Assembly (NCBI GenBank): GCA_035776675.1
Contig: DASTWO010000033.1
Location: forward strand, 431-64,430
Direction of reading: 5' to 3'
DNA: 64,000 bases
Source: Bacillales bacterium
Lineage (GTDB): Bacteria > Bacillota > Bacilli > Bacillales > DASSOY01
In this document: piece by piece, positions 1 through 64,000 of the stretch
How the letters are laid out: every line of letters begins with the position of its first letter
How positions within the stretch are numbered: the stretch's first letter is position 1
Notes under the pieces: model-generated
What the model saw: only the letters and a program-made list of their open reading frames with translations
Databases searched by the model: none
Told to the model about the DNA's origin: nothing
Program-made: the position numbers and the translations under genes

Positions 1-1519
1 GTGGGTGATGGCAGGACTCCTGCTGGGAATCTTCATCGCCTCGATGGACCAAACCATTGTTGCTACGGCGATGGGAACGATTGTTGCGGATCTCGGCGGC
101 CTTGATAAATTTGTTTGGGTGACCTCGGCGTACCTGGTGGCTGAAATGGCAGGGATGCCGATTTTCGGGAAGCTGTCTGATATGTATGGGCGGAAACGGT
201 TTTTCATGTTTGGTATTGCCGTTTTCCTGCTTGGATCTATTTTGAGTGGGACGGCTGACAGCATTACACAACTCAGTATTTATCGGGCCGTGCAGGGAAT
301 TGGCGGAGGTGCGATGATGCCCATCGCATTTGCCATTATTTTCGATGTATTCCCCGCTGAACAACGAGGGAAAATGGGCGGGCTTTTCGGTGCGGTTTTC
401 GGGATGTCTAGCATTCTTGGGCCATTGCTTGGGGCGTACATTACGGATTACATCAGCTGGCATTGGATTTTTTATATTAATTTGCCGTTAGGTTTATTGG
501 CTCTCGCATTGATTCAGTTCTCCTACAAAGAATCCCTCGATCATTCGAAACAAAAAATTGATTGGTGGGGAGCCGCAACACTAATTGGTGCTGTAGTGAC
601 CTTGATGTTCGGATTGGAACTGGGCGGAAAGGAATATGCCTGGGATTCGATGGTGATTCTTGGGTTGTTTGCAGTATTTGCAGCCTTCTTTGCCTTGTTT
701 TTATACGCGGAATCCAAAGCAAGTGAGCCCATCATTTCCTTCCGAATGTTTCAAAATCGTTTGTTTGCTGCAACTAACGCCGTCGCGCTGTTGTATACAA
801 TTCCTTTCATTGTCGCGACCGTCTTTATCCCCATTTATATTCAAGGGGTATTCGGTGGGTCAGCTACTAACTCGGGCTTGCTTTTGCTGCCAATGATGCT
901 GGGATTGGTAGCCGCCAGTGTACTAGGCGGAATGTTGGCTAATAAAACGAGTTATCGAAACATCATGATATTGGCCAGTATATTTGTATTGCTTGGTATG
1001 GTTTTGTTGGGAACACTGTCTGCGGATACTTCACGAATCCTGGTTACCCTGTACATGATTATTACGGGATTCGGTACTGGATTTTCCTTTTCAGTGCTAA
1101 GTATGGCGGCGATTCACGGTTTCAGCCCGAAACAATACGGTTCGGCAAATTCAACCATTTCTTTCGTCCGCGAATTTGGCATGACGATCGGGATTACCAT
1201 TTACGGAACCGTTCAGAGCCACTTTTTCACAGGCAAATTGGCTGATGTCTTTGCCGGAGCGGGGCAGACACCAGAGGCAATGTCCACGAATCCACGTGTG
1301 ATGTTCTCAGAGCAGGTTCGCAGCCAAATTCCTGATCCGATTCTTGAGAAATTGACGACGGCTTTATCCATTTCGATTTCGCAAACGTTTTTGTGGGCGC
1401 TTGTTCCAGCTTTTCTGGCATTTGGCTTTGTGTTCTTGATGACTAAGGAACGGATGCTGATAAACCGTGAGCAGGGGAAAGTCAAATCGAAGCCGAAACC
1501 GAATCAACAGCCCTCTTAG
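1..1519 (+). CDS. MFS transporter, DHA2 (EmrB/QacA-like, 14-TMS) drug:H+ antiporter family; 5' end lies outside the window
   Basis: The frame is open to the window edge (track ORF 5..1519). Motifs: MDQTIVATAM, GKLSDMYGRKR (MFS motif-A-like). Many hydrophobic helices and a long C-terminal half typical of DHA2. Confidence 0.85.
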   Translation, partial: WVMAGLLLGIFIASMDQTIVATAMGTIVADLGGLDKFVWVTSAYLVAEMAGMPIFGKLSDMYGRKRFFMFGIAVFLLGSILSGTADSITQLSIYRAVQGIGGGAMMPIAFAIIFDVFPAEQRGKMGGLFGAVFGMSSILGPLLGAYITDYISWHWIFYINLPLGLLALALIQFSYKESLDHSKQKIDWWGAATLIGAVVTLMFGLELGGKEYAWDSMVILGLFAVFAAFFALFLYAESKASEPIISFRMFQNRLFAATNAVALLYTIPFIVATVFIPIYIQGVFGGSATNSGLLLLPMMLGLVAASVLGGMLANKTSYRNIMILASIFVLLGMVLLGTLSADTSRILVTLYMIITGFGTGFSFSVLSMAAIHGFSPKQYGSANSTISFVREFGMTIGITIYGTVQSHFFTGKLADVFAGAGQTPEAMSTNPRVMFSEQVRSQIPDPILEKLTTALSISISQTFLWALVPAFLAFGFVFLMTKERMLINREQGKVKSKPKPNQQPS

Positions 1520-1623
1520 TTATTCTTGAATATTGAATAAGGTCATGGCCTGTTTGCTGTTCATATTTAGTTCATAAAGATGAGGTAATCTCACCCTATA
1601 ATCAGTTCTACAGGAGGAGTTCA

Positions 1624-2637
1624 ATGGAAACCAACTCACCAAATGAGGAATTAGCTGTTGAAGCACAAGGGCTCGTCAAAACCTTTGGCGACAACCGTGC
1701 TGTTGATGGTGTGAACTTGAAAGTGAAAGCCGGTACAATCTACGGTGTACTGGGTCCGAATGGAGCGGGAAAGACCACTACGATCAGTATGCTCGGGACT
1801 TTGTTGCAACCTGATGCGGGTTCGGCGCGTATTTTCGGTCATGATGTGGTGAAGGAACCGCAGATTGTTCGCCAATTGATTGGGATTACCGGACAATATG
1901 CATCAGTCGACGAGTCGCTCAGTGCGACCGAAAATCTTGTCATTTTCTCGCGCCTGCTTGGGCTGAGCCGTTCGGAGGCTAAACGTAAGGCGGCTGAGTT
2001 GTTGGAGGAATTTGGATTAACAGAGGCCGCGAAGCGTCCGTTGAAGAAATTCTCAGGCGGGATGCGGAGAAGACTGGATCTTGCGGCCAGTTTGATTGCA
2101 CAGCCACCGCTTATCTTCCTTGATGAACCGACAACCGGATTGGATCCACGCACTCGGAATCAAATGTGGGAAACGATTCGAAGGTTGGTGAAAACAGGGT
2201 CAACCGTTTTGTTAACAACGCAGTATTTGGATGAAGCCGATCAGTTAGCTGACAGGATTGCAGTCATTGATCGCGGCCGTGTTGTAGCTGAGGGCACTGT
2301 GGATGAGCTGAAGGGGTCAGTCGGAACATCCTCATTACAGTTACGGGTGCGTGACCCTCAAGATGTTGAAGACGCTCGCCAGACGGTGGAAAAAGTGCTT
2401 GAGGTTCAATCGAGTATGTCACCGGAAGCAGGGAAGATCACAGCGCCGATGACTGATCCTGACAGGGTTACCGACCTGCTGATCGCTTTCCGTGAGGCGG
2501 AGATTCATCTGGCGGAGATGAGCGTTCAGAAACCGACACTTGACGAAGTCTTTCTGGCCATCACAGGTCACGGCGTGAAGGAAGACGAATCAGCCTTGTC
2601 CGACGATACGAAAGAGAAGGAGGTGGCGCGAGTATGA
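1624..2637 (+). CDS. ABC transporter ATP-binding protein (DrrA/ABC-2 exporter type)
   Basis: Walker A GPNGAGKTT, signature FSGGMRRRL, Walker B LIFLDEPTTGLD. RBS GGAGGAG lies upstream. Stop overlaps the start of the next gene. Confidence 0.93.
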   Translation: METNSPNEELAVEAQGLVKTFGDNRAVDGVNLKVKAGTIYGVLGPNGAGKTTTISMLGTLLQPDAGSARIFGHDVVKEPQIVRQLIGITGQYASVDESLSATENLVIFSRLLGLSRSEAKRKAAELLEEFGLTEAAKRPLKKFSGGMRRRLDLAASLIAQPPLIFLDEPTTGLDPRTRNQMWETIRRLVKTGSTVLLTTQYLDEADQLADRIAVIDRGRVVAEGTVDELKGSVGTSSLQLRVRDPQDVEDARQTVEKVLEVQSSMSPEAGKITAPMTDPDRVTDLLIAFREAEIHLAEMSVQKPTLDEVFLAITGHGVKEDESALSDDTKEKEVARV

Positions 2638-3449
2638 AGAATGTACCCATTACACCTGTTGCTGAGCGCGAATTGAAAAACCGCACAAGCTTCCGGCAAT
2701 CGGCGCGTAATTCGTTTACGATGGCCTATAGAGGCTTGTTGAAAATTAAGCGTACGCCGGAACAATTATTCGACGTCACATTCCAACCTATTATTTTCAC
2801 TTTAATGTTCACCTATATTTTTGGAGGGGCCATTTCAGGTGACGTTCAAAGTTATCTTCCGGTCATCATACCTGGCATTCTTGTACAGACTGTGATCACG
2901 ACTTCCATCGTTACAGGTGTTCAATTAAGGGAGGACATGGATAAAGGTGTATTTGATCGATTCAAGTCCCTTCCGATCGCGAGAATTGCTCCGCTCGCAG
3001 GGGCGCTATTGGCGGACACCGTCCGATATACGATTGCAACTGTGCTGACTTTCACCATGGGTTATATCATGGGTTACCGGCCAGACGGTGGTATTGATCA
3101 TGTAGCTGTCGCCGCGATCCTTGTCATCGCGTGTTCCTGGGCCATCAGCTGGATCTTCGCCTTTTTCGGGGTGATAGCCCGTACAGCTTCCAGCGTTCAG
3201 GGGATCTCTATGCTAGTCTTATTTCCGCTTACGTTTCTGTCTAATGCTTTTGTGCCGGTTGAAACGATGCCGGATTGGCTTCAGTGGTTTGTGAAAATCA
3301 ATCCGATTTCGCATCTTGTCACTGCCGTCCGGGAACTGGCGAACAACGGAACTATGGGTGTGGATCTCGTCATTACCCTATTTGGCGCTGCTGTTATTGT
3401 GGCGGTCTTCGCACCGATCACAGTACGTGCTTATATGCGCCGGACGTAG
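2634..3449 (+). CDS. ABC-2 type transporter permease (DrrB-like)
   Basis: ATGA overlap with the upstream ATPase gene. About 6 hydrophobic helices. 271 aa, typical of ABC-2 permeases. Confidence 0.88.
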   Translation: MKNVPITPVAERELKNRTSFRQSARNSFTMAYRGLLKIKRTPEQLFDVTFQPIIFTLMFTYIFGGAISGDVQSYLPVIIPGILVQTVITTSIVTGVQLREDMDKGVFDRFKSLPIARIAPLAGALLADTVRYTIATVLTFTMGYIMGYRPDGGIDHVAVAAILVIACSWAISWIFAFFGVIARTASSVQGISMLVLFPLTFLSNAFVPVETMPDWLQWFVKINPISHLVTAVRELANNGTMGVDLVITLFGAAVIVAVFAPITVRAYMRRT

Positions 3450-3485
3450 AGACCTGTTCGGAAATTACAATTTAAGGATGAACTA

Positions 3486-3515
3486 GGCAGGGATATCTTT
3501 CACCCTGTCTTTTTG
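3486..3515 (+). terminator. Rho-independent terminator of the ABC operon
   Basis: Stem GGCAGGG/CCCTGTC (one G-T pair) followed by TTTTTGC, about 35 nt after the stop. Confidence 0.6.
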
Positions 3516-3768
3516 CTATTCAGACTTTTTGTTAAATGGTTTTGGACTATCATCATTTTCTAGCTATATTAAAATTAGCTAAATTAGCTAAAGGGAATGG
3601 AGGCAGGATGACATGATCGTTCGCTCTGCCTGAAGAAGGATTCAAAGCATAGCGTTCTGTCCAGGCATGCCATTCGCCTTTTTCTCATGATTGGCGGCTT
3701 CTATAATGAACAAGTCTATCTCCGGGACATAAACTAACGAGAAAAGGAACTTAAAGGAGATGGAAGGG

Positions 3769-4008
3769 ATGCCTTGTTATCCTGGTTATCGATACTGAGG
3801 ACCTGGGTGTAGCGGGCCGGGTGCTCCTTTAAATCAGCTGGATGCCATCTGTTTGCAACATGATCTTTGTTATCGTCGGACAGGTTCGCCGCATATGTGC
3901 GATCAATATTTTCTGAATCAAGTTACGCCTCTTGTGCATTATCCGGGTAAATTGGGAAGAGATGCGGCGATCATGCGCTTTGCTATCAAAATGAAAAACA
4001 TGTTCTAA
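3769..4008 (+). pseudogene. Small PLA2-like (parvovirus VP1u-like phospholipase A2 motif) protein interrupted by an in-frame TGA at codon 10
   Basis: RBS AAGGAG lies 9 nt upstream of the ATG at 3769. Read-through translation: MPCYPGYRY*GPGCSGPGAPLNQLDAICLQHDLCYRRTG...KMKNMF. It contains the YxGxG Ca-loop and HD catalytic dyad motifs. The TGA (3796-3798) sits at the x position of YxGxG. Confidence 0.6.
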
Positions 4009-4232
4009 AGGACTCCATCGCGGAGTCCCCCACAGCAATGAGCGATTTTATAAGTTTCAATTACATAAGAAGTGATTTCTTTGATTTTCGCCTTTTTCCC
4101 GGCGCTTGTGAATTGATAGACGTCACAGAAAGCAAGCCTTTTCTGATTCTTGAAGATCAGAGCTCCATTAACAGAACCGACTCTGCCGTGTGTTATGATG
4201 TTATGAAGTTCCGATTCGGTTCCCCTTTTCAA
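4005..4232 (-). CDS. Hypothetical small protein (75 aa), possibly co-transcribed with the ecsC-like gene
   Basis: TTG start preceded by GAAGGCGGG, 24 nt downstream of the ecsC-like stop. The ORF ends inside the hairpin at 4010-4028. No recognisable family. Confidence 0.3.
   Translation of the reverse strand: MKRGTESELHNIITHGRVGSVNGALIFKNQKRLAFCDVYQFTSAGKKAKIKEITSYVIETYKIAHCCGGLRDGVL
4010..4028 (-). terminator. Hairpin between convergent genes, probable terminator
   Basis: Perfect 7-bp stem GGACTCC/GGAGTCC with a 5-nt loop. On the minus strand it is followed by TTTAGAACATGTTTTT. On the plus strand it follows the PLA2-like stop directly but has no T-run. Confidence 0.5.
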
Positions 4233-4256
4233 TCGGTTCCCGCCTTCATTCCCCGG

Positions 4257-4982
4257 CTAGTCTTCGAAGTCTAGGATTCGCATCCGGTAAGCATTCATAG
4301 CTGTTTCACCAAGATGACCGAGAAATCGGTAATTGGCGATGCCGCCGACAATCGCGCCGAGGCCGGGTACAAGCTGCAGGAGTTTAGCGAGGTCGATGTA
4401 ATCTCGATACTCTTGTTGGAATTGCTGCCAATCCAATTCTTTCAGTGAGGTATAAGTTTGGACGCTGTCCGGCCAATTTCTTAACTTCAGAAAAGCCTCG
4501 ATTCGTTTATCGTCACTGGAGAAAGCCACCTGAAAAATATATAAAAGGAACAGCCTCTCACGGTAATCTTTCACATCAAAACCATAAAGACCGGCCGTGT
4601 CATATAGGAATTTCATTTTGATGCTGAGCAGCATAGGGAAATCCGCCAATCCCCACCATAACCCGCCGAATCCGGTGCCAGCACCTTCGGCGGTGGCAGT
4701 ACGCCTGTAATTCACTATTTTATTCTCCACTCGTTCCTCTCTTTCCTCAAGCGGCATATCAAATATCGGACCGCGTCTTGTCAGGAAGTCTGAACCGTAA
4801 AGCATTGATTGGACCATGCCTTTAATACTTTCGGTCACGATGTCGTGAACTTTTTGCGGGATTTTCTCATTGATTTTGTTTTGCACTGATTTTCCGGCAC
4901 GCCCGAATAGAGTCGAGCGTTTCTTCATGATTTCATGTTGCCAATCCCGGCATTCTTTGAGTATATGTTGTTCATAATCCAT
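4257..4982 (-). CDS. EcsC family protein
   Basis: MDYEQHILKE...GAGTGFGGLWWGLADFPMLLSIKMKFLYD...GLGAIVGGIANYRFLGHLGE resembles the EcsC family. Start set at the internal ATG with RBS AGAGAGGTGA; the track ORF extends to 5048. Confidence 0.75.
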   Translation of the reverse strand: MDYEQHILKECRDWQHEIMKKRSTLFGRAGKSVQNKINEKIPQKVHDIVTESIKGMVQSMLYGSDFLTRRGPIFDMPLEEREERVENKIVNYRRTATAEGAGTGFGGLWWGLADFPMLLSIKMKFLYDTAGLYGFDVKDYRERLFLLYIFQVAFSSDDKRIEAFLKLRNWPDSVQTYTSLKELDWQQFQQEYRDYIDLAKLLQLVPGLGAIVGGIANYRFLGHLGETAMNAYRMRILDFED

Positions 4983-5186
4983 TTCATTCACCTCTCTCTT
5001 TATAACGTTACATGGGATGAAAGGTTTCATTTTGAGGGGTTGGGCCACTATTATTTTGTATTCCCCAAATGAGAATAATCGACACAGAAAGGAGCAAATG
5101 ATCTTCCCTGACAGCGGTTGTCAGGAGAGTAGTAGTAAAATCCAGTAAGACTCAATAAAAGGGAATGAAAAAGATAGGAGGATCCG

Positions 5187-5588
5187 ATGAACTACTGCAA
5201 TACACTGATATTAATTTCGGATGACAGTCCCGTTCAAGAAAGTAAGATTCCTGCATCTGGCCGGCCAAGAAAGACCGTCGCCGAAATTGAATACGAACTG
5301 CTCATTGAAAAGCCGGGTCGGTATACACAGGATGAATTGCAGTTTGAGACCCATATGAAACATAAAGAGATTCCTGAAAACCTTCGTGACGAAGAAAAGA
5401 CACGCTTTTTAGGGAAAAGTCGAGCCTGTATGCGGGCTTCCGCGCTGCCAAAGCGTTTTGGTTGGGGCATTTATTTTGATAAAGACGGCATGGCCGGGTT
5501 GGTTCCCGTGGAATCGGATCAATATAAGGAGCTTCAGATACGGGATGATATTAAAAAAGTGAAGGCCATGAAATCGAAAAGATCCTAA
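5187..5588 (+). CDS. Conserved hypothetical protein (DUF6157-like, recalled)
   Basis: RBS GGAGGA. 133 aa, with the motif RACMRASALPKRFGWGIYFDKDG. Confidence 0.6.
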   Translation: MNYCNTLILISDDSPVQESKIPASGRPRKTVAEIEYELLIEKPGRYTQDELQFETHMKHKEIPENLRDEEKTRFLGKSRACMRASALPKRFGWGIYFDKDGMAGLVPVESDQYKELQIRDDIKKVKAMKSKRS

Positions 5589-5606
5589 AGAAAAGAGGAA
5601 TATAAA

Positions 5607-6125
5607 ATGAAACAGTATGCGTTAAAGTTATATGATTATCACGTGTGGGCCAACAAAAGACTATTCGAGCGTGTGAAGGAATTGCCGGAAGACGTTTATG
5701 ATCAAGAAATCCAGAGTGTGTTTCCTTCGATAGCGGAGACGTTCGCTCATCTGTACATTGTTGATACCGTTTGGCTCGGCGTAATGAGGGATGACGGGTT
5801 CGAGGATATTCAGGCCGCAAGCCGTCAGGCGGCGGAGGCTGCAAATGAGAAAAGCATTGAGGAAATGGAGACGCTGTTTACGGAGTTAACAGGGCGGTAC
5901 AGAGAGTTTCTCGACAGCCAGGAAGATTTGGAAAAGCCTATGGCGCCGGAACATCCGGCTTTTGGGCGATTGGAAACCCATTTGTCTGAATTGATCCAGC
6001 ATGTCGTCAATCATGGAACCTATCACCGCGGCAATATTACGGCCATGATTCGCCAACAAGGACATGAGAGTGTGATGACAGATTATATTATGTATTTGTA
6101 TGAAGCCGACACGGAAAAGTCATAG
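5607..6125 (+). CDS. DinB family protein (four-helix-bundle metalloprotein family)
   Basis: YHVWANKRLFERV...FAHLYIVDTVW...HVVNHGTYHRGNI shows the typical DinB His triad context. Confidence 0.85.
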   Translation: MKQYALKLYDYHVWANKRLFERVKELPEDVYDQEIQSVFPSIAETFAHLYIVDTVWLGVMRDDGFEDIQAASRQAAEAANEKSIEEMETLFTELTGRYREFLDSQEDLEKPMAPEHPAFGRLETHLSELIQHVVNHGTYHRGNITAMIRQQGHESVMTDYIMYLYEADTEKS

Positions 6126-6142
6126 GAATGGAAATGTAAAGG

Positions 6143-6195
6143 GATTGTCTCCCATGCAGCACTTTCTGCTGTGAGAGACAATCTTTTTTTTTTTG
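6143..6195 (+). terminator. Rho-independent terminator after the DinB gene
   Basis: GATTGTCTC...GAGACAATC stem followed by a run of T residues. Confidence 0.85.
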
Positions 6196-6200
6196 AAGAA

Positions 6201-6824
6201 TTAATCGTTGACTGCCATTCGCGCGAGCGGACCGTTTTCTGCAATGATGTCCTGAATCTCGTAAACCGAGATCGGAAACATCGGGAATCCGACATAGTAA
6301 GGTGTAATTTCATAAAGCTGAAAATAAAGTACCAGGCATTTATCGGCGATATAAAAGTCTTGATCGGGACGGATGCCGGTGAACGGATCCAGTGTTTCGA
6401 TCTGGCGGTCTTTGATTTGCTTTTTCACGAGGGCAGACAAGACTTTTACATAGTTACTTCCGGGTTTGAAAAGTTCTTTTAAAGAATAAGATTTTCCTGT
6501 CAGTACATCAAAAGTCAAAGATTTCATTAAAGTCAGGCCATGTGCGTGTTGGTAGGCGTATGCGTAGTTGGATAAGCTCAAGCTCAGAACATTTCGCTCA
6601 TTGGTTTTCAATTCATAGGTTCCAAGCATTTCTGTGAAGGTTTCGGCGCCTTGTTGTTGAGTTTGTTGTTGGATCAAGGCTTGGACCGATCTGTATATGG
6701 TTTGGTTGATCATTTGCTGCACATGGGGATTTTGCATGTTAAACACTTGCGGGTAATAAAGGGTCGTGCCCTGATTTCGGATGACCATTGTTTGAATGGA
6801 AACGGGAAAAGCCGGAGTAGCCAT
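6201..6824 (-). CDS. DUF3298/DUF4163 domain protein (RsiV/PdaC C-terminal-like fold)
   Basis: RBS AAAGGTGG. Motifs YPQV...INQTI..., LSLSLSNYAYAYQHAHGL, FYIADKCLVLYFQLYEITPYYVGFPMFPI. Confidence 0.75.
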   Translation of the reverse strand: MATPAFPVSIQTMVIRNQGTTLYYPQVFNMQNPHVQQMINQTIYRSVQALIQQQTQQQGAETFTEMLGTYELKTNERNVLSLSLSNYAYAYQHAHGLTLMKSLTFDVLTGKSYSLKELFKPGSNYVKVLSALVKKQIKDRQIETLDPFTGIRPDQDFYIADKCLVLYFQLYEITPYYVGFPMFPISVYEIQDIIAENGPLARMAVND

Positions 6825-6871
6825 GGAAATACCACCTTTCTTTTGCCATCTTTTATTTTTCTCGGGTCCTC

Positions 6872-6940
6872 ATACGACTCTGGTCTTAGCTGAAAATCAA
6901 ACCATGGTGTGTTTTGGAGGACACGGATATTAAGTATGCT
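6872..6940 (+). promoter_or_regulatory. LiaR-type box plus promoter (copy A), upstream of 6993
   Basis: ATACGACTCTGGTCTTA (6872-6888) is the inverted repeat TACGAC-N4-GTCTTA. It is followed by conserved GAAAATCAAACC, then TTTTGG (6912-6917)-N17-TATGCT (6935-6940). Same architecture as copies B and C. Confidence 0.6.
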
Positions 6941-6992
6941 TTTGTTCAAGGAAGCCATTGAGAAATATTAATGACAGAAGGGAGTCTCTTTC

Positions 6993-7649
6993 ATGGCATA
7001 TGAAAATCAAACGGATTTTGTGACAAATGCGGAGTTGTTCATGGGGGCGTTCCGGAAAGGAAAGGAAGAGAATGATCGGTATGTATATATTCTATTAACC
7101 GATACGGGCACACTTTTCACGAAAACGGTCAAGCGATATACGAGAGCGCCGTACAATCATACTTCTTTGTCATTCGATATGAAATTCGAGGAACTTTACA
7201 GTTTCGGTCGAAAACATCCGAAAAATCCTTTGAAGGCGGGTTTTATCAAAGAAGACATCTATCGGGGAACCTACAGTCATTTTCGGGATACGAGATGTGT
7301 CTTGTTTAAGTTAAATGTTTCGGAACCCCAATTGGCTGAGATGAGGCGTACGGTGATTTCATTCCAGTTGAGACAAAAGATTTATTCATACAATTTGATT
7401 GGACTGCTTGGTGTTATGCTTCAGTATCCCATTGAGATGGAAAATGCTTATTTTTGTTCGCAATTTGTAGCTGAGGTGTTGAAAAGAGGGGGCGTTCATC
7501 TTTGGAATAAGTCGTCAGCGCTTGTCACGCCGGGTGATTTCTTGGAGCATGCGTCTTTTCAAAAAATTTATGAAGGGAAGTTGTATGATTATCCTTTGTT
7601 GGAAACCAGCTTGTTGGTGGGAGAGAGTTCGGGTTGTAGCGTGATGTGA
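6993..7649 (+). CDS. Permuted papain-fold (YiiX/YebB-like, NlpC/P60 superfamily) protein
   Basis: RBS GAAGGGAG. APYNHTSL and YFCSQFVAEVLKRGG (candidate catalytic Cys) resemble the YiiX/C92-like family. The assignment is from memory. Confidence 0.55.
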   Translation: MAYENQTDFVTNAELFMGAFRKGKEENDRYVYILLTDTGTLFTKTVKRYTRAPYNHTSLSFDMKFEELYSFGRKHPKNPLKAGFIKEDIYRGTYSHFRDTRCVLFKLNVSEPQLAEMRRTVISFQLRQKIYSYNLIGLLGVMLQYPIEMENAYFCSQFVAEVLKRGGVHLWNKSSALVTPGDFLEHASFQKIYEGKLYDYPLLETSLLVGESSGCSVM

Positions 7650-7670
7650 TACTTTTGATACCCTTGCAGG

Positions 7671-7775
7671 GTATATATGAACGAAAAATGGATTTTATGC
7701 ACGAAAGTCGGCTGTATTTGCACGAAAAATTGAATTTATGCACGAAACGAACTGATATTTGCACCATTCCAATGT
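7671..7775 (+). repeat. Five phased direct repeats (about 21-bp period), core T(A/T)TGCACGAAA
   Basis: Core starts at 7678 (TGAACGAAA), 7698, 7719 and 7739 (TGCACGAAA) and 7760 (TGCACC). Spacing is 20-21 bp. Located in the 3' region of gene 6993, before the terminator at 7867. Confidence 0.8.
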
Positions 7776-7866
7776 TATGTCAACCTCCATGGTTGGAAAA
7801 CCGTTCAATACCCCTATTGAAAATCCCCCGTTCGTAAAAAACCAATCCCTGACACCAACAAAACCG

Positions 7867-7900
7867 GCCATTTTATATGTAATGGCTTTCTTCCTTTTCC
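7867..7900 (+). terminator. Probable terminator
   Basis: GCCATT/AATGGC stem with an 8-nt loop, followed by TTTCTTCCTTTTCC. Confidence 0.45.
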
Positions 7901-7906
7901 TAAAGA

Positions 7907-7975
7907 ATACGACTCCGGTCTGAATCGAATATCAAACTGAGGTACATTTTGAGTTTCTCTGATTCGGGATATGAT
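7907..7975 (+). promoter_or_regulatory. LiaR-type box plus promoter (copy B), upstream of 8015
   Basis: ATACGACTCCGGTCTGA (7907-7923), then TTTTGA (7947-7952)-N17-TATGAT (7970-7975). Confidence 0.6.
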
Positions 7976-8014
7976 GGGCAAGAAGGAAACTTGATTAAAG
8001 AAAAGAGGGATTAA

Positions 8015-8422
8015 ATGAGCGAAAGCAATAGTGTGAGCAGTGGTGAAACAGGAGGAGGAATCATTCGAGTTATTTATGCCTTTCTGGCATGGGTTTTTGT
8101 CGCGTGTGTGGTTGTACAGGTATTTCTGGCGGGCGTTGCAACGTTCGGTGATGCAACCTACTGGGGAAAGCATATGACTTTTGTTCACCTTTTTGAATTC
8201 GTGCCGATTGTAATGTTCATCCTGTCGTTCATCGGTCGGCTGCGTGGGGGCTTGCGGTGGTGGCCGTTCGTGCTTTTTGGGTTGATTTTCTTACAATACT
8301 TTACCGCTAACATCGGGAAGGTCGTTTCCACAGACTTTTTGGCGGCGCTCCATCCTGTCAATGCTTTGGTGATCTTCTGGCTCGCGATCGTTACAGCGCT
8401 TCGTGCGTCAAAAAGAAAATAA
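8015..8422 (+). CDS. Small integral membrane protein (4 predicted TM helices; DUF6220-like, recalled)
   Basis: RBS AGAGGGA. Hydrophobic segments IIRVIYAFLAWVFVACVVVQVFLAGV, FVPIVMFILSFIG, WWPFVLFGLIFLQYF and VNALVIFWLAIVTAL. Confidence 0.7.
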   Translation: MSESNSVSSGETGGGIIRVIYAFLAWVFVACVVVQVFLAGVATFGDATYWGKHMTFVHLFEFVPIVMFILSFIGRLRGGLRWWPFVLFGLIFLQYFTANIGKVVSTDFLAALHPVNALVIFWLAIVTALRASKRK

Positions 8423-8451
8423 GGTGAGAGCCGTCGAGGGTCTTTGACAGA

Positions 8452-8520
8452 ATACGACCCCGGTCTTATCCGAAAATCCATCCGTAGTGCGTTTTGGAAA
8501 AACGAAATGTTTCCTAAGAT
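8452..8520 (+). promoter_or_regulatory. LiaR-type box plus promoter (copy C), the PliaI equivalent
   Basis: ATACGACCCCGGTCTTA (8452-8468), then TTTTGG (8492-8497)-N17-TAAGAT (8515-8520). It lies directly upstream of liaI-liaH. Confidence 0.7.
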
Positions 8521-8550
8521 AGAAACAGAAAGGCGAAGGGAGGGAAAAAA

Positions 8551-8970
8551 ATGAATATCACTGGAAAGTTCATCGGCGGGATTGCCCTGGTTCTTCTTGG
8601 AGGGTGGTTGTTACTCGGTATGTTTGGTGTTCATCTCGGAGGCTTGATCGCTTTGTTGTTTGGCATCGTCCTCATCTGTTTCGGGGTGAAGAAGCTCAAA
8701 CAGGATCATAAGGTTCTGGGTGTGATTTCGTTGATTTTCGGTTTTATGTTTCTCGGCGGGTCGCTGCCATTCTTGATCAGTCTTGCTTTAGCAGCTGTGT
8801 GTATTTATTTCGGCTGGAAGTTGATTAAGCAAGAAAGACATCAATCGGAACCCGCTGCCGCTTATTCCGGCGACACGGAGTTTATGGATTACCGGAATGT
8901 GAAAGTGGAAGACAGCTTTGATCGCGAATGGGAAGACTTTCTGAGGAAGAATCCGAAGGATAACGATTGA
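8551..8970 (+). CDS. liaI: LiaI-like small membrane protein (putative membrane anchor for LiaH/PspA)
   Basis: Four hydrophobic helices followed by an acidic cytoplasmic tail. Sits immediately upstream of the PspA-family gene and downstream of the LiaR box. Confidence 0.6.
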   Translation: MNITGKFIGGIALVLLGGWLLLGMFGVHLGGLIALLFGIVLICFGVKKLKQDHKVLGVISLIFGFMFLGGSLPFLISLALAAVCIYFGWKLIKQERHQSEPAAAYSGDTEFMDYRNVKVEDSFDREWEDFLRKNPKDND

Positions 8971-9073
8971 TTCTTATAAAGGGAAGAGGGCGCACCGAAT
9001 GCAGGTGCGACACACGCACCTATTCGAGCAGAGAACAGAGTTCAAGGCAATATAAAATAAGGGAGGCATTTGC

Positions 9074-9763
9074 ATGGTATTGAAAAGAATTGGAGACATG
9101 ATTAGCGCGACCATTAACGAGGGGTTGGATCAAGTGGAGAATCCGAGAGTAATGCTCAATCAGTATTTGCGGGATATGGAGAGCGAGGTCGCGAAGGCGA
9201 AGCACGCGATTGTGAAGCAGCGCAGTCTGGAGCAAAGCTTCAGACGCAGAATGGAAGAAGCGCGGAAGTTGGCCGCGAAGCGGAGGAACCAGGGGCAGCT
9301 GGCGTTTGACGCGGGCGAGGAAGACCTGGCACGGAAGGCGTTAGCCGACATGAAGGGCTATGAAGCGAAAGCGGAGCAATACAGGGAGCTGGCGGAGAAA
9401 GCGGCGGAGCAGGTGCGTGAGCTGCAGGAGCAGCTGGGAGAGCTCGAAGAGCGATTCCAGGCGTTGAAGGACAAGAAGCATGCGTTGATCGCGCGAGCGA
9501 ATGCGGTGCGGGCGAAGGAGCATATGCAGGCATCGATGAATCGGGTGGATTCCGAGAGCGCGTTCCGTGAATTTCAGCGGCTCGAGGATCGGATTGCCGA
9601 GGCGGAGATCCGCGTGAATGCGTGGGGATGCGGGGGATTTGAGAGCAGCAGCGGACAGTTTGCGAAGCTGGAGTATGCGGATGAAGTGGAGAAGGAATTG
9701 GAGAAAATGCGGAAGAAGAATGGCGAGGGGAAATTGAGCAACGACGATAAGCAGGCCAATTAA
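9074..9763 (+). CDS. liaH: PspA/IM30 family phage-shock-like protein (LiaH)
   Basis: MVLKRIGDMISATINEGLDQVENPRVMLNQYLRDMESEVAKAK is the canonical PspA/IM30 N-terminus, followed by long coiled-coil A/E/R/K-rich sequence. RBS AAGGGAGG. Confidence 0.92.
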   Translation: MVLKRIGDMISATINEGLDQVENPRVMLNQYLRDMESEVAKAKHAIVKQRSLEQSFRRRMEEARKLAAKRRNQGQLAFDAGEEDLARKALADMKGYEAKAEQYRELAEKAAEQVRELQEQLGELEERFQALKDKKHALIARANAVRAKEHMQASMNRVDSESAFREFQRLEDRIAEAEIRVNAWGCGGFESSSGQFAKLEYADEVEKELEKMRKKNGEGKLSNDDKQAN

Positions 9764-9865
9764 GAAGCGGGCGTCCGAAGCGGCGCCTGTGCTCTTATGA
9801 TAGCGGGAACTTTTCTCCGTCGTTGGCCGTAAGAAGTGAGAAAAGGGGATTGAGGAGGGACGGCG

Positions 9866-10780
9866 ATGGCGGAAGTTATTGCGGTGGAAGGTTTGATCAA
9901 GCGATACGATGGGATTGAAGCGGTTAAGGAGATTTCGTTTACTGTGGAAAAAGGCGAGATCTTCGGGATGATTGGCCCAAACGGGGCAGGGAAGACCACG
10001 ACGATTGAGATTCTGGAGGGGCTGCGTAAACGTGATGAAGGAGAGGTTCGTGTTCTCGGCCTTGATCCGGGAAAAGATCAATATCAATTAAATGAAATGA
10101 TCGGTGTGCAATTTCAGGCAACCTCCATTCAGGAATTGATGAAGGTGAAGGAAGCTCTTTCGTTGTTTGCCTCTTTTTATAATGTGAGTGATGACGAAAT
10201 TGAAAAGGTTATTGCTGATTTGAACTTGAATGATAAATTGGATACGTACTTCAAAGATCTGTCTGGCGGCTGGAAACAACGGGTAACCCTTGCGCTTTCT
10301 GTCTTGCACAAGCCGGATATTGTTTTTCTGGATGAACCGAGTATGGGGCTTGATCCTCAAGCGAGACGTGAATTGTGGGAGGTCATCAGATCGCTTCAGG
10401 CGAACGGAACGACGATACTTGTGACCACGCATTACATGGAAGAAGCTGAAAGATTATGTGATCGGGTTGCGATGATTTATGATGGAAGAATTGAGGCTCT
10501 GGGGCAACCCAATGAGTTGCTTGAGGAACTGGCGACCCATTATCTTGTTTTTGAAAGTCCCAATGCGGCTCAAGATGTACTGAGGGATCTACCTGGAGTG
10601 GCTTCAGTGGAGCATGAAGGTGAGGCAATACGGATCCTTACGGAGGATTTGCAGACTACGTCATATCATCTATTTAAAGAAGCAGATGAACGAAGGTGGG
10701 AGATTCGAGCCTTCCGGTTTGAGAGAGGCACGCTGGAAGATCTGTTTGTTCATTTGTCGGGAAGGGAGGAAGTCGTATGA
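9866..10780 (+). CDS. ABC transporter ATP-binding protein (ABC-2 exporter type) embedded in the lia locus
   Basis: Walker A GPNGAGKTT, signature LSGGWKQRV, Walker B IVFLDEPSMGLD. RBS GAGGAGGG. Confidence 0.92.
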   Translation: MAEVIAVEGLIKRYDGIEAVKEISFTVEKGEIFGMIGPNGAGKTTTIEILEGLRKRDEGEVRVLGLDPGKDQYQLNEMIGVQFQATSIQELMKVKEALSLFASFYNVSDDEIEKVIADLNLNDKLDTYFKDLSGGWKQRVTLALSVLHKPDIVFLDEPSMGLDPQARRELWEVIRSLQANGTTILVTTHYMEEAERLCDRVAMIYDGRIEALGQPNELLEELATHYLVFESPNAAQDVLRDLPGVASVEHEGEAIRILTEDLQTTSYHLFKEADERRWEIRAFRFERGTLEDLFVHLSGREEVV

Positions 10781-11517
10781 ACAAAATTGTCAAGTTGTCA
10801 GTGATCGAAACCAAGCTGTTTTTCAGGGAAAAGGCGGCTGTATTTTGGACTTTTTTGTTTCCTGTGTTGATGATCTGGCTCTTCGGTGCCATGTTCGGGC
10901 AATTCAAAGTTGGAGGCATGTCCTACAGTAATGCTTATATCCCGTCATGGATCGCTGTTAACATTATGACGACCGCCTTTTTCGGTATCGGTATGGTTCT
11001 TGCCGGTTACAGGGAAAAGGGGATCCTACGCCGCTATCAGGCTACTCCAGTCCGTCCGTGGATGATCCTGGCTGCGCAAACTGTGCAAGGAACGGTGATC
11101 TTTGCTTTCAGTGTTTTCGTCATTGTCGCTTTCGGGTTTATCAAGTTCGATCTCCATGTTCCCGAATATTTGGGAAGCACGATCCTCGCGATTTTATTAA
11201 GTTTGGCGGCCTTTTTCCCATTTGGGTTGCTGCTGAATTCACTGGCCAAAAGTGTTCGTACGGCATCAGCGATCAGTTCACTTGCGCTGAATGTGATGAT
11301 ATTCCTTTCGGGGGCGACCTTTCCGCTGGAAATGATGCCGACCGCTCTTCAATGGGTCGCAAAGTTCTTGCCTCTCTATTACGTCATTCATTTGACCCGG
11401 CATACGTGGAATTTCTCACCGATTTGGGAAAACGGGTTTGACGTAGCGGTGCTGATTTTCGTAGGAGTGGTTTCTATTCTCCTGTCATCAAAATACTTTC
11501 GTTGGAGTGGACATTAA
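10777..11517 (+). CDS. ABC-2 type transporter permease
   Basis: ATGA overlap with the ATPase gene. Six hydrophobic helices, 246 aa. Confidence 0.85.
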   Translation: MNKIVKLSVIETKLFFREKAAVFWTFLFPVLMIWLFGAMFGQFKVGGMSYSNAYIPSWIAVNIMTTAFFGIGMVLAGYREKGILRRYQATPVRPWMILAAQTVQGTVIFAFSVFVIVAFGFIKFDLHVPEYLGSTILAILLSLAAFFPFGLLLNSLAKSVRTASAISSLALNVMIFLSGATFPLEMMPTALQWVAKFLPLYYVIHLTRHTWNFSPIWENGFDVAVLIFVGVVSILLSSKYFRWSGH

Positions 11518-12408
11518 ATGTTGAAGAAAGCAATCGGCCTCCTGTTTATTATAATCGGAGCCTTTATAATCCTAGGCATGGTTGGCCACAAGGGCGTAAA
11601 CTGGTGGACTTCAAACCATCATAATCTGCAAAACCAATCCATGATTCTTCGAGGCATCGCCACGATTGAAATTGAGGCTACCGGCACACAAGTCAATATC
11701 ATTTCCGAGGATCGGGGAAAGTTGATGGCTGATTTACATGGAGACGGAAACGGCCGCGCTAATCTGGATTTTCAACGGAATGGCGACCATCTGGAAATTC
11801 AGGTGGATCAGAATTGGTTCCATTGGTTCTCATTCGGGGACGGGTTAATTTTGGACGTTTATGTCCCTGAAAATTATAATAAAGCTATGGCCGTTGACCT
11901 TGGCTCAGGTGACCTGGATATTCAAGGTCCTTCCAAGAAGGAAATGATGAACTTAAATAGTTTCGCATTGGATATGAGTTCGGGAAATGCCGATCTTGAA
12001 AATCTGCGATTGGACCAATTGAAAATGGATGGTTCTTCAGGGAACATTGACCTCCGTTGGGTAACGGCCAATGAGGCTTCACTAGACATTAGTTCAGGGA
12101 ATATTGATTTGGAGCACTATAGCGGCTCGTTGGATGCTGAATTGTCTTCAGGAAGGCTCAACGCAAAATTCGAGCAGATCATGGGCCCCGTCGACATTGA
12201 AGCCAGCTCCGGGATGATTTCATTGGATTTACCGGATGAAGCGAATTTTGCATTAGAAGCGAAGGTCAGCAGCGGATGGATAGATTGTGAAATTCCGCTT
12301 CAAAATAAAAGTGTGGAAGAAGATAGAAATGAGGTCAGAGGGTCCCATGGAAGCGGGAAATATAAGATTGAACTTGATTCGTCGAGCGGCGTTATACACA
12401 TTTATTAA
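11518..12408 (+). CDS. liaG: LiaG-like protein (N-terminal TM anchor plus DUF4097 beta-helix repeats)
   Basis: Starts directly after the preceding stop. N-terminal TM segment, then repeated SSGNIDL / SSGNADL / SSGRLNA / SSGMISL / SSGWIDC / SSGVIHI units typical of DUF4097. Confidence 0.75.
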   Translation: MLKKAIGLLFIIIGAFIILGMVGHKGVNWWTSNHHNLQNQSMILRGIATIEIEATGTQVNIISEDRGKLMADLHGDGNGRANLDFQRNGDHLEIQVDQNWFHWFSFGDGLILDVYVPENYNKAMAVDLGSGDLDIQGPSKKEMMNLNSFALDMSSGNADLENLRLDQLKMDGSSGNIDLRWVTANEASLDISSGNIDLEHYSGSLDAELSSGRLNAKFEQIMGPVDIEASSGMISLDLPDEANFALEAKVSSGWIDCEIPLQNKSVEEDRNEVRGSHGSGKYKIELDSSSGVIHIY

Positions 12409-12429
12409 GGGTGGAAGGGGGCGGAGCCA

Positions 12430-13347
12430 TTGCGCCTGTCACGGAACCGTTTAGGCGGTTTTTTCGTAATCTTTATTGGTCTTTGCATCTTGTTTGGGGT
12501 TTTGGGACTCGGATTTTTGATTGGCCCGATTTTGTTCGCGGGCGCCGGGGTCATTTTGATCAGAAGAAAACATCGTTGGTTTGGACTGATTTGCTTTGCC
12601 CTTTCCCTTATTGTTCTATTTGAGACGGTTTTTCATATCGACATCGGAGGTTTGTTGGTAGCGGCATTTTTCATTTATTTCGGCTACAGGTTGATCACAG
12701 GCAAGTCTTGGCCTCGTCACCACGAAAGACATGCGGGACGGCATGACAGAAGAAGGTCAAGGCAAGATGATATGGACGATTGGGAAGCTGAAGAAAATGA
12801 GGCCGATGCGGTCGATGATGAAGACTGGATAGATAAAGAAATTGAAAATCTGAATACAAAAAATCAGCATGCTGATAGAGAAAACAAAAGCGAGGAAACC
12901 CAAACAAAAACTGAGCGAAACAATGACAAACATACAGAAAAGCAGACTGAAAGCGGCTCGACAGTTATTTTCAAAACCCCTGTTTATCGCAGCTCATTGA
13001 TCGGGGATTTTCGTCTCATGAACAGCCGGTTTGAATTGGATGATCTAAATTTGTCCAATTTCATTGGCGATGTGAAAATTGATCTATCTAAAGCCATCAT
13101 CCCCGAAGGTGAAAGCACACTTGTTATCAGCGGTTTTATCGGAGATGTGGACATCTACGTCCCATACGATCTTGATGTTTCCGTCAGTTCTTCAGTCACA
13201 ATCGGAGATATTGATGTGCTTGGACACAAACAGGGCGGCTTTAACAGGCAAGTTCGCCTGGAGACGAAAGGTTTTCCTGAAGCCTCCCGTAAGGTGAAAA
13301 TCTCCGTTTCAGTGTTTATCGGCGATGTGGATGTGAGATTTCTATGA
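12430..13347 (+). CDS. liaF: LiaF-like cell-wall-active-antibiotic response protein (TM domain plus DUF2154)
   Basis: N-terminal TM helices. C-terminal repeats FIGDVKIDL...GFIGDVDIYVP...TIGDIDVLG...VFIGDVDVRFL. Stop overlaps the liaS start. TTG start is uncertain. Confidence 0.85.
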   Translation: MRLSRNRLGGFFVIFIGLCILFGVLGLGFLIGPILFAGAGVILIRRKHRWFGLICFALSLIVLFETVFHIDIGGLLVAAFFIYFGYRLITGKSWPRHHERHAGRHDRRRSRQDDMDDWEAEENEADAVDDEDWIDKEIENLNTKNQHADRENKSEETQTKTERNNDKHTEKQTESGSTVIFKTPVYRSSLIGDFRLMNSRFELDDLNLSNFIGDVKIDLSKAIIPEGESTLVISGFIGDVDIYVPYDLDVSVSSSVTIGDIDVLGHKQGGFNRQVRLETKGFPEASRKVKISVSVFIGDVDVRFL

Positions 13348-14408
13348 AGAACAGGAAGTTAACGAGCATACGCTGGAGAATGTTGCAAGGGTTCATCTGG
13401 TCCGGTATTTTGCTTTCTGTTCTCACCCTTTTTATATTATTGGTCTACTACCATCTTGATTTTCAGGTATTGTTCTCTGTGAAATGGTTGGGATTGCCTT
13501 TTGTGATCATTCTGGAAGTACTGATTGTCGCTGTCAGCGCCTTGTTTGGCTATGTTTTTGGAAGCGGGGTTAAGAAGCGGCTGGAGTTGCTGAGCGAATC
13601 CATTCTAAATTACGAAAGAGGCAACTTCGGGCACAGGGTTCCATCATTAGGGGAGGATGAGATCGGGCTCATGGCCCAACAACTGAATGAGATGGCACAG
13701 CGGGTGGAAAAGCAGGTGGCTTCTTTACAACGATTATCTACTGAGAAAGCGGAGCTGAACGAACAAGTGAAGAAATCGGCAATTTCCGAGGAACGCCAAC
13801 GTCTGGCTCGTGAACTTCATGATGCGGTCAGCCAGCAATTGTTTGCGATATCGATGATGACATCGGCGATTCTTGAGAATCCCGAACTCATTGAAGGGAC
13901 CTTGAAAAAACGGATTGTCTCGGTAGAGAAAATGGCCGGAAACGCGCAAAATGAAATGCGTGCCTTGTTGTTGCATTTACGTCCTGCCACTCTTGAAGGA
14001 AAAGGACTGAAGGAAGGCCTTGAGGAGCTGTTGAGTGAATTCGAAACCAAGCAACCGCTGGTGATTCATTGGGAGATCGCGGACCTTCCGGAATTGACGA
14101 AGGGCATTGAAGATCATTTGTTTCGGATCGTTCAAGAAAGCATGTCCAATGTGTTTCGGCATTCACAGGCGGCCTCGGTTTCCATTCGCCTGGGTACGGC
14201 GGGTGGACAGCTCCATCTGAGAATCATTGATAACGGAACCGGATTTAACATGACCCAATCGAAGCCATCGTCTTATGGGCTTCAATCCATCCAAGAACGT
14301 GCCAATGAAATCGGCGGGGTGGCGGAAATTATTTCATTTCCCGAGAAGGGAACACAGGTTGAAGTGAAAGTCCCGATTATGGAAAAGAGAAGGGAGAAAG
14401 AATCATGA
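13344..14408 (+). CDS. liaS: Sensor histidine kinase LiaS (HAMP, HisKA_3, HATPase)
   Basis: Two TM helices, a HAMP-like segment, H-box RLARELHDAVSQQLF, N-box SNVFRHS, G-box DNGTGF...GLQSIQERA. Confidence 0.92.
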   Translation: MKNRKLTSIRWRMLQGFIWSGILLSVLTLFILLVYYHLDFQVLFSVKWLGLPFVIILEVLIVAVSALFGYVFGSGVKKRLELLSESILNYERGNFGHRVPSLGEDEIGLMAQQLNEMAQRVEKQVASLQRLSTEKAELNEQVKKSAISEERQRLARELHDAVSQQLFAISMMTSAILENPELIEGTLKKRIVSVEKMAGNAQNEMRALLLHLRPATLEGKGLKEGLEELLSEFETKQPLVIHWEIADLPELTKGIEDHLFRIVQESMSNVFRHSQAASVSIRLGTAGGQLHLRIIDNGTGFNMTQSKPSSYGLQSIQERANEIGGVAEIISFPEKGTQVEVKVPIMEKRREKES

Positions 14409-15037
14409 TACGTGTGCTGCTCGTTGATGATCATGAGATGGTAAGAATGGGTCTCTCCGCCTATCTGGAGTCCCAGTCCGATATCGAAATTGTCGGGGAG
14501 GCTTCGAACGGTGAAGAAGGGGTGCGATTAGCGGAAGAAACCGTTCCAGATGTCATATTAATGGACCTTGTCATGGAAGGAATGGACGGAGTAGAAGCGA
14601 CACGACAGATAAGCCTGGTGTTGGAGCAGGTGAAAATTATCGTTCTGACCAGTTTCGTGGATGACGACAAGGTGGTCCCGGTACTTGAAGCAGGAGCCTT
14701 CAGCTACTTGTTGAAGACTTCGAAAGCCGGAGAAATTGCTGAGGCCATCCGGGCGGCAAGCCGGGGAGAGTCGATTCTTGAGGCAAAAGTGACTGGTAAG
14801 GTACTGTCCAATATGCGCGGTTCGGGAGAGCGTAAATTGCATGAAGAATTGACCGGGCGAGAAATTGAAATTCTGCGTCTGATCGCGGAAGGCAAAACGA
14901 ATCATGATATTGCCGATGAACTGTTTATAGCGGTGAAAACGGTAAAAACCCATATTACAAATATCTTTTCCAAACTGGAAGTGGACGATCGTACCCAGGC
15001 GGCGATTTACGCTCACCGAAACAAGTTGGTGAATTGA
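14405..15037 (+). CDS. liaR: Response regulator LiaR (NarL/LuxR family)
   Basis: Receiver domain IRVLLVDDHEMVR...DVILMDLVMEGMDG. LuxR HTH LTGREIEILRLIAEGKTNHDIADELFIAVKTVKTHITNIFSKL. Confidence 0.93.
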   Translation: MIRVLLVDDHEMVRMGLSAYLESQSDIEIVGEASNGEEGVRLAEETVPDVILMDLVMEGMDGVEATRQISLVLEQVKIIVLTSFVDDDKVVPVLEAGAFSYLLKTSKAGEIAEAIRAASRGESILEAKVTGKVLSNMRGSGERKLHEELTGREIEILRLIAEGKTNHDIADELFIAVKTVKTHITNIFSKLEVDDRTQAAIYAHRNKLVN

Positions 15038-15052
15038 TTATGGGGAAAATAA

Positions 15053-15072
15053 CCCCGCGAAAGATTGCGGGG
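15053..15072. terminator. Bidirectional terminator between liaR and prpB
   Basis: CCCCGC-GAAAGATT-GCGGGG hairpin. The T-run (TTATTTT) is on the minus-strand side; the plus side is weaker. Confidence 0.65.
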
Positions 15073-15085
15073 CGTTGAGGAATGC

Positions 15086-16000
15086 TTAATCTTCACCGAT
15101 TTCCGGTAAAATTGTATTGGCGATTTTTTGATCGAGCTTTTCATAATCGTAATACTGAATGGTTTCATAAAGTTCTTCGCGGGTTTGCATATCTTCGAGC
15201 TTATTTCTTTGTGTATCTTTCTCGTAAATTTCTGCGAAAACGCGTTCATACGCTTTAGCGGCAACGCGTAGCGAGCTTACAGGATAAATCACCATATTGA
15301 ATCCGAAGGATTCAAATTCCTTCGCTGTGTAATAGGGTGTTCTCCCGAATTCCGTCATGTTGGCGAGGAGGGGAGCGTTTATGGTGTTACCCATTTGTTT
15401 AAATTCTCCCTCATTTGTGAGGGCTTCCGGAAAAATGGCATCAGCGCCGGCTTCAAGGTAGTTATTTGCCCGTTCAATTGCGGCGTTGGTCCCTTCGACT
15501 GCCTTTGCATCGGTACGTGCAACGACAACCAGGCTCGGCGCAATTTCCTTGATGGTCTTGATTTTTTGCATCATCTCTTCTGTTGATACAAGATTCTTTC
15601 CGTTGAGGTGACCGCATTTCTTCGGCAGATTCTGATCCTCAATTTGAACGGCCGCGATACCTGCCTCTACCATTTCTCGTGCAGTGCGGGCAACATTCAA
15701 GACGCCTCCGAATCCTGTATCTACATCCACCAACAGGGGCAAATTACTGGCACGTATCAGTTCACGCGCTTTGTGAGCGATTTCTTCTGAATGAATCATT
15801 CCCAAATCCGGCATGCCTCGGCTTGCCGTGTAGGCGGCACCGGATAGATACAATGCCTGAAATCCTACTTTCTTGGCCACAAGAGCGGCCATACCGTCAT
15901 GCGCACCGGGAATTTTCAGGATAGACCGATTTTCCATTAACGATTTAAAAGTTTCAGCGAGCTCGATTTGGCTAGACTGTGGTTGGACCATCCATGACAT
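15086..16000 (-). CDS. prpB: Methylisocitrate lyase / PEP-mutase-isocitrate-lyase superfamily (PrpB-like)
   Basis: GAHDGMAALVAKKVGFQALYLSGAAY, EDQNLPKKCGHLNGK (KxCGH catalytic loop), VVARTDA. Confidence 0.85.
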   Translation of the reverse strand: MSWMVQPQSSQIELAETFKSLMENRSILKIPGAHDGMAALVAKKVGFQALYLSGAAYTASRGMPDLGMIHSEEIAHKARELIRASNLPLLVDVDTGFGGVLNVARTAREMVEAGIAAVQIEDQNLPKKCGHLNGKNLVSTEEMMQKIKTIKEIAPSLVVVARTDAKAVEGTNAAIERANNYLEAGADAIFPEALTNEGEFKQMGNTINAPLLANMTEFGRTPYYTAKEFESFGFNMVIYPVSSLRVAAKAYERVFAEIYEKDTQRNKLEDMQTREELYETIQYYDYEKLDQKIANTILPEIGED

Positions 16001-16012
16001 TACGAATCCCCC

Positions 16013-17449
16013 TTAAATAACAAATAAACCCATAAATTCATTGACCGCTGTTGTTTTTAAACGGGCATCATCCTGGCAAAGCCGCAAGATTTCTTCGGAT
16101 TGTTTTTCAGGAAAGCGGGTTTTCAGGTTGTCCTTGAACTTATCGTGCAATAACGGAATGCCTTCATCTCGCCTGCGGCTATGACCGATTGGGTATTCTA
16201 CCGCTATTGAATCTGTCTCAGACCCATCTGTAAAGAAGACTTGAACCGCATTGGCAATTGATCGCTTTTCCGGATCCAGATAATCTCGACTGTATTGTTT
16301 ATTTTCCACTACGCTCATCTTTTCGCGTATCCTGTCAATTCTGGGATCACACGCGGTTTCTTCTTCATAATCGTCAGCGGTTAGTTCACCAAAGATGAGT
16401 CCGACAGCTGTGATGTATTGGATACAGTGGTCTCGGTCGGCTGGGTTATGTAACGGGCCTTTTTTGTCAATAATCCGGATGGCCGACTCATGTGTTGTAA
16501 TCGAAATATGGTCGATTTCATCAAGGCGTTCCTTAACCTGATCATGAAGATGTATGGCAGCCTCAGCCGCTGTCTGGGCATGAAATTCGGCTGGATAAGA
16601 AACTTTAAAAAGGATGTTTTCAATGACATAGGAATCGAGGGGACGAGCCAATTTCAATTCCCTGCCGCCGAAAAGCACATCTTGGAATCCCCATTCTGGT
16701 GCTGAAAGTGCCGATTCGTATCCCATTTCACCCTTCACACTCATCAAAGCAAACCGAACCGCCCGGCTTGTCGCATCACCGGCCGCCCATGACTTTCTTG
16801 CCCCCGTATTCGGCGCATGCCGATACGTACGCAAACTGGAATTATCAATCCATGCCTGAGATACAGCGTTGACTACTTCTTCGATTGTTCCGCCGAGCAT
16901 GGCGGTGACAACTGCTGTAGATGCCACTTTTACAAACAGTACGTGATCAAGCCCAACCCGATTTAAGCTGTTTTCCAAAGCCAGCACGCCCTGGATTTCG
17001 TGCGCTTTTACAATAGCCACAAGCACTTCGTCCATTGTCATTGATCTTTTTCCTTCTGAAATCCGCTGTCTGCTTATAGAATCAGCCATTGCCAGGATCC
17101 CACCAAGATTATCGGAAGGATGGCCCCATTCGGCCGCGAGCCAGGTATTGTTGTAATCCAGCCAACGGATCATGCAGCCAATGTTGAATGCTCCTTGTAC
17201 AGGGTCTAGTTCAAATGGTGTTCCAGGGACCCGACAGCCATTTGGCACAATTGTACCCGGGGTGATCGGGCCGAGGTGCTTCCGGCATTCGGGATACCGT
17301 AACGCAAGAAGTCCGCATCCCAATGTATCCATAAGAACGAAACGCGCAGCTTCAATGGCTCTCTCGCTGGTAATTTGTTTGTTTACGGCGTAATCCGCAA
17401 TTTGTACCATCAATGGATCGGTATTCCTTCGATTGGTTGATGTCCGCAT
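16013..17449 (-). CDS. prpD: MmgE/PrpD family protein (2-methylcitrate dehydratase-like)
   Basis: 478 aa. Motifs [33 protein letters not shown] typical of the PrpD family. Confidence 0.85.
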
Positions 17450-17484
17450 TTTTTCTCATTCCTTCGCTGTTGTTGTGACAATAT

Positions 17485-18864
17485 CTATAAAACTAAGCGC
17501 CAATAAAATTGAACCGTTAGCAAGACGATAGATATCCATATCAAGAAGACCGCCAAACCAGTTCGGAATAGATTCCTCTCGGAAAAATGACCATAAGAAT
17601 AACAAATCATGTGGACAGGTGATTGCATCACCAGAAAGAAGCCGGGAACACCGGTCAGAAAGACCGTCATAGCAGTCAAAACCGGAGATATACCATTGAC
17701 ATGTTCGCCAATGACAAGGGCAAGCGGAATCATGATCGTCATAAATCCGAGAATGCTGACAAAGACCAATCTGAGCAACAACGTCCCAAAGATAAGAGTG
17801 ATTAATAACAACCACGTATGGCCACCGGGGAAATGGTTAACAAAAACGCTCGCCACCCACTTCAAAGAGCCAGTCTGGATAAGAATGTTGGACAATAATA
17901 AAGTCGATGCAAAGAACAAAAGCATTTCCCAATTGATCGTTTCCTTCGCTTCATCCCATTTCCAGATTCCGATAACCGGAAATAGGGTGGCCGTTGCGCC
18001 AAGCATCCCAATCAACGAAATAGGGTAACCATGGTAAGGTTCCAAAATCCATAATAAAACAGTGAGGCCAATGATGATCATCATCTTCATTTCGGACAAG
18101 TTAATCCGCCCGAGCTGCTCGATTTCTTTATCAATATACAGAATGACGTCCTGTCTATTCATTTTCTCCGGCCTGTACATCCACAATAGAATCCACCATA
18201 ATGCCAGAATGAAGGCAAGGACAGGCGGGGCGAACAACAAAATCCAGCTTAAATAGTTCAAATGAACGGACAGAAATTCATTAAACATACTGAAAGCGTA
18301 AATAGTTGAATTGGCGCCGGTAACAACAACTGCCCCACCAATGCTGACGATATAACTGCACGCGATAAAGAAAGCTTTTGACATGTTTTGTGCTTCCCTC
18401 AGCTGGTTTAAATGCCCCGCGATTTTATCCAAAACGGATGCGACGAGGCTGCCTCTGCCTATGTTAGAAGGGATGAACACGGATAAAGTTAGTACAAGAA
18501 ACATGGTGGTCAGCAATAGAAATTTCCCGCTGCCCCTGGATAAACGCAAAATGTACAAAGAAGTTCGATAGGCAAGGCCGGACTTTAAGAAGGAACCAGC
18601 AAGAAGGTACATTGAAAAGAGCAGCCAAACCACTTCAGAACCAAGAAAGTGAAGCGTTTCATCAAACGGAAGAAAGTGAAACGCAGACACCAACATAATA
18701 AGCAAAGCTGTAAAAGGGGAAGGGAAAACCCCTCCGATCCATAACACCTGAGCGATTGCCAGCAATGCGAAAGCCTGGATTTTCTGGTTCCAATCAAAGA
18801 AAACAGGGGAGATGAATGCGAGATACACTGCAATAGAGAATAGAATCATAAATCTTTTAGCCAT
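17485..18864 (-). CDS. Anion permease of the ion-transporter superfamily (SLC13/DASS-like)
   Basis: 459 aa, about 12 or more hydrophobic helices. N-terminal pattern LLAIAQVLWIGGVFPSPFTALLIML resembles DASS/ArsB-NhaD permeases. Confidence 0.6.
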   Translation of the reverse strand: MAKRFMILFSIAVYLAFISPVFFDWNQKIQAFALLAIAQVLWIGGVFPSPFTALLIMLVSAFHFLPFDETLHFLGSEVVWLLFSMYLLAGSFLKSGLAYRTSLYILRLSRGSGKFLLLTTMFLVLTLSVFIPSNIGRGSLVASVLDKIAGHLNQLREAQNMSKAFFIACSYIVSIGGAVVVTGANSTIYAFSMFNEFLSVHLNYLSWILLFAPPVLAFILALWWILLWMYRPEKMNRQDVILYIDKEIEQLGRINLSEMKMMIIIGLTVLLWILEPYHGYPISLIGMLGATATLFPVIGIWKWDEAKETINWEMLLFFASTLLLSNILIQTGSLKWVASVFVNHFPGGHTWLLLITLIFGTLLLRLVFVSILGFMTIMIPLALVIGEHVNGISPVLTAMTVFLTGVPGFFLVMQSPVHMICYSYGHFSERNLFRTGLAVFLIWISIVLLTVQFYWRLVL

Positions 18865-18891
18865 AAGTGATCCCCGTTACATGATTGACAT

Positions 18892-20424
18892 TTAATCTGA
18901 GACTTGCATATTTTCATCCTGGCTGCCCGTTTGATTGTCTTTTTTCTTTTGGACTTGCTTAATAATCAATGGATAGAAAATCGACAGAACCGTCAAACAA
19001 ACCAAAATAATAGAGAGAGAAGAGTTGAAAAAGATGCCAAAGCCTTCGTTGGAGGCGGCCAGTCCTCTTCTAAAGTTCTGTTCCATGGTGTTTCCGACAA
19101 TTAACGCCAATATCAATGGGGCAATCGGGAAGTCGAACAACTTCATAAATAGCCCGATGATCCCGAATATGATCAGTAAATAAAAGTCGATTACGCTGAA
19201 ATTCATTGTGTAGGTCCCGATAAAGGCCAATACCAGGATCAATGGATAAAGAATTTTCGGTGGTGTATCCAGAATCTTGACGAACATGCCGACCATAAAA
19301 ATGTTGATCAAAAACAAAAAGATATTACCTATTAACATACTGTCGATTAAAGACCAAACCATGTTTGGATCGTTTTTAAATAACAATGGCCCCGGTTGCA
19401 GCCCTAACATGATTAGAGCGCCGAGCATTACAGCGGTCGTTCCGGAACTGGGAATACCCATTGTTAATAGGGGAACCATCGCACCTACGGAAGCCGCGTT
19501 ATTCGATGTTTCAGGAGCGGCGAGTCCTTCAATCGCCCCTTTTCCAAACTCATCTCGCCTTTTCGAAATTTGCTTTTCTATAGAATAACTTTGCATGGAG
19601 GCCGCAGAACCGCCTGAACCGGGTATAATGCCTGAAATAAATCCTATCGGGCCATGACGCAACATCAGCCATTTAATCCTTTTCCATTGTTCTTTGGTAA
19701 TCCAGACACGTCCGAGTTTATTCTTTTGCGCTTTCGCTTTATCGATAGTCAGATAGTTAAATAGAACTTCCCCGACCGCGTAAATGCCAATAATTACGAC
19801 TAGCAGCCCGATGCCTGAACTGAGTTGGGGTATTTCGAAAGTGTAACGGTAAACGCCGGTTTGGAGATCAACCCCAATCGTGCTGATCAATAAACCGATC
19901 CCCATTGAAATAAAGCCTTTGGTCATTTTGCCAATTGATAAGGAGACGACCATTGAAAGCGTAAAGACCATCAACCAAAAGTATTCCGCCGGACCAAATG
20001 CAAGGGCAAAATGCGCCAAAGGCTTAACCAGGATCATAAATCCGAATACGGCGATGAGCCCACCAACCAAGGAACCGATGGCACATGCTGCGATCGCCTG
20101 GCCGGCTTTTCCTTGTTTGGCCATAATATGGCCATCGAATGTAGCGGCGACTGCTGATCCATCCCCAGGTGTGTTGAGTAGAATGGAACTCACAGATCCG
20201 CCGTACATGGCTCCGTAATAAATGGTAGCCATCAAGATCAGTGCACTGGTAGGATCCATTCCAAAGGTTACCGGAATAAGAACAGCAACTGCAGTAGCCG
20301 GACCCAACCCCGGAAGCATTCCGACAATGGTTCCAAGGAAACCTCCGAACATCACGTAAAGTAGATTTTCAGGTTGAAACACCGTCATAAATCCCTGCAT
20401 AATGCTATGAAAATCAATTCCCAT
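18892..20424 (-). CDS. tctA: Tripartite tricarboxylate transporter large permease TctA
   Basis: 510 aa. LGTIVGMLPGLGPATAVAVLIP and IIPGSGGSAASMQSYSIEK are typical of TctA. Confidence 0.88.
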   Translation of the reverse strand: MGIDFHSIMQGFMTVFQPENLLYVMFGGFLGTIVGMLPGLGPATAVAVLIPVTFGMDPTSALILMATIYYGAMYGGSVSSILLNTPGDGSAVAATFDGHIMAKQGKAGQAIAACAIGSLVGGLIAVFGFMILVKPLAHFALAFGPAEYFWLMVFTLSMVVSLSIGKMTKGFISMGIGLLISTIGVDLQTGVYRYTFEIPQLSSGIGLLVVIIGIYAVGEVLFNYLTIDKAKAQKNKLGRVWITKEQWKRIKWLMLRHGPIGFISGIIPGSGGSAASMQSYSIEKQISKRRDEFGKGAIEGLAAPETSNNAASVGAMVPLLTMGIPSSGTTAVMLGALIMLGLQPGPLLFKNDPNMVWSLIDSMLIGNIFLFLINIFMVGMFVKILDTPPKILYPLILVLAFIGTYTMNFSVIDFYLLIIFGIIGLFMKLFDFPIAPLILALIVGNTMEQNFRRGLAASNEGFGIFFNSSLSIILVCLTVLSIFYPLIIKQVQKKKDNQTGSQDENMQVSD

Positions 20425-20439
20425 GTTCCTTCCTCCTTC

Positions 20440-20898
20440 CTACGGCAAACTGATATGCAAAAGTTTCTCAAACGCATACCAGAAGACTAATGTAAAGAGA
20501 ACGGCAACTATTATATTAGTGATCCACTTTCGCCAACCGTTCACGACAAACAATAACGCGCACAAGAATAAGACGGTAGACGGAATAAAACCTATTCTCA
20601 AAAACAGAAAACTATAGATAACTCCCAATACAAGGGTGGAAATACTCAGAAACAGAATACGCTTACTAAACAGTTGTTTAAGTTCCGGATTGTCTTTCTC
20701 CCCTTTAAGGATCACTTGAATGAAATAAGCCATGCTTACGATAAATAGAAAAACACTAATCATTAAGGGAAAGTAGCGCGGGGCGTTCGGATCACCCAAA
20801 CTGGCTTCCGGTAAATTGATAGTCAAGATAAAATAAATGATACTGATTAATACAAAGAAGACGGGCATGCCGTATTGTGCGTATTTCATAGGATCCAT
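20440..20898 (-). CDS. tctB: Tripartite tricarboxylate transporter small subunit TctB
   Basis: 152 aa with 4 TM helices, positioned between tctC and tctA. The start may be the ATG at 20889. Confidence 0.75.
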   Translation of the reverse strand: MDPMKYAQYGMPVFFVLISIIYFILTINLPEASLGDPNAPRYFPLMISVFLFIVSMAYFIQVILKGEKDNPELKQLFSKRILFLSISTLVLGVIYSFLFLRIGFIPSTVLFLCALLFVVNGWRKWITNIIVAVLFTLVFWYAFEKLLHISLP

Positions 20899-20958
20899 CC
20901 TTTGATGGAACGTATAAATAGATCCGGAAGGGATCTATTTATACGTTCTTTAATTTTT

Positions 20959-21969
20959 CTACTTCACTAAACCAGCGCTTTTAACGAGTTCTTGATACTT
21001 TTCCACTTGTGCTTTCAAGAATTTCTTCGTTTCACTGCTGTCTTTATAGAAGGACTCCCACTGATTATTTGCGAGAACCTCTTTCCAAGCGTCTGTTTTC
21101 ACCATTTTCCCGATTTTCTTATCCCAGAAGTCGATAGCTGCCTGGGACATGTCCGGCGGTCCCATAACACCTCTCCAGTGAGGGAAGACCACATCAATGC
21201 CCTGTTCCTTCCAGGTTGGAACATCTTTCAAATCTGAAAGGCGTTCTCCGGAAGTGACAGCCAGGATATCAACTTTCCCAGCTTTGTACTGTTGTTTGAT
21301 TTCTGATACGGACATCATGGCCGCGTCAACATGATTTCCAACCAATGCTTGAACCTGATCTCCGCCGCTTCCGTAAATCAGGAAATTGATTTGTGAAACA
21401 TCGACTCCGAAAGTATTGCAAGCTTCAACAAAGGAAAGATGAGCGTCATTGCCGAGACCCGGCGCAATCGCGATTTTGACCGATTTAGGATCTTTCTTAA
21501 GTTGTTCCAACAACGCTTTACCACTTTCAAATTTGGAATCAGAAGGCACGACGAGAGCCATCCACTCCGTTGTTAAAATAGCGATTGGTGTAAATTGCTT
21601 GTAAGTCAGTTCACTATGACCCAACAAATGGTTAGTAATGACAAGGCTTGAATTGATGGCAAGGGTATGGCCGTCTTGCTTCTCCAGGTACTTCCAGCCC
21701 ACCTCACCGCTTCCTCCGGGTTTGTTAATCACGGAAATGGGTTTTTCAACTAATTTTTTCCCTTTTAATACTTTTTTCATTGATCGGGCCGTGGTATCCC
21801 AGCCACCGCCAGGGGTGGCTGGGGCAACCAAAGTAATGTTCTTAGTGGGGAAATTGCTCTTTTCCTTTCCGCCTGAACCGGAATCTTCTCCTGAATCTGA
21901 ACTTTGGGATGAACAAGCTCCAAGAACGAGTAACAACAATGATGTAAAAATGATTAAAACCTTTTTCAA
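20959..21969 (-). CDS. tctC: Tripartite tricarboxylate transporter substrate-binding lipoprotein TctC (Bug family)
   Basis: TTG start at 21969 with RBS GAAGGAGGGAAC. Lipobox LLVLGAC. Bug-family length; the track ORF extends to 22086. Confidence 0.8.
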   Translation of the reverse strand: MKKVLIIFTSLLLLVLGACSSQSSDSGEDSGSGGKEKSNFPTKNITLVAPATPGGGWDTTARSMKKVLKGKKLVEKPISVINKPGGSGEVGWKYLEKQDGHTLAINSSLVITNHLLGHSELTYKQFTPIAILTTEWMALVVPSDSKFESGKALLEQLKKDPKSVKIAIAPGLGNDAHLSFVEACNTFGVDVSQINFLIYGSGGDQVQALVGNHVDAAMMSVSEIKQQYKAGKVDILAVTSGERLSDLKDVPTWKEQGIDVVFPHWRGVMGPPDMSQAAIDFWDKKIGKMVKTDAWKEVLANNQWESFYKDSSETKKFLKAQVEKYQELVKSAGLVK

Positions 21970-22000
21970 AATGTTCCCTCCTTCAAAAGTTTTCTTTCCC

Positions 22001-22028
22001 ATTGTAAAATAGGGAACCGGGAATGTAA
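22001..22028 (-). promoter_or_regulatory. Putative sigma-A promoter of the tctCBA-DASS-prpDB operon
   Basis: Minus strand TTACAT (22023-22028)-N16-TACAAT (22001-22006), about 30 nt upstream of the tctC start. Confidence 0.4.
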
Positions 22029-22085
22029 CCGTTTCCAACATAAATGGTTTAAAGGACATTAAATAAGTTTTGTTCATTTTGGTCA

Positions 22086-22117
22086 CAAAAAAATCACCTT
22101 GTCTGCCTCAAGATGAT
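22086..22117 (-). terminator. Rho-independent terminator after the response regulator gene
   Basis: Minus strand ATCATCTTG-AGGCAGA-CAAGGTGAT followed by TTTTTTT. It overlaps the stop codon. Confidence 0.65.
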
Positions 22118-22794
22118 TAATCGGGAACACGGTATCGTCTCTCCGGACGTCCGACAATTCCATATTCAAGTTCGGCCTTCGCGTCTCCAACCGATATTAA
22201 ATATTCCAGGTATCTCCGTGCCGTTGTTCGCGATGCCCCCATGCTTACACCGACTTCCTCAGCGGTTAACCCGTTTCTAGCCTCTGTAATAATATCGTTT
22301 ACCTTAGTTAAGGTAAGGGGGTCAATTCCTTTTGGCAAGTCTGTTTTCTGTGGTGTTTTGCTATTCTTGATGCCAAGATAATGATCAACCAATGTTTGAT
22401 CCACCTGGTTTTGAGTAGTTAACAACTTTCTTCGGCTTTTGTATTCTTCAATGGTTTCAATAAATTGATCCAGGGTAATAGGTTTAATCAGATAATGAAC
22501 GACACCGTTCCGTACAGACTTTTCAAGCAGGGATTTGTCCGTAGAAGCCGTTATCATAATGATATCTACTTTGGGAAACTCTTCACGAATAGCGGGTAAA
22601 AGGTCAGTGCCCAGTTCATCCGGCATATAAATGTCCAAAAGCAATAAATCAATAGAATGATTTCGTAATAAATCCATTGTTTCCCGGGCGTTTAATGCTT
22701 TTCCAACCAATTCAATGCCCGTGACTTTTGTCAGGAATTGTTCATGCACCGCAGCAACTCTGAAATCATCTTCCGCTATAGCTGCCCTTAACAA
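22117..22794 (-). CDS. Response regulator, CitT/DcuR (CitB) family
   Basis: TTG start with RBS AAGGAGGG. Receiver domain LLLLDIYMPDELG. C-terminal HTH as in citrate/malate regulators. Confidence 0.88.
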   Translation of the reverse strand: MLRAAIAEDDFRVAAVHEQFLTKVTGIELVGKALNARETMDLLRNHSIDLLLLDIYMPDELGTDLLPAIREEFPKVDIIMITASTDKSLLEKSVRNGVVHYLIKPITLDQFIETIEEYKSRRKLLTTQNQVDQTLVDHYLGIKNSKTPQKTDLPKGIDPLTLTKVNDIITEARNGLTAEEVGVSMGASRTTARRYLEYLISVGDAKAELEYGIVGRPERRYRVPD

Positions 22795-22818
22795 TTATTA
22801 TCCCTCCTTGAGACCAGG

Positions 22819-24444
22819 CTATTTCTGGTCAAATCCATTTGTGTAATAAGCATTTGCTTTCGGTATATAAGTGGTGAAAATGGCTCCGCCCTCCTTCGAA
22901 TTAAAGAAGTCAATCGTCCCATTCAATTCCCGAACTGTTTTCCGGACATTTGCCAATCCGTATCCCCGGTTATTCCCGCCCTTCGAAGAAAATCCTTTGT
23001 CAAATAAGTGTTCTATCGCTTCTTTAGGGACTCCCGGTCCGTTATCGGATATCTCGATTACGATATCATCTCCCATGTCAATGGTGAAGAAACCAACTTC
23101 CCCTTGCTCCTGTCCTTGGACAGCTTCAAAGGCATTGTCAATCAGATTCCCGATAATGGTGATCAACTGTGAGATTTTTACATGAGGAGGTAAAGGATCC
23201 AAAGAGCTGTTGGAATCAATATTGAAATCTATCTTCTTTTCCGATGCCTTGCTCAACTTACCCAGTAAGATGGCCTGTACTTTCGCATCGTGGATTTGAT
23301 CAAATAAAATACGGTTTTGTTGGCTGTGGACATTGGACTCTTTCTGAATCATATTGATGGCTTCCGTATATTGGCCCAATTGCAAAAGTCCTGATAGCAC
23401 ATACAATTTATTCGTGAATTCATGGGTTTGCGCTCTTAAATCTTCGGAGTACTTTCTCACCTCGGAAAGGGTATCGATCATGTCCTGAATTTCCGTTTTG
23501 TCACGAAAACTGGAGACCACACCGACAATACGTTCATTTTTTATTACGGGTGTCCGGTTAACAATCAATACCTTTTCCTTAAAGAACATCTCCCGGTTAC
23601 TTTCGGGCGCACCGGTTTCAAGTAACTTTAACATTTCGGTTTCAGGTACAAGTTCGCGGATAGGCTTTCGTACGGCATCTTTGCTTAACCCCAGTATGTT
23701 TTGGGCCGATTTATTCAACATTGTGATGAGGCCATGCTCGTCAATGGCCAGGATTCCTTCTTTGACTGATGAAAGAATAGCGTTCCTTTCTCTATATAAT
23801 GATGCAATTTCATAAGGTTCCAGTCCCAATGTTTCTTTCTTGATGTTCTTGGCAAGAAGGATTCCTCCGATAATGCCGACAGCAAGAACAAATAAGGCAA
23901 ACAAGCTGCTCTTTAAGATTTTCTGGACAATGGCTGAACGAATTTCCTTCTGCAGGAATCCGACTGAAACGACGCCTTCCAACTTTCTATATGTCTCGTA
24001 GTCTACGAAAATGGGGGCTTTCCCCCGGATGGCTTTTCCCAATCTTCCTTTGGTTTCAGTATTATAGTATCCGCCTAGAACAAGTGCCTTATAGTTGTCG
24101 TCGCTTTCCATTTGTTTGCCGATCATATCGGGGTCTGGGTAAGAATAAATAACCCCGTTCCGGTTGGCGATAATAACTGTTGCGGCATTTACTTCATCAC
24201 GAACACGCTCAGCGACTCCTTGTATTTCGGGCGAAGGATGATCGGAGCGAAGTGCCTCTTTAACGGTGGGCATATAAGAAACCATTTTTGCGGTTTGCAA
24301 CGCCAGCTGCTTCATTTGTTTCCGGGTTTCCTTGTATTCCAGATAAGACGATATGGCCGTAAGAAGGATGATTACAAATAATATCAAGGCGATGATCAGA
24401 ACCAATATTTTCGTTTGCAGGGAAACTCGTAATATATTCTTCAT
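22819..24444 (-). CDS. Sensor histidine kinase, CitS/DcuS (CitA) family
   Basis: Two TM helices flank an extracytoplasmic sensor domain, followed by a cytoplasmic PAS domain. H-box AQTHEFTNKLYVLSGLLQLG. ATPase motifs NLIDNAFEA, DNGPGV, GYGLANV. Confidence 0.9.
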   Translation of the reverse strand: MKNILRVSLQTKILVLIIALILFVIILLTAISSYLEYKETRKQMKQLALQTAKMVSYMPTVKEALRSDHPSPEIQGVAERVRDEVNAATVIIANRNGVIYSYPDPDMIGKQMESDDNYKALVLGGYYNTETKGRLGKAIRGKAPIFVDYETYRKLEGVVSVGFLQKEIRSAIVQKILKSSLFALFVLAVGIIGGILLAKNIKKETLGLEPYEIASLYRERNAILSSVKEGILAIDEHGLITMLNKSAQNILGLSKDAVRKPIRELVPETEMLKLLETGAPESNREMFFKEKVLIVNRTPVIKNERIVGVVSSFRDKTEIQDMIDTLSEVRKYSEDLRAQTHEFTNKLYVLSGLLQLGQYTEAINMIQKESNVHSQQNRILFDQIHDAKVQAILLGKLSKASEKKIDFNIDSNSSLDPLPPHVKISQLITIIGNLIDNAFEAVQGQEQGEVGFFTIDMGDDIVIEISDNGPGVPKEAIEHLFDKGFSSKGGNNRGYGLANVRKTVRELNGTIDFFNSKEGGAIFTTYIPKANAYYTNGFDQK

Positions 24445-24519
24445 ATGAGGCTCCTGTGTGGGATGCGGGCTGTTTGTAACGTATATTTTATCAAATTTTC
24501 TTATTATTGGACACCCTTC

Positions 24520-25755
24520 TTATTGTCGTTCCCAGGTTTCGCCTCGGTCGGTTGTTTTGTAAAGCGAAGTTTGATTGTATACGAGCCAACCTGTTTGCGG
24601 AGAGACAAATTCAAGATCCGTGGTCGCTTCAACTGCCGGTGCTCCCAGCTTTTCACGGATCCAATGTTTGCCTTGGTCTGCGGAGAAATAGAAGTGGTTG
24701 CCGTCTGCCGCGTACCAATGATTTAAGTCAAGAAAGTCGTAAACGAGACGACGGGAACCGGGTTTCTGCTCAATTTGGCCAGAGACTTCCCAACTTTCCC
24801 CGGCATTGTGCGTTGTATAATACAGCATGCTGATATTATGTTTGTCTGAGCTAATTCTGACGGGCAGAACCGCGTCTTTTTTTGTGAAAAATACCGGTGG
24901 GAATGTTGTCATCCAGGCAGATTCCATAGACTGAGGGACAGGCAATGAATCCCGTTCCCACGTCTTACCGCCGTCATGTGTCGCAAAAAGATAGGGCTTA
25001 CCTGATGCATCAAATCCAGTGAGCCATCCGGTTGTTTCATTGATGAAACGAAAGCCGGTTTTGTCCCCGCCGAAAGGAATTGTAGAATCGGATTGTTGCG
25101 GCATACCAATGGCTGTACTCGTCCAATTCTGTCCTCCGTCATGAGTGTGGAACCATTCAATTCTTTCGCTTCCCGCCGCGAGGCCAGGGCTAATGAGAAC
25201 CCAACCGTTCTTCGAATCAAGAAAATGAATTTGTATGATTCGGCCTTTGTCTTTGAAATTGGTTTGGCCCCATGTTTTTCCACCGTCTTGAGTGAACAAA
25301 AGGTGGATTTGATGGGATCCTTTGTTAGGGGTATAGCCGATCCAGCCTGTTTGTGGATTCAGAAAGAATGCGGATGTCATTCCCGGATATCCGCCGGTAA
25401 TGGTCTTCATAACTTTCCAATGTTCCCCGCCGTCAATGGTTTTCAGAATGTCCACTGTTCTTTTCGAGGTTGCGAATTTCCATCCTGTTGTTTCGCTTAT
25501 CATGTCGATATCAATGAGATTGAATGTTTGTTGGTTCGATGGGGCGGAGGTTTTTGTCTTTTGATCGTTCTCAATCGATTTATTGGTTTGGCTTTCATGA
25601 TTCTGCTCTGCTAGCGGCGTTGTGTTCGCAGGTGGTGTTCCTTTGTTCTCAGATGTAAAATAAATGCCGACCGCAAAAATGAGGAATACAATTGAGCCGA
25701 TGATCGCTTGTCGCCAGCTGATTTTTTGTTTTGGATTGCGGGGGTCATTTCCCAA
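24520..25755 (-). CDS. Membrane-anchored BNR/Asp-box beta-propeller protein (Ycf48-like)
   Basis: TTG start with RBS AAAGGCGGA. N-terminal TM helix. Seven Asp-box-like repeats: DGGEHW, DGGKTW, DGGQNW, DGGKTW, NAGESW, DQGKHW, DRGETW. Confidence 0.8.
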   Translation of the reverse strand: MGNDPRNPKQKISWRQAIIGSIVFLIFAVGIYFTSENKGTPPANTTPLAEQNHESQTNKSIENDQKTKTSAPSNQQTFNLIDIDMISETTGWKFATSKRTVDILKTIDGGEHWKVMKTITGGYPGMTSAFFLNPQTGWIGYTPNKGSHQIHLLFTQDGGKTWGQTNFKDKGRIIQIHFLDSKNGWVLISPGLAAGSERIEWFHTHDGGQNWTSTAIGMPQQSDSTIPFGGDKTGFRFINETTGWLTGFDASGKPYLFATHDGGKTWERDSLPVPQSMESAWMTTFPPVFFTKKDAVLPVRISSDKHNISMLYYTTHNAGESWEVSGQIEQKPGSRRLVYDFLDLNHWYAADGNHFYFSADQGKHWIREKLGAPAVEATTDLEFVSPQTGWLVYNQTSLYKTTDRGETWERQ

Positions 25756-25915
25756 ATTGTTTCCGCCTTTCTATGGTTCGTGGTTTCGTTAACTGCGTGA
25801 AAGAGATCGTTTGGTTCGTTACCCGCCGTGTCTTTTCATCTGTATTTTCTTTATTTTAAGTGATTTGCGCTGAAAATCATAACCCTTGTGCTGCGGGTTG
25901 CTTTTTATGCTCTAT

Positions 25916-25959
25916 ATGTTACAATAAGGTCACATATAAAATGTTACTTATAAGTCACA
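25916..25959 (+). promoter_or_regulatory. Two 19-bp imperfect palindromes (candidate operator of the ArsR-family gene)
   Basis: ATGTTACAATAAGGTCACA (25916-25934) and ATGTTACTTATAAGTCACA (25941-25959). Each is TGTTAC-N6-GTCACA. TACAAT inside the first could be a -10 element. Confidence 0.5.
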
Positions 25960-25987
25960 CGATTTTTTTGAATAGAGGAGGTTGAAC

Positions 25988-26764
25988 GTGAATGAGCAAC
26001 TAACGGAGGTTTTCAAGGCGTTGGCCCATCCATACAGACAATCAATTCTGGATTTGTTGGCTGCAAGACCTATGACAACCGGTGAGGTAAGCGACCATTT
26101 TACAGAGGTTTCCCGATACGCTGTCATGAAACATTTGAATACACTTGTGGAAGCAAACCTTGTTGTGGCAAGGAAGAAGGGGCGTAAACGCTACAATTAT
26201 TTGAATGTCATGCCTTTGCAAATGATTAAGGAACGCTGGCTGAATGGTTATGATTCACTCATGGCTGAATCTCTATTGAATGTCAGAGAACTTTCCGAAA
26301 ACCCTGAGGAGGAGAAGATAATGGCTGAAAACTTGGAGAACCAATTGTTTGAAATCGAACAGGAAGTGCAAATTAAGGCCCCCAGACAAGACGTATTTCA
26401 TGCTTTGACCCATAAAATTAACGGATGGTGGTCGGAACGTTTGTTTAAGGATTCCGTAATGGAAGTGGAACCGCGGTTGGGCGGTAAGTTTATTGAGACA
26501 GGTGAAGACGGAAAGGCGGCATTGTGGGGAATGATTACCTACATTGTTCCGGATAGTGAAATTTGGTTGGATGGAAATTTGGGAATGCCGGGTCCGGTTA
26601 AAGGCCATTATCAGTATAAGCTAGAAGAACTGGACGAAGGTACAACCCAATTGAAATTATCCCATTCGGTAGTCGGGCCGCATGTCTCGGATTGGCGGAA
26701 GGACTACGAAAACGGCTGGAGAAGACTACTGGAAACAAAGTTGAAAGATTACCTTGAAAAATAA
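25988..26764 (+). CDS. ArsR/SmtB-family HTH regulator fused to an SRPBCC (AHSA1-like) ligand-binding domain
   Basis: FKALAHPYRQSILDLLAARPMTTGEVSDHF...VMKHLNTLVEANLV is an ArsR HTH. The C-terminal roughly 140 aa are SRPBCC-like. GTG start 7 nt after GAGGAGG (TTG 25982 is the alternative). Confidence 0.8.
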   Translation: MNEQLTEVFKALAHPYRQSILDLLAARPMTTGEVSDHFTEVSRYAVMKHLNTLVEANLVVARKKGRKRYNYLNVMPLQMIKERWLNGYDSLMAESLLNVRELSENPEEEKIMAENLENQLFEIEQEVQIKAPRQDVFHALTHKINGWWSERLFKDSVMEVEPRLGGKFIETGEDGKAALWGMITYIVPDSEIWLDGNLGMPGPVKGHYQYKLEELDEGTTQLKLSHSVVGPHVSDWRKDYENGWRRLLETKLKDYLEK

Positions 26765-26841
26765 AAGAATGGTTGATGACGGCTGGCTGGCTGGGGATTT
26801 CCAGTCAGTCTTTATTTTTCCTATTTTTCGACAGGCGTTCT

Positions 26842-26850
26842 TGGTATAAT
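26842..26850 (+). promoter_or_regulatory. Extended -10 element (TGGTATAAT) upstream of sigma factor 1
   Basis: TGnTATAAT match about 55 nt upstream of the proposed start at 26905. Confidence 0.45.
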
Positions 26851-26904
26851 CAAATTAATGATGAAATCCATTTTTGCCTTGAAATGGAGAACGGAGGAGA
26901 TCAC

Positions 26905-27624
26905 TTGGCTGGTGTGTTTGACAAACAGGTTTCCGAAGAATGCGAGTTCACGGCCGCCATTCAATCCTATCATGCCGATCTGTCACGTTATTGCCGTATG
27001 ATGACAGGAACCCCTTGGGATGCGGACGACCTCTTACAGGAAACGTTAATCAAGGCCTTTAAATCCGGATCTGTCTTAGAGAACCATCCCGCACCGAAAG
27101 CCTTTTTGTTTCGTGTTGCTACGAATACATGGATTGACCATTGTCGAAGGAACAAAGTTCCGGAAGATACATATGAAGATGAACAATTTGCCAATGGCAA
27201 TGATAAGTATGAATTTGAGGTTCGTGAGGCGTTGGAGACTCTTATTTACCGGTTGCCTCCGCGACAGGTGGCCATTGTTTTGCTGATGGATGTATTCGGA
27301 TTTTCCGCTAAATCCGCGGCTGCCATGATGGAGGTTACGGAAGGGGCGGTTAAGGCAGCTCTGCACCGTGCCCGTTCAACGTTGAAAAAGGTGAAAATAG
27401 AGGAAAAAAGGGAACAAATCCTTTTGAAATCAAAGAGTGCGGCCGAACTAGTCGAAATATTCTTGGAAGCGTTCCAACAACATGATGCTGTTGCCGTGAG
27501 CCGAGCGTATCTTTCTCTTCAGGATCATGGGGTCGAGGTCAAAAGGGTCTCGAGCGGGAAAATCCTTTCTTTTCAATTTCAGGATCCCGATGGCAATGTT
27601 TTCACTGTTACTGCGAAGGCCTGA
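26905..27624 (+). CDS. ECF-type sigma-70 family sigma factor (sigma-1) with a short atypical C-terminal extension
   Basis: Region 2: DADDLLQETLIKAF...PKAFLFRVATNTWIDHCRR. Region 4: LPPRQVAIVLLMDVFGFSAKSAAAMMEVTEGAVKAALHRARSTL. TTG start after GGAGGAG (the track ORF starts at 26773). The C-terminus ends ...ILSFQFQDPDGNVFTVTAKA. Confidence 0.85.
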   Translation: MAGVFDKQVSEECEFTAAIQSYHADLSRYCRMMTGTPWDADDLLQETLIKAFKSGSVLENHPAPKAFLFRVATNTWIDHCRRNKVPEDTYEDEQFANGNDKYEFEVREALETLIYRLPPRQVAIVLLMDVFGFSAKSAAAMMEVTEGAVKAALHRARSTLKKVKIEEKREQILLKSKSAAELVEIFLEAFQQHDAVAVSRAYLSLQDHGVEVKRVSSGKILSFQFQDPDGNVFTVTAKA

Positions 27625-27640
27625 ATTTTCTTTAATCCAT

Positions 27641-27669
27641 GCGTATCTTTTTTGATGCCAGTCTCGTTA
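27641..27669 (+). promoter_or_regulatory. ECF-type promoter P1 (GCGTATC-N17-CGTTA)
   Basis: GCGTATC 27641-27647, T-rich spacer, CGTTA 27665-27669. About 75 nt upstream of the VOC gene at 27745. The motif is shared with P2-P4. Confidence 0.55.
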
Positions 27670-27744
27670 ATAGAGTGAAGTTACCATAAGCAGCGGCAAC
27701 ATAGTGACCTCCTGTTGTCGCTGTGCCAAATGAGGAGGCAGAGA

Positions 27745-28509
27745 ATGAACTTTTTGCAGCTCAACAAGGTTTATTTACCGGTGAAAGACCTTGAGGACAC
27801 AGCAAAATGGTATCGGGATCAGTTTGGTTTAACAAAATCCTGGGAAGGCGAAGTGGACGGCCGTCAAGCAGCGGAACTTGCCTTTTCGGAGACTTCGTTC
27901 ACATTGATCGGCTCTGATCATGTCAATCGCTATTCTCACATTCCATTTAACTTCCATACGAATGAGATTGAAGCCGTCCGTGATTCATTAATGCGGAAGG
28001 GGAGTGTCGTAACGGATGTCATTGATGAAGGAGAAATGTATTGCTGTGACTTTTATGATCCTGAAGGAAACCGGATCGGGTTAGTTGAGGAAAAGAATGG
28101 GGCAACCGACCAGATGCAAGTGGGCGGAACCTTCTTGACCGTCCGAGACTTGGAAGATGCCATTAAATGGTACCGAAACAAGCTCGATTATGACTTTCAC
28201 TTTTTCAGTGTTACCGGAGGTGCTGGTTACATTGGCCAGACCCCGGAATATGTCCAGGAATTGACGATACGATATGCGCCTGTCAGCAGTGAATCATTTC
28301 AGACAAGATCAAGCCGGATGGCGATTGTGGAAACGCCTGAATTTTTCCCTCTCACCTACAAGGCGTATAGTATATTAAGTTCAAATATCGAGGAAGACTA
28401 TGAAACTTTGCGTTCCCGAGGAGTACATATCGTTCAGAAGTCCGATCAGAAGTTCACGTTTCAGGATGCAGACGGAAATGAAATAGAAATTGTGAAGGAA
28501 AAGCGCTAG
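27745..28509 (+). CDS. Two-domain VOC family protein (glyoxalase/bleomycin-resistance fold)
   Basis: RBS GAGGAGG. Domain starts VYLPVKDLEDTAKWYRDQFGL and TFLTVRDLEDAIKWYRNKLDY. Domain ends FYDPEGNRIGLV and FQDADGNEIEIV. Confidence 0.85.
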   Translation: MNFLQLNKVYLPVKDLEDTAKWYRDQFGLTKSWEGEVDGRQAAELAFSETSFTLIGSDHVNRYSHIPFNFHTNEIEAVRDSLMRKGSVVTDVIDEGEMYCCDFYDPEGNRIGLVEEKNGATDQMQVGGTFLTVRDLEDAIKWYRNKLDYDFHFFSVTGGAGYIGQTPEYVQELTIRYAPVSSESFQTRSSRMAIVETPEFFPLTYKAYSILSSNIEEDYETLRSRGVHIVQKSDQKFTFQDADGNEIEIVKEKR

Positions 28510-28705
28510 ATTATAAAAAAAGAGGGGATAACCATCAAACAGGGGGCACATTTCAATGTAAAGCGTCCAAATCCTGTTAGAAAAAAGTTGATGACAATGT
28601 TATGCCTCTTGGTGGTAATGACGGTTAAGAAAGGGAGCAGGTCACGATGAGTCATTTTTTTCAGAAAGGATGATAGATTTTTTCAAGCTATGGCATCTGT
28701 AGATT

Positions 28706-29470
28706 ATGGCACGAAAAAGAGGCGGCATTGTGGGGAAGGAATTGTTGGAAGTGAGAGGTTTCAAATCGGATGATGGCCGGGATAAAGGGCTTGTAGATAG
28801 AGCTCGGTCGGGAGACCGCGAAGCTTTCGGCGAATTGGTACGCCGGCACCGCGCCAAAGCTTACGGTTGGGCAAGTACTTTGGCTAATGACGCTCATTTG
28901 GCTGATGATATTGTTCAAGACGCTTTGATAGGGGCTTTTCTTCATGTTGGAGAGCTTATGGACAGTGACCGATTTGTGCCCTGGTTTCATAGAATTGTCC
29001 GTAACCAGGCATACATGAAGCTAAGGCGGGGCGGTCAATACGGAAAGGAAAGTCCGTTTTCAGCCCTCGAAGAACAAAATGGCAGCGAATCGAGCGATAT
29101 TGACCGAATTTTATTCCAACTTACTGTTTCGGTGGACGCCGATGAAAGTCTCGATCCGGCTGTTCGGCTGGTGAAGAAGGAAATGATCCGTGGCATTCAT
29201 GAGCTTCTCCATTGTTTAAGCCAACGGGAACGAAGCGTTTTTGAGGCCTTTTTCTTCCAGCAACTTTCACCCATTGAAATCGCACAATTATTTCAAACCC
29301 AAACCGGCAATGTTTACAATATCCTCTCACGTTCCAGGAGGAAAGTGCAACGGGAGCGGATTCGTGTCCATCTCAATGGTTTTGTCAGAAGGCGAAAAGA
29401 ACAGAAATTTCCCTCGAAGAAGACTTTGGCAAAACCGATCGAATTCTTTCAAGGAGAGGAAAGCAGATGA
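28706..29470 (+). CDS. Sigma-70 family (ECF-like) sigma factor (sigma-2)
   Basis: LVDRARSGDREAFGELVRRH, DDIVQDALIGAF, FVPWFHRIVRNQAYMKLRR (region 2). LSQRERSVFEAFFFQQLSPIEIAQLFQTQTGNVYNILSRSRRKV (region 4). The start codon is uncertain (alternatives GTG 28733, TTG 28745). Confidence 0.8.
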   Translation: MARKRGGIVGKELLEVRGFKSDDGRDKGLVDRARSGDREAFGELVRRHRAKAYGWASTLANDAHLADDIVQDALIGAFLHVGELMDSDRFVPWFHRIVRNQAYMKLRRGGQYGKESPFSALEEQNGSESSDIDRILFQLTVSVDADESLDPAVRLVKKEMIRGIHELLHCLSQRERSVFEAFFFQQLSPIEIAQLFQTQTGNVYNILSRSRRKVQRERIRVHLNGFVRRRKEQKFPSKKTLAKPIEFFQGEESR

Positions 29471-30432
29471 CCAAACAAGATGTCAGGCCGATGACGTGTA
29501 CTTCAGCAGCACAATCGATGTTTGCCGCAATACAGTATACCGACAAAAAGGATTTGTCGCTCGCCGAAGTAATGGGTTTCACCAGTCATGCATTCCGCAT
29601 TAACATTAACGCGGAAAATGTAGATGTAGCCGGGCCAACCGGGTATGAATGGAGAGATATCTTTCCGGAAGGACTTCGAAACCTGGGGTTTCAAACTGCA
29701 TATCGAGGAGCTCCTAATTTCACACCACCGACACCTAATGAGCTTTCCGAGGCAATTGAACTAGTTCAAAAAAGTATCGATAGAGGTGTTCCCGCGATTG
29801 CATGGGATTTGTTTATCCCCGAGTTTGGCCTGCTATACGGATATGACGATGATAAGCAAATCCTCATGGCGAAGGATTTCGAAAAAGAAGGAGAACTTGA
29901 CTACGAAAAATTAGGAAGAGGACAAATCGGAGAATTGTTTGTTCTTACGATTGAGGATTCGATCCCTATAGATAAAACCAGTTCATTAAAAGGCGCGCTG
30001 GAAATGATTCTGAACCATGCACACAAAAGGCAACATAAGCATGAAAAGCCACCCTATCAAAATGGGCTGGCCGGTTATGACGCATGGATTCAGGCATTTT
30101 CTAATCGAAGTGTCGACCCGTTCGGGAATGCTTACAACACATTAGTCGTTTCCGATGCCCGAAGGTATGCGGTTGATTTTTTAAGCGGGATTGTAGAAGA
30201 CGTTCAATATGAGGAAACTGTACGCCATTTAGCGTCTCGGTCTGCGGCTCATTACAAAAAGGGAAAAGATTCATTGGAAAAGCTTGCGGGTAAGTTTCCG
30301 TTTCCTGATGGAGGAAGCCCGAACGAGGGAGTGGAGGCTGAACTAGCGATCCAGCTGTTGTCCGAAGCCAAACAGGCCGAACAACAAGGCGTCGAGCTTC
30401 TGGAAGAAATGTATGATCGATTAAAAAATTGA
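29467..30432 (+). CDS. Cytoplasmic papain-like (BtrH-N/DUF4872-like, tentative) protein, translationally coupled to sigma-2
   Basis: ATGA overlap with the sigma-2 stop. No TM segment. Paralogous to 33014..34051, sharing MGFTSHAFRI/YGMTGIAFLI, RNLGF/ENLGI, SIDRGVPAIAWDL/AIDSGYPCFSFEL and LLYGYDDD/IVFGYNET. Confidence 0.6.
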   Translation: MTKQDVRPMTCTSAAQSMFAAIQYTDKKDLSLAEVMGFTSHAFRININAENVDVAGPTGYEWRDIFPEGLRNLGFQTAYRGAPNFTPPTPNELSEAIELVQKSIDRGVPAIAWDLFIPEFGLLYGYDDDKQILMAKDFEKEGELDYEKLGRGQIGELFVLTIEDSIPIDKTSSLKGALEMILNHAHKRQHKHEKPPYQNGLAGYDAWIQAFSNRSVDPFGNAYNTLVVSDARRYAVDFLSGIVEDVQYEETVRHLASRSAAHYKKGKDSLEKLAGKFPFPDGGSPNEGVEAELAIQLLSEAKQAEQQGVELLEEMYDRLKN

Positions 30433-30441
30433 AAGTATTGT

Positions 30442-30479
30442 ACTCAGGCTGTGGGTTGCTGCAGTCTGGGAGTTTTTTT
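30442..30479 (+). terminator. Probable rho-independent terminator
   Basis: Imperfect GC-rich stem (ACTCAGGCTG...CAGTCTGGGAGT) followed by TTTTTTT. Confidence 0.55.
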
Positions 30480-30485
30480 GTTCAG

Positions 30486-30512
30486 CCGTAACTTTTTTTC
30501 CTATTCTCGTTA
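30486..30512 (+). promoter_or_regulatory. ECF-type promoter P2 (CCGTAAC-N15-CGTTA)
   Basis: CCGTAAC 30486-30492, T7 tract, CGTTA 30508-30512. About 38 nt upstream of the GyrI-like gene. Confidence 0.5.
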
Positions 30513-30549
30513 GTAGGATGAGTATTCAATTCTCAAGGAGGCAATATCA

Positions 30550-31029
30550 ATGGAAGTGAAAATTGTTGAAAAAGAGGCATTTCAGCTGGTCGGCCTTGCC
30601 ATCAAGACAAAGGGGGACGGCGACCCTTCGACAAATGATATCTCTAAGCTGTGGGATCGGTTCGATGCAGCAAGCTCTCAAATTGAACACAGCATCAAGC
30701 CCGAAATCAAATTTGGCCTCATGACTTTTCCGGATCATTGGAAACACGGGGAGCCTTTTCAATACATGGCGGGTGTCGAAGTGAATCAATTTGAAAGTCT
30801 TCCTGAAGATATGGAAAGCGCAGAACTCCCTAAGCAGCAATATGCTGTGATTCATTACAGAGGGAAAATTTCGGGTATCGGCGTAGCCTATGATTACTTC
30901 TACCGAGAATGGCTCCCGAAGTCGGGATATGAGTTCGGGAACAACTTTGAGATGGAATACTATGATGGGAAATTCTATGGCCGCGACAACCCCGAATCAG
31001 AAATCTCCTTTTATTTTCCGGTAAAATAA
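30550..31029 (+). CDS. GyrI-like small-molecule-binding domain protein
   Basis: MEVKIVEKEAFQLVGLAIKT...FQYMAGVEV...YAVIHYRG...EFGNNFEMEYYD...ISFYFPVK is the typical GyrI-like/AraC-effector-binding (SbmC-like) pattern. Confidence 0.85.
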   Translation: MEVKIVEKEAFQLVGLAIKTKGDGDPSTNDISKLWDRFDAASSQIEHSIKPEIKFGLMTFPDHWKHGEPFQYMAGVEVNQFESLPEDMESAELPKQQYAVIHYRGKISGIGVAYDYFYREWLPKSGYEFGNNFEMEYYDGKFYGRDNPESEISFYFPVK

Positions 31030-31046
31030 AATTTTCTTAGCAGTCA

Positions 31047-31076
31047 GCGTATCTTTTTCCAAGAGTAATGTGTTTA
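31047..31076 (+). promoter_or_regulatory. ECF-type promoter P3 (GCGTATC-N17-TGTTTA) upstream of sigma-3
   Basis: GCGTATC 31047-31053, T-rich spacer, TGTTTA 31071-31076 (degenerate -10). Confidence 0.45.
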
Positions 31077-31111
31077 TCTAGTGAATGAAGCATTGCAGGA
31101 GGTTATGAAAA

Positions 31112-32053
31112 GTGACAAAAGAAGACTTATCCCAACTCAGCCATCCATTACGAGATCTGGAGAAAGAATTTCAGTTGCTGGTGGAGCCCCATCGCCCAGC
31201 GTTGTGGCGTTATTGTCGGATGATGACAGGTTCGCCATGGGAGGCGGAGGATCTTGTTCAAGAGACGCTGATGAAGACTTATGCCACACTTCCGAAACTG
31301 TGGCAACCAACCATTCCTAAAGCTTTCCTATTTCGAATCGCCACCAACACCTGGCTGAATCAATGTCGAAAGGCGAAGCGTCTGGTTGATGAACCTTGGG
31401 AGGAAGAAGATTCCATTGATAGGGACACGGACCCGTTCGAGGCAAGGGAAAATATCGAATTTCTTGTCAGGCATTTATCGCCGCGACAGACAGTCGTGTT
31501 TCTTTTAACAGAGGTATTTGATTTCAAAGCGCGTGAGGTGGCGGAAATGGCTGGAACAACAGAGGGCACGGTTAAGGCACTCTTGCACAGAGCTCGGAAA
31601 AAGTTAGAGGAGAAAACCGGAGAAACTTTCTTTCAGAACGAAGATACGCCGGCATTTAGCAAGGGGGAAACTGCTGTCGTTGAAGCCTATGTAGAAGCCT
31701 TTAACCGCCGAGATCCGGATGCAATTGCCAAATTAATGGATGATCGCGTAGTGTGCGATATCGTTCATATCGCAGAAGAATACGGAAAAGACGTCGTTCG
31801 TCAGAACTCACTGGAAGACTGGTCCAGAGATCCGATGCCTATGCAAACGGATGTAAAGGTATTGTGGAACAAGCCGGTATTTGCCGTAATGGGAGAGAAG
31901 AAGGGTCAGAAAGTGCTGTACGACCTGATCGAACTTGAAATTGAAGACGGCAAAATCGTCAAAAAGAAAGATTATTATTTCTGTCAAGATTTATTGACGG
32001 CAGCGGCAGAAGCATTAGATGTTCCCGCACATCTTAATGGGTACAGTTTCTAG
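31112..32053 (+). CDS. ECF-type sigma factor (sigma-3) with a C-terminal SnoaL/NTF2-like domain (SigJ/ECF41-like architecture)
   Basis: GTG start 9 nt after AGGAGG. Region 2: AEDLVQETLMKTY...PKAFLFRIATNTWLNQCRK. Region 4: LSPRQTVVFLLTEVFDFKAREVAEMAGTTEGTVKALLHRARKKL. This is followed by about 130 aa beginning AVVEAYVEAFNRRDPDAIAKLMDD (NTF2-like). Confidence 0.85.
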   Translation: MTKEDLSQLSHPLRDLEKEFQLLVEPHRPALWRYCRMMTGSPWEAEDLVQETLMKTYATLPKLWQPTIPKAFLFRIATNTWLNQCRKAKRLVDEPWEEEDSIDRDTDPFEARENIEFLVRHLSPRQTVVFLLTEVFDFKAREVAEMAGTTEGTVKALLHRARKKLEEKTGETFFQNEDTPAFSKGETAVVEAYVEAFNRRDPDAIAKLMDDRVVCDIVHIAEEYGKDVVRQNSLEDWSRDPMPMQTDVKVLWNKPVFAVMGEKKGQKVLYDLIELEIEDGKIVKKKDYYFCQDLLTAAAEALDVPAHLNGYSF

Positions 32054-32106
32054 TTATCGGTAAAAAACTTTGGCCACCAAAAAAATAAAAACTTTTTCTA
32101 AATCGA

Positions 32107-32135
32107 CCGTATCTTTTCGGTCGGTTTCTTCGTAA
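32107..32135 (+). promoter_or_regulatory. ECF-type promoter P4 (CCGTATC-N17-CGTAA) in front of the 12-gene VOC operon
   Basis: CCGTATC 32107-32113, CGTAA 32131-32135. 19 nt upstream of the ATG at 32154. Confidence 0.55.
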
Positions 32136-32153
32136 GTAGTGTGGAAGGTGAAA

Positions 32154-32564
32154 ATGACTGAGTTGAAAGGAGTTGGCGCATTGAAATTCATAAAGCGAGT
32201 GGACAGTATTTTCATTCCTGTCAAGGACATTAAGGAATCGGAAGAATGGTACAAAAAAGTTTTTGATTTAACAGTGGTTTATCGAAGTGAAGACAACATC
32301 GGTTTTCGATTTAACGAACCGTGGCCGTTGAAAACCGGGTTATCCCTTTACAAAAGTGAGGAAGCCGGAAAGCCTTCCCCTGTCCATTTTAATTTTTACA
32401 CAGAAGATGTAGATGGATTTTATCAATACCTTTCCGATGAGGGAGTCGAGCCTGATGAGGTTCAAAGTGAAGACGGGATGCGCTTTTTCGATTTCCATGA
32501 CCCGAGCGGAAACCGGTTCAACGTTGTGACCTTTAAGGAAATTGCGCTGGAACATATTGATTAA
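32154..32564 (+). CDS. Single-domain VOC family protein
   Basis: RBS GGAAGGTGA. IFIPVKDIKESEEWYKKVFDL ... FFDFHDPSGNRFNVV. Confidence 0.85.
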   Translation: MTELKGVGALKFIKRVDSIFIPVKDIKESEEWYKKVFDLTVVYRSEDNIGFRFNEPWPLKTGLSLYKSEEAGKPSPVHFNFYTEDVDGFYQYLSDEGVEPDEVQSEDGMRFFDFHDPSGNRFNVVTFKEIALEHID

Positions 32565-32599
32565 TCCCGAATGGGGTGCGAAATATTGGAGGGGTTAAA

Positions 32600-33004
32600 T
32601 TGAAATTGCGTGTCGGAGGAATTTTCATTCCGGTTACCGATTTGGAACGGTCAATTGAGTGGTATATGGAGTGCTTGAACCTAAAGCTCGTTGATCGCTG
32701 GCCGGAAGGTGCCGGTGCTGGCTTTACATTTGAAAATGGGGAAGCCGGCCTGGGGCTAGTCAAGGTGGAGACGAAGCAACCAACGGAGTTCAGAGTTTCC
32801 TCGCGTTATCAGAACTGCTATTACAACTTCGAACCTGAAAATGTCCAGGAAATGCATCAATTTCTGAAAGGTAGAGGTGTGAAAGTGACTGAGATTGAAG
32901 ATCACGGTCCCATGGAAGGGTTTGATTTTTTCGATCCTGATGGGAATCCCTTCAGTGCAGTTCGGGATAAACCACAATCACCTTATTATCATCCGTTTCA
33001 GTAA
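32600..33004 (+). CDS. Single-domain VOC family protein
   Basis: TTG start 5 nt after GGAGGGG (the track ORF starts at GTG 32576). IFIPVTDLERSIEWYMECLNL ... FDFFDPDGNPFSAV. Confidence 0.85.
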   Translation: MKLRVGGIFIPVTDLERSIEWYMECLNLKLVDRWPEGAGAGFTFENGEAGLGLVKVETKQPTEFRVSSRYQNCYYNFEPENVQEMHQFLKGRGVKVTEIEDHGPMEGFDFFDPDGNPFSAVRDKPQSPYYHPFQ

Positions 33005-33013
33005 AGGGGAGAG

Positions 33014-34051
33014 ATGATGGCAGGCAAAACATTGGATGAACTGAAATTTTCTTATTGTGACCATACGCTCATCGGCAGTTTGAAGGCCAGCCTCGATTTT
33101 CTGGGGATCGACGTGTCCGAGGATTGGTTATACGGAATGACCGGGATTGCTTTTCTCATCGTCACTGATGAAAAGGTGTCTACAGATGCTGTAGCGTATG
33201 GCTATGAGCCAGGTATGGTATTTCGCCTCGCCGAAAATCTGGGGATCCGAGTCAAGGGCATCCACCGTGTTGAAGATCCTCATGATCGTGAAGGGTTAAT
33301 CCAATCAGCCTGGTCGCAAGCACGCCGCGCCATAGATAGCGGATATCCGTGTTTCAGCTTTGAATTGGAGGAACAGCACGAGCATGCCATTGTTTTCGGC
33401 TATAATGAAACCGGTTACCTAACGCATGGTTGGCATCAAAGGGGAACTCGCTCCATTCCTTGGGAACTGCTGGGTCAAAGCATGTGCCCTTGTGAAAGGT
33501 GTGAAGACCAACGGAATAAAAGTAATGTCGTACCCACAAAAAGTTTCATTGATCTTCATTGGGTTGAACCCGGACCGAAGGAAGACCCGGCGAGGGCTTT
33601 TGAACAAATGCTTTCTTTTGTATTAGCCGTTTCCTTTGAACGTCTTTGGGTCTACAGAGGTTTTGATGGAGGTTCGTCAGCTTACGATCATTTGATTCAA
33701 GCCGTTGAGGAAGGCACCGCGATAGGAAAACACATTGGTTATAACTTGAGTGCATGGAGTGAGGCGCGGAGCCATGCACCGGGATTTCTTGAACAAGTCC
33801 ATGAACATTTGGAAGGCAATGCTGATGGTTCATTGGACCGGGCAACCGCAGCTTACCGAGACGTTGCAGAATTATTAGAAGAAGCGTCAGAACTGTATCC
33901 GTGGAGACAGCCGATGGAACCTGTCGGTGTGAATGAAACAAGCCGTAAGGCGGCAGCCCTTTTGAAAAGAGAGAAAGATGCCGAAATCAATGTTTTAGAT
34001 GCATTGAAGGAACTTCACAACACTTTAAATAGAAAGGAATCTGCCAAATGA
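33014..34051 (+). CDS. Papain-like (BtrH-N/DUF4872-like, tentative) protein, paralog of 29467..30432
   Basis: Shares motifs with 29467..30432 (listed there). Candidate nucleophile Cys in SYCDHTLIGSL. No TM segment. Stop overlaps the next gene. Confidence 0.6.
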   Translation: MMAGKTLDELKFSYCDHTLIGSLKASLDFLGIDVSEDWLYGMTGIAFLIVTDEKVSTDAVAYGYEPGMVFRLAENLGIRVKGIHRVEDPHDREGLIQSAWSQARRAIDSGYPCFSFELEEQHEHAIVFGYNETGYLTHGWHQRGTRSIPWELLGQSMCPCERCEDQRNKSNVVPTKSFIDLHWVEPGPKEDPARAFEQMLSFVLAVSFERLWVYRGFDGGSSAYDHLIQAVEEGTAIGKHIGYNLSAWSEARSHAPGFLEQVHEHLEGNADGSLDRATAAYRDVAELLEEASELYPWRQPMEPVGVNETSRKAAALLKREKDAEINVLDALKELHNTLNRKESAK

Positions 34052-34842
34052 CAAAAGCCAATCAAACAAGTTCAGTACAACCGCGTGTGAGTTGCGCCTT
34101 TATTCACGTCAGTGATTTGAAGAATTCAGTGGTATTTTACAGCATGATCTTTGGGCTGCCGGTATTGAAAGAGCGTCTTAATGGAGGCCCCGTCTATGGA
34201 GTCGATATTGAAGGTGGAACAGGTTTGCTTTTGGATGACAACAGTGTGAACAAGCAACATCCTGATTGGGATGAGAGTCAGCAAAATTTATGTATGGTGG
34301 AAACCAAGGATATTGAGGCGGCGTATGAACACGTCAAAAACCTGGAGGCGGAAATTGTGTCCGAACCCGAGAATCCCCATCCCGGATTGGCTTTCTTTCG
34401 TTTTCGTGACCCGGACGGCAATGTTCTTATGGTCACGCAAAGTGATTATGAAGGAGAACCCCTTGCCCGGGAGGAAAAGACCCCGATCCACAACCGGATT
34501 AAAGCCATTTTTATTAATGTCACCGATATGGAGAGAGCCGTCAAGTGGTACGAAGGGTTATTCAGTGTGTCCATGGCCCAAAATCATAATGCTCCCGTGC
34601 TTAATATTCCAACAGAAGGCGGGTCAGACCTTTTATTGGATGCCAACCGCTTTTTGCAGGGCGATGATTACAAAACATTGCTGATGTTAGACACAGACGA
34701 TGTCGATGAAGCTTATCGATTTTTGAAAAGCCGCGATGTCGAGATTTTCAAGGAAATTGAAAGATACGACGATGTTTCATTTTTCACCTTCAAAGATCCG
34801 GACGGCAATGTCCTGATGGTTTGCCAGGAACACAAGAAATAA
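34048..34842 (+). CDS. Two-domain VOC family protein
   Basis: AFIHVSDLKNSVVFYSMIFGL...FRFRDPDGNVLMV and IFINVTDMERAVKWYEGLFSV...FTFKDPDGNVLMV. Confidence 0.85.
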   Translation: MTKANQTSSVQPRVSCAFIHVSDLKNSVVFYSMIFGLPVLKERLNGGPVYGVDIEGGTGLLLDDNSVNKQHPDWDESQQNLCMVETKDIEAAYEHVKNLEAEIVSEPENPHPGLAFFRFRDPDGNVLMVTQSDYEGEPLAREEKTPIHNRIKAIFINVTDMERAVKWYEGLFSVSMAQNHNAPVLNIPTEGGSDLLLDANRFLQGDDYKTLLMLDTDDVDEAYRFLKSRDVEIFKEIERYDDVSFFTFKDPDGNVLMVCQEHKK

Positions 34843-34862
34843 ATAGATGAAGGGAGGAAGGC

Positions 34863-35216
34863 ATGGAGATGATTCGAAAGGGTGTTAACGGCATTTTGGT
34901 TTACTGCCGTGACCTGCATAAGTCTGCAAGATGGTATTCCCAACTGGGGTTTACGATAGGGGAACATGACTTTGATCACTTCGTTGATTTGGAAGTAGAC
35001 GGGAATTATGTATTGCATCTGGTGAAAAAGGAGGACTTTACATCGCTGGCACCCCCTGCTTTCACTTTCGATACACCGGACATTGAGGCGACTTTTGAAA
35101 GGTTGAAAGAAAACGGAGTGGACATCATCGGAGAGTTGAACCGACACTCGAACCATTCGGAGTTCAGCTTCAGAGACCTTGACGGGAATACATTGATGTT
35201 TACAAAGTGGGATTGA
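34863..35216 (+). CDS. Single-domain VOC family protein
   Basis: ILVYCRDLHKSARWYSQLGFT ... FSFRDLDGNTLMF. RBS GGGAGGAAGG. Confidence 0.8.
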   Translation: MEMIRKGVNGILVYCRDLHKSARWYSQLGFTIGEHDFDHFVDLEVDGNYVLHLVKKEDFTSLAPPAFTFDTPDIEATFERLKENGVDIIGELNRHSNHSEFSFRDLDGNTLMFTKWD

Positions 35217-35254
35217 ATCGGTTCTAAGGTGCCGAGAAAAAGGGGGATGGCAGG

Positions 35255-36001
35255 ATGATTCAGTATATCGACGCCGTTTTTTTGCCTGTATTCAATTTGG
35301 AAGAATCATTGAAATGGTATAAGAAACACTTTGGGATCAAAGTGAATTGGCGGGATACAAACGGATGGAACGCCGCCGGGGTAGGATTTAATTCCGGTGC
35401 TATGGTGATGATGGAGCGTGAGACTATCAACCACAGTGATCATATTCGTTTTAACTTTTATACGCCAGATGTGATAACCTGCTATCAATCATTAGAAGAG
35501 AATGACGTTGAGCTTAATCAATTGGTTCAATATGAAGACATGGATTGTTTCGATTTCAAGGATCCGAGCGGGAACTGGATTGGGATTGTAGGCCGTTGGA
35601 CAGAAAAGGGAATAAGTCCGGGAGAGTTCGTTGGCCCCGATGCTATTTTCTTGCCTGTGAGTAACATCGAGCTGGCCATAGAATGGTATCAAGCACTTCT
35701 GGGGGGCGAATTTGATTTGGCAACAGATCTTCATTCGCAATATCCGTTCCGGTATGGTTTCCACAAGAACGGGGAAGACCGGGACCATCCGCGGTGGTTT
35801 AATTTAGTGGAAACCCCAAATCGTTACCCTCAATCACATATACCTTTTAACATTCAAATCCAGGATGCTTCGAAAGTCCACCGTGATTTACAGGGAAAGG
35901 GTATTTCAGTTACAGATATCACGGATACTGGAGCCTTCCGTTGGTTTAACTTTGTTGATCCGGATGGTAATGAAATCGGATTTGTTGAAGGCGGAAGATA
36001 G
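35255..36001 (+). CDS. Two-domain VOC family protein
   Basis: VFLPVFNLEESLKWYKKHFGI...FDFKDPSGNWIGIV and IFLPVSNIELAIEWYQALLGG...FNFVDPDGNEIGFV. Confidence 0.85.
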   Translation: MIQYIDAVFLPVFNLEESLKWYKKHFGIKVNWRDTNGWNAAGVGFNSGAMVMMERETINHSDHIRFNFYTPDVITCYQSLEENDVELNQLVQYEDMDCFDFKDPSGNWIGIVGRWTEKGISPGEFVGPDAIFLPVSNIELAIEWYQALLGGEFDLATDLHSQYPFRYGFHKNGEDRDHPRWFNLVETPNRYPQSHIPFNIQIQDASKVHRDLQGKGISVTDITDTGAFRWFNFVDPDGNEIGFVEGGR

Positions 36002-36037
36002 GTTTGAACTAGACCTTAATAAATTGGAGGGACCATT

Positions 36038-36433
36038 GTGTCGATAAAGAAACCGTATGAGATTTCCTATATTCAAATCCCCGTTAAGGATCCAAAGAAA
36101 TCAGCTGATTTTTATGAAGGAGTACTCGGGATGACCTATTCGTTTCCTTATAATCCGGCGGATCGGGCGGCTTTTATGGAATTCCAAGGGAACATCGCCC
36201 TGGGGCTCATTCAATCTGAGACCATTCCAGACCTGACCTTTCGTGATACTTTGGGCAATGTCAATGCCGTTATTCAGTTCACCGTTCGTGATATTCAAGA
36301 TTTCTACAATTCGTTAAAGGAACAAAATGTGCCGGTCGGTCCAATGATCTTCAAAGAAGACGGCGGATATAATTTTACAGTTCAAGATCCTGACGGACAT
36401 GTATCCCATGTATGGGGTGGTTGGCCGGAATAG
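36038..36433 (+). CDS. Single-domain VOC family protein
   Basis: GTG start after GGAGGGA. IQIPVKDPKKSADFYEGVLGM ... FTVQDPDGHVSHV. Confidence 0.85.
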   Translation: MSIKKPYEISYIQIPVKDPKKSADFYEGVLGMTYSFPYNPADRAAFMEFQGNIALGLIQSETIPDLTFRDTLGNVNAVIQFTVRDIQDFYNSLKEQNVPVGPMIFKEDGGYNFTVQDPDGHVSHVWGGWPE

Positions 36434-36463
36434 TAAAATCTTTTGAAAGGATGTTGAGGAACT

Positions 36464-36949
36464 GTGTGTGAGTTAATTAAAAGACCAGAAACGAAAGTTG
36501 CCGGGTTACGGGTACAATGCGATACTCTGGAAGAATTCTCGATCGAGATTCCGAAGGTATTTGACAAGCTGGACGAGTGTCTTGATGGAATTCCGAATAT
36601 TGTTGACTCCAGCGGCAGGATTGGAATCCATTTGGCAGAAGATGAAAACAACGCGAATGCAGAGGCGGCGGATTACGGTTATCTGGTTTGTGTTGAAGTG
36701 AGCAGCTTCGAAGATATCCCAACAGATTTTGAAACAGACACCATTCCAGCCGGCAAATTTGCGGTAAATAGCCATCAAGGTCCGGTCAATCCCAACATTC
36801 ATCATTCCTATGCCGCTCTTTATAATTGGATGTCGGAACATGGACACGAAGAGCTGCCGGTTGGGCACGTTCTTGAACATTATGATGAGCGCTATGATCG
36901 TAAGAACTTCAGCGGCGAAATGGAAATTCTCATTCCAGTAAAATCATAA
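36464..36949 (+). CDS. GyrI-like small-molecule-binding domain protein
   Basis: ETKVAGLRVQC...YGYLVCVEVSSFEDIP...KFAVNSHQG...HVLEHYDERYD...MEILIPVK. Confidence 0.8.
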   Translation: MCELIKRPETKVAGLRVQCDTLEEFSIEIPKVFDKLDECLDGIPNIVDSSGRIGIHLAEDENNANAEAADYGYLVCVEVSSFEDIPTDFETDTIPAGKFAVNSHQGPVNPNIHHSYAALYNWMSEHGHEELPVGHVLEHYDERYDRKNFSGEMEILIPVKS

Positions 36950-37015
36950 GGTTTTCCTTTGAAGATGAGAAAGTAAACCGAAGGGTACAACCTTTAAAAT
37001 AAGGGAGACAACATA

Positions 37016-37513
37016 ATGAAAATGAGACTTGAACCAGTGGAAAGGTTTAAGGTTGTCGGAATTCGAATCATCGATGAGATGGAAAACCTCAATGCTCGAA
37101 TCCAACAGGCAGCCAGAGAGCTGCAAGAGCGGATGCATGAAATTCGCGGAGTGAGAAATCCGGATGTCCTGTACGGAATATCACCGCCAAACTATAAAGG
37201 CAATCCGGGACCTCTCGATTTTTATGTCTGTGTGGAAGTGGATCCTTTCGAGAACTTGCCTTATGGAATGGTCAACATCACGATAGACCCGGAACTGTAT
37301 GCCGTTTGTACATATGAGAAAGATTCAATGAATAACAAAGGGAATGCGTATGATTTCACGACTACGTGGCTACAGGAAAAAGGATATGAGTACTTCGATG
37401 CTGCCTATTATTTTGAGGTTTACAATGTCAACGGCGAATGGACTAATTTAGAAGATTTGGATAATACCCATAATCGAATCAAAGTTTATTCACCGGTTAG
37501 AAAAGGCGGGTAA
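37016..37513 (+). CDS. GyrI-like small-molecule-binding domain protein
   Basis: FKVVGIRI...DFYVCVEVDPFENLP...YAVCTYE...YYFEVYN...IKVYSPVR. RBS AAGGGAGA. Confidence 0.8.
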   Translation: MKMRLEPVERFKVVGIRIIDEMENLNARIQQAARELQERMHEIRGVRNPDVLYGISPPNYKGNPGPLDFYVCVEVDPFENLPYGMVNITIDPELYAVCTYEKDSMNNKGNAYDFTTTWLQEKGYEYFDAAYYFEVYNVNGEWTNLEDLDNTHNRIKVYSPVRKGG

Positions 37514-37516
37514 TCC

Positions 37517-38296
37517 ATGAATTCTTTATTTGAAAAGATCGGAACAGTGTGTGTTCCGGTAAAAGATGTTCAAAAATCAGCGGATTGGTATACAGAGAAA
37601 CTGGGAATGCGGGTTTGTCGGAAAGATGAAGCTCAAGCGGAACTCGAGGTTTGCGGAGGAGAAACCGTCTTGATCCTTAAGGCAGCTGAACCATTTAACC
37701 CCGTTAATTACTTGCATCGTAAGGGAATGGTCACGCATTTTAATTTCAATACGTTGGATGCCGAACTCGCTCATTTGATGCTCAAAGACAAAGAAGTTGG
37801 GGTGACTGATGTCCTCGATGCAGATTTTCTCAAATGTTTCGCTTTTCGGGACCTGGACGGAAATGTTCTCAGTGTTTGTTATGAAAAAGAGCATTCTATG
37901 TTCTATCAGCCTATCACGGAAACTAGCATTTCTTTATTCGAACGGATTGAAGCGGTTTTTATCCTCGTTCGGGATTTGCGAAATACCCTAGACTGGTATC
38001 TTCATCTGCCCGGGCTGGAATTGTTAAATGACTGGAAGCAAGGAGCGGACTTGAAAGTGGGGAACGGAGAAACGATTGTGACTCTCATTCAAGTAGATGA
38101 TTTCACCCCGCGGCAAAACAGTTATTTTGAATTTACCACCGCCAATATGAAGAAGACGCATTCTTATTTAAAAAAGATGGGGGCGAGCGTTTCTGAAATT
38201 GATTCGACTCCTCAAGAAACTTCCTGTCGGGTTCAGGACCCTGAAGGCAATATTTTCGGTGTGAGGCGTAGAAAAGTAGCGGCCCCAACCCTATAA
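37517..38296 (+). CDS. Two-domain VOC family protein
   Basis: VCVPVKDVQKSADWYTEKLGM...FAFRDLDGNVLSV and VFILVRDLRNTLDWYLHLPGL...CRVQDPEGNIFGV. Confidence 0.85.
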   Translation: MNSLFEKIGTVCVPVKDVQKSADWYTEKLGMRVCRKDEAQAELEVCGGETVLILKAAEPFNPVNYLHRKGMVTHFNFNTLDAELAHLMLKDKEVGVTDVLDADFLKCFAFRDLDGNVLSVCYEKEHSMFYQPITETSISLFERIEAVFILVRDLRNTLDWYLHLPGLELLNDWKQGADLKVGNGETIVTLIQVDDFTPRQNSYFEFTTANMKKTHSYLKKMGASVSEIDSTPQETSCRVQDPEGNIFGVRRRKVAAPTL

Positions 38297-38346
38297 TGAG
38301 AGATCTTCAAAAAATCACTTAATATAGATTTGAAAGGAGAATGAAG

Positions 38347-38811
38347 ATGAAGGAAGAACAATTATTTGAGCAAATGAAAATGTGGCGTGGTTGGACAGTA
38401 GAGCTTCTTAAAACCGTTCCCCATGGGATTGTTGATGAAATCCCGAATGGATTTCGGAACAATATTCGGTGGAACGCAGGCCATATCCTGGCAGGGTGGG
38501 ACCATACGATGTTCCCTGCAGTGGGAATGGAAAGGCAACTGCCGTTATCCTATCACCTTATGTTTCCGAGAGGCAGTAAACCTGCCGATTGGACTGAAGA
38601 ACCGCCATCGATGGATGAATTGATTCAGCGACTTGAAGAGCAGCCGCAACAGATTGAAGAAGCGTGTAAAGGGCACTTGGAGGATCCGCTCGAAGAGCCG
38701 TTTCTGCATATGACCACCCTGGGAGAAATGTTTGTTTTTCACATGGCCCATGAGAACCTGCACGTCGGTACGATAAACAGTATGAAAAAAACCCTTGAAA
38801 CAGGTGAATAA
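38347..38811 (+). CDS. DinB-superfamily (DinB_2-like) protein
   Basis: WRGWTVELLKTVP...RWNAGHILAGWDH...FVFHMAHENLHVGTI shows the His-triad pattern of DinB-like helical bundles. Start taken at the second ATG, after AGGAGA. Confidence 0.75.
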   Translation: MKEEQLFEQMKMWRGWTVELLKTVPHGIVDEIPNGFRNNIRWNAGHILAGWDHTMFPAVGMERQLPLSYHLMFPRGSKPADWTEEPPSMDELIQRLEEQPQQIEEACKGHLEDPLEEPFLHMTTLGEMFVFHMAHENLHVGTINSMKKTLETGE

Positions 38812-38815
38812 TTTC

Positions 38816-39235
38816 ATGTCAAAACCGCAAATCTCGAAAATCGCCACCGTGGAAATTCCGGTTTCGGATTTGGACCGGTCCGTGAAATGGTACACTGAGA
38901 AATTGAATCTCCATCTTGATTTCAAAGGTGACCAAAACGCGATGTTACTCTTTAATAAGAAAGGCACACCCTCAATTTTTCTTGTAGAAACTCATGAAGA
39001 AAGCAGGCTTTCCTTTCTCAATTCAAACACCGGCGTTACACATAGTGTCATTGACTTCTATACAGAGGATTTGAAAGGGTTCTATGAATATCTGAAGGGA
39101 CAAGATGTAGAGGTAGGGTCTTATAATGCGGATCCGGATGATCCAAACGGATTTGGCGGATTTGGTTTTAAAGATCCTGACGGCAATTGGCTCAGTGCCT
39201 GTAATGTAGATCATGACAAGTCGATTCCTGAGTAA
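38816..39235 (+). CDS. Single-domain VOC family protein
   Basis: VEIPVSDLDRSVKWYTEKLNL ... FGFKDPDGNWLSA. Start at the internal ATG, 4 nt after the preceding stop. Confidence 0.85.
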   Translation: MSKPQISKIATVEIPVSDLDRSVKWYTEKLNLHLDFKGDQNAMLLFNKKGTPSIFLVETHEESRLSFLNSNTGVTHSVIDFYTEDLKGFYEYLKGQDVEVGSYNADPDDPNGFGGFGFKDPDGNWLSACNVDHDKSIPE

Positions 39236-39257
39236 TCGGCTGCATATAAATCATCAT

Positions 39258-39281
39258 TATCCCGACTTCAACGTCGGGATA
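39258..39281. terminator. Bidirectional hairpin terminator between the VOC operon and the ldt operon
   Basis: Perfect 9-bp stem TATCCCGAC/GTCGGGATA with a 6-nt loop, between convergent genes. The flanking T-tracts are weak. Confidence 0.55.
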
Positions 39282-39305
39282 GATTTCAATAGTAATTCGA
39301 GCCTC

Positions 39306-39956
39306 TTATTCCAACAACCCCAATTTCCGATACATTTTCTTTTTGATGCCTCCGGTAACGGGAAGATGATGTTCCCGCTGAAATTTCTTCACGGCTGCTG
39401 CGGTACTTTCTCCGTAAATGCCGTCAATTTCGCCATCATACAAGCCTGCGGCACGCAATCGGTTTTGGACAAGCATAACGATTGTCCCTTTCGAACCTTT
39501 GGCCAGATTTCGATACAGATAATCCCCTTGCCCGAATATGGGGCCGTCAATCCAGACCGGTGTTCCGACAGGCACTTTCGGATAAAGCTCTTCTACATCT
39601 TTATTTTTCATTCGAACACATCCGCTGCTGACGCTTCTTCCGACAAGGTGCGGTTTGTTTGTGCCATGAATGCCGTATTTTCCCCAGGGAACATTAAGGC
39701 CGAGCCAACGTGAGCCAAAGCCGCCTCCCCAATCCGGTGACTTTCGGATCACTTTGAAATGGCCGACAGGGGTAGGGGTTTGATCAGACCCCGGGGCGAT
39801 GGGATAACGCGCTGCGACATCATCGTTTTTGATCAAGTACAACTGATTTTTCCACAGATTGATGTATATTTTCGTATTTGGTTTTTCCGCTGCATGTACA
39901 GGTTGGCTAATGCTTATAAGGAGCGTCAGGATGGCCAACAAACGAATCCATTTCAT
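39306..39956 (-). CDS. L,D-transpeptidase (YkuD domain) with a C-terminal peptidoglycan-binding domain
   Basis: Signal peptide MKWIRLLAILTLLISISQPVHA. YkuD motif GIHGTNKPHLVGRSVSSGCVRM. PG_binding_1-like LVQNRLRAAGLYDGEIDGIYGESTAAAVKKFQ. Confidence 0.9.
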   Translation of the reverse strand: MKWIRLLAILTLLISISQPVHAAEKPNTKIYINLWKNQLYLIKNDDVAARYPIAPGSDQTPTPVGHFKVIRKSPDWGGGFGSRWLGLNVPWGKYGIHGTNKPHLVGRSVSSGCVRMKNKDVEELYPKVPVGTPVWIDGPIFGQGDYLYRNLAKGSKGTIVMLVQNRLRAAGLYDGEIDGIYGESTAAAVKKFQREHHLPVTGGIKKKMYRKLGLLE

Positions 39957-39974
39957 CTTTTCTCACCACGGCTC

Positions 39975-41081
39975 TTATTTTAAACTTTTCAGGAGAGAGC
40001 TGACATCTATGCTCCATCGTTCTCCCGGGGCGTTTCTGGTAACGGTAAAGGTCAGGGTTTGCTTCGTCTCACCCCGTCCTTGCCAAAAGATACTGACCTC
40101 GACGGGAATCTTCACCCCAACAAGAGTGAAAGCATCATTTTCCTTCAGGGAAGAGGTGTTGTTAATGGCTTCGGCCCTTTTCAGAAGTTCAAAAAGCCGC
40201 TTTGTTTCTTTCGGATTACCTTGATCGAGCATCATCTCGAGTAATGGTTTGTTATGTTGGTTTAGCGCTACGAGAAAAGCGTCGACTAATTCGTATGGTG
40301 TGGCTTCTTCAAGATAGTTGTAAAGTTTTCCGGACGACTGGTAAATCATGATCTCGTGAGCCGGATCCATCTTCTCCGAACGGTGGGTTTTGCTTTGCCA
40401 AAAGTGTATGCAAAAATGGCCGGGAAATCCGTTTTGAAGTGCGCCGGCGCCATGCGGCATTCCGTGCATTGAAGCGGCAATCGTGCGTCCGTCTGTTTTT
40501 ACAAGAATGGCTCGTCTCCGCCAACTCCAATGGCCGTTATAGATGTCCTTCATGATTTTCGTATCTTGTTCAGTCAATGGTTGTACATCTGCATGGGCAT
40601 CACCGGCTCGCCGCTGAACTTTAAAGCTTTTGCCTGTCATCAGATCGACGACGGTAAATTTTGCGTTCCGCGGGATCAGTCGCTCCGCTTTACTCCATGG
40701 AATCAATGTACCGTAATGTTTATGGCGCAACTGGTTTGCATAGTTTAGCAGCCGTTTTTGGATTTTCTCCGGCAACAGCAACTGCTTTCCCGTCTGTAAT
40801 TCAACGAAGTTTCCTTTCCGTCCGATGATCCATTTCTTCTTCCCGAAAGCTAAATACATATCGGAGAAAGGGAGGGGCTGTGAAGTCTCGGAATGTCGGC
40901 TTGACCGAATGGCGTGTGCCCATTTATCCGAATACATCGCCAGAGTCGACTTCAACTCGGCTTCTTGAGAAGACTTAACAATAATAGTGACTTTCTCAGC
41001 TTTCGATTGTGCCACTGCAGGGACACAAGGCAAAATAAGGCAGAACAGCATTAGGAAAATGAAGAACTTCCGCATCATCAT
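39975..41081 (-). CDS. Secreted hypothetical protein, co-oriented 18 nt upstream of the L,D-transpeptidase
   Basis: Signal peptide MMMRKFFIFLMLFCLILPCVPAVA. 368 aa. Contains SMHGMPHGAGALQNGFPGHFCIHF. Confidence 0.7.
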   Translation of the reverse strand: MMMRKFFIFLMLFCLILPCVPAVAQSKAEKVTIIVKSSQEAELKSTLAMYSDKWAHAIRSSRHSETSQPLPFSDMYLAFGKKKWIIGRKGNFVELQTGKQLLLPEKIQKRLLNYANQLRHKHYGTLIPWSKAERLIPRNAKFTVVDLMTGKSFKVQRRAGDAHADVQPLTEQDTKIMKDIYNGHWSWRRRAILVKTDGRTIAASMHGMPHGAGALQNGFPGHFCIHFWQSKTHRSEKMDPAHEIMIYQSSGKLYNYLEEATPYELVDAFLVALNQHNKPLLEMMLDQGNPKETKRLFELLKRAEAINNTSSLKENDAFTLVGVKIPVEVSIFWQGRGETKQTLTFTVTRNAPGERWSIDVSSLLKSLK

Positions 41082-41197
41082 AAGCTCCGATCCTGGTTTT
41101 CCTTTATTCTGGCTATTGGTGCCGAAAATTATGTGGGTTCAACAAAATTGACGAGGTCCAACACCGATTTTTTCAAATGTTTTATTGAATGGTCATA

Positions 41198-42325
41198 TTA
41201 GTTAATAATGCCGTGTTGGAGAATTTCAACATTGACCTCGGCATTCATTTGAATGTTCGGGTATTCCTTCGACCAATCGATCTTATCCCAAAGGTCGTGA
41301 TGAAAGGCGATAATCTGTCGACCAATTCCTAACGGGTCGGCATTAGCCTTTTGCAATTTCTCGGCCACATCATTGGCAAGTTTGGTCAGGACCTTTGAAA
41401 GTTTCTGATCTAACACTCGAATTTCCTTTTCTGTATTTAATTTGTCTTTCGGATATTCAATGGTTCTTACTTTGAGATTTAAATGGAGGGCAGCTGAGAT
41501 TTCCCCTTGTGCATTTACGTTAACCTGTATATCCGGATTGATATGCTTGGCCTCAATCGTAATGTAATTATAGATGTCAGGTTTTCGGTTCTTGAATACC
41601 TTTGCCGTTATTCTCGCGAGATCGCCTTTCTGTCCGGATAACAATAGAAATAGGGTTGATTCCTTTGGGGTCAGATGGTAGCCCGTATATTTGTCACCAT
41701 TGAAAAGGGCGAGACCGGCAACTTTGATTAAACCTTGTTGTTCTTTGACCTCAAGGAGCGGCAGAACGATATCAGATCCAGGATCAAGCATCTTTCCGCA
41801 TATCCCCTGGATATTTTCATTTTCGCCGACCAATGTGGTTTTTCGGGCGCTGTCCAAAAGGTCAGAAAGATAGGTGCTCACCTTTGTTTCACCACTGAGT
41901 GTTAGGTTAAGAGCGTTTTTCGACTTTCCATTTACCACTGCTAATTTAGCATTAAGAGCACTTGTCGGGTCACGGTAGAAGACATCCAGAAGCGGATAAA
42001 CCTTTTGTTTGGCAAGCTTTTTTCCAAGTAAGAGCACTCTCATTTTGGAGGCGTCGAAGTTTTTGGATATTTTATGGTTAATCTTCTCTCGCGACTCCCT
42101 TGGAGTATTGGCAACAGCCGATATGATTTGAACCGTTTCCCTTCCCGGTCCCTGACTAGTCTTCGAGATGTTGGGAATCGATACAGTTGTAAGCAATTTG
42201 CCGTTGTCAGTGAGGTCAAAACTAGCCCCCAAAACGAGCTTCGCGTCTTTAAACAGGCGTTGGTCCCAGCAGCCACTGAGAAGAACCAGAAGGCAAAGTG
42301 TAAGGGGCAAGATGATCACCTTCAT
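41198..42325 (-). CDS. Spore germination receptor subunit C (Ger(x)C lipoprotein)
   Basis: Lipobox LLSGCWD. Typical GerAC-family N-terminus (CWDQRLFKDAKLVLGASFD). Third gene of an A-B-C operon. Confidence 0.88.
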   Translation of the reverse strand: MKVIILPLTLCLLVLLSGCWDQRLFKDAKLVLGASFDLTDNGKLLTTVSIPNISKTSQGPGRETVQIISAVANTPRESREKINHKISKNFDASKMRVLLLGKKLAKQKVYPLLDVFYRDPTSALNAKLAVVNGKSKNALNLTLSGETKVSTYLSDLLDSARKTTLVGENENIQGICGKMLDPGSDIVLPLLEVKEQQGLIKVAGLALFNGDKYTGYHLTPKESTLFLLLSGQKGDLARITAKVFKNRKPDIYNYITIEAKHINPDIQVNVNAQGEISAALHLNLKVRTIEYPKDKLNTEKEIRVLDQKLSKVLTKLANDVAEKLQKANADPLGIGRQIIAFHHDLWDKIDWSKEYPNIQMNAEVNVEILQHGIIN

Positions 42326-42327
42326 TA

Positions 42328-43422
42328 TTAAATCCTCCTTTCTCTCATTCGGAACAGATAGGCTCCTAATAAAAGAAGTGCTGGCAAGACAATGATAAAT
42401 ACTAAACCGATGGAGCCAATAAATTGACTGAAGGAGCGGATGGCAAGCTCATTTTCACCAGGTATAATAGAAATGATGAAAATGATGGCGGCGGTAAAGG
42501 GTACGAGCCGGGCGTGATTCCTTTGTCCAAGGCAATGGGCAAGTCCGTTGGAAGCCAAATACAAATATGTCATGAAGGAAGTAGTCACAGCCACCACCCA
42601 TATAGACAAAAAGATGAGGTCAATACGTTCAATAATCTTGAAACTAAATGCTTTAAACATGTACAGAAGCGGTTCCGGTACGAGAGCTATTTCAGCAGGG
42701 CTGAAATACATGAAGCAGGTCAAAATAATGAAAGTATAAAATAACGTGACAAACAAATTGGCATAGGTAGCCGCTTTTAATTTCTGAGTAGCACTCCCTT
42801 GTACGTAAGGGTAGATGACCAGCAAAATTTCAAAACCAGCCATTGAAGAAAACGCGGCTTTCACACCTTGCGAAATCCCCGACACCCCCGATTGCCCAAT
42901 GGGCAACAGATAAAGATAGTTGCTGTCCTTCAGTGTGAAAACCATAAAGAAGAGCAAGAAGACAAACAAGACGGATACAAATGTATAAAATCTCGCAAGG
43001 ACCCGCAGATTCTCCTTTGCTATGTAGACGCCCGCGGCTACCATCAAAAGAATGATGATCCATTGAGGCGTTTTTGGCAGAACCCACACGTTAAGTGTTC
43101 TACTGAAAAGAATCAGAATTAAACTTCCTGTAAGCACAAAGTAGCCAAAATAGCCGAGAGAAATAAGCGTTCCGGCCCATTTCCCCGTGATTCTTTTGGC
43201 AATCGTAAACAAGGTGGAATGATAAAAGCGGCGATTAAGGACCCAGATCATAAGAATCAGGATCTGGGTAATTCCTCCTGCCAAAAGCATGGAAATCCAA
43301 CCGTCGCCTTTCGCAGCAAGAAAGACGGTGTAGGGCAGTGAAAGGATACTGACGCCGATTTGGGTTTGGATAATCAGAAAGAATAATTGATTTGTCGTTA
43401 CATGGTTTTCACCTTTTATCAT
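42328..43422 (-). CDS. Spore germination receptor subunit B (GerAB/APC-like permease)
   Basis: 364 aa with 10 TM helices. N-terminus TTNQLFFLIIQTQIGVSILSLP is typical of GerxB. Confidence 0.88.
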   Translation of the reverse strand: MIKGENHVTTNQLFFLIIQTQIGVSILSLPYTVFLAAKGDGWISMLLAGGITQILILMIWVLNRRFYHSTLFTIAKRITGKWAGTLISLGYFGYFVLTGSLILILFSRTLNVWVLPKTPQWIIILLMVAAGVYIAKENLRVLARFYTFVSVLFVFLLFFMVFTLKDSNYLYLLPIGQSGVSGISQGVKAAFSSMAGFEILLVIYPYVQGSATQKLKAATYANLFVTLFYTFIILTCFMYFSPAEIALVPEPLLYMFKAFSFKIIERIDLIFLSIWVVAVTTSFMTYLYLASNGLAHCLGQRNHARLVPFTAAIIFIISIIPGENELAIRSFSQFIGSIGLVFIIVLPALLLLGAYLFRMRERRI

Positions 43423-44920
43423 TCTTCCATCCCCTTGATTTTTGGGCTCTCCTCATTTTTTGCGGGTGAGGATCATTCGGTCTCAAATCCATCAACCACA
43501 ACGGCAGCCGGATAAAGGTATCCTTTAGATCCTTCCATCTAAATGGAGCCAGTGGCGCAAAGAATGGCGTTCCGTATGACTCCAACTTACATAAATGAAT
43601 TAACAGAAACATAAGCGCAAAGACAATTCCGACAAACCCCAAAGTTGCAGCTGAGAACATCAACGGGAATGTCAAAATTCGGACGGCAGTACTCATTTCG
43701 TTAGAAGGTACGACAAAAGAGGAAATCGCCGTCAGTGCAATGATAATGATCATGATGTTCGAAATTAATCCTGCCATCACAACAGCGTCCCCGATCACAA
43801 GACCACCGACAATACCGATTGTTTGTCCGATCGAAGTCGGAAGTCTGATTCCGGCTTCTCTGATTAATTCAATCGTAATCACCATGAATAACGCTTCAAA
43901 TAGCGGAGGGTAGGGAATTTCATTAACAGAAGTTTTCAACGGCAACACAAGCTCGTCCGGAATGACCTCGAAGTGGTATCCGGCGACAGCGATATAGAAT
44001 GAAGGCAGACCAATCGCTATCAGAAAGCTCATTAATCTCATTAATCTTATATAAGTTGCCGGAATCCAACGGCTGTTGAAATCGTCAGGCGATTGATAGA
44101 AAGCAAAGAAAGTAACCGGCAGAATCAGAACAGTCGGGCTTCCTTCTGTAACGATGAGAACCCGGCCTTCCATAAGATTGGCCATGGCCCGGTCTGGCCT
44201 TTCGGTATTTAAAGTTTGAGGGAAGAAGGAAAACGAAGAATCCTCAATAAATTCTTCAACGAACCCCGGACTCATAATCATATCGGAAGTGATAGCTTTA
44301 AGGCGTTGCTCTACTTTGTGGACAACTTCCGGATCGGCTAAACCTTTCATATAAATCAAAGAGGTATTGGTTTTGGTTTTCTTTCCTAATTTATAATAAT
44401 TCACACAAAGGTCAGGGTTTTCAATGCGTTTGCGAATTAAATTGATGTTGATGATCATATTTTCCACGAATCCTTCGTGGGAACCTCTGACCACCTTTTC
44501 ATTATCCGGTTCATCTACTTGACGGTTATATGCGGAAGTAGTAGGGAACACATACAATTGCTTGTCCCCGTTTTCAATTAGAATACTGTGACCCTCAAGA
44601 ATGGCTTTAACGGCTTGATAGAGATCATCCGTTTTGATGGCTTTAGACTTGGTCTCCTTTATGTTTTCATGTGAACTTGCTCTTGGTGAGAGAATTCGCT
44701 CTTGAAGTTTTTCCTGGTCGACCAGGGTCTCAAGATAGACCAAAATCGTTTTCTCATTGATTCCGCGCAATCTTAAATCGCTTGGATGATTTAATACTTT
44801 TTTGATAAAGTCAATATTTTTCTTTAACGAAGCTGATGTTTTCTTTGTATCCATTTCTTCAGAGGTATTTGTTTGTTCTTTCCATTTGCGAAACGAAGAC
44901 AACCATTTCACCGATATCAC
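43409..44920 (-). CDS. Spore germination receptor subunit A (GerAA family)
   Basis: 503 aa. Motifs SDLRLRG, VDEPDNEKVVRGSHEGFVE, PFFAPLAPFRWKDLKDTFIR. GTG start. Overlaps the B-subunit gene. Confidence 0.9.
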   Translation of the reverse strand: MISVKWLSSFRKWKEQTNTSEEMDTKKTSASLKKNIDFIKKVLNHPSDLRLRGINEKTILVYLETLVDQEKLQERILSPRASSHENIKETKSKAIKTDDLYQAVKAILEGHSILIENGDKQLYVFPTTSAYNRQVDEPDNEKVVRGSHEGFVENMIININLIRKRIENPDLCVNYYKLGKKTKTNTSLIYMKGLADPEVVHKVEQRLKAITSDMIMSPGFVEEFIEDSSFSFFPQTLNTERPDRAMANLMEGRVLIVTEGSPTVLILPVTFFAFYQSPDDFNSRWIPATYIRLMRLMSFLIAIGLPSFYIAVAGYHFEVIPDELVLPLKTSVNEIPYPPLFEALFMVITIELIREAGIRLPTSIGQTIGIVGGLVIGDAVVMAGLISNIMIIIIALTAISSFVVPSNEMSTAVRILTFPLMFSAATLGFVGIVFALMFLLIHLCKLESYGTPFFAPLAPFRWKDLKDTFIRLPLWLMDLRPNDPHPQKMRRAQKSRGWKNDKR

Positions 44921-45079
44921 CCAATTTAGTATATTGAACGCTGTTGTCTTGCAAAAATAAGGTGTCTCACAACATCAGTTTTGTTGTAAAACACCTTCTT
45001 TATACACATAAGTAAATGAAGTTGTGGGTTCCATACAAAGGCCAGGTTGTTTCATATTACAGGAACAGGCTTCATTCAA

Positions 45080-45280
45080 TTATTCCTTCTCCCGTTTGGA
45101 GACCTCTCCGCGGAAATGATTTTTCTCTTCCGCCTCGCCTGATGTTCCTTCTAATTCACCGGAATACGGAAAGACGAAATCCCCTCTGCTCTCGTCCATG
45201 CTAACCATGGTTTCCGGATTCAACGGCGTGTCTGTCGGGATTTCCTTCCTGCGTTCGTGCCATTCTTCATTTTGTCCCAT
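45080..45280 (-). CDS. Small acidic hypothetical protein (66 aa)
   Basis: ATG preceded by GGAGGTG at good spacing. No family recognised. Confidence 0.4.
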   Translation of the reverse strand: MGQNEEWHERRKEIPTDTPLNPETMVSMDESRGDFVFPYSGELEGTSGEAEEKNHFRGEVSKREKE

Positions 45281-45480
45281 ACCAACACCTCCATTTCGTA
45301 TAGGATGAGCTAAATAGAAACTTTTTAAACATTGGGTACATATGCAGATTTCGAAGTGAATAACTTTTATAACGACACCATCTATATGGAAAAGAAGACT
45401 CCGCCAGGGTGGTTTCCTTGCTGAAAACAGACACTGACAAGGCCGGCTTTATTCAAATTTCGGGGTTTGGAGGAACAGGA

Positions 45481-46305
45481 ATGAACGAATATGGTGTACC
45501 CGAGGTGTTTGCATCCGAAGCGAAAGGTTCACTTAAGGCAGTATATGCTGATATTCAAAATGTGTTAAAAGTGCCCATTGTTCATTTTATATTCCGGACT
45601 TTGGCAGGGTATGAACAATTTCTTACAATTGGCTGGAAACAGATTCGTCCCAATATGTTAACGTTCGAAGCTAAGAGATCGGCTGAAATTCTTCGCTATC
45701 CTGATCTTACTGTTAACGTGCCAAGTATTGATTGGTCCCGTTACTATGAGAAACGAGTCTTGGATCGTCTGCGTTCAACCGTATTTATGTTCAATTATGT
45801 CAATCCGAAGTTATTGTTAATCGCAAGCGCCTGGGCTGAAAGTCTGGCAGTCCGCCCCAACAAAGGCCAGAAGAAAGTCAAAGGGACCCTGAACCCGGGT
45901 ATTCTTTCGGGTCTTCCTTCTGTGGATCTCGTTAATATTCTTGAGGCTCCGCCGCCGATTGGTGAATTGTTATTGGACATCACCAAGAAGCATCGACATT
46001 ATGAACCTTCCAGCGACTACCGGGCATTTGCTCATTATCCGCAATTTTTGCGATTAGCCTGGACTCATTTGCGTCGTTTTGTTGGATCGGCCGAATATAC
46101 ATTGATTCGGGAGCGGCTGCTCTGGCAATCGGTTCAGCAAACCAAATCATTACCCTATCCTGTAACCGTTGATCGTGCAATATTGGAAAAGTACTACTCT
46201 CCTGCGGAAATCGCCGGAATCATGGGGATTGTTTCTATGTTTCAGAATGTACTTCCGGACTTGATCATTGACGGTGAATTCTTCAGGAGGATCTTGATCA
46301 CTTAG
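45481..46305 (+). CDS. Conserved hypothetical protein (DehI-like family, recalled annotation)
   Basis: RBS GGAGGAAC. MNEYGVPEVFASEAKGSLKAVYADIQNVLKVPIVHFIFRTLAGYEQFL resembles proteins annotated as halocarboxylic acid dehydrogenase DehI family. The track ORF starts at 45409. Confidence 0.6.
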   Translation: MNEYGVPEVFASEAKGSLKAVYADIQNVLKVPIVHFIFRTLAGYEQFLTIGWKQIRPNMLTFEAKRSAEILRYPDLTVNVPSIDWSRYYEKRVLDRLRSTVFMFNYVNPKLLLIASAWAESLAVRPNKGQKKVKGTLNPGILSGLPSVDLVNILEAPPPIGELLLDITKKHRHYEPSSDYRAFAHYPQFLRLAWTHLRRFVGSAEYTLIRERLLWQSVQQTKSLPYPVTVDRAILEKYYSPAEIAGIMGIVSMFQNVLPDLIIDGEFFRRILIT

Positions 46306-46319
46306 AAACGGGTTCGATG

Positions 46320-46352
46320 CCGACTCCAATTGATTGGAGTCGGAATTTTTTT
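46320..46352 (+). terminator. Rho-independent terminator
   Basis: CCGACTCCAA-TTGA-TTGGAGTCGG followed by AATTTTTTT. Confidence 0.85.
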
Positions 46353-46421
46353 ATGAAGGATTTCCTGGCGCAAAGCCGAAATACTAATAAGGAAAGGTCG
46401 TTTACATAAAGGAGTACGATC

Positions 46422-46958
46422 ATGAAGCAAATTTATATGATTAGGCATTGCGAGGCGGAAGGACAGGCTCCCGATGCCTCTTTGACTGCTGAAGGTCAGC
46501 GGCAAGCGCAAGAACTGGCGAAGCAATTGAAGAATAAGCCAATTGACCGGATTGTATCGAGTCCATTTAGTAGAGCGGTGGATTCTATAGAACCTCTCGC
46601 CGAACAAAAGGAAATCCCGGTAGAGAAGGATCAAAGATTGAAAGAAAGGATCTTAAGCGGAGCCCCGCTTGAGGACTGGCAAGAATGCCTAAAGCAATCT
46701 TTTGAAGATCTTGACATATGTTATGAGGGAGGGGAATCGGGGCGCGAAGCTATGACGAGAGGGGTCAGCTTGCTCCGTGAGCTTCTTGACAGTTCCGATG
46801 ATAAAATTGCTGTTGTTACGCACGGAGGTTTAATGGCATTGATGCTGCATCATTTTGACTTCCGTTTCGGGTTTTCGGATTGGGCCAATTTAATGAACCC
46901 GGACATTTATCGTCTTACCTTTCATAATACGATATATCCGGAAATTCAGCGGATGTAA
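46422..46958 (+). CDS. Histidine phosphatase family protein (phosphoglycerate-mutase-like)
   Basis: IYMIRHCEAEGQ (RHG motif), SSPFSRAVDS, VVTHGGLM. Confidence 0.88.
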   Translation: MKQIYMIRHCEAEGQAPDASLTAEGQRQAQELAKQLKNKPIDRIVSSPFSRAVDSIEPLAEQKEIPVEKDQRLKERILSGAPLEDWQECLKQSFEDLDICYEGGESGREAMTRGVSLLRELLDSSDDKIAVVTHGGLMALMLHHFDFRFGFSDWANLMNPDIYRLTFHNTIYPEIQRM

Positions 46959-46984
46959 TGAGAAATAAATGGAGGAATGGAATC

Positions 46985-47551
46985 ATGGATCCTGTATTAT
47001 TGAATTTTCCAATGGAGATCACTACGGATCGGCTTTGGCTTCACGTGCCAAGACCGGGTGAAGGGGAAGAAGTCAACGAAGCTATCCGAGAGTCGGTGGA
47101 TGAACTAAAGCCATGGCTACACTTTGCGAGAGAGGTGCCAGCGGTGGAAGATACCGAGAAAAATATACGCGAAGCGTACAGCAAATATTTATTAAGGAAA
47201 AATTTGCGTTTCCACATTTATGATCGAGAAAATCGCGACTTTCTTGGCGTCATCGGCCTGAATCATATCAATTGGGATATTCCCAAGTTTGAAATTTACT
47301 ATTGGATGCGGACCAGTGCCGCTGGAAAGGGCTATATGAGCGAGGCTGCCGAGGCGGTAAATGAATTTGCTTTTCGGGAACTGAAAGCGAATCGTGTGGA
47401 AATTCGAGTGGCTACCAAGAATACAGGAAGCCGGAAAATTCCGGAGAAGCTTGGCTATGCCCTTGAAGGCGTTCTGAGAAATGAAGACAAACATTCCGAC
47501 GGGCATTTAATGGACATGTGCGTATATGCGAAGGTGCCGGAAGACCAATGA
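46985..47551 (+). CDS. GNAT family N-acetyltransferase (RimJ/RimL-like)
   Basis: RBS GGAGGAA. TDRLWLHVP...IGLNHINWDIPKFEIYYWMRTSAAGKGYMSEA...RVEIRVATKNTGSRKIPEKLGY. Confidence 0.85.
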   Translation: MDPVLLNFPMEITTDRLWLHVPRPGEGEEVNEAIRESVDELKPWLHFAREVPAVEDTEKNIREAYSKYLLRKNLRFHIYDRENRDFLGVIGLNHINWDIPKFEIYYWMRTSAAGKGYMSEAAEAVNEFAFRELKANRVEIRVATKNTGSRKIPEKLGYALEGVLRNEDKHSDGHLMDMCVYAKVPEDQ

Positions 47552-47561
47552 ATTGAAGGAA

Positions 47562-47798
47562 TTACGGGGAGGGGGAACCGAGCGGAACAACCGGAGCACC
47601 TGTAGCTGGCTCCGGTCCATTATAAGGAACGCCCGGCTGTTCCAATTCAGGTGCCGGTTCGGTATATCCTCCCGTATTGTATAAATTAGCCAGAGTGTTG
47701 ATGCACCCCGCGCTCCCAATTTGTAAGACGGAAGAATTCGTGATGCCTCCGACTTTCAGGAAGTGGATATTAATATCTTGTGTAATATAAAAGTTCAT
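47562..47798 (-). CDS. gerPB: Spore germination protein GerPB-like
   Basis: RBS GGAGGAAG. MNFYITQDINIHFLKVGGITNSSVLQIGSAGCINTLANLYNTGGYTEPAPE matches the recalled GerPB pattern. This is an internal start within track ORF 47562..47990. Confidence 0.65.
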   Translation of the reverse strand: MNFYITQDINIHFLKVGGITNSSVLQIGSAGCINTLANLYNTGGYTEPAPELEQPGVPYNGPEPATGAPVVPLGSPSP

Positions 47799-47814
47799 TT
47801 CCGCTCTTCCTCCG

Positions 47815-48030
47815 TTATCCGAACGAAATATTATTGGAATCTTTAAGATCCGGATCCGGCACGATCGTTTGGCTAAATCCGCTATAGATCCAATGGAAAT
47901 TTCCGGTGCTGAAGGACCCTGCTCCAGAATAAGATTTTGACGTTGAGGTCGGGTCGATTTCCAGTGTATCGCCAAATTCAATGACGCCACTGTTATTGTC
48001 TATTTTAATAGGCCCTACGATGGCAGGCAT
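47815..48030 (-). CDS. gerPF: Spore germination protein GerPA/GerPF family (GerPF by position)
   Basis: MPAIVGPIKIDNNSGVIEFGDTLEIDPTSTSKSYSGAGSFSTG. Confidence 0.8.
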   Translation of the reverse strand: MPAIVGPIKIDNNSGVIEFGDTLEIDPTSTSKSYSGAGSFSTGNFHWIYSGFSQTIVPDPDLKDSNNISFG

Positions 48031-48100
48031 AATAAACATCCTTTGCTGCTTGATTTAGATTATTAGTATATGTCACGTGAATTTTGAAGTTCGGGCAGTT

Positions 48101-48481
48101 TTACTCTTCTGAAGGCGGGAAGAAGAAATGTCGAAAATGTTGGACGCGAGATTCAGCGTCTGTGCTTTGGGCTGAACCCACATGTAGCATTCCTGAGGCG
48201 GCAATGCCCATGATTCGGATATTGCCGACCTTGATAACAGGCACTTCGTTGTACGTAGACATTTTCACGTTACATTCGAAAGGAACCTCAGGAATCTTTT
48301 GCGCATAAACATCAAAGGCAGTGTAATCCCCTTCGTCACTGCGATAAATGGGGTATTCCTTCTGTACAGCCAAAGCTTTGGAACGCGGAGTAAGCTTTAC
48401 ACTGTCCCCAACTTGAATAACTGAGCTCGAAACGCTGCTGTTGACTTCGACAGTATCAACGAGTGACAATCTTTTCGGCAT
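48101..48481 (-). CDS. gerPE: Spore germination protein GerPE-like
   Basis: RBS AAGGAGG. MPKRLSLVDTVEVNSSVSSSVIQVGDS..., about 126 aa, in the GerPE position. Confidence 0.7.
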   Translation of the reverse strand: MPKRLSLVDTVEVNSSVSSSVIQVGDSVKLTPRSKALAVQKEYPIYRSDEGDYTAFDVYAQKIPEVPFECNVKMSTYNEVPVIKVGNIRIMGIAASGMLHVGSAQSTDAESRVQHFRHFFFPPSEE

Positions 48482-48495
48482 GGAAGATGTCCTCC

Positions 48496-48687
48496 TTAGG
48501 ATGTGGAAGTCAGTGGAACTTGTGGAAAAGTGACCTGACCAATGATTAAGGATTCGGGCGGCGTGTCGAAAATGGAAGAACACTCAATTTGTTCAGCGTC
48601 TCCCACCAATACGATCGAAGAGGTCGTCACCCCAGTAACTTCCATTTCACCGACAGATAAACCTCGATTTACGACTGTGAAATTCAT
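48496..48687 (-). CDS. gerPD: Spore germination protein GerPD-like (GerPB/PD family)
   Basis: MNFTVVNRGLSVGEMEVTGVTTSSIVLVGDAE. 63 aa, located after gerPC. Confidence 0.65.
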   Translation of the reverse strand: MNFTVVNRGLSVGEMEVTGVTTSSIVLVGDAEQIECSSIFDTPPESLIIGQVTFPQVPLTSTS

Positions 48688-49283
48688 TTTGTATCTCCTC
48701 CATTTTTTAAGGTTTGCAGGAAGTTCTCCATTCCCTTGCGAATATCCAGCCTGATTCTGTCGATAATGCCAGCTTCAACTTCCGCCCGGTTAGTTTCCGA
48801 AACCTGGGGTTTCATTTCCTTGAGATAATGTTGGATTCGCGAATTGATCTGTTTGCGAATATCATCCAGAATAAACCGGCGGTAGGGATCATCCAAGGGG
48901 TGCTGTTGCGCCTCTTCTATCCGCAATAGGTCATTGCGGGCATTCCCTTCCAAATAAAGAGCAATCTCACGACGGATGTTTTCGGCCATGTCGGGGGATT
49001 GAGCGGTTCCCGCACCGGCCTGAATCGATTGGTTCCCGACGGAGAATTCATCAAGCACTTCTTTGCCCATTCCGGGACTTAAGCCGATATTGAGGGTGCC
49101 GTCGAGTTTTTCTATTTTCAATTGATCAAACTTGTATTCCATCTTTTCAACATTCATACGCGGTTCATTATGCAGAGCTTCAATGTCCTCCTGAAGCCTG
49201 GCAACTTTCTTCTCCAGTTCCGCGATTCGGCGGTTCTGCCATTGATTGAGATTATAAGGTTGCTGATAGTAGTGAGGATACAT
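48684..49283 (-). CDS. gerPC: Spore germination protein GerPC
   Basis: MYPHYYQQPYNLNQWQNRRIAELEKKVARLQEDIEAL. 199 aa, typical GerPC N-terminus and length. Confidence 0.8.
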   Translation of the reverse strand: MYPHYYQQPYNLNQWQNRRIAELEKKVARLQEDIEALHNEPRMNVEKMEYKFDQLKIEKLDGTLNIGLSPGMGKEVLDEFSVGNQSIQAGAGTAQSPDMAENIRREIALYLEGNARNDLLRIEEAQQHPLDDPYRRFILDDIRKQINSRIQHYLKEMKPQVSETNRAEVEAGIIDRIRLDIRKGMENFLQTLKNGGDTK

Positions 49284-49306
49284 GAAAGTCCCCCTTTGGC
49301 TTTGGA

Positions 49307-49540
49307 TTAATCATTATTGCCACCGTTGTCAATAACACTTGTATCGATTTGATCAACATCCAATGTATGAGTGATGCTGTACTGATTATTGACATCCATA
49401 TGGTGACCTGAATTGAAAGAGCCGGCACCTGCGAAAGTTTTCAATGCACTGTTTGGCGCAATTTTGTTGGCGTCCCCGATGTGAATAACGGCGCTGCTCG
49501 CCACGCTGTTGATATATAACGATCCTACGGTTCCCGGCAT
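49307..49540 (-). CDS. gerPA: Spore germination protein GerPA/GerPF family (GerPA by position)
   Basis: MPGTVGSLYINSVASSAVIHIGDANKIAPNSALKTFAGAGSFNSG. RBS AAAGGGTG. Confidence 0.8.
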   Translation of the reverse strand: MPGTVGSLYINSVASSAVIHIGDANKIAPNSALKTFAGAGSFNSGHHMDVNNQYSITHTLDVDQIDTSVIDNGGNND

Positions 49541-49673
49541 AATAAACACCCTTTATGCATTCTGGTTTATTTTATGGGGAAACGCCCTTGGGTGTTCATG
49601 AAAAAAATCTCCCTTTCCGCAATGGGGAAAAGGAGAACGTTCGGAGGGATTGAATTCGGGTGCTGGTTGGCTT

Positions 49674-49720
49674 GATCAGTGACCGAATCTTGCTCTTCGG
49701 TCCGCTTTCGGTCACTGATC
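49674..49720. other. Long perfect inverted repeat (14-bp arms, 19-nt loop)
   Basis: GATCAGTGACCGAA (49674-49687) and TTCGGTCACTGATC (49707-49720), located between the formamidase stop and the gerP promoter region. No adjacent T-tract. Confidence 0.8.
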
Positions 49721-49750
49721 TCAGCAATTCCAAAAAGGTTCTATCTTTTA

Positions 49751-50707
49751 TCATTTAAATATCGCGTTCGGCAAGAAGGCTGACACCAGCCAATTCGGTT
49801 GATCGACAATTTCATTAATGCGAAGATCAACCGCTACGCTGCAGAGCATATAGGCTTCTCCTGGTTTCAATCCATATGTTTCAGTAAGGTGCTCAATCAT
49901 ATAACGGATCGCGTTTTGTGAGGCTTTAAACAAATCCTCGCCATGACCGGTTGTAACGTAATATCCACGGCTGTCCGCTTCAGGAGTTGGCGGCCCTGGA
50001 ATGGAATAACGCGGTTCGGCGATGGACTTCCCTTTGTGAAGCTTGAATCTAACGCTAATTTCCATTGAAGCCTCAATCGCTGTTCCGCAAACTTCTCCAT
50101 CACCCTGGGCAGCATGTGTATCTCCTACTGAAAATAACGCGCCTTCCACCCAAACCGGAAGGTACAATTTCGATCCACGGGTGAGATGGCGAAGATCCAT
50201 GTTCCCGCCGTTTTTCCGTGGTGGAACTACACTGAATTGCCCTTTCTCGGGCAAGGCGACACCGATTGTGCCGGGAAATGGTTTCATGAACAGTTCAATT
50301 CCCGGGAGAAATTCCGTTTTGGTATTCCCGGTTAAATCATATGTTTTCAAGAGCGGATCGGGAAAGTCATCGGTTAACAGGCCAAAGCCTGGAATACAAC
50401 CAGTCCATCCCCATTCCAGCGAGCGAAAATCAAGAATTTCTACCTCCAGGGTATCGCCGGGCTTCGCCCCTTTTATGTAAACGGGACCTGACACGGGATT
50501 GATTGTATCGAAATCCAATTCTTTCAGCTCTTCAGCCGAGGAGTTCTTCGTCAATTGTCCCCCGGAGCATTCAATGATTTCGAAACTTGCGGATTGGCCG
50601 GGGTCGACCTCAAGGATTGGTTTTAAATCCCGATCCCAGCCGTAATGCATGTGGGATTTCATATCATGGATGGTATGATGTGTGTGTGAATGCTGATGGA
50701 TAGTCAT
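49751..50707 (-). CDS. Acetamidase/formamidase family protein (FmdA/AmdA)
   Basis: 318 aa. HYGWDRDLKPILEVDPG, GGNMDLRHLTRGSKLYLPV and GDTHAAQGDGEVCGTAIE are typical family motifs. Confidence 0.88.
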   Translation of the reverse strand: MTIHQHSHTHHTIHDMKSHMHYGWDRDLKPILEVDPGQSASFEIIECSGGQLTKNSSAEELKELDFDTINPVSGPVYIKGAKPGDTLEVEILDFRSLEWGWTGCIPGFGLLTDDFPDPLLKTYDLTGNTKTEFLPGIELFMKPFPGTIGVALPEKGQFSVVPPRKNGGNMDLRHLTRGSKLYLPVWVEGALFSVGDTHAAQGDGEVCGTAIEASMEISVRFKLHKGKSIAEPRYSIPGPPTPEADSRGYYVTTGHGEDLFKASQNAIRYMIEHLTETYGLKPGEAYMLCSVAVDLRINEIVDQPNWLVSAFLPNAIFK

Positions 50708-50725
50708 TTTACCTCTCCTTTTTTA

Positions 50726-52087
50726 TTAATCAAGATCCAGTGAAGTATCTTTCTTTTGAACAGCGAAAATAATCGCGATCAAAACCCCAACTGCGAGCCA
50801 GCTCAATCCGAGGATTTTGGCCTGAGGCGCCAAACTGACCCAAACATAACCGATAATGAGGAAGCCGACTAAAGGCAACACAAGATGATTCCAGAAATCA
50901 TGGCTCTTATTCTTCACCATGTAGTGGATGAATACACTGACATGCAAGAATAGAAAAGCGGTCAAAGCACCGAAATTGACGAAAGAGGTCAATATTGCAA
51001 TGTCCTTAAGGAAAATGAGGCCAAGGACAACAGACACGGCGGCAACTAACAATGTGCTTGCATAAGGCGTTTGATATTTCGGATGCACTTTGGAAAGGAA
51101 GGCGGGAAGCTTTCGATCCCGTGCCATGCTGTACAGCACCCGTGAGATGGCGGCTTGCGCAACCAAAGCGTCAGCAATGCCCCAGGCAATGGCGGTGGCC
51201 AAAGCAGTCAAAACACCCAGCCAATCCCCTCCGGCAATTGAAGCAACCTGATAAAAGGCGGTGCCCAGATTCTCGAAGTTTTCATAGTTCGGATAGATGA
51301 GGGCGGCTATCCAGGTTTGAGCCATAAACAGTGCTCCGACGATAAGCAATGAGTAAATGGTTGCCCGTCCGACAGCTTTAGTGCCGCCTTTAGACTCTTC
51401 AGATAAGGTGGAAATCGCATCAAATCCCAGAAAACTTAAGACCGCGATCGACACCGCGCCCATCACCACATTAAAGCTGAATGTATCGGAGTTGTACAAA
51501 GGCCTGAATGAAAACTCCGCCCCGTTCACACCTTGTGCGACTGCCCAAATGCCGATAATGAGAAACAACGCAAGGACGAGCAATTCAAAGATCAAAATGA
51601 TTTTATTGAATTTGGCTGTGATTTCTACTCCGAAGTAATTCACCACAGTGTTAATCGCAATGAATAATAGCAACCAGACCCAGCTGGGGATCCCGGGAAT
51701 GAAGCCTGTTAAAGCTGTCGCGCTCACGACATACAACAAGGAAGGGACAAGAATATAGTCCAATAAAATAGCCCAGCCAGCGATAAAACCAATAAATTGG
51801 TTGATGCCCTTTCCCGCATAAGCATAAACCGACCCCGCAATCGGAAAGGCTTCGGACATGCGTGCGTAACTTAAAGCGGTGAAAACCATGCCGACCATGC
51901 CGATTAAATAAGCAAGTGCCACCATCCCTTTCGAGCCGGTAACGACAGCTCCATAAATCCCGAATGGAGCGATCGGAACCATAAAAACGAGACCGTAAAT
52001 CAACAAGTCCCAAAACGACAAACTGCGTTTTAATTCTTGCTGATAACCGAATTGTTCCAGAGACGAGTCCTTTGGCATGTTATTCAA
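50726..52087 (-). CDS. APC-superfamily amino acid/polyamine permease (PuuP-like)
   Basis: 453 aa with 12 TM helices. FGYQQELKRSLSFWDLLIYGLVFMVPIAPFGIYG. Confidence 0.85.
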   Translation of the reverse strand: MNNMPKDSSLEQFGYQQELKRSLSFWDLLIYGLVFMVPIAPFGIYGAVVTGSKGMVALAYLIGMVGMVFTALSYARMSEAFPIAGSVYAYAGKGINQFIGFIAGWAILLDYILVPSLLYVVSATALTGFIPGIPSWVWLLLFIAINTVVNYFGVEITAKFNKIILIFELLVLALFLIIGIWAVAQGVNGAEFSFRPLYNSDTFSFNVVMGAVSIAVLSFLGFDAISTLSEESKGGTKAVGRATIYSLLIVGALFMAQTWIAALIYPNYENFENLGTAFYQVASIAGGDWLGVLTALATAIAWGIADALVAQAAISRVLYSMARDRKLPAFLSKVHPKYQTPYASTLLVAAVSVVLGLIFLKDIAILTSFVNFGALTAFLFLHVSVFIHYMVKNKSHDFWNHLVLPLVGFLIIGYVWVSLAPQAKILGLSWLAVGVLIAIIFAVQKKDTSLDLD

Positions 52088-52113
52088 CTCCTCAATATAT
52101 TTCGAATAATTTC

Positions 52114-52154
52114 AATATAAGTGTCGGCCTTACGCTTGTCAATAAGGACAAGCG
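52114..52154 (-). promoter_or_regulatory. Sigma-A promoter with overlapping palindromic operator for the permease-formamidase operon
   Basis: Minus strand TTGACA (52137-52142)-N17-TATATT (52114-52119). The palindrome CGCTTGTC-AATAAG-GACAAGCG (52133-52154) covers the -35. Confidence 0.6.
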
Positions 52155-52244
52155 CTCATGACATTTTACCTTGTCCAGCTGTTCGGTTATACTAAAAAGA
52201 GTTTTATGAAAAAAATATGTCGAAAGCTGAAGGAGGAGTCATTG

Positions 52245-53498
52245 TTGTCCAGGGTTATTCAAGTGGATGAACGTCCGCCGCTCGCTCAAAGCATTCCTTT
52301 AAGCTTGCAGCACTTGTTTGCAATGTTTGGTTCCACTGTCCTTGTCCCGCTCTTATTCCATGTGAATCCGGCTACCATTTTATTAATGAACGGGATTGGA
52401 ACGCTCATTTACCTCATTATTTGTAAAGGGAAAGTGCCCGCTTATCTCGGTTCGAGTTTTGCCTTCATTTCTCCGGTATTTGTGGTGTTGTCCGCAAGCG
52501 GTTATAATGCGGCACTGAGCGGTTTTATCGCGGTAGGTGTGATCTTCTGTATCATTGCTCTTATTATTCGTTACGCCGGCACCGGCTGGATTGGTGTTGT
52601 GTTTCCGTCTGCGGCAATGGGCGCTATCGTTGCTGTTATCGGCTTAGAGCTTGTTCCTACAGCGGCGGATATGGCAGGGATCTTGCCGTCTGAGGATTTC
52701 ACTCCGGCAAAGGTCTTTGTGTCAATGGCGACCTTGTTTATTACCATTATCGGGTCGGTTGCTTTCCGCGGCTTTCTCAAGATTATTCCGATCTTGACCG
52801 GTATTGTTTGCGGCTATGTTTTGGCGGCGATCATTGGGATGGTTGACTTTTCAGCCGTTGCGGAAGCACCTTGGTTTGCGGTTCCTAAATTTTACACACC
52901 TGAATTTAATTGGGCCGCAATTGTGGTGATCGCTCCGGCTGCGCTTGTTGTGATGGCCGAGCACATGGGACATTTGATTGTAACAGGAAATATAGTTGAT
53001 AAGGATTTGACGCGGGATCCGGGCTTGGGCCGATCCATGCTTGGAAACGGAGTTTCTACGATTCTTTCCGGTTTTCTTGGCTCGACTCCCAATACGACTT
53101 ATGGTGAAAACATCGGCGTTTTGGCGATTTCTAAGGTTTATTCCACCTTTGTCATCGGGGGTGCGGCTGTCATCGCGATTTTGTTATCATTTATCGGAAA
53201 GTTGGCGGCCTTGATTTCATCGATACCCGAGCCGGTGATGGGCGGTGTTTCCCTGCTGCTTTTCGGTGTTATTGCTGTTTCCGGGATTCGCATGCTCGTT
53301 GAATCGAAAGTGGATTACTCCAAACCGAGTAATATGATGTTGACCTCAGTTGTACTGGTCATTGGGATCAGCGGCGCGGCATTCAACATTGGATCATTTA
53401 CCTTAACGGGTATGGCGTTAGCCACAGTGATCGCGATTCTATTAAGTTTGTTTTTTGAACTGCTGAGGATTTTGAATTTGTATAGCGAGGATGACTAG
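52245..53498 (+). CDS. Uracil/xanthine permease (NCS2 family; PyrP/UraA-like)
   Basis: VDERPPLAQSIPLSLQHLFAMFGSTVLVPLLF, NTTYGENIGVLAISKV. TTG start after AAGGAGGAG (the track ORF starts at 52158). Confidence 0.88.
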   Translation: MSRVIQVDERPPLAQSIPLSLQHLFAMFGSTVLVPLLFHVNPATILLMNGIGTLIYLIICKGKVPAYLGSSFAFISPVFVVLSASGYNAALSGFIAVGVIFCIIALIIRYAGTGWIGVVFPSAAMGAIVAVIGLELVPTAADMAGILPSEDFTPAKVFVSMATLFITIIGSVAFRGFLKIIPILTGIVCGYVLAAIIGMVDFSAVAEAPWFAVPKFYTPEFNWAAIVVIAPAALVVMAEHMGHLIVTGNIVDKDLTRDPGLGRSMLGNGVSTILSGFLGSTPNTTYGENIGVLAISKVYSTFVIGGAAVIAILLSFIGKLAALISSIPEPVMGGVSLLLFGVIAVSGIRMLVESKVDYSKPSNMMLTSVVLVIGISGAAFNIGSFTLTGMALATVIAILLSLFFELLRILNLYSEDD

Positions 53499-53531
53499 AA
53501 CCGGGCCTGATTTTGTCCGGTTCTTTTTATT
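53499..53531 (+). terminator. Rho-independent terminator
   Basis: GAACCGG...CCGGTTC followed by TTTTTATT. Confidence 0.8.
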
Positions 53532-53602
53532 GATAAGTCTTTGCCGATGGTTGATCAAATCGAAACAACAAGAATTCAATTCTCGAATCCCAAGGACTAT
53601 GT

Positions 53603-53629
53603 AAAAAAAACCGAGACCCGGGGCCTCGG
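53603..53629 (-). terminator. Rho-independent terminator of the NlpC/P60 gene
   Basis: Minus strand CCGAGGCCCCGGGTCTCGG followed by TTTTTTTT. Confidence 0.8.
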
Positions 53630-53641
53630 CTTTCGGAGTTG

Positions 53642-54589
53642 CTATAATACTGTTTTCGCTCCTAAATAACGGCTGCTCCAGTAGTCGTAATCCATGTCCG
53701 TGATTGTGACTCCTGATGAGGAACCCGCTTCAATGAATTTACCATTCCCGAGATAGATGCCAACGTGAGAAGGCCCGTCCGTGTAGGTTTCGAAGAAAAC
53801 CAGATCACCACGTTCAGGAGCTCCCGCAGGATCGGCATAATCCCAGATGGCTGCGGTTGTTCGCGGCAAGTTTACTCCGTTTTTCTCGAAAACGTAATGA
53901 ATGAAACCACTGCAATCGAACCCGCTTGGCGAGTCACCGCCCCACACATAAGGAGTTCCGATTAACGCTTTCGCATCAGCAATGATGTCGGAAACAGCCC
54001 CGCCGCCACCAGAACCGGATTCTGCAGCAGCAACAACTTCACCGTCGTACAGTGCACCTAGCGTATGAGGGCCAGCGATTCCGTCTACAGCCAAATCATT
54101 CTCTGCCTGGAAAGAACGAACGGCGTCTTCAGTTATCGGCGCATAAACCCCGTCGACAGCGTATGTATAATACCCGAAATCTTGTAATTTGTTTTGTAAA
54201 CGGGTTACAGCTTGTCCACGATCTCCTGCTTGTAACAATTCCGAAGTACCATGATTCGTGCTCCGATTTGAGTGAAATAGAGATCCCAGAGTATTCGGCC
54301 CCGCGATTCCGTCAACCGCCAGTCCGTGTTCTCTTTGATAATTCCTGACCGAGCTTCTTGTGATCGGTCCATAAATGCCGTCAACTGAATAACTGTAGTA
54401 ATCAAGGCCTTTCAATCTGGATTGCAAAGATCTGACTGGTTGTCCTTGATCTCCGATTGTCAAAAGTTGATGCGTGTTAATAGTTGCTGTTGAGCCGGAT
54501 GCTTCCGAAACAAGCGGTACCGCAAGCATGAGCCCCGCAGCAAAGGTCCCCGCCGTGATGAACTTCTTAATCGTTTTTCCCGTTTCCAA
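53642..54589 (-). CDS. Secreted NlpC/P60 (C40) peptidoglycan endopeptidase with two PG_binding_1 domains
   Basis: N-terminal signal/TM segment. Two repeats of GDxGxxVxxLQxxLxxxGYYxYxVDGxYxPITxxxVRxxQxxxxLAVDGIAGPxTL. C-terminal YVWGGDSPSGFDCSGFIHYVF...SHVGIY. Confidence 0.9.
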   Translation of the reverse strand: METGKTIKKFITAGTFAAGLMLAVPLVSEASGSTATINTHQLLTIGDQGQPVRSLQSRLKGLDYYSYSVDGIYGPITRSSVRNYQREHGLAVDGIAGPNTLGSLFHSNRSTNHGTSELLQAGDRGQAVTRLQNKLQDFGYYTYAVDGVYAPITEDAVRSFQAENDLAVDGIAGPHTLGALYDGEVVAAAESGSGGGGAVSDIIADAKALIGTPYVWGGDSPSGFDCSGFIHYVFEKNGVNLPRTTAAIWDYADPAGAPERGDLVFFETYTDGPSHVGIYLGNGKFIEAGSSSGVTITDMDYDYWSSRYLGAKTVL

Positions 54590-55005
54590 CCTGTTTTCCT
54601 CCTCGTGAATGTTTTGATCCTGTTGAATATAGGAGATTCGTAGGATGATTTCTAAGTTAATGTCAATAATAAAGGACTAAAGTAACATGTTAATGTTAAT
54701 GGATTTACATGTTTATAACAGGCGGGATTTTTGTTGGAATGAAAGGAACATTAATCCAACGGCAATGGTAACGCTTACAAAACCTTTACGAAGAATTTAC
54801 ACCAAGAGAATTTTAAAATTCGACAGCTTTTGCTATGATGGGGAAGGTACAAAAAAGCATGGACCGGAGCAAGAGACTTGATGTCAGACGAGGAACATTC
54901 ATTGTAGAGCGCGGTTTTTGCCTCAAGGTTTTCTTTTGTCTGTTGTGTACAAGCCAGCTTGGTTTTCGGCTCTAATCCGAACTACTGATTACGGAGGTGC
55001 GAAGC

Positions 55006-55626
55006 GTGTTTTTTTCTCAGAAACAGGACGACTTTTTCAAAATGCTTTCCAATATCTCAGGGAATCTTACGGAAGGGTCCCAGTATTTTAAGGATTTCAA
55101 GATTCGCAACGAAAGTGACCTTAAAGAATTCTCGAAAGTGATGAAGGAATATGAAACCAAAGGGGACACGTACATTCACGAACTGATCGTGGCCTTGAAC
55201 AAAACGTTTATTACCCCGTTGGAGCGGGAAGACATTTTGGAACTGTCTGTGAAGATGGATGATATTCTTGACGGCATGGAAGCGTGCTCTTCGCGTTTCG
55301 AAATGTATAACATTACAGATCCGAACGAATACATGGTGAAATTTGTCGAACATGTCAATCAAGCGGTAGACGAGGTCAATGAGTCGGTAAGGCTGCTTGG
55401 CAAAAAGAAGCTTATGGATATTCGTCCGCATGCGATCAAAATTAACGATTACGAATCCACCTGTGATGAACTTCTTCGTGTGTCCATTAAAGATTTGTTT
55501 AGTAAGGAGAATAATCCTTTAATTGTCATTCAATATAAGGAAATGTACGAACTATTGGAAGGAATCTCGGATAGTTGCGAGGATGTTGCGAATACCCTTG
55601 AAACAATTATCATGAGGAATGCATAA
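55006..55626 (+). CDS. DUF47 (PhoU-like, YkaA/TIGR00153) family protein
   Basis: GTG start 8 nt after GGAGG. FFSQKQDDFFKMLSNIS...ETKGDTYIHELI...FITPLEREDILEL. Paired with the PiT transporter gene. Confidence 0.85.
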   Translation: MFFSQKQDDFFKMLSNISGNLTEGSQYFKDFKIRNESDLKEFSKVMKEYETKGDTYIHELIVALNKTFITPLEREDILELSVKMDDILDGMEACSSRFEMYNITDPNEYMVKFVEHVNQAVDEVNESVRLLGKKKLMDIRPHAIKINDYESTCDELLRVSIKDLFSKENNPLIVIQYKEMYELLEGISDSCEDVANTLETIIMRNA

Positions 55627-55637
55627 GGAGCGGTAGA

Positions 55638-56639
55638 ATGGATAGTGCACTTTTGATTGTGATCTTTATCGTTTTGCTTGCGTGGACCTTTGATTTCAGT
55701 AACGGGTTTCACGATACGGCCAATGCCGTTGCTACTGCCATTTCAACTGGCGCTTTGCGGCCGCGAATCGCGATTCTTCTGGCGGCTTCGATGAATTTTA
55801 TCGGAGCGCTCACCTTCACGGGGGTGGCGAAAACCATCACGGAAGGTATAGTTGATCCTTTCTCGTTGCAATACGGCATGTTTATCGTTCTAGCGGCTTT
55901 GATCGCCGCGATCTCCTGGAATCTCATCACCTGGTATTTCGGGATTCCAAGCAGTTCTTCCCATGCCATTATCGGATCAATCGCCGGAGCCGCTATTGCG
56001 GCCGGGGGAATCGCTGTTTTGAATTATGACGGCTTCTTGATTATTTTGGTGGCGTTGCTCGTTTCGCCTTTTCTTGTTTTCTTGACCGGATTTATCATCA
56101 TGGCCATCAATCGAGTGATCTTTAGAAATTTCCCGCTTTCGAAGACGAGCAAAGGATTCCGCATCTTCCAGATTTTCACGGCGGCCGCTCAGTCATTCGC
56201 CCACGGCACAAATGATGCACAGAAGGCAATGGGGATTATTACTTTGGCCCTGATCAGCGCCGGTTTTCATTCTACAACGGACATCCCGATGTGGGTCCGG
56301 ATTTCGGCTGCATTGGCAATGGGTCTAGGCACCTCTATCGGAGGTTGGAGAATCATCAAAACGGTCGGCGGCGGCATTATGAAAATCAGGCCGGTCAACG
56401 GAGCATCAGCGGATTTATCCTCGGCATTGGTGATTTTCGGTTTTACAAAGCTGGGGTTGCCTGTAAGTTCAACACACGTTATTGCTTCTTCGATCATGGG
56501 AGTCGGCGCTTCACAGCGACTTAAAGGCGTCAAATGGGGCGCGGCCCGACGGATTGTTCTCACATGGATTATTACATTGCCGATTACGGCGGTGCTCGCC
56601 GGATTGGTTTTCGAAGCCCTATATTTCTTATTCGGCTAA
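55638..56639 (+). CDS. Inorganic phosphate transporter, PiT family
   Basis: FDFSNGFHDTANAVATAISTGAL and FAHGTNDAQKAMGII (the duplicated GANDVAN-type PiT signatures). Confidence 0.92.
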   Translation: MDSALLIVIFIVLLAWTFDFSNGFHDTANAVATAISTGALRPRIAILLAASMNFIGALTFTGVAKTITEGIVDPFSLQYGMFIVLAALIAAISWNLITWYFGIPSSSSHAIIGSIAGAAIAAGGIAVLNYDGFLIILVALLVSPFLVFLTGFIIMAINRVIFRNFPLSKTSKGFRIFQIFTAAAQSFAHGTNDAQKAMGIITLALISAGFHSTTDIPMWVRISAALAMGLGTSIGGWRIIKTVGGGIMKIRPVNGASADLSSALVIFGFTKLGLPVSSTHVIASSIMGVGASQRLKGVKWGAARRIVLTWIITLPITAVLAGLVFEALYFLFG

Positions 56640-56646
56640 ATCGACT

Positions 56647-56680
56647 CCCCGTTGGGTTTTGTTTCCCTTCGGGGTTTTTT
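56647..56680 (+). terminator. Rho-independent terminator
   Basis: CCCCG...GGG...CCC...CGGGG followed by TTTTTTGTG. Confidence 0.7.
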
Positions 56681-56992
56681 GTGGGCAAAAAAAAACGATA
56701 CAGGTGGATTGCAGACGGCGGATTATGGTATTTTAACTTTAAGCAGGATTTATACTCTGCAATCAGTTAACCTTCCGGCGGATGCCCAGATTCTTCGAAA
56801 TGGAATATCAAGAAAATCAGATAAAATCTGGGAACCAATACGCAGAGCGTATTTAATAATCTGGAAATTTGTCAATCAAAGGCAGGAGATTAACGGACGA
56901 TGGGGAATACTTTCTTTAGGTTCCCTTCGTTTCACGACGCAGGTAACGAAGAAAGCAAGCAACGAACTAATAAGAAATCAGGGGGCATGAAC

Positions 56993-58240
56993 ATGAATCA
57001 GGAATTCTTTGTACGAAATCGGGAGAAATTAGCCGAGAAACTGGAGGATGAATCACTGACGATTATGTTTGCGGGGGAAGCGCCGCCGCGCTCGGCGGAT
57101 GAGGAATATCACTTTGTCCCAAACCGCAACTTCTATTACATAACCGGTATTGAGCGGCCGAAGATGGTGTTTGCCGCTAAGAAAATCGGTGGCAAAACGG
57201 AAGAAATGCTGTTTATTGAAGAAGGCGATCCGGTCATGGCCAAGTGGGTTGGCGCGAATATGACGAAAGAGGAAGCCAAAGAAGCCTCCGGCATTGATAA
57301 GATTTTCTACCTCGACAAGTTGACGAATCATGTCCACATGGCTTTGCAGGGGGAGGGCATTGAGAAGGTGAATCTCAATCTCGAATTGCAGAATTGGGAT
57401 GCTCCATTGACAGAAGCCCACCATTTCGCAAAGACTTTGCAGGAAAAGTACCCGCACGTTTCAATAGGGAACGTTTATGGCACGATCTGTCAACTGCGTC
57501 TTGTTAAATCGCCTGAGGAAGTGGAGAAGATCCGCAAAGCGATCAAGATTACCCGTGAAGGCATCGAGAACATCATGCAACATGCGGAACCTGGTAAAAT
57601 GGAATATGAACTTGAGGCGCATTTCAACTATACGCTGCAATCAAACGGCATTAAGGAGCACGCGTTTCCGACTATTGCCGCAACTGGAAAGAATGCTACC
57701 ATTCTTCACTATGGAGAAAATAACGCGAAAACGGAAGATGGAGACCTTGTCCTATTCGACTTGGGAGCCGCATACCAATATTACAGCGCTGATTTAACAC
57801 GTACCTTCCCGGTGAATGGGAAATTCAGCGACAGGCAGAAACAACTGTACAACATCGTCCTGAAAGCGTTGAAAGAAACAACTGAAATGATCAAACCCGG
57901 AGTTGAATTCTCCGAACTGAACAAGCATACGAAGAAAGTTCTAGCTGAAGGATGCATGAAGATCGGCTTGATTGAGAAAGAAGAAGATATCCAGAAATAT
58001 TACTATCATGGGGTTAGTCACTCTATGGGACTCGATACACATGATGTCGGCCGCTACAGAAATCTTTCCCTGGAACCGGGAATGGTGTTCACAGTCGAGC
58101 CGGGTCTCTATGTGGAAGAGGAAAATATCGGCATCCGAATTGAAGACGATGTTCTCGTAACGGAAGACGGTCATGAAAATCTTTCCGAAAAGATGATCCG
58201 GACAGTGGAAGATATCGAAGCTTATATGGCTTCCCGATAA
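56993..58240 (+). CDS. pepP: Xaa-Pro aminopeptidase (M24B; PepP-like)
   Basis: FVRNREKLAEKL..., FVPNRNFYYITG, LFDLGAAYQYYSADLTRTFPV, HGVSHSMGLDTHD, FTVEPGLY, IRIEDDVLVT (M24 metal ligands). The track ORF starts at 56900. Confidence 0.9.
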   Translation: MNQEFFVRNREKLAEKLEDESLTIMFAGEAPPRSADEEYHFVPNRNFYYITGIERPKMVFAAKKIGGKTEEMLFIEEGDPVMAKWVGANMTKEEAKEASGIDKIFYLDKLTNHVHMALQGEGIEKVNLNLELQNWDAPLTEAHHFAKTLQEKYPHVSIGNVYGTICQLRLVKSPEEVEKIRKAIKITREGIENIMQHAEPGKMEYELEAHFNYTLQSNGIKEHAFPTIAATGKNATILHYGENNAKTEDGDLVLFDLGAAYQYYSADLTRTFPVNGKFSDRQKQLYNIVLKALKETTEMIKPGVEFSELNKHTKKVLAEGCMKIGLIEKEEDIQKYYYHGVSHSMGLDTHDVGRYRNLSLEPGMVFTVEPGLYVEEENIGIRIEDDVLVTEDGHENLSEKMIRTVEDIEAYMASR

Positions 58241-58278
58241 AAAAATAATAGCCGTGAATTGGACGGTCTCGAGTCAAA

Positions 58279-58308
58279 TTGTGACCTGGTCCTAATATAT
58301 GATAAAAT
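58279..58308 (+). promoter_or_regulatory. Putative sigma-A promoter of plsY
   Basis: TTGTGA (58279-58284)-N18-TAAAAT (58303-58308), with TGA immediately upstream of the -10 (extended -10 type). Confidence 0.4.
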
Positions 58309-58348
58309 AATAGAATCTCAGATTTAGAATACCGGGGAGGGAATCCCG

Positions 58349-58930
58349 ATGTTTCCTGTCACAGAATGGCTTGTGATCGCCGCCGCTTATGGGATCGGTT
58401 GTTTGACAGCCGGTTATTATCTGGTTCGATTTCTGGCGAAAAAAGATATTCATGAGATTGGAAGCGGCAATGTGGGAGCGCGAAATGTCAGCAGGGTTCT
58501 TGGCTCTCCCGGGTTCATCGCCACCCTGGTGATCGACCTTCTCAAGGGAATGGCGGCAGTATGGATTGCACAGAGCTTCGGTGTGGGACCGTATTGGCTG
58601 ATTGCGGCCTACCTGGCTGTTATCGCCGGCCACATCTGGCCTGTGCAGCTCCGCTTCCGCGGCGGGAAAGGCATTGCTACGGCGATTGGCGTGATGCTGA
58701 TGCTCGGTCCGCTGACTATGGGGTTGGTCATTATACAATTCCTGTGCATCTATGTCGTTAACCGCAGTTTTACAATCAGCGGCCTTTTCGGCATAGCTGT
58801 TACGCCTTTCACGCTGCTTATCTTTGGCCAGCCTGTTGCTCACGTTGTCGGCATCGCGGCACTCGCCGTGCTTGTTTGCTACTCGCATCGGGAAAATCTT
58901 GCGGCAAGGCTTAAGAAGAATCCATCCTAG
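58349..58930 (+). CDS. plsY: Glycerol-3-phosphate acyltransferase PlsY (acyl-phosphate dependent)
   Basis: GSGNVGARNVSRVLG, DLLKG, RFRGGKGIATAIG. 193 aa and 5 TM helices. Confidence 0.92.
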   Translation: MFPVTEWLVIAAAYGIGCLTAGYYLVRFLAKKDIHEIGSGNVGARNVSRVLGSPGFIATLVIDLLKGMAAVWIAQSFGVGPYWLIAAYLAVIAGHIWPVQLRFRGGKGIATAIGVMLMLGPLTMGLVIIQFLCIYVVNRSFTISGLFGIAVTPFTLLIFGQPVAHVVGIAALAVLVCYSHRENLAARLKKNPS

Positions 58931-58949
58931 ACTGTAAAGGGGTGATATT

Positions 58950-60584
58950 ATGATCACGACCTCGTCCTTAACGTTCAAAATCGCCTCCGAACCGTCGGAA
59001 TTTGAACAAATCTATCAATTAAACTATAAAACCTTCGTCGGAGAGATCCCGCAACACGAAGAAAACGCCGAAAACCGGCTCATCGATCGTTTCCACGAAG
59101 AAAACACTTATATCATCTGCGCCGATGAAGAAAATATCATAGGCATGATTGCCGTTCGCGGAAGCCGTCCTTTTTCCCTTGATCAGAAATTGGACAATCT
59201 CGATTCCTATTTCCCGGAAGGCCGGTCGATTTGTGAGATTCGACTGCTTGCTGTTGAAAAGGAATACCGAAACGGCCGGGTATTTGTCGGATTAATCCGC
59301 AAGCTGATCCAGTATTGTGTGAATGAAGGATACGATATGGCGATCATTTCAGGTACGACACGGGAACAAAAGCTATACAAACATCTTGGTTTTGTCCCGT
59401 TCGGTCCTTTGGTCGGTACGGAAGAAGCTTCGTTTCAACCTATGTATCTGACTCGCGAGAAGTTTGACAGGAAAGAGGCCATGTTTCGACGCCTGGAAGC
59501 CTTTCCTGAGAGGGGAAATAAGGAAGTCGAGAAAAGAGAACGACATCCAGACCCTGTCAGTTTCTTGCCGGGACCGGTCAATCTTGGGGAAGAAGTACAG
59601 GAAGCTTTCAGCGGTAAGCCGGTTTCCCATCGGGCGCGCAGGTTCGTCGATGACTTCCAGGAAGTTAAGTGCCAGTTGTGCGAGATGACCAACGCGGCAC
59701 ACGCGGAAATTTTCCTTGGAACGGGAACGCTCGGAAATGATGTTGTCGCAGGCCAGCTTTCGTTGTTGAAACAACCCGGGCTAATTGCCACGAACGGTGA
59801 GTTCGGTGAACGTTTAGTCGATCATGCCGAAAGGTTCGGTCTGTCTTTCCGTTCTCTGAACTATGGTTGGGGAACTCCTTTTGATTATGAAGAAATTCGT
59901 GAAATGTTAAGGCGCCAGCCGGAAATTCAATGGCTCTGGGTAGTCCATTGCGAGACATCCACAGGGTTGTTAAACGATATGGATGCGTTGAAACGGATTT
60001 GCCGGGAAGAAGGCGTGAAGTTATGCCTTGACTGTTGCAGTTCGGTGGCGGTGGTTCCGGTTAATCTCGACGGTGTTTATCTGGCTTCCTCAGGGAGTGG
60101 GAAAGGCCTCGGATCATATGCAGGGTTGTCGATGGTCTTTTATCATCATGAAGTGGAGCCTGATGCCAAGTTGCCCCGCTATTTGGATCTTGGTTTATAC
60201 GCCTCGAAACAAGGGATTCCATTTACGCATTCTTCGAATCTGATTTATGCACTTCAAGCGGCATTACACCGCTTCAAAGATCATGCCGTTCTGGAAAGGC
60301 AGGAAGAGTTGGCGGCCTGGCTGCGGACAGAACTGCGACGTCGCGGATTTCATATTTTCGGTTCCGATACCGATACATCTCCTGGAATTGTCACTATCGC
60401 TCTTGAGCAATCAATGGATTCCGAAGAAGTCGGAGATGCTCTCGCGGAGGCCGGTTATTTACTCAGTTATCGGAGCGAATATTTATTAGACCGGAACTGG
60501 ATCCAAATTTCGCTGATGGGTGAACATTCTAGACGGCAATTGCGTCTACTACTTGACGAGTTAAGCAAGCTTTATGTAAGATAG
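58950..60584 (+). CDS. Fusion protein: N-terminal GNAT-like N-acyl amino acid synthase (FeeM/Acetyltransf_5-like) domain plus C-terminal class-V PLP aminotransferase-like domain
   Basis: N-terminal domain: FKIASEPSEFEQIYQLNYKTFVGEIPQH...CEIRLLAVEKEYRNG...LYKHLGFVPFG. C-terminal domain: FLPGPVNLGEEV..., VVHCETSTGLLND, LCLDCCSSVAVVP, SSGSGKGLGSYAGLS (candidate PLP lysine). Confidence 0.7.
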   Translation: MITTSSLTFKIASEPSEFEQIYQLNYKTFVGEIPQHEENAENRLIDRFHEENTYIICADEENIIGMIAVRGSRPFSLDQKLDNLDSYFPEGRSICEIRLLAVEKEYRNGRVFVGLIRKLIQYCVNEGYDMAIISGTTREQKLYKHLGFVPFGPLVGTEEASFQPMYLTREKFDRKEAMFRRLEAFPERGNKEVEKRERHPDPVSFLPGPVNLGEEVQEAFSGKPVSHRARRFVDDFQEVKCQLCEMTNAAHAEIFLGTGTLGNDVVAGQLSLLKQPGLIATNGEFGERLVDHAERFGLSFRSLNYGWGTPFDYEEIREMLRRQPEIQWLWVVHCETSTGLLNDMDALKRICREEGVKLCLDCCSSVAVVPVNLDGVYLASSGSGKGLGSYAGLSMVFYHHEVEPDAKLPRYLDLGLYASKQGIPFTHSSNLIYALQAALHRFKDHAVLERQEELAAWLRTELRRRGFHIFGSDTDTSPGIVTIALEQSMDSEEVGDALAEAGYLLSYRSEYLLDRNWIQISLMGEHSRRQLRLLLDELSKLYVR

Positions 60585-60643
60585 TTTTTTCCCGGACTTT
60601 AGACCATCATCTTGTCCGGGGAGGCATTCCAATTAACCTCAGG

Positions 60644-62524
60644 GTGGAGGCGCCTTGTGGTTCTACTCACCTGGAGGTGGTCTATATTTTATTTAGGCGT
60701 CATTCTACTTTTACTTTTTATCTGACAGCTGTCGTCCTATTGTGGATCAAAACATTTGCGGTCTATGAATTTTATTTTGATTTGAATGTGCATTCTCTCA
60801 TGGGGCAATTCATTTTATGGATGAATCCAATCAGTTCCGTTCTGCTGTTGCTCGGTATGAGTTTCTTCTTCGGGAACCGGGTTCGGCCAGGATGGGTCTT
60901 GATTATAAGCTTTCTGAGCACCATGCTTTTGTTCGCGGATTTGCTTTATTACCGTTTCTATATTGATTTCATTACGATCCCCGTCATTACTCAGTTGCCG
61001 AGTGTCGGCGGGTTGGGACAGAGCACGGTCGCTTTGATGAGCCCATTCGATCTTTTCCTGTTTCTTGATTTGATCTTCCTGTTGTGGTGGCTGAAGGCGG
61101 GAACCTGGACGGAAACACAGGTAACCCGTAAAACAAAACTTTCCGTAGCTGCAGTGGCCGTTCTCTTGTTGGCGGCTAATGTCGGCCTGGTCAAGGTGGA
61201 ACATCCACAGATGTTTGAAGCCTTCTATAATCGAAAATCGATTGTGAAAGCTTTCGGGGCCTTCAATTATCATGCGTATGACATAGTGGCGCAGGCAAAG
61301 CCGGTCGCGGCACGGGCATTTGCCTCAAACAGCGAACTTGAGCAAATCGAGCAATATGTCAATGAGCACGAAATTCCGCCGAATCAGGATTTATTCGGAG
61401 CCGCGAAAGGCAAGAACATCATCTTGATTTCTCTGGAGTCGACTCAGAACTTTGTGATCGGCCAGAAAATCAACGGCGAAGAGGTTACTCCGTTCTTGAA
61501 TGATCTTGTGAAGAACAGCTACTATTTCGATCATTTCTACCATCAAACGGAACAAGGAAAAACCTCTGATGCGGAGTTCTTGATCGACAGTTCGTTGTAC
61601 CCGCTGCCGAGCGGTTCCGTGTTCGTTCGTTATCCGGAAAATGAATACAACGCATTGCCGGAAATTCTCGGAGACCACGGATACTATTCCGCAGTTTTCC
61701 ACGGCAATGAAAGAACCTTCTGGAACCGTGACGAGATGTATGACTCTCTTGGATACGATCATTTCTTCTCTCAGCGCGATTATCATTTGACTGATGAGAA
61801 TACGATTAACTATGGATTGAAGGACATTCCGTTTTTCAAGCAATCTATGCCGTACTTGAAAGACCTGCAACAACCGTTCTATTCGAAATTCCTGTTGTTG
61901 TCGAACCACTTTCCATTTCTGATTGATCCGGAAGATCGAATGATAGAACCTCCTCACACGGACTTCGAGATCGTGAACAATTATTTCATGACGGTTCGCT
62001 ATGAGGATGAAGCGGTAAAGAAATTCTTCCAGATGTTGAAGGAAAGCGGCTTGTACAAGAATTCCGTGATCATTCTTTACGGAGACCACTACGGAATTTC
62101 AGAAGCCTATGAAAAAGGTTTAGAGAAGGTCTTTAACGAGGAATTGTCCCCGGTGGAGAAGGTGAAATTGCAGCGTGTGCCGTTTATCATCCACTTTCCG
62201 GGGCAAACCGATGGCAAAACGATTCACACGGTCGCCGGCCAGGTTGACATTCGTCCGACCATCCTGCATTTGCTCGGCATTCGTACAGACGACTTCCTGC
62301 ACTTCGGTCACGGATTGTTCTCGCCTCAGAAGGAGGACTTCGTCATCTTTCGAAACGGAAGTTTCGTCACGGAGAACTACATTTGGTCGGGTAATCGCTG
62401 CTACAGCAAGAGCGACGGGAAGAAGGTTTCCAAAGCCAAATGCGAACCGTGGTTTGAACGTCGTTCCAGAGAGCTTGAGCTTTCTGATATGATTTTGTAT
62501 GAGGATCTATTAAGATTTAAGTAG
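60644..62524 (+). CDS. ltaS: LTA synthase family protein (LtaS-type; 5 TM helices plus extracellular sulfatase-like domain)
   Basis: N-terminal TM region FYLTAVVLLWIKTFAVYEFYFDL. Catalytic domain NIILISLESTQNF...GKTSDAEF...NHFPF...YGDHYG. The start codon is uncertain (no clear RBS at 60644). Confidence 0.88.
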   Translation: MEAPCGSTHLEVVYILFRRHSTFTFYLTAVVLLWIKTFAVYEFYFDLNVHSLMGQFILWMNPISSVLLLLGMSFFFGNRVRPGWVLIISFLSTMLLFADLLYYRFYIDFITIPVITQLPSVGGLGQSTVALMSPFDLFLFLDLIFLLWWLKAGTWTETQVTRKTKLSVAAVAVLLLAANVGLVKVEHPQMFEAFYNRKSIVKAFGAFNYHAYDIVAQAKPVAARAFASNSELEQIEQYVNEHEIPPNQDLFGAAKGKNIILISLESTQNFVIGQKINGEEVTPFLNDLVKNSYYFDHFYHQTEQGKTSDAEFLIDSSLYPLPSGSVFVRYPENEYNALPEILGDHGYYSAVFHGNERTFWNRDEMYDSLGYDHFFSQRDYHLTDENTINYGLKDIPFFKQSMPYLKDLQQPFYSKFLLLSNHFPFLIDPEDRMIEPPHTDFEIVNNYFMTVRYEDEAVKKFFQMLKESGLYKNSVIILYGDHYGISEAYEKGLEKVFNEELSPVEKVKLQRVPFIIHFPGQTDGKTIHTVAGQVDIRPTILHLLGIRTDDFLHFGHGLFSPQKEDFVIFRNGSFVTENYIWSGNRCYSKSDGKKVSKAKCEPWFERRSRELELSDMILYEDLLRFK

Positions 62525-62532
62525 GTCAGATA

Positions 62533-62560
62533 AGGGCCCTTCGGGCTCTTTTTTTATTTT
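62533..62560 (+). terminator. Rho-independent terminator after ltaS
   Basis: AGGGCCC-TTC-GGGCTCT followed by TTTTTTTATTTT. Confidence 0.8.
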
Positions 62561-62647
62561 CGGCTCTTGTTGGACTGCAAGATTTGCGGGATTCTGCCGA
62601 TACTAATAACAGGAGCCAACCCAGAACGAAGCGAAAGGATGATCCAA

Positions 62648-62986
62648 ATGCCGAAATACAACAAATTGGTTCGGGATCACATTCCCGATTTAATTAAGAT
62701 AACCGGGAAAAACCCGGTCGTTCGAACATTGGGTGAAGAGGAGTATGCCGCGGCTCTAAGGCGGAAACTCCGCGAAGAAACGAGTGAATACATAAAGGCT
62801 GACAATAACCGCGATGCGGTGAAGGAGTTGGCGGATGTGCTTGAAGTGGTTCATGCGCTTGCTTCATTGCAGGGCATAACAACCGAGGAGCTTGAAGATG
62901 TACGGGCGAACAAGGAAAAGGAACGGGGCGGCTTTCATGACAGGGTATACCTGGTTGAAGTGAATAATGAAGCCCAGGTAAAATAA
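62648..62986 (+). CDS. MazG-like nucleoside triphosphate pyrophosphohydrolase (house-cleaning type)
   Basis: MPKYNKLVRDHIPDLI...KLREETSEY...ELADVLEVVHALA...KEKERGGF. Start 8 nt after AAAGGA (the track ORF starts at 62567). Confidence 0.8.
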   Translation: MPKYNKLVRDHIPDLIKITGKNPVVRTLGEEEYAAALRRKLREETSEYIKADNNRDAVKELADVLEVVHALASLQGITTEELEDVRANKEKERGGFHDRVYLVEVNNEAQVK

Positions 62987-62989
62987 AAA

Positions 62990-63017
62990 CCATGTGCCTC
63001 GCGAGGCGGGCACATGG
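62990..63017 (-). terminator. GC-rich hairpin, terminator-like on the minus strand
   Basis: CCATGTGCC...GGCACATGG with an inner GCCTCGCGAGGC. On the minus strand it is followed by TTTTTATTTT; there is no T-run on the plus side. Confidence 0.55.
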
Positions 63018-63308
63018 CGCTAACCGTTGCTTTTACTCGCTTTTTTCACGACGGGCTTGTCTTACCCTCGGTTTACGATAACCTCCGGCAATGTCTGCGT
63101 GCTTAAATTCCCTGGCGTAATTCACCTCTTGAGAGTCGGTTAACGTATGCCCTTCACCCTGAATCGGTTGATACTGGGTCTTCTTGCTTTTCATGTTAAA
63201 TCCCTCTTTCTTTAGGAGTCTTAATAAGAGATTTCCCGAAATGGTAGAATGAAAAACATATCGGATATGTTATGATGAACAAAATGTGCGTGTGGGAGAG
63301 TGTGACCG

Positions 63309-64000
63309 ATGAAGACATATAGAAAGGATCAGCCGTGCCCTTGCGGAAGCGGGAAAATCTATCAAGATTGCTGCATGGAACGGGACAACAAGGTGGTGGA
63401 TTTTCAACAGAAAGTGATTGATCGGGAGATCCGCCAGTTTCAGGAAGTTTTCTTCGATTTTACAGATATCTATCGAGAACAGATGGCCGAGTATCTGGGG
63501 GCATGCGGTCAGAAATATCGGCTGACGGATGGTCCGCATTTTACAGAGGAGTACATTCCGCTTTTCATGATTTGGGCGGCTCTCAATGCACCGGTCGTAG
63601 AGGGGAAATCGCCATTCCGGCGTTTCACGAAAGACTTTGGCGATCGATTTCATCCGGTCACCTATGATCTTATGAAGAAGTGGGATACTGTCCCCGAATT
63701 CTATGAAGCGGTCAGTGAACTTGACGGGGATATGATCACTGTCAGGTCATTGGAAACAGGTAAGGACTACAGTGTTAACCTGAACAATGTCAGTCCCTTT
63801 CAGATCAAGAACACCGGCCCTTATGAAGGCAGTGGATTGATAGGCGCGCTTGTCCCGGCGGGAGACAGCCATATTTTTCTCCTTGGCCATAAGCAATTCG
63901 ACCTTGAGTTATTGAAGTCTTTGAATGAAACATTGCCGGCAGGGGAAAACAGGAAGGAATACATAAGAAGCACATTTCCACTCATATTGGAACAGGCCTT
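63309..64000 (+). CDS. SEC-C motif domain protein (YecA-like metal-binding N-terminus); 3' end lies outside the window
   Basis: Own translation: MKTYRKDQPCPCGSGKIYQDCCMERDNKVV... (PCPCGSGKxYxxCC is the SEC-C motif). The frame is open to the window end, so it is absent from the ORF track. Confidence 0.75.
   Translation, partial: MKTYRKDQPCPCGSGKIYQDCCMERDNKVVDFQQKVIDREIRQFQEVFFDFTDIYREQMAEYLGACGQKYRLTDGPHFTEEYIPLFMIWAALNAPVVEGKSPFRRFTKDFGDRFHPVTYDLMKKWDTVPEFYEAVSELDGDMITVRSLETGKDYSVNLNNVSPFQIKNTGPYEGSGLIGALVPAGDSHIFLLGHKQFDLELLKSLNETLPAGENRKEYIRSTFPLILEQA

Follow-up and report, generated by a model that had tools for sequence, protein, structure and literature searches.

Four intergenic regions of this gene island carry the same bipartite motif, and the island also encodes two ECF sigma factors, sigma-1 and sigma-3, raising the questions of whether the motif copies act as promoters and which sigma factor would read which copy.

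Four copies of one bipartite motif in the island

A sequence-only reading of the window (the whole 64-kb stretch of DNA analysed here) had placed ECF-type promoter motifs at four positions, all of which were verified, and its gene annotations (sigma-1 and sigma-3 as ECF sigma factors, the others as VOC/glyoxalase, GyrI-like and DinB_2 genes) were confirmed (Table 1). All four sites share one -35 block and T-tract, CGTAWCTTTT, a string that occurs exactly four times when both strands of the window are searched, against 0.24 expected; none of 100 shuffles reached this count. Each copy has a YGT -10 downstream, and the full bipartite pattern is found in the window at these four sites only. All of them lie on the + strand in intergenic DNA, 30-70 nt 5' of a gene start. 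Additionally, the window (~128,000 positions) was scanned with a position weight matrix trained on 26 promoters from other genomes only, which ranked site 3 first (31048, 29.5 bits), site 1 second (27642, 22.4), site 4 third (32108, 19.7 bits) and site 2 sixth (30487), the 17.7 bits of the last being obtained only with a 15-nt spacer permitted.

Table 1. Features of the island, in window coordinates
Feature	Position	Strand	Details
Terminator, then extended -10 promoter of sigma-1	26785..26850	+	terminator 26785-26810; TGGTATAAT 26842-26850
Sigma-1, ECF sigma	26905..27624	+	Pfam domains; Lys155-type region 4.2, Asp83-type region 2.4
Site 1, putative ECF promoter	27641..27670	+	GCGTATC + T-tract, N17, -10 CGTTAA; predicted start ~27677
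Two-domain VOC/glyoxalase gene	27745..28509	+	3' of site 1; L081 orthologue inside operon
Strong intrinsic terminator	30443..30470	+	-18 kcal/mol, z -3.9; ends sigma-2/unknown-gene unit 28706-30432
Site 2, putative ECF-like promoter	30486..30513	+	CCGTAAC + T7, N15, -10 CGTTAG; 5' of GyrI-like gene
GyrI-like/Cass2 gene	30550..31029	+	downstream of site 2
Site 3, predicted sigma-3 autoregulatory promoter	31047..31076	+	GCGTATC + T-tract, N17, -10 TGTTTA; predicted start ~31083
Sigma-3, ECF sigma with SnoaL-like C-terminal extension	31112..32053	+	Lys155, Asn83; SnoaL_2 match weak
Site 4, putative ECF promoter	32107..32136	+	CCGTATC + T-tract, N17, -10 CGTAAG; predicted start ~32143
Twelve-gene operon	32181..39235	+	eight VOC (five single-domain, three two-domain), two GyrI-like, one DinB_2, one unknown family (33014-34051)

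The motif matches a probable promoter family found before sigma-3 homologues

Sigma-3 homologues of other genomes were examined as 16-kb pieces. At 26 foreign loci, including Ignavibacteria, Bacteroidota and Longimicrobiales MAGs, CGTAWC-N17-YGT lies 50-113 nt 5' of the homologue's own gene, and with -35 variants included such promoters are found upstream of sigma-3 homologues at 60 loci from several phyla, every one with a 17-nt spacer. Across 1.24 Mb of foreign loci there are 30 matches to the strict pattern, of which 25 sit directly 5' of a sigma gene. A C at position -1, the T-tract, an extended -10 and an A/T-rich upstream element are conserved though not imposed by the search. The family consensus is (C)CGTA(T/A)C plus T-tract, a rigid 17-nt spacer and YGT(T/C)(T/A), in which the -35 element is a variant (G-T-A-W-C) of the canonical ECF GGAAC plus T-rich element.

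In the orthologous island, L081, sites 1, 3 and 4 are retained and give the three best matrix matches there, in the same CGT/TGT/CGT order. Specifically, at the site 1 orthologue (L081:8225, 26.9 bits) conservation is limited to the -35 and -10 blocks, the conserved site 3 orthologue lies at L081:11137, and that of site 4 at L081:12225 (23.4 bits). The spacers of sites 1 and 3 have diverged from their L081 counterparts; at site 4, 15 of 17 spacer positions are identical, an unusual conservation that hints at an additional constraint on this sequence. Site 2 has no counterpart in L081. Taken together, the non-random placement of the motif and its conservation upstream of sigma-3 homologues support its earlier assignment as an ECF-type promoter, and its presence with N17 at all 60 loci supports the positive autoregulatory loop that had been suggested at sigma-3. 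The four motifs are very probably ECF promoters of a single family-specific type, the one at site 3 serving autoregulation.

Residues of the sigma factors covary with promoter bases

Across the 60 foreign promoters, residue 83 of the sigma factor follows the first -10 base, Asn83 with TGT in 15 of 15 and Asp83 with CGT in 45 of 45, a correlation drawn from autoregulatory promoters that does not imply exclusive use of either -10 by either sigma. L001-L007 and L015, the closest orthologues, also have the TGTTTA -10 of site 3. Residue 155 follows the last -35 base, being Lys or Arg where that base is C (39 of 39) and Tyr, His, Gln, Asn or Thr where it is G or A, with one ambiguous exception. L038 may depart from the Lys/Arg155 rule, as its Arg goes with either CGAACG at N17 or CCGAAC at N18. 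The third sigma of L081 (His155/Asp83), noticed only after the rule had been derived, has CCGTATG-N17-CGTTAT. Asn83 sigmas fall into two separate clades of the NJ tree, and the number of independent Asp/Asn switches is uncertain because this tree is crude.

Asn83 aligns with N92 of M. tuberculosis sigmaH, a residue that forms a hydrogen bond with the template C of the G:C pair in the GTT -10 (bioRxiv 10.1101/534826). Lys155 aligns with R171 of E. coli sigmaE, whose hydrogen-bond partner is the G paired with the C of GGAAC (PMC1540707). Lys155 is common to sigma-1 and sigma-3, and their recognition helix is nearly invariant. By analogy with sigmaE, Lys155 in the region 4.2 recognition helix would read the last C of the -35 in both sigmas.

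The sequence-only reading suggested that sigma-1 and sigma-3, with nearly identical DNA-reading regions, could read the same motif, a model in which they would use all four sites interchangeably. Its -35 half stands, since the reading lysine is shared and the -35 block and T-tract are the same at every site; moreover, ECF paralogues with similar promoters often cross-talk. Its -10 half is not supported in that form, because the region 2.4 position that it wrote as [DN] covaries perfectly with the first -10 base: residue 83, Asn in sigma-3 and Asp in sigma-1, splits TGT from CGT in 60 loci without exception, and the window's four sites divide in the matching way. Additionally, paralogues within one genome have diverged promoters (L001 vs L069, L005 vs L045, L009 vs L044), which suggests selection for insulation. 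Interchangeable use of the four sites is thus rather unlikely.

Predicted transcription units behind the four sites

The predicted target of site 1 is the two-domain VOC gene, and that of site 4 the VOC/GyrI-like/DinB operon. Site 2 is the sole promoter candidate between the strong terminator, which isolates it from transcription upstream, and the GyrI-like gene; it is probably weak because its 15-nt spacer breaks the N17 rule, and spacer changes are poorly tolerated by ECF sigmas (bioRxiv 10.1101/534826). Because no terminator lies before site 3, transcripts of the GyrI-like gene can continue into sigma-3, and because no strong terminator follows sigma-3, transcripts from site 3 would also enter the operon.

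For the first operon gene, the most likely start is TTG 32181, preceded by a ribosome-binding site (AAAGGAG) at 32166, as judged from the sequence and the N-termini of orthologous VOC genes; this start, which corrects the earlier annotation, would give site 4 a leader of ~38 nt. L081 has an orthologous operon, and operons linked to sigma-1 occur in L085 and L086. The island units are paralogous to one another, and an ArsR-AHSA1 regulator gene (25982-26764) adjoins the island.

A hairpin at 32100-32127 (-13.5 kcal/mol, z -4.1), with a partly T-rich tail behind it, overlaps site 4, which could on this evidence be mainly a terminator or attenuator behind sigma-3 with promoter likeness only. However, L081 retains the -35 and -10 blocks but not the hairpin (-7.9 kcal/mol, z -0.15, two mismatches without compensation), and the hairpin is not among the calls of the terminator scan, which makes this reading improbable. 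The hairpin and promoter roles are not mutually exclusive.

Sigma-1 and the proposed wiring

Sigma-1 is 42% identical to sigma-3, and its family comprises 140 homologues with lengths of 225-260 aa. Its start is most likely TTG 26905, with a ribosome-binding site (GGAGGA) at 26893, in correction of the earlier annotation. Profile comparisons show a short C-terminal extension, composed of a single SnoaL-like helix and half of a VOC module, without most of the SnoaL domain; in the structure model (mean pLDDT 88) the C-terminus is helix-helix-three-strand. The sigma-A-type extended -10 (TGnTATAAT) upstream of sigma-1 is conserved in 6 of 6 sigma-1 loci examined, behind a terminator also in L081, L082, L083, L085 and L086, which agrees with the earlier proposal that sigma-1 is a second, differently controlled input.

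All five aligned sigma-1 orthologues (L081-L083, L085, L086) carry Asp83 and Lys155. Directly 3' of the orthologue, L081, L082, L083/L084, L085 and L086 have a CCGTATC-N17-CGT promoter (24-29 bits) and VOC genes, the promoter in L082, L083, L085 and L086 being equivalent to site 1. No sigma-3 homologue was found in the 6-8 kb flanks searched in L082-L086, that is, at 4 of 5 sigma-1 orthologue loci, and sites 1 and 4 match the promoter present there.

These loci bear on whether sigma-3 alone drives the four promoters, sigma-1 being inactive, or a decoy or regulator, with most of its SnoaL domain replaced. In ECF41, complete removal of the extension abolishes activity (PMC3426412, PMC7730460), which speaks for such a reading; yet L082-L086 keep the CGT promoter and VOC genes behind sigma-1 with no sigma-3 homologue in the flanks, and sites 1 and 4 are intact in L081 despite its frameshifted sigma-3, so that sole control by sigma-3 is quite improbable. 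Finally, instead of a promoter the motif could be an operator bound by a regulator such as the adjoining ArsR-AHSA1 protein, or, as the paralogy of the units might suggest, a relic of duplicated intergenic DNA. This is highly improbable: a rigid 17-nt spacer of non-conserved sequence separates the two halves of an asymmetric, bipartite element, whose orientation and distance to the downstream gene are fixed; the element precedes sigma genes in 60 loci with no ArsR-AHSA1 homologue at that position; and it covaries with sigma residues for which solved structures show DNA contacts.

Because residue 83 tracks the first -10 base, we propose, as the most likely wiring, that Asp sigma-1 acts on the CGT sites 1, 2 and 4, and Asn sigma-3 on the TGT site 3. 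Sigma-1 would be made from its sigma-A-type promoter and gated via its unusual extension; it would then fire site 1 (VOC gene) and site 4 (12-gene operon) and, weakly, site 2 (GyrI-like gene), whose transcript would run on into sigma-3. Sigma-3 would in turn fire its own promoter, closing a positive feedback loop. Some cross-reading is likely because the -35 is shared. Taken by itself, the division of labour is about as likely as not, and the full explanation, family ECF promoters together with the sigma-1/sigma-3 wiring, is moderately probable. A circuit of this kind is ordinary for bacteria; the genome comparison shows which local sigma probably reads which promoter, in a sigma family that is widespread yet uncharacterised and whose predicted local targets are a cluster of small-molecule detoxification genes.

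Comparison with known ECF systems

ECF56 (M. tuberculosis SigG/Rv0182c, S. venezuelae SVEN_4562, S. tsukubaensis SigG1) likewise joins an ECF core to a C-terminal SnoaL-like domain (SnoaL_2/NTF2 in ECF56) with no obvious anti-sigma factor, and among NCBIfam models sigma-1 and sigma-3 match those of the SigG type best. Glyoxalase/VOC-family proteins are also abundant in the ECF56 regulon, whose promoter shows conservation across large distances (bioRxiv 10.1101/2020.01.30.927608). On the other hand, the scores are far under the family cut-offs (TIGR02960, 110 vs 265 bits; NF006089, 130 vs 240), the ECF56 promoter is CGATGAGTT-N14-GGTC rather than CCGTATC-N17-YGT, and the MPP(F/Y/L) motif after sigma-4 is absent here. 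Autoregulation of SigG1 was not seen (PMC7730460), whereas the sigma-3 clade nearly always has its motif 5' of its own gene.

ECF41 (B. licheniformis Ecf41Bli, M. tuberculosis SigJ) shares the fused SnoaL-like regulatory extension and a very small regulon, the neighbouring gene behind a group-specific promoter; the sigma-1 layout, non-autoregulated with the target promoter on the adjacent gene, resembles its >ECF> >COE> contexts (PMC3426412). Unlike the present system, ECF41 sigmas use the promoter TGTCACA-N16-CGTC and lie next to genes for carboxymuconolactone decarboxylases, oxidoreductases or epimerases instead of VOC/GyrI-like genes; the ECF41 DGGGK motif is absent here, and the SigJ match is weak (E 3.6e-6).

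Canonical ECF promoters include GGAACTT-N16-TCAAA of E. coli sigmaE and TGAAAC-N16-CGTA of B. subtilis SigW. Like these, the promoters of the family have G-x-A-A/T-C followed by T-rich sequence, then a spacer of rigid length and a -10 that contains GT, and positive autoregulation is a further common trait. The Lys/Arg predicted to read the C of AAC also occupies the position of sigmaE R171 (PMC1540707). Unlike the canonical promoters, the -35 core here is CGTATC/CGTAAC instead of GAAC, and the first -10 base toggles between C and T with the Asp/Asn exchange in region 2.4.

Four candidate ECF promoters in the island

[quoted passage not shown] This unit ends at a strong terminator (30443-30470), after which come a GyrI-like gene, sigma-3 (31112-32053) and a long VOC/GyrI-like/DinB_2 operon. 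Domain searches uphold the gene calls of the sequence-only reading, which had also proposed four shared ECF promoters that both sigma-1 and sigma-3 could read. All four bipartite motifs are present where that reading placed them. They are intergenic, lie shortly upstream of a gene, and are the sole matches to the full bipartite pattern in the window. In all four, the -35 is GTAWC followed by T4-7, and the -10 carries CGT in three sites and TGT in one.

Bipartite elements of the island and their counterparts in the orthologous island L081
Site	Start	Strand	Element	A/T-rich AAnTTTTCT stretch	L081 counterpart
1	27641	+	GCGTATC-N17-CGTTAA	27624-27640	CCGTATC-N17-CGTTTG
2	30486	+	CCGTAAC-N15-CGTTAG		
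3	31047	+	GCGTATC-N17-TGTTTA	31030-31046	GCGTATC-N17-TGTTTA
4	32107	+	CCGTATC-N17-CGTAAG	32090-32106	CCGTATC-N17-CGTCAG

Counting both strands, the 64-kb window holds exactly four copies of CGTAWCTTTT, the -35 block together with the T-tract, against 0.24 expected, a count reached in 0 of 100 shuffles. Additionally, a matrix trained on 26 foreign sites alone was used to score approximately 128,000 window positions and ranked the window sites first, second, third and sixth, which is a test independent of the pattern from which the sites had been recognized. Two other matrix hits, 43350(-) and 38181(-), are both intragenic and were treated as chance rather than as extra regulon members. A CCGTGTC with a T-tract at 25827-25862 (+), 5' of an ArsR-HTH/AHSA1 fusion gene (25982-26764), scores 16.6 bits with a 15-nt spacer; its -10 lacks GT, and it is probably a chance match too. 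No Rfam family matched anywhere in the window. Approximately 17 nt 5' of the -35, sites 1, 3 and 4 share an A/T-rich AAnTTTTCT stretch, which resembles the A-tract/T-tract of the foreign promoters and may act as an UP-like element.

For the first gene of the 12-gene operon, TTG 32181, with the RBS AAAGGAG at 32166-32172, is the most likely start, rather than 32139 or 32154, as judged from orthologous VOC N-termini (MKFIKRVDSIF...). The product of 29467-30432, downstream of sigma-2 in the place expected of an anti-sigma factor, and that of 33014-34051, within the VOC operon, have no Pfam/NCBIfam match and are distant paralogues of each other (23% identity over the full length, E 1e-6).

The motif precedes sigma-3 homologues in other genomes

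Sigma-3 has more than 1,100 homologues. It matches the first 41 positions only of PF12680 (SnoaL_2; E 1.1e-4) and, at 23.1 bits, misses the 27-bit cut-off; precomputed PF12680 hits exist for several homologues. In 26 of 80 fetched homologue loci, CGTAWC-N17-YGT lies 50-113 nt 5' of the sigma gene, with a spacer of 17 only although 16-18 nt were permitted in the search. These loci include almost every one of the closest sigma-3 orthologues and extend to Ignavibacteria, Bacteroidota and Longimicrobiales MAGs. Positions that the search left unconstrained are conserved in the 26 sites as well, namely the C before CGTA, the following T-tract, the bases after YGT and an upstream A-tract/T-tract. The strict pattern occurs 30 times in 1.24 Mb of loci, 25 times directly 5' of the sigma gene. 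Most of the other loci display the same architecture with a variant -35 (CGTATG, CGTAAG, CGTACC, CGCACC and others), again with N17, and 60 foreign promoters were tabulated in total with these variants included. Because the motif is conserved 5' of sigma genes with N17 throughout, also in the -35-variant loci, we propose that it is the autoregulatory promoter of the whole ECF clade.

The rigid spacer, the GTAWC with its T-tract, the (C)GT -10 and the conservation in foreign loci together support the assignment of the motifs as ECF-type promoters. Likewise, the proposed autoregulation of sigma-3 gains support from a motif that stands 5' of sigma-3 and is conserved 5' of its orthologues' own genes. 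Around sigma-3 orthologues in other genomes, no further motif copies were found within 8 kb, and VOC/GyrI island synteny is absent. In four same-genome pairs of loci (L001/L069, L005/L045, L009/L044 and L011/L063), the -35 endings differ (ATC versus ATGG or AAGG), as do the -10 variants; such divergent promoters of paralogues fit a selection for insulation.

Sigma residues 155 and 83 each track one promoter base

An alignment of the sigma proteins was searched for columns that tell the promoter classes apart. Residue 155 of sigma-3, in the recognition helix of region 4.2 (TEGxVK), gives the cleanest separation for the -35; it is Lys or Arg in 39 of 39 sigmas whose last -35 base is C, and Tyr, His, Gln, Asn or Thr where this base is G or A, with one ambiguous case (locus L038). 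Lys155 aligns with E. coli sigmaE R171, which in the crystal structure makes a hydrogen bond to the G that faces the C of GGAAC, and a correlation between Lys/Arg at this position and that C has already been noted (PMC1540707). Both sigma-1 and sigma-3 carry Lys155 and therefore should both accept the CGTATC -35.

For the -10, residue 83 in region 2.4 (ATNTW-L/I-N/D) separates the classes most cleanly, being Asn in 15 of 15 sigmas with a TGT own promoter and Asp in 45 of 45 with CGT. The Asn sigmas form two separate clades in a simple NJ tree. Asn83 aligns with M. tuberculosis sigmaH N92, which hydrogen-bonds the template C of a G:C pair in the GTT -10 element (bioRxiv 10.1101/534826), and this pair adjoins the variable first -10 base. 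In the window, sigma-3 has Asn83 and its own promoter, site 3, is the TGT one, whereas sigma-1 has Asp83 and sites 1, 2 and 4 carry CGT; thus, the position at which the sequence-only reading had noted either Asp or Asn tracks the -10 difference. That reading had taken the two sigmas, near-identical in regions 2.4 and 4.2, as able to read one motif, which agrees with the common Lys155 and -35 but not with the covariation of residue 83 with the -10, and sigma-1 and sigma-3 probably prefer different -10 variants. Lys versus Tyr/His at residue 155 may determine which base ends the -35, and Asp versus Asn at residue 83 which base begins the -10. If true, this would provide a readable promoter "code" for a large, uncharacterised ECF clade.

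Sigma-1 homologues share a candidate VOC target and a chimeric extension

Sigma-1 falls within a 140-member family of proteins 225-260 aa long that have the same short extension, which argues that its gene is not broken; a gene fusion created by deletion in the window was rejected, as the architecture is common to the 140 homologues. The layout of the window recurs at five other loci (L081, L082, L083/L084, L085 and L086). In these, the sigma-1 gene lies behind a terminator and an extended -10 of sigma-A type (TGnTATAAT), and directly 3' of it stands a 24-29-bit CCGTATC-N17-CGT promoter followed by VOC genes, to which L085 adds GyrI-like and DinB_2 genes. Asp83 and Lys155 are present in 5 of 5 aligned sigma-1 orthologues (L081-L083, L085 and L086). 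Since no sigma-3 homologue was found within the fetched flanks of L082-L086, a sigma-1-type protein is the most economical reader of the CGT promoters, and site 1 is predicted to be a conserved sigma-1 target. The repeated TGnTATAAT layout also favors the earlier suggestion that sigma-1 is a second input with a sigma-A-like promoter. In L087, a more distant member, CCCGTACC-N17-CGTTAT lies 5' of a VOC-sigma operon. Taken together, the comparisons establish a conserved, family-specific promoter-like element, located 5' of sigma-3 homologues and 3' of sigma-1 homologues before VOC genes, and a covariation of two sigma residues with two promoter bases in the aligned sequences.

By profile comparisons, the sigma-1 extension is a chimera of one SnoaL-like helix and the C-terminal half of a VOC/glyoxalase module. 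Specifically, its linker and first helix align with the initial SnoaL helix of sigma-3-family proteins (92% probability, E 5e-7), and its final 55 residues with the C-terminal half of the VOC module (97% probability, E 1.3e-11). DNA-level similarity to the island VOC genes backs the VOC origin. The AlphaFold model of sigma-1 is of high confidence (mean pLDDT 88) and folds the extension as helix-helix-three strands. A fold search with this model returned ECF sigma cores only and nothing on the extension, and no description of this ECF extension type was found in the literature searched. The chimeric extension (window 27400-27624; family proteins P0121-P0172) is conserved, its VOC half with the motif F.F.DPDGN.FTV, and a VOC gene driven by the family promoter invariably comes after the sigma-1-family gene. 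An extra GCGTATCTTTC at 27505 inside sigma-1 was rejected as a promoter relic, because it codes for the VOC-type helix "RAYLSL" and lacks a -10. Given that the conserved candidate sigma-1 target is a VOC gene, the half-VOC module could associate with the VOC protein or share its ligand, coupling sigma activity to the induced detoxification enzyme.

An orthologous island conserves sites 1, 3 and 4

The L081 island, on a Bacillales MAG contig, has a sigma-1 75% identical and a sigma-3 81-85% identical to those of the window, and shares its VOC, DinB and GyrI-like genes. The three best matrix hits in L081 are the counterparts of sites 1, 3 and 4; site 2 has no counterpart there. Pairwise alignment shows the -35 and -10 blocks preserved and the spacers of sites 1 and 3 diverged (6/17 and 9/17 identical). 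The site 4 spacer is 15/17 identical (window 32114-32130 versus L081:12232-12248), for which we have no explanation. Site 4 might alternatively be read as a terminator, as a hairpin of -13.5 kcal/mol overlaps it in the window. In L081, the corresponding value is -7.9 kcal/mol (z -0.15); the hairpin is not conserved and therefore is not the selected feature.

L081 carries a third family sigma (L081:8765-9715, 316 aa) with His155/Asp83, whose own promoter, CCGTATG-N17-CGTTAT in the upstream region 8690-8740, is as the residue rule predicts. At the equivalent place, the window carries the unrelated sigma-2 unit, and the island therefore seems subject to ongoing rearrangement in which sigma genes are exchanged. 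The sigma-3 orthologue (L081:11201-12152) is called as two overlapping ORFs, reflecting a frameshift or an assembly error, and sites 3 and 4 are intact around it.

Site 2 and the proposed wiring

Site 2 belongs to the shared set by its -35 and -10 blocks, but its N15 spacer breaks the N17 rule that sites 1, 3 and 4 obey together with 60 of 60 foreign promoters, and it falls outside the approximately 16-17 nt of a rigid ECF spacer. Spacer changes are poorly tolerated by ECF sigmas (bioRxiv 10.1101/534826). On the other hand, its -10 and downstream bases (CGTTAGTAGgat) resemble those of site 4 and of sigma-1-linked promoters elsewhere (CGTnAGTAG / CGTTATTAGGGT), and it is the sole promoter candidate between the terminator at 30443-30470 and the GyrI-like gene. 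We regard site 2 as a real but probably weak promoter.

The sequence-only interpretation of ECF promoters, sigma-3 autoregulation and a sigma-1 second input thus appears right in outline and probably needs two corrections, in that site 2 is off-rule and the two sigmas differ in -10 preference. In the wiring that we propose, sigma-1 would be made from a housekeeping-type promoter, be gated post-translationally and drive sites 1 and 4, and site 2 weakly, and sigma-3 would amplify its own expression from site 3. A terminator scan found none convincing on the stretch from the GyrI-like gene to site 3 or on that from sigma-3 to the operon, and transcription from sites 2 and 3 should therefore run into the operon. 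Some cross-reading between the sigmas is likely because the -35 is shared. The autoregulated ECF with a target operon is ordinary circuit logic. The composite picture, a layered circuit with a residue-155/-83 specificity "code" plus a half-VOC extension that couples sigma-1 activity to the VOC enzyme, is a tentative one that we would sooner doubt than expect.

Implications and relation to known ECF families

Among the kinds of bacterial signal transduction, ECF sigma factors rank third in frequency, and for many of their groups no promoter, signal or regulon is known. The present analysis provides a promoter consensus that can be put to the test, for a clade that occurs in many Bacillales as well as in MAGs of Ignavibacteria, Bacteroidota and Gemmatimonadota, together with two candidate specificity-determining residues mapped onto DNA-contacting positions of solved structures, which could be used in regulon prediction and in the design of orthogonal sigma/promoter pairs. 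It also ties an ECF clade to clusters of VOC, GyrI-like and DinB proteins. Proteins of these kinds typically bind or detoxify small molecules, so that a toxic compound is the probable trigger of the regulon.

The elements share the grammar of canonical ECF promoters, with a -35 of the G-x-A-A/T-C type comparable to the sigmaE GGAACTT (PMC1540707). The motif may already be listed in the ECF classification 2.0 resource of Casas-Pastor et al. Among groups with SnoaL-like extensions, ECF205, ECF294 and ECF295 appeared in our literature search in passing mentions alone, and the main text of Casas-Pastor et al. 2021 gives ECF294 as Proteobacteria/Acidobacteria. The closest characterised families are ECF41 and ECF56 (SigG-type), both with SnoaL-like extensions, but sigma-1 and sigma-3 fall into neither. 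ECF41 is marked by the promoter TGTCACA-N16-CGTC, by DGGGK and by COE genes nearby (PMC3426412), whereas the promoter motif here differs, the neighbours are VOC, GyrI-like and DinB genes, DGGGK is absent from sigma-1 and sigma-3, and the TIGR02957 score is 78.8 bits against a cut-off of 323. Scores against the ECF56 models also lie far below the cut-offs, at 110.5 bits for sigma-3 and 98.9 bits for sigma-1 with TIGR02960 (cut-off 264.75), and 130.2 and 118.5 bits, respectively, with NF006089 (cut-off 240). ECF56 is described as using CGATGAGTT-N14-GGTC and as carrying MPP(F/Y/L) immediately behind sigma-4 (bioRxiv 10.1101/2020.01.30.927608), in contrast to the CCGTATC-N17-YGT promoter here, and the MPP motif is absent from the sigma-3 sequence. 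ECF56 regulons are also rich in glyoxalase-family proteins (bioRxiv 10.1101/2020.01.30.927608), so that their functional theme is similar to that of this island.
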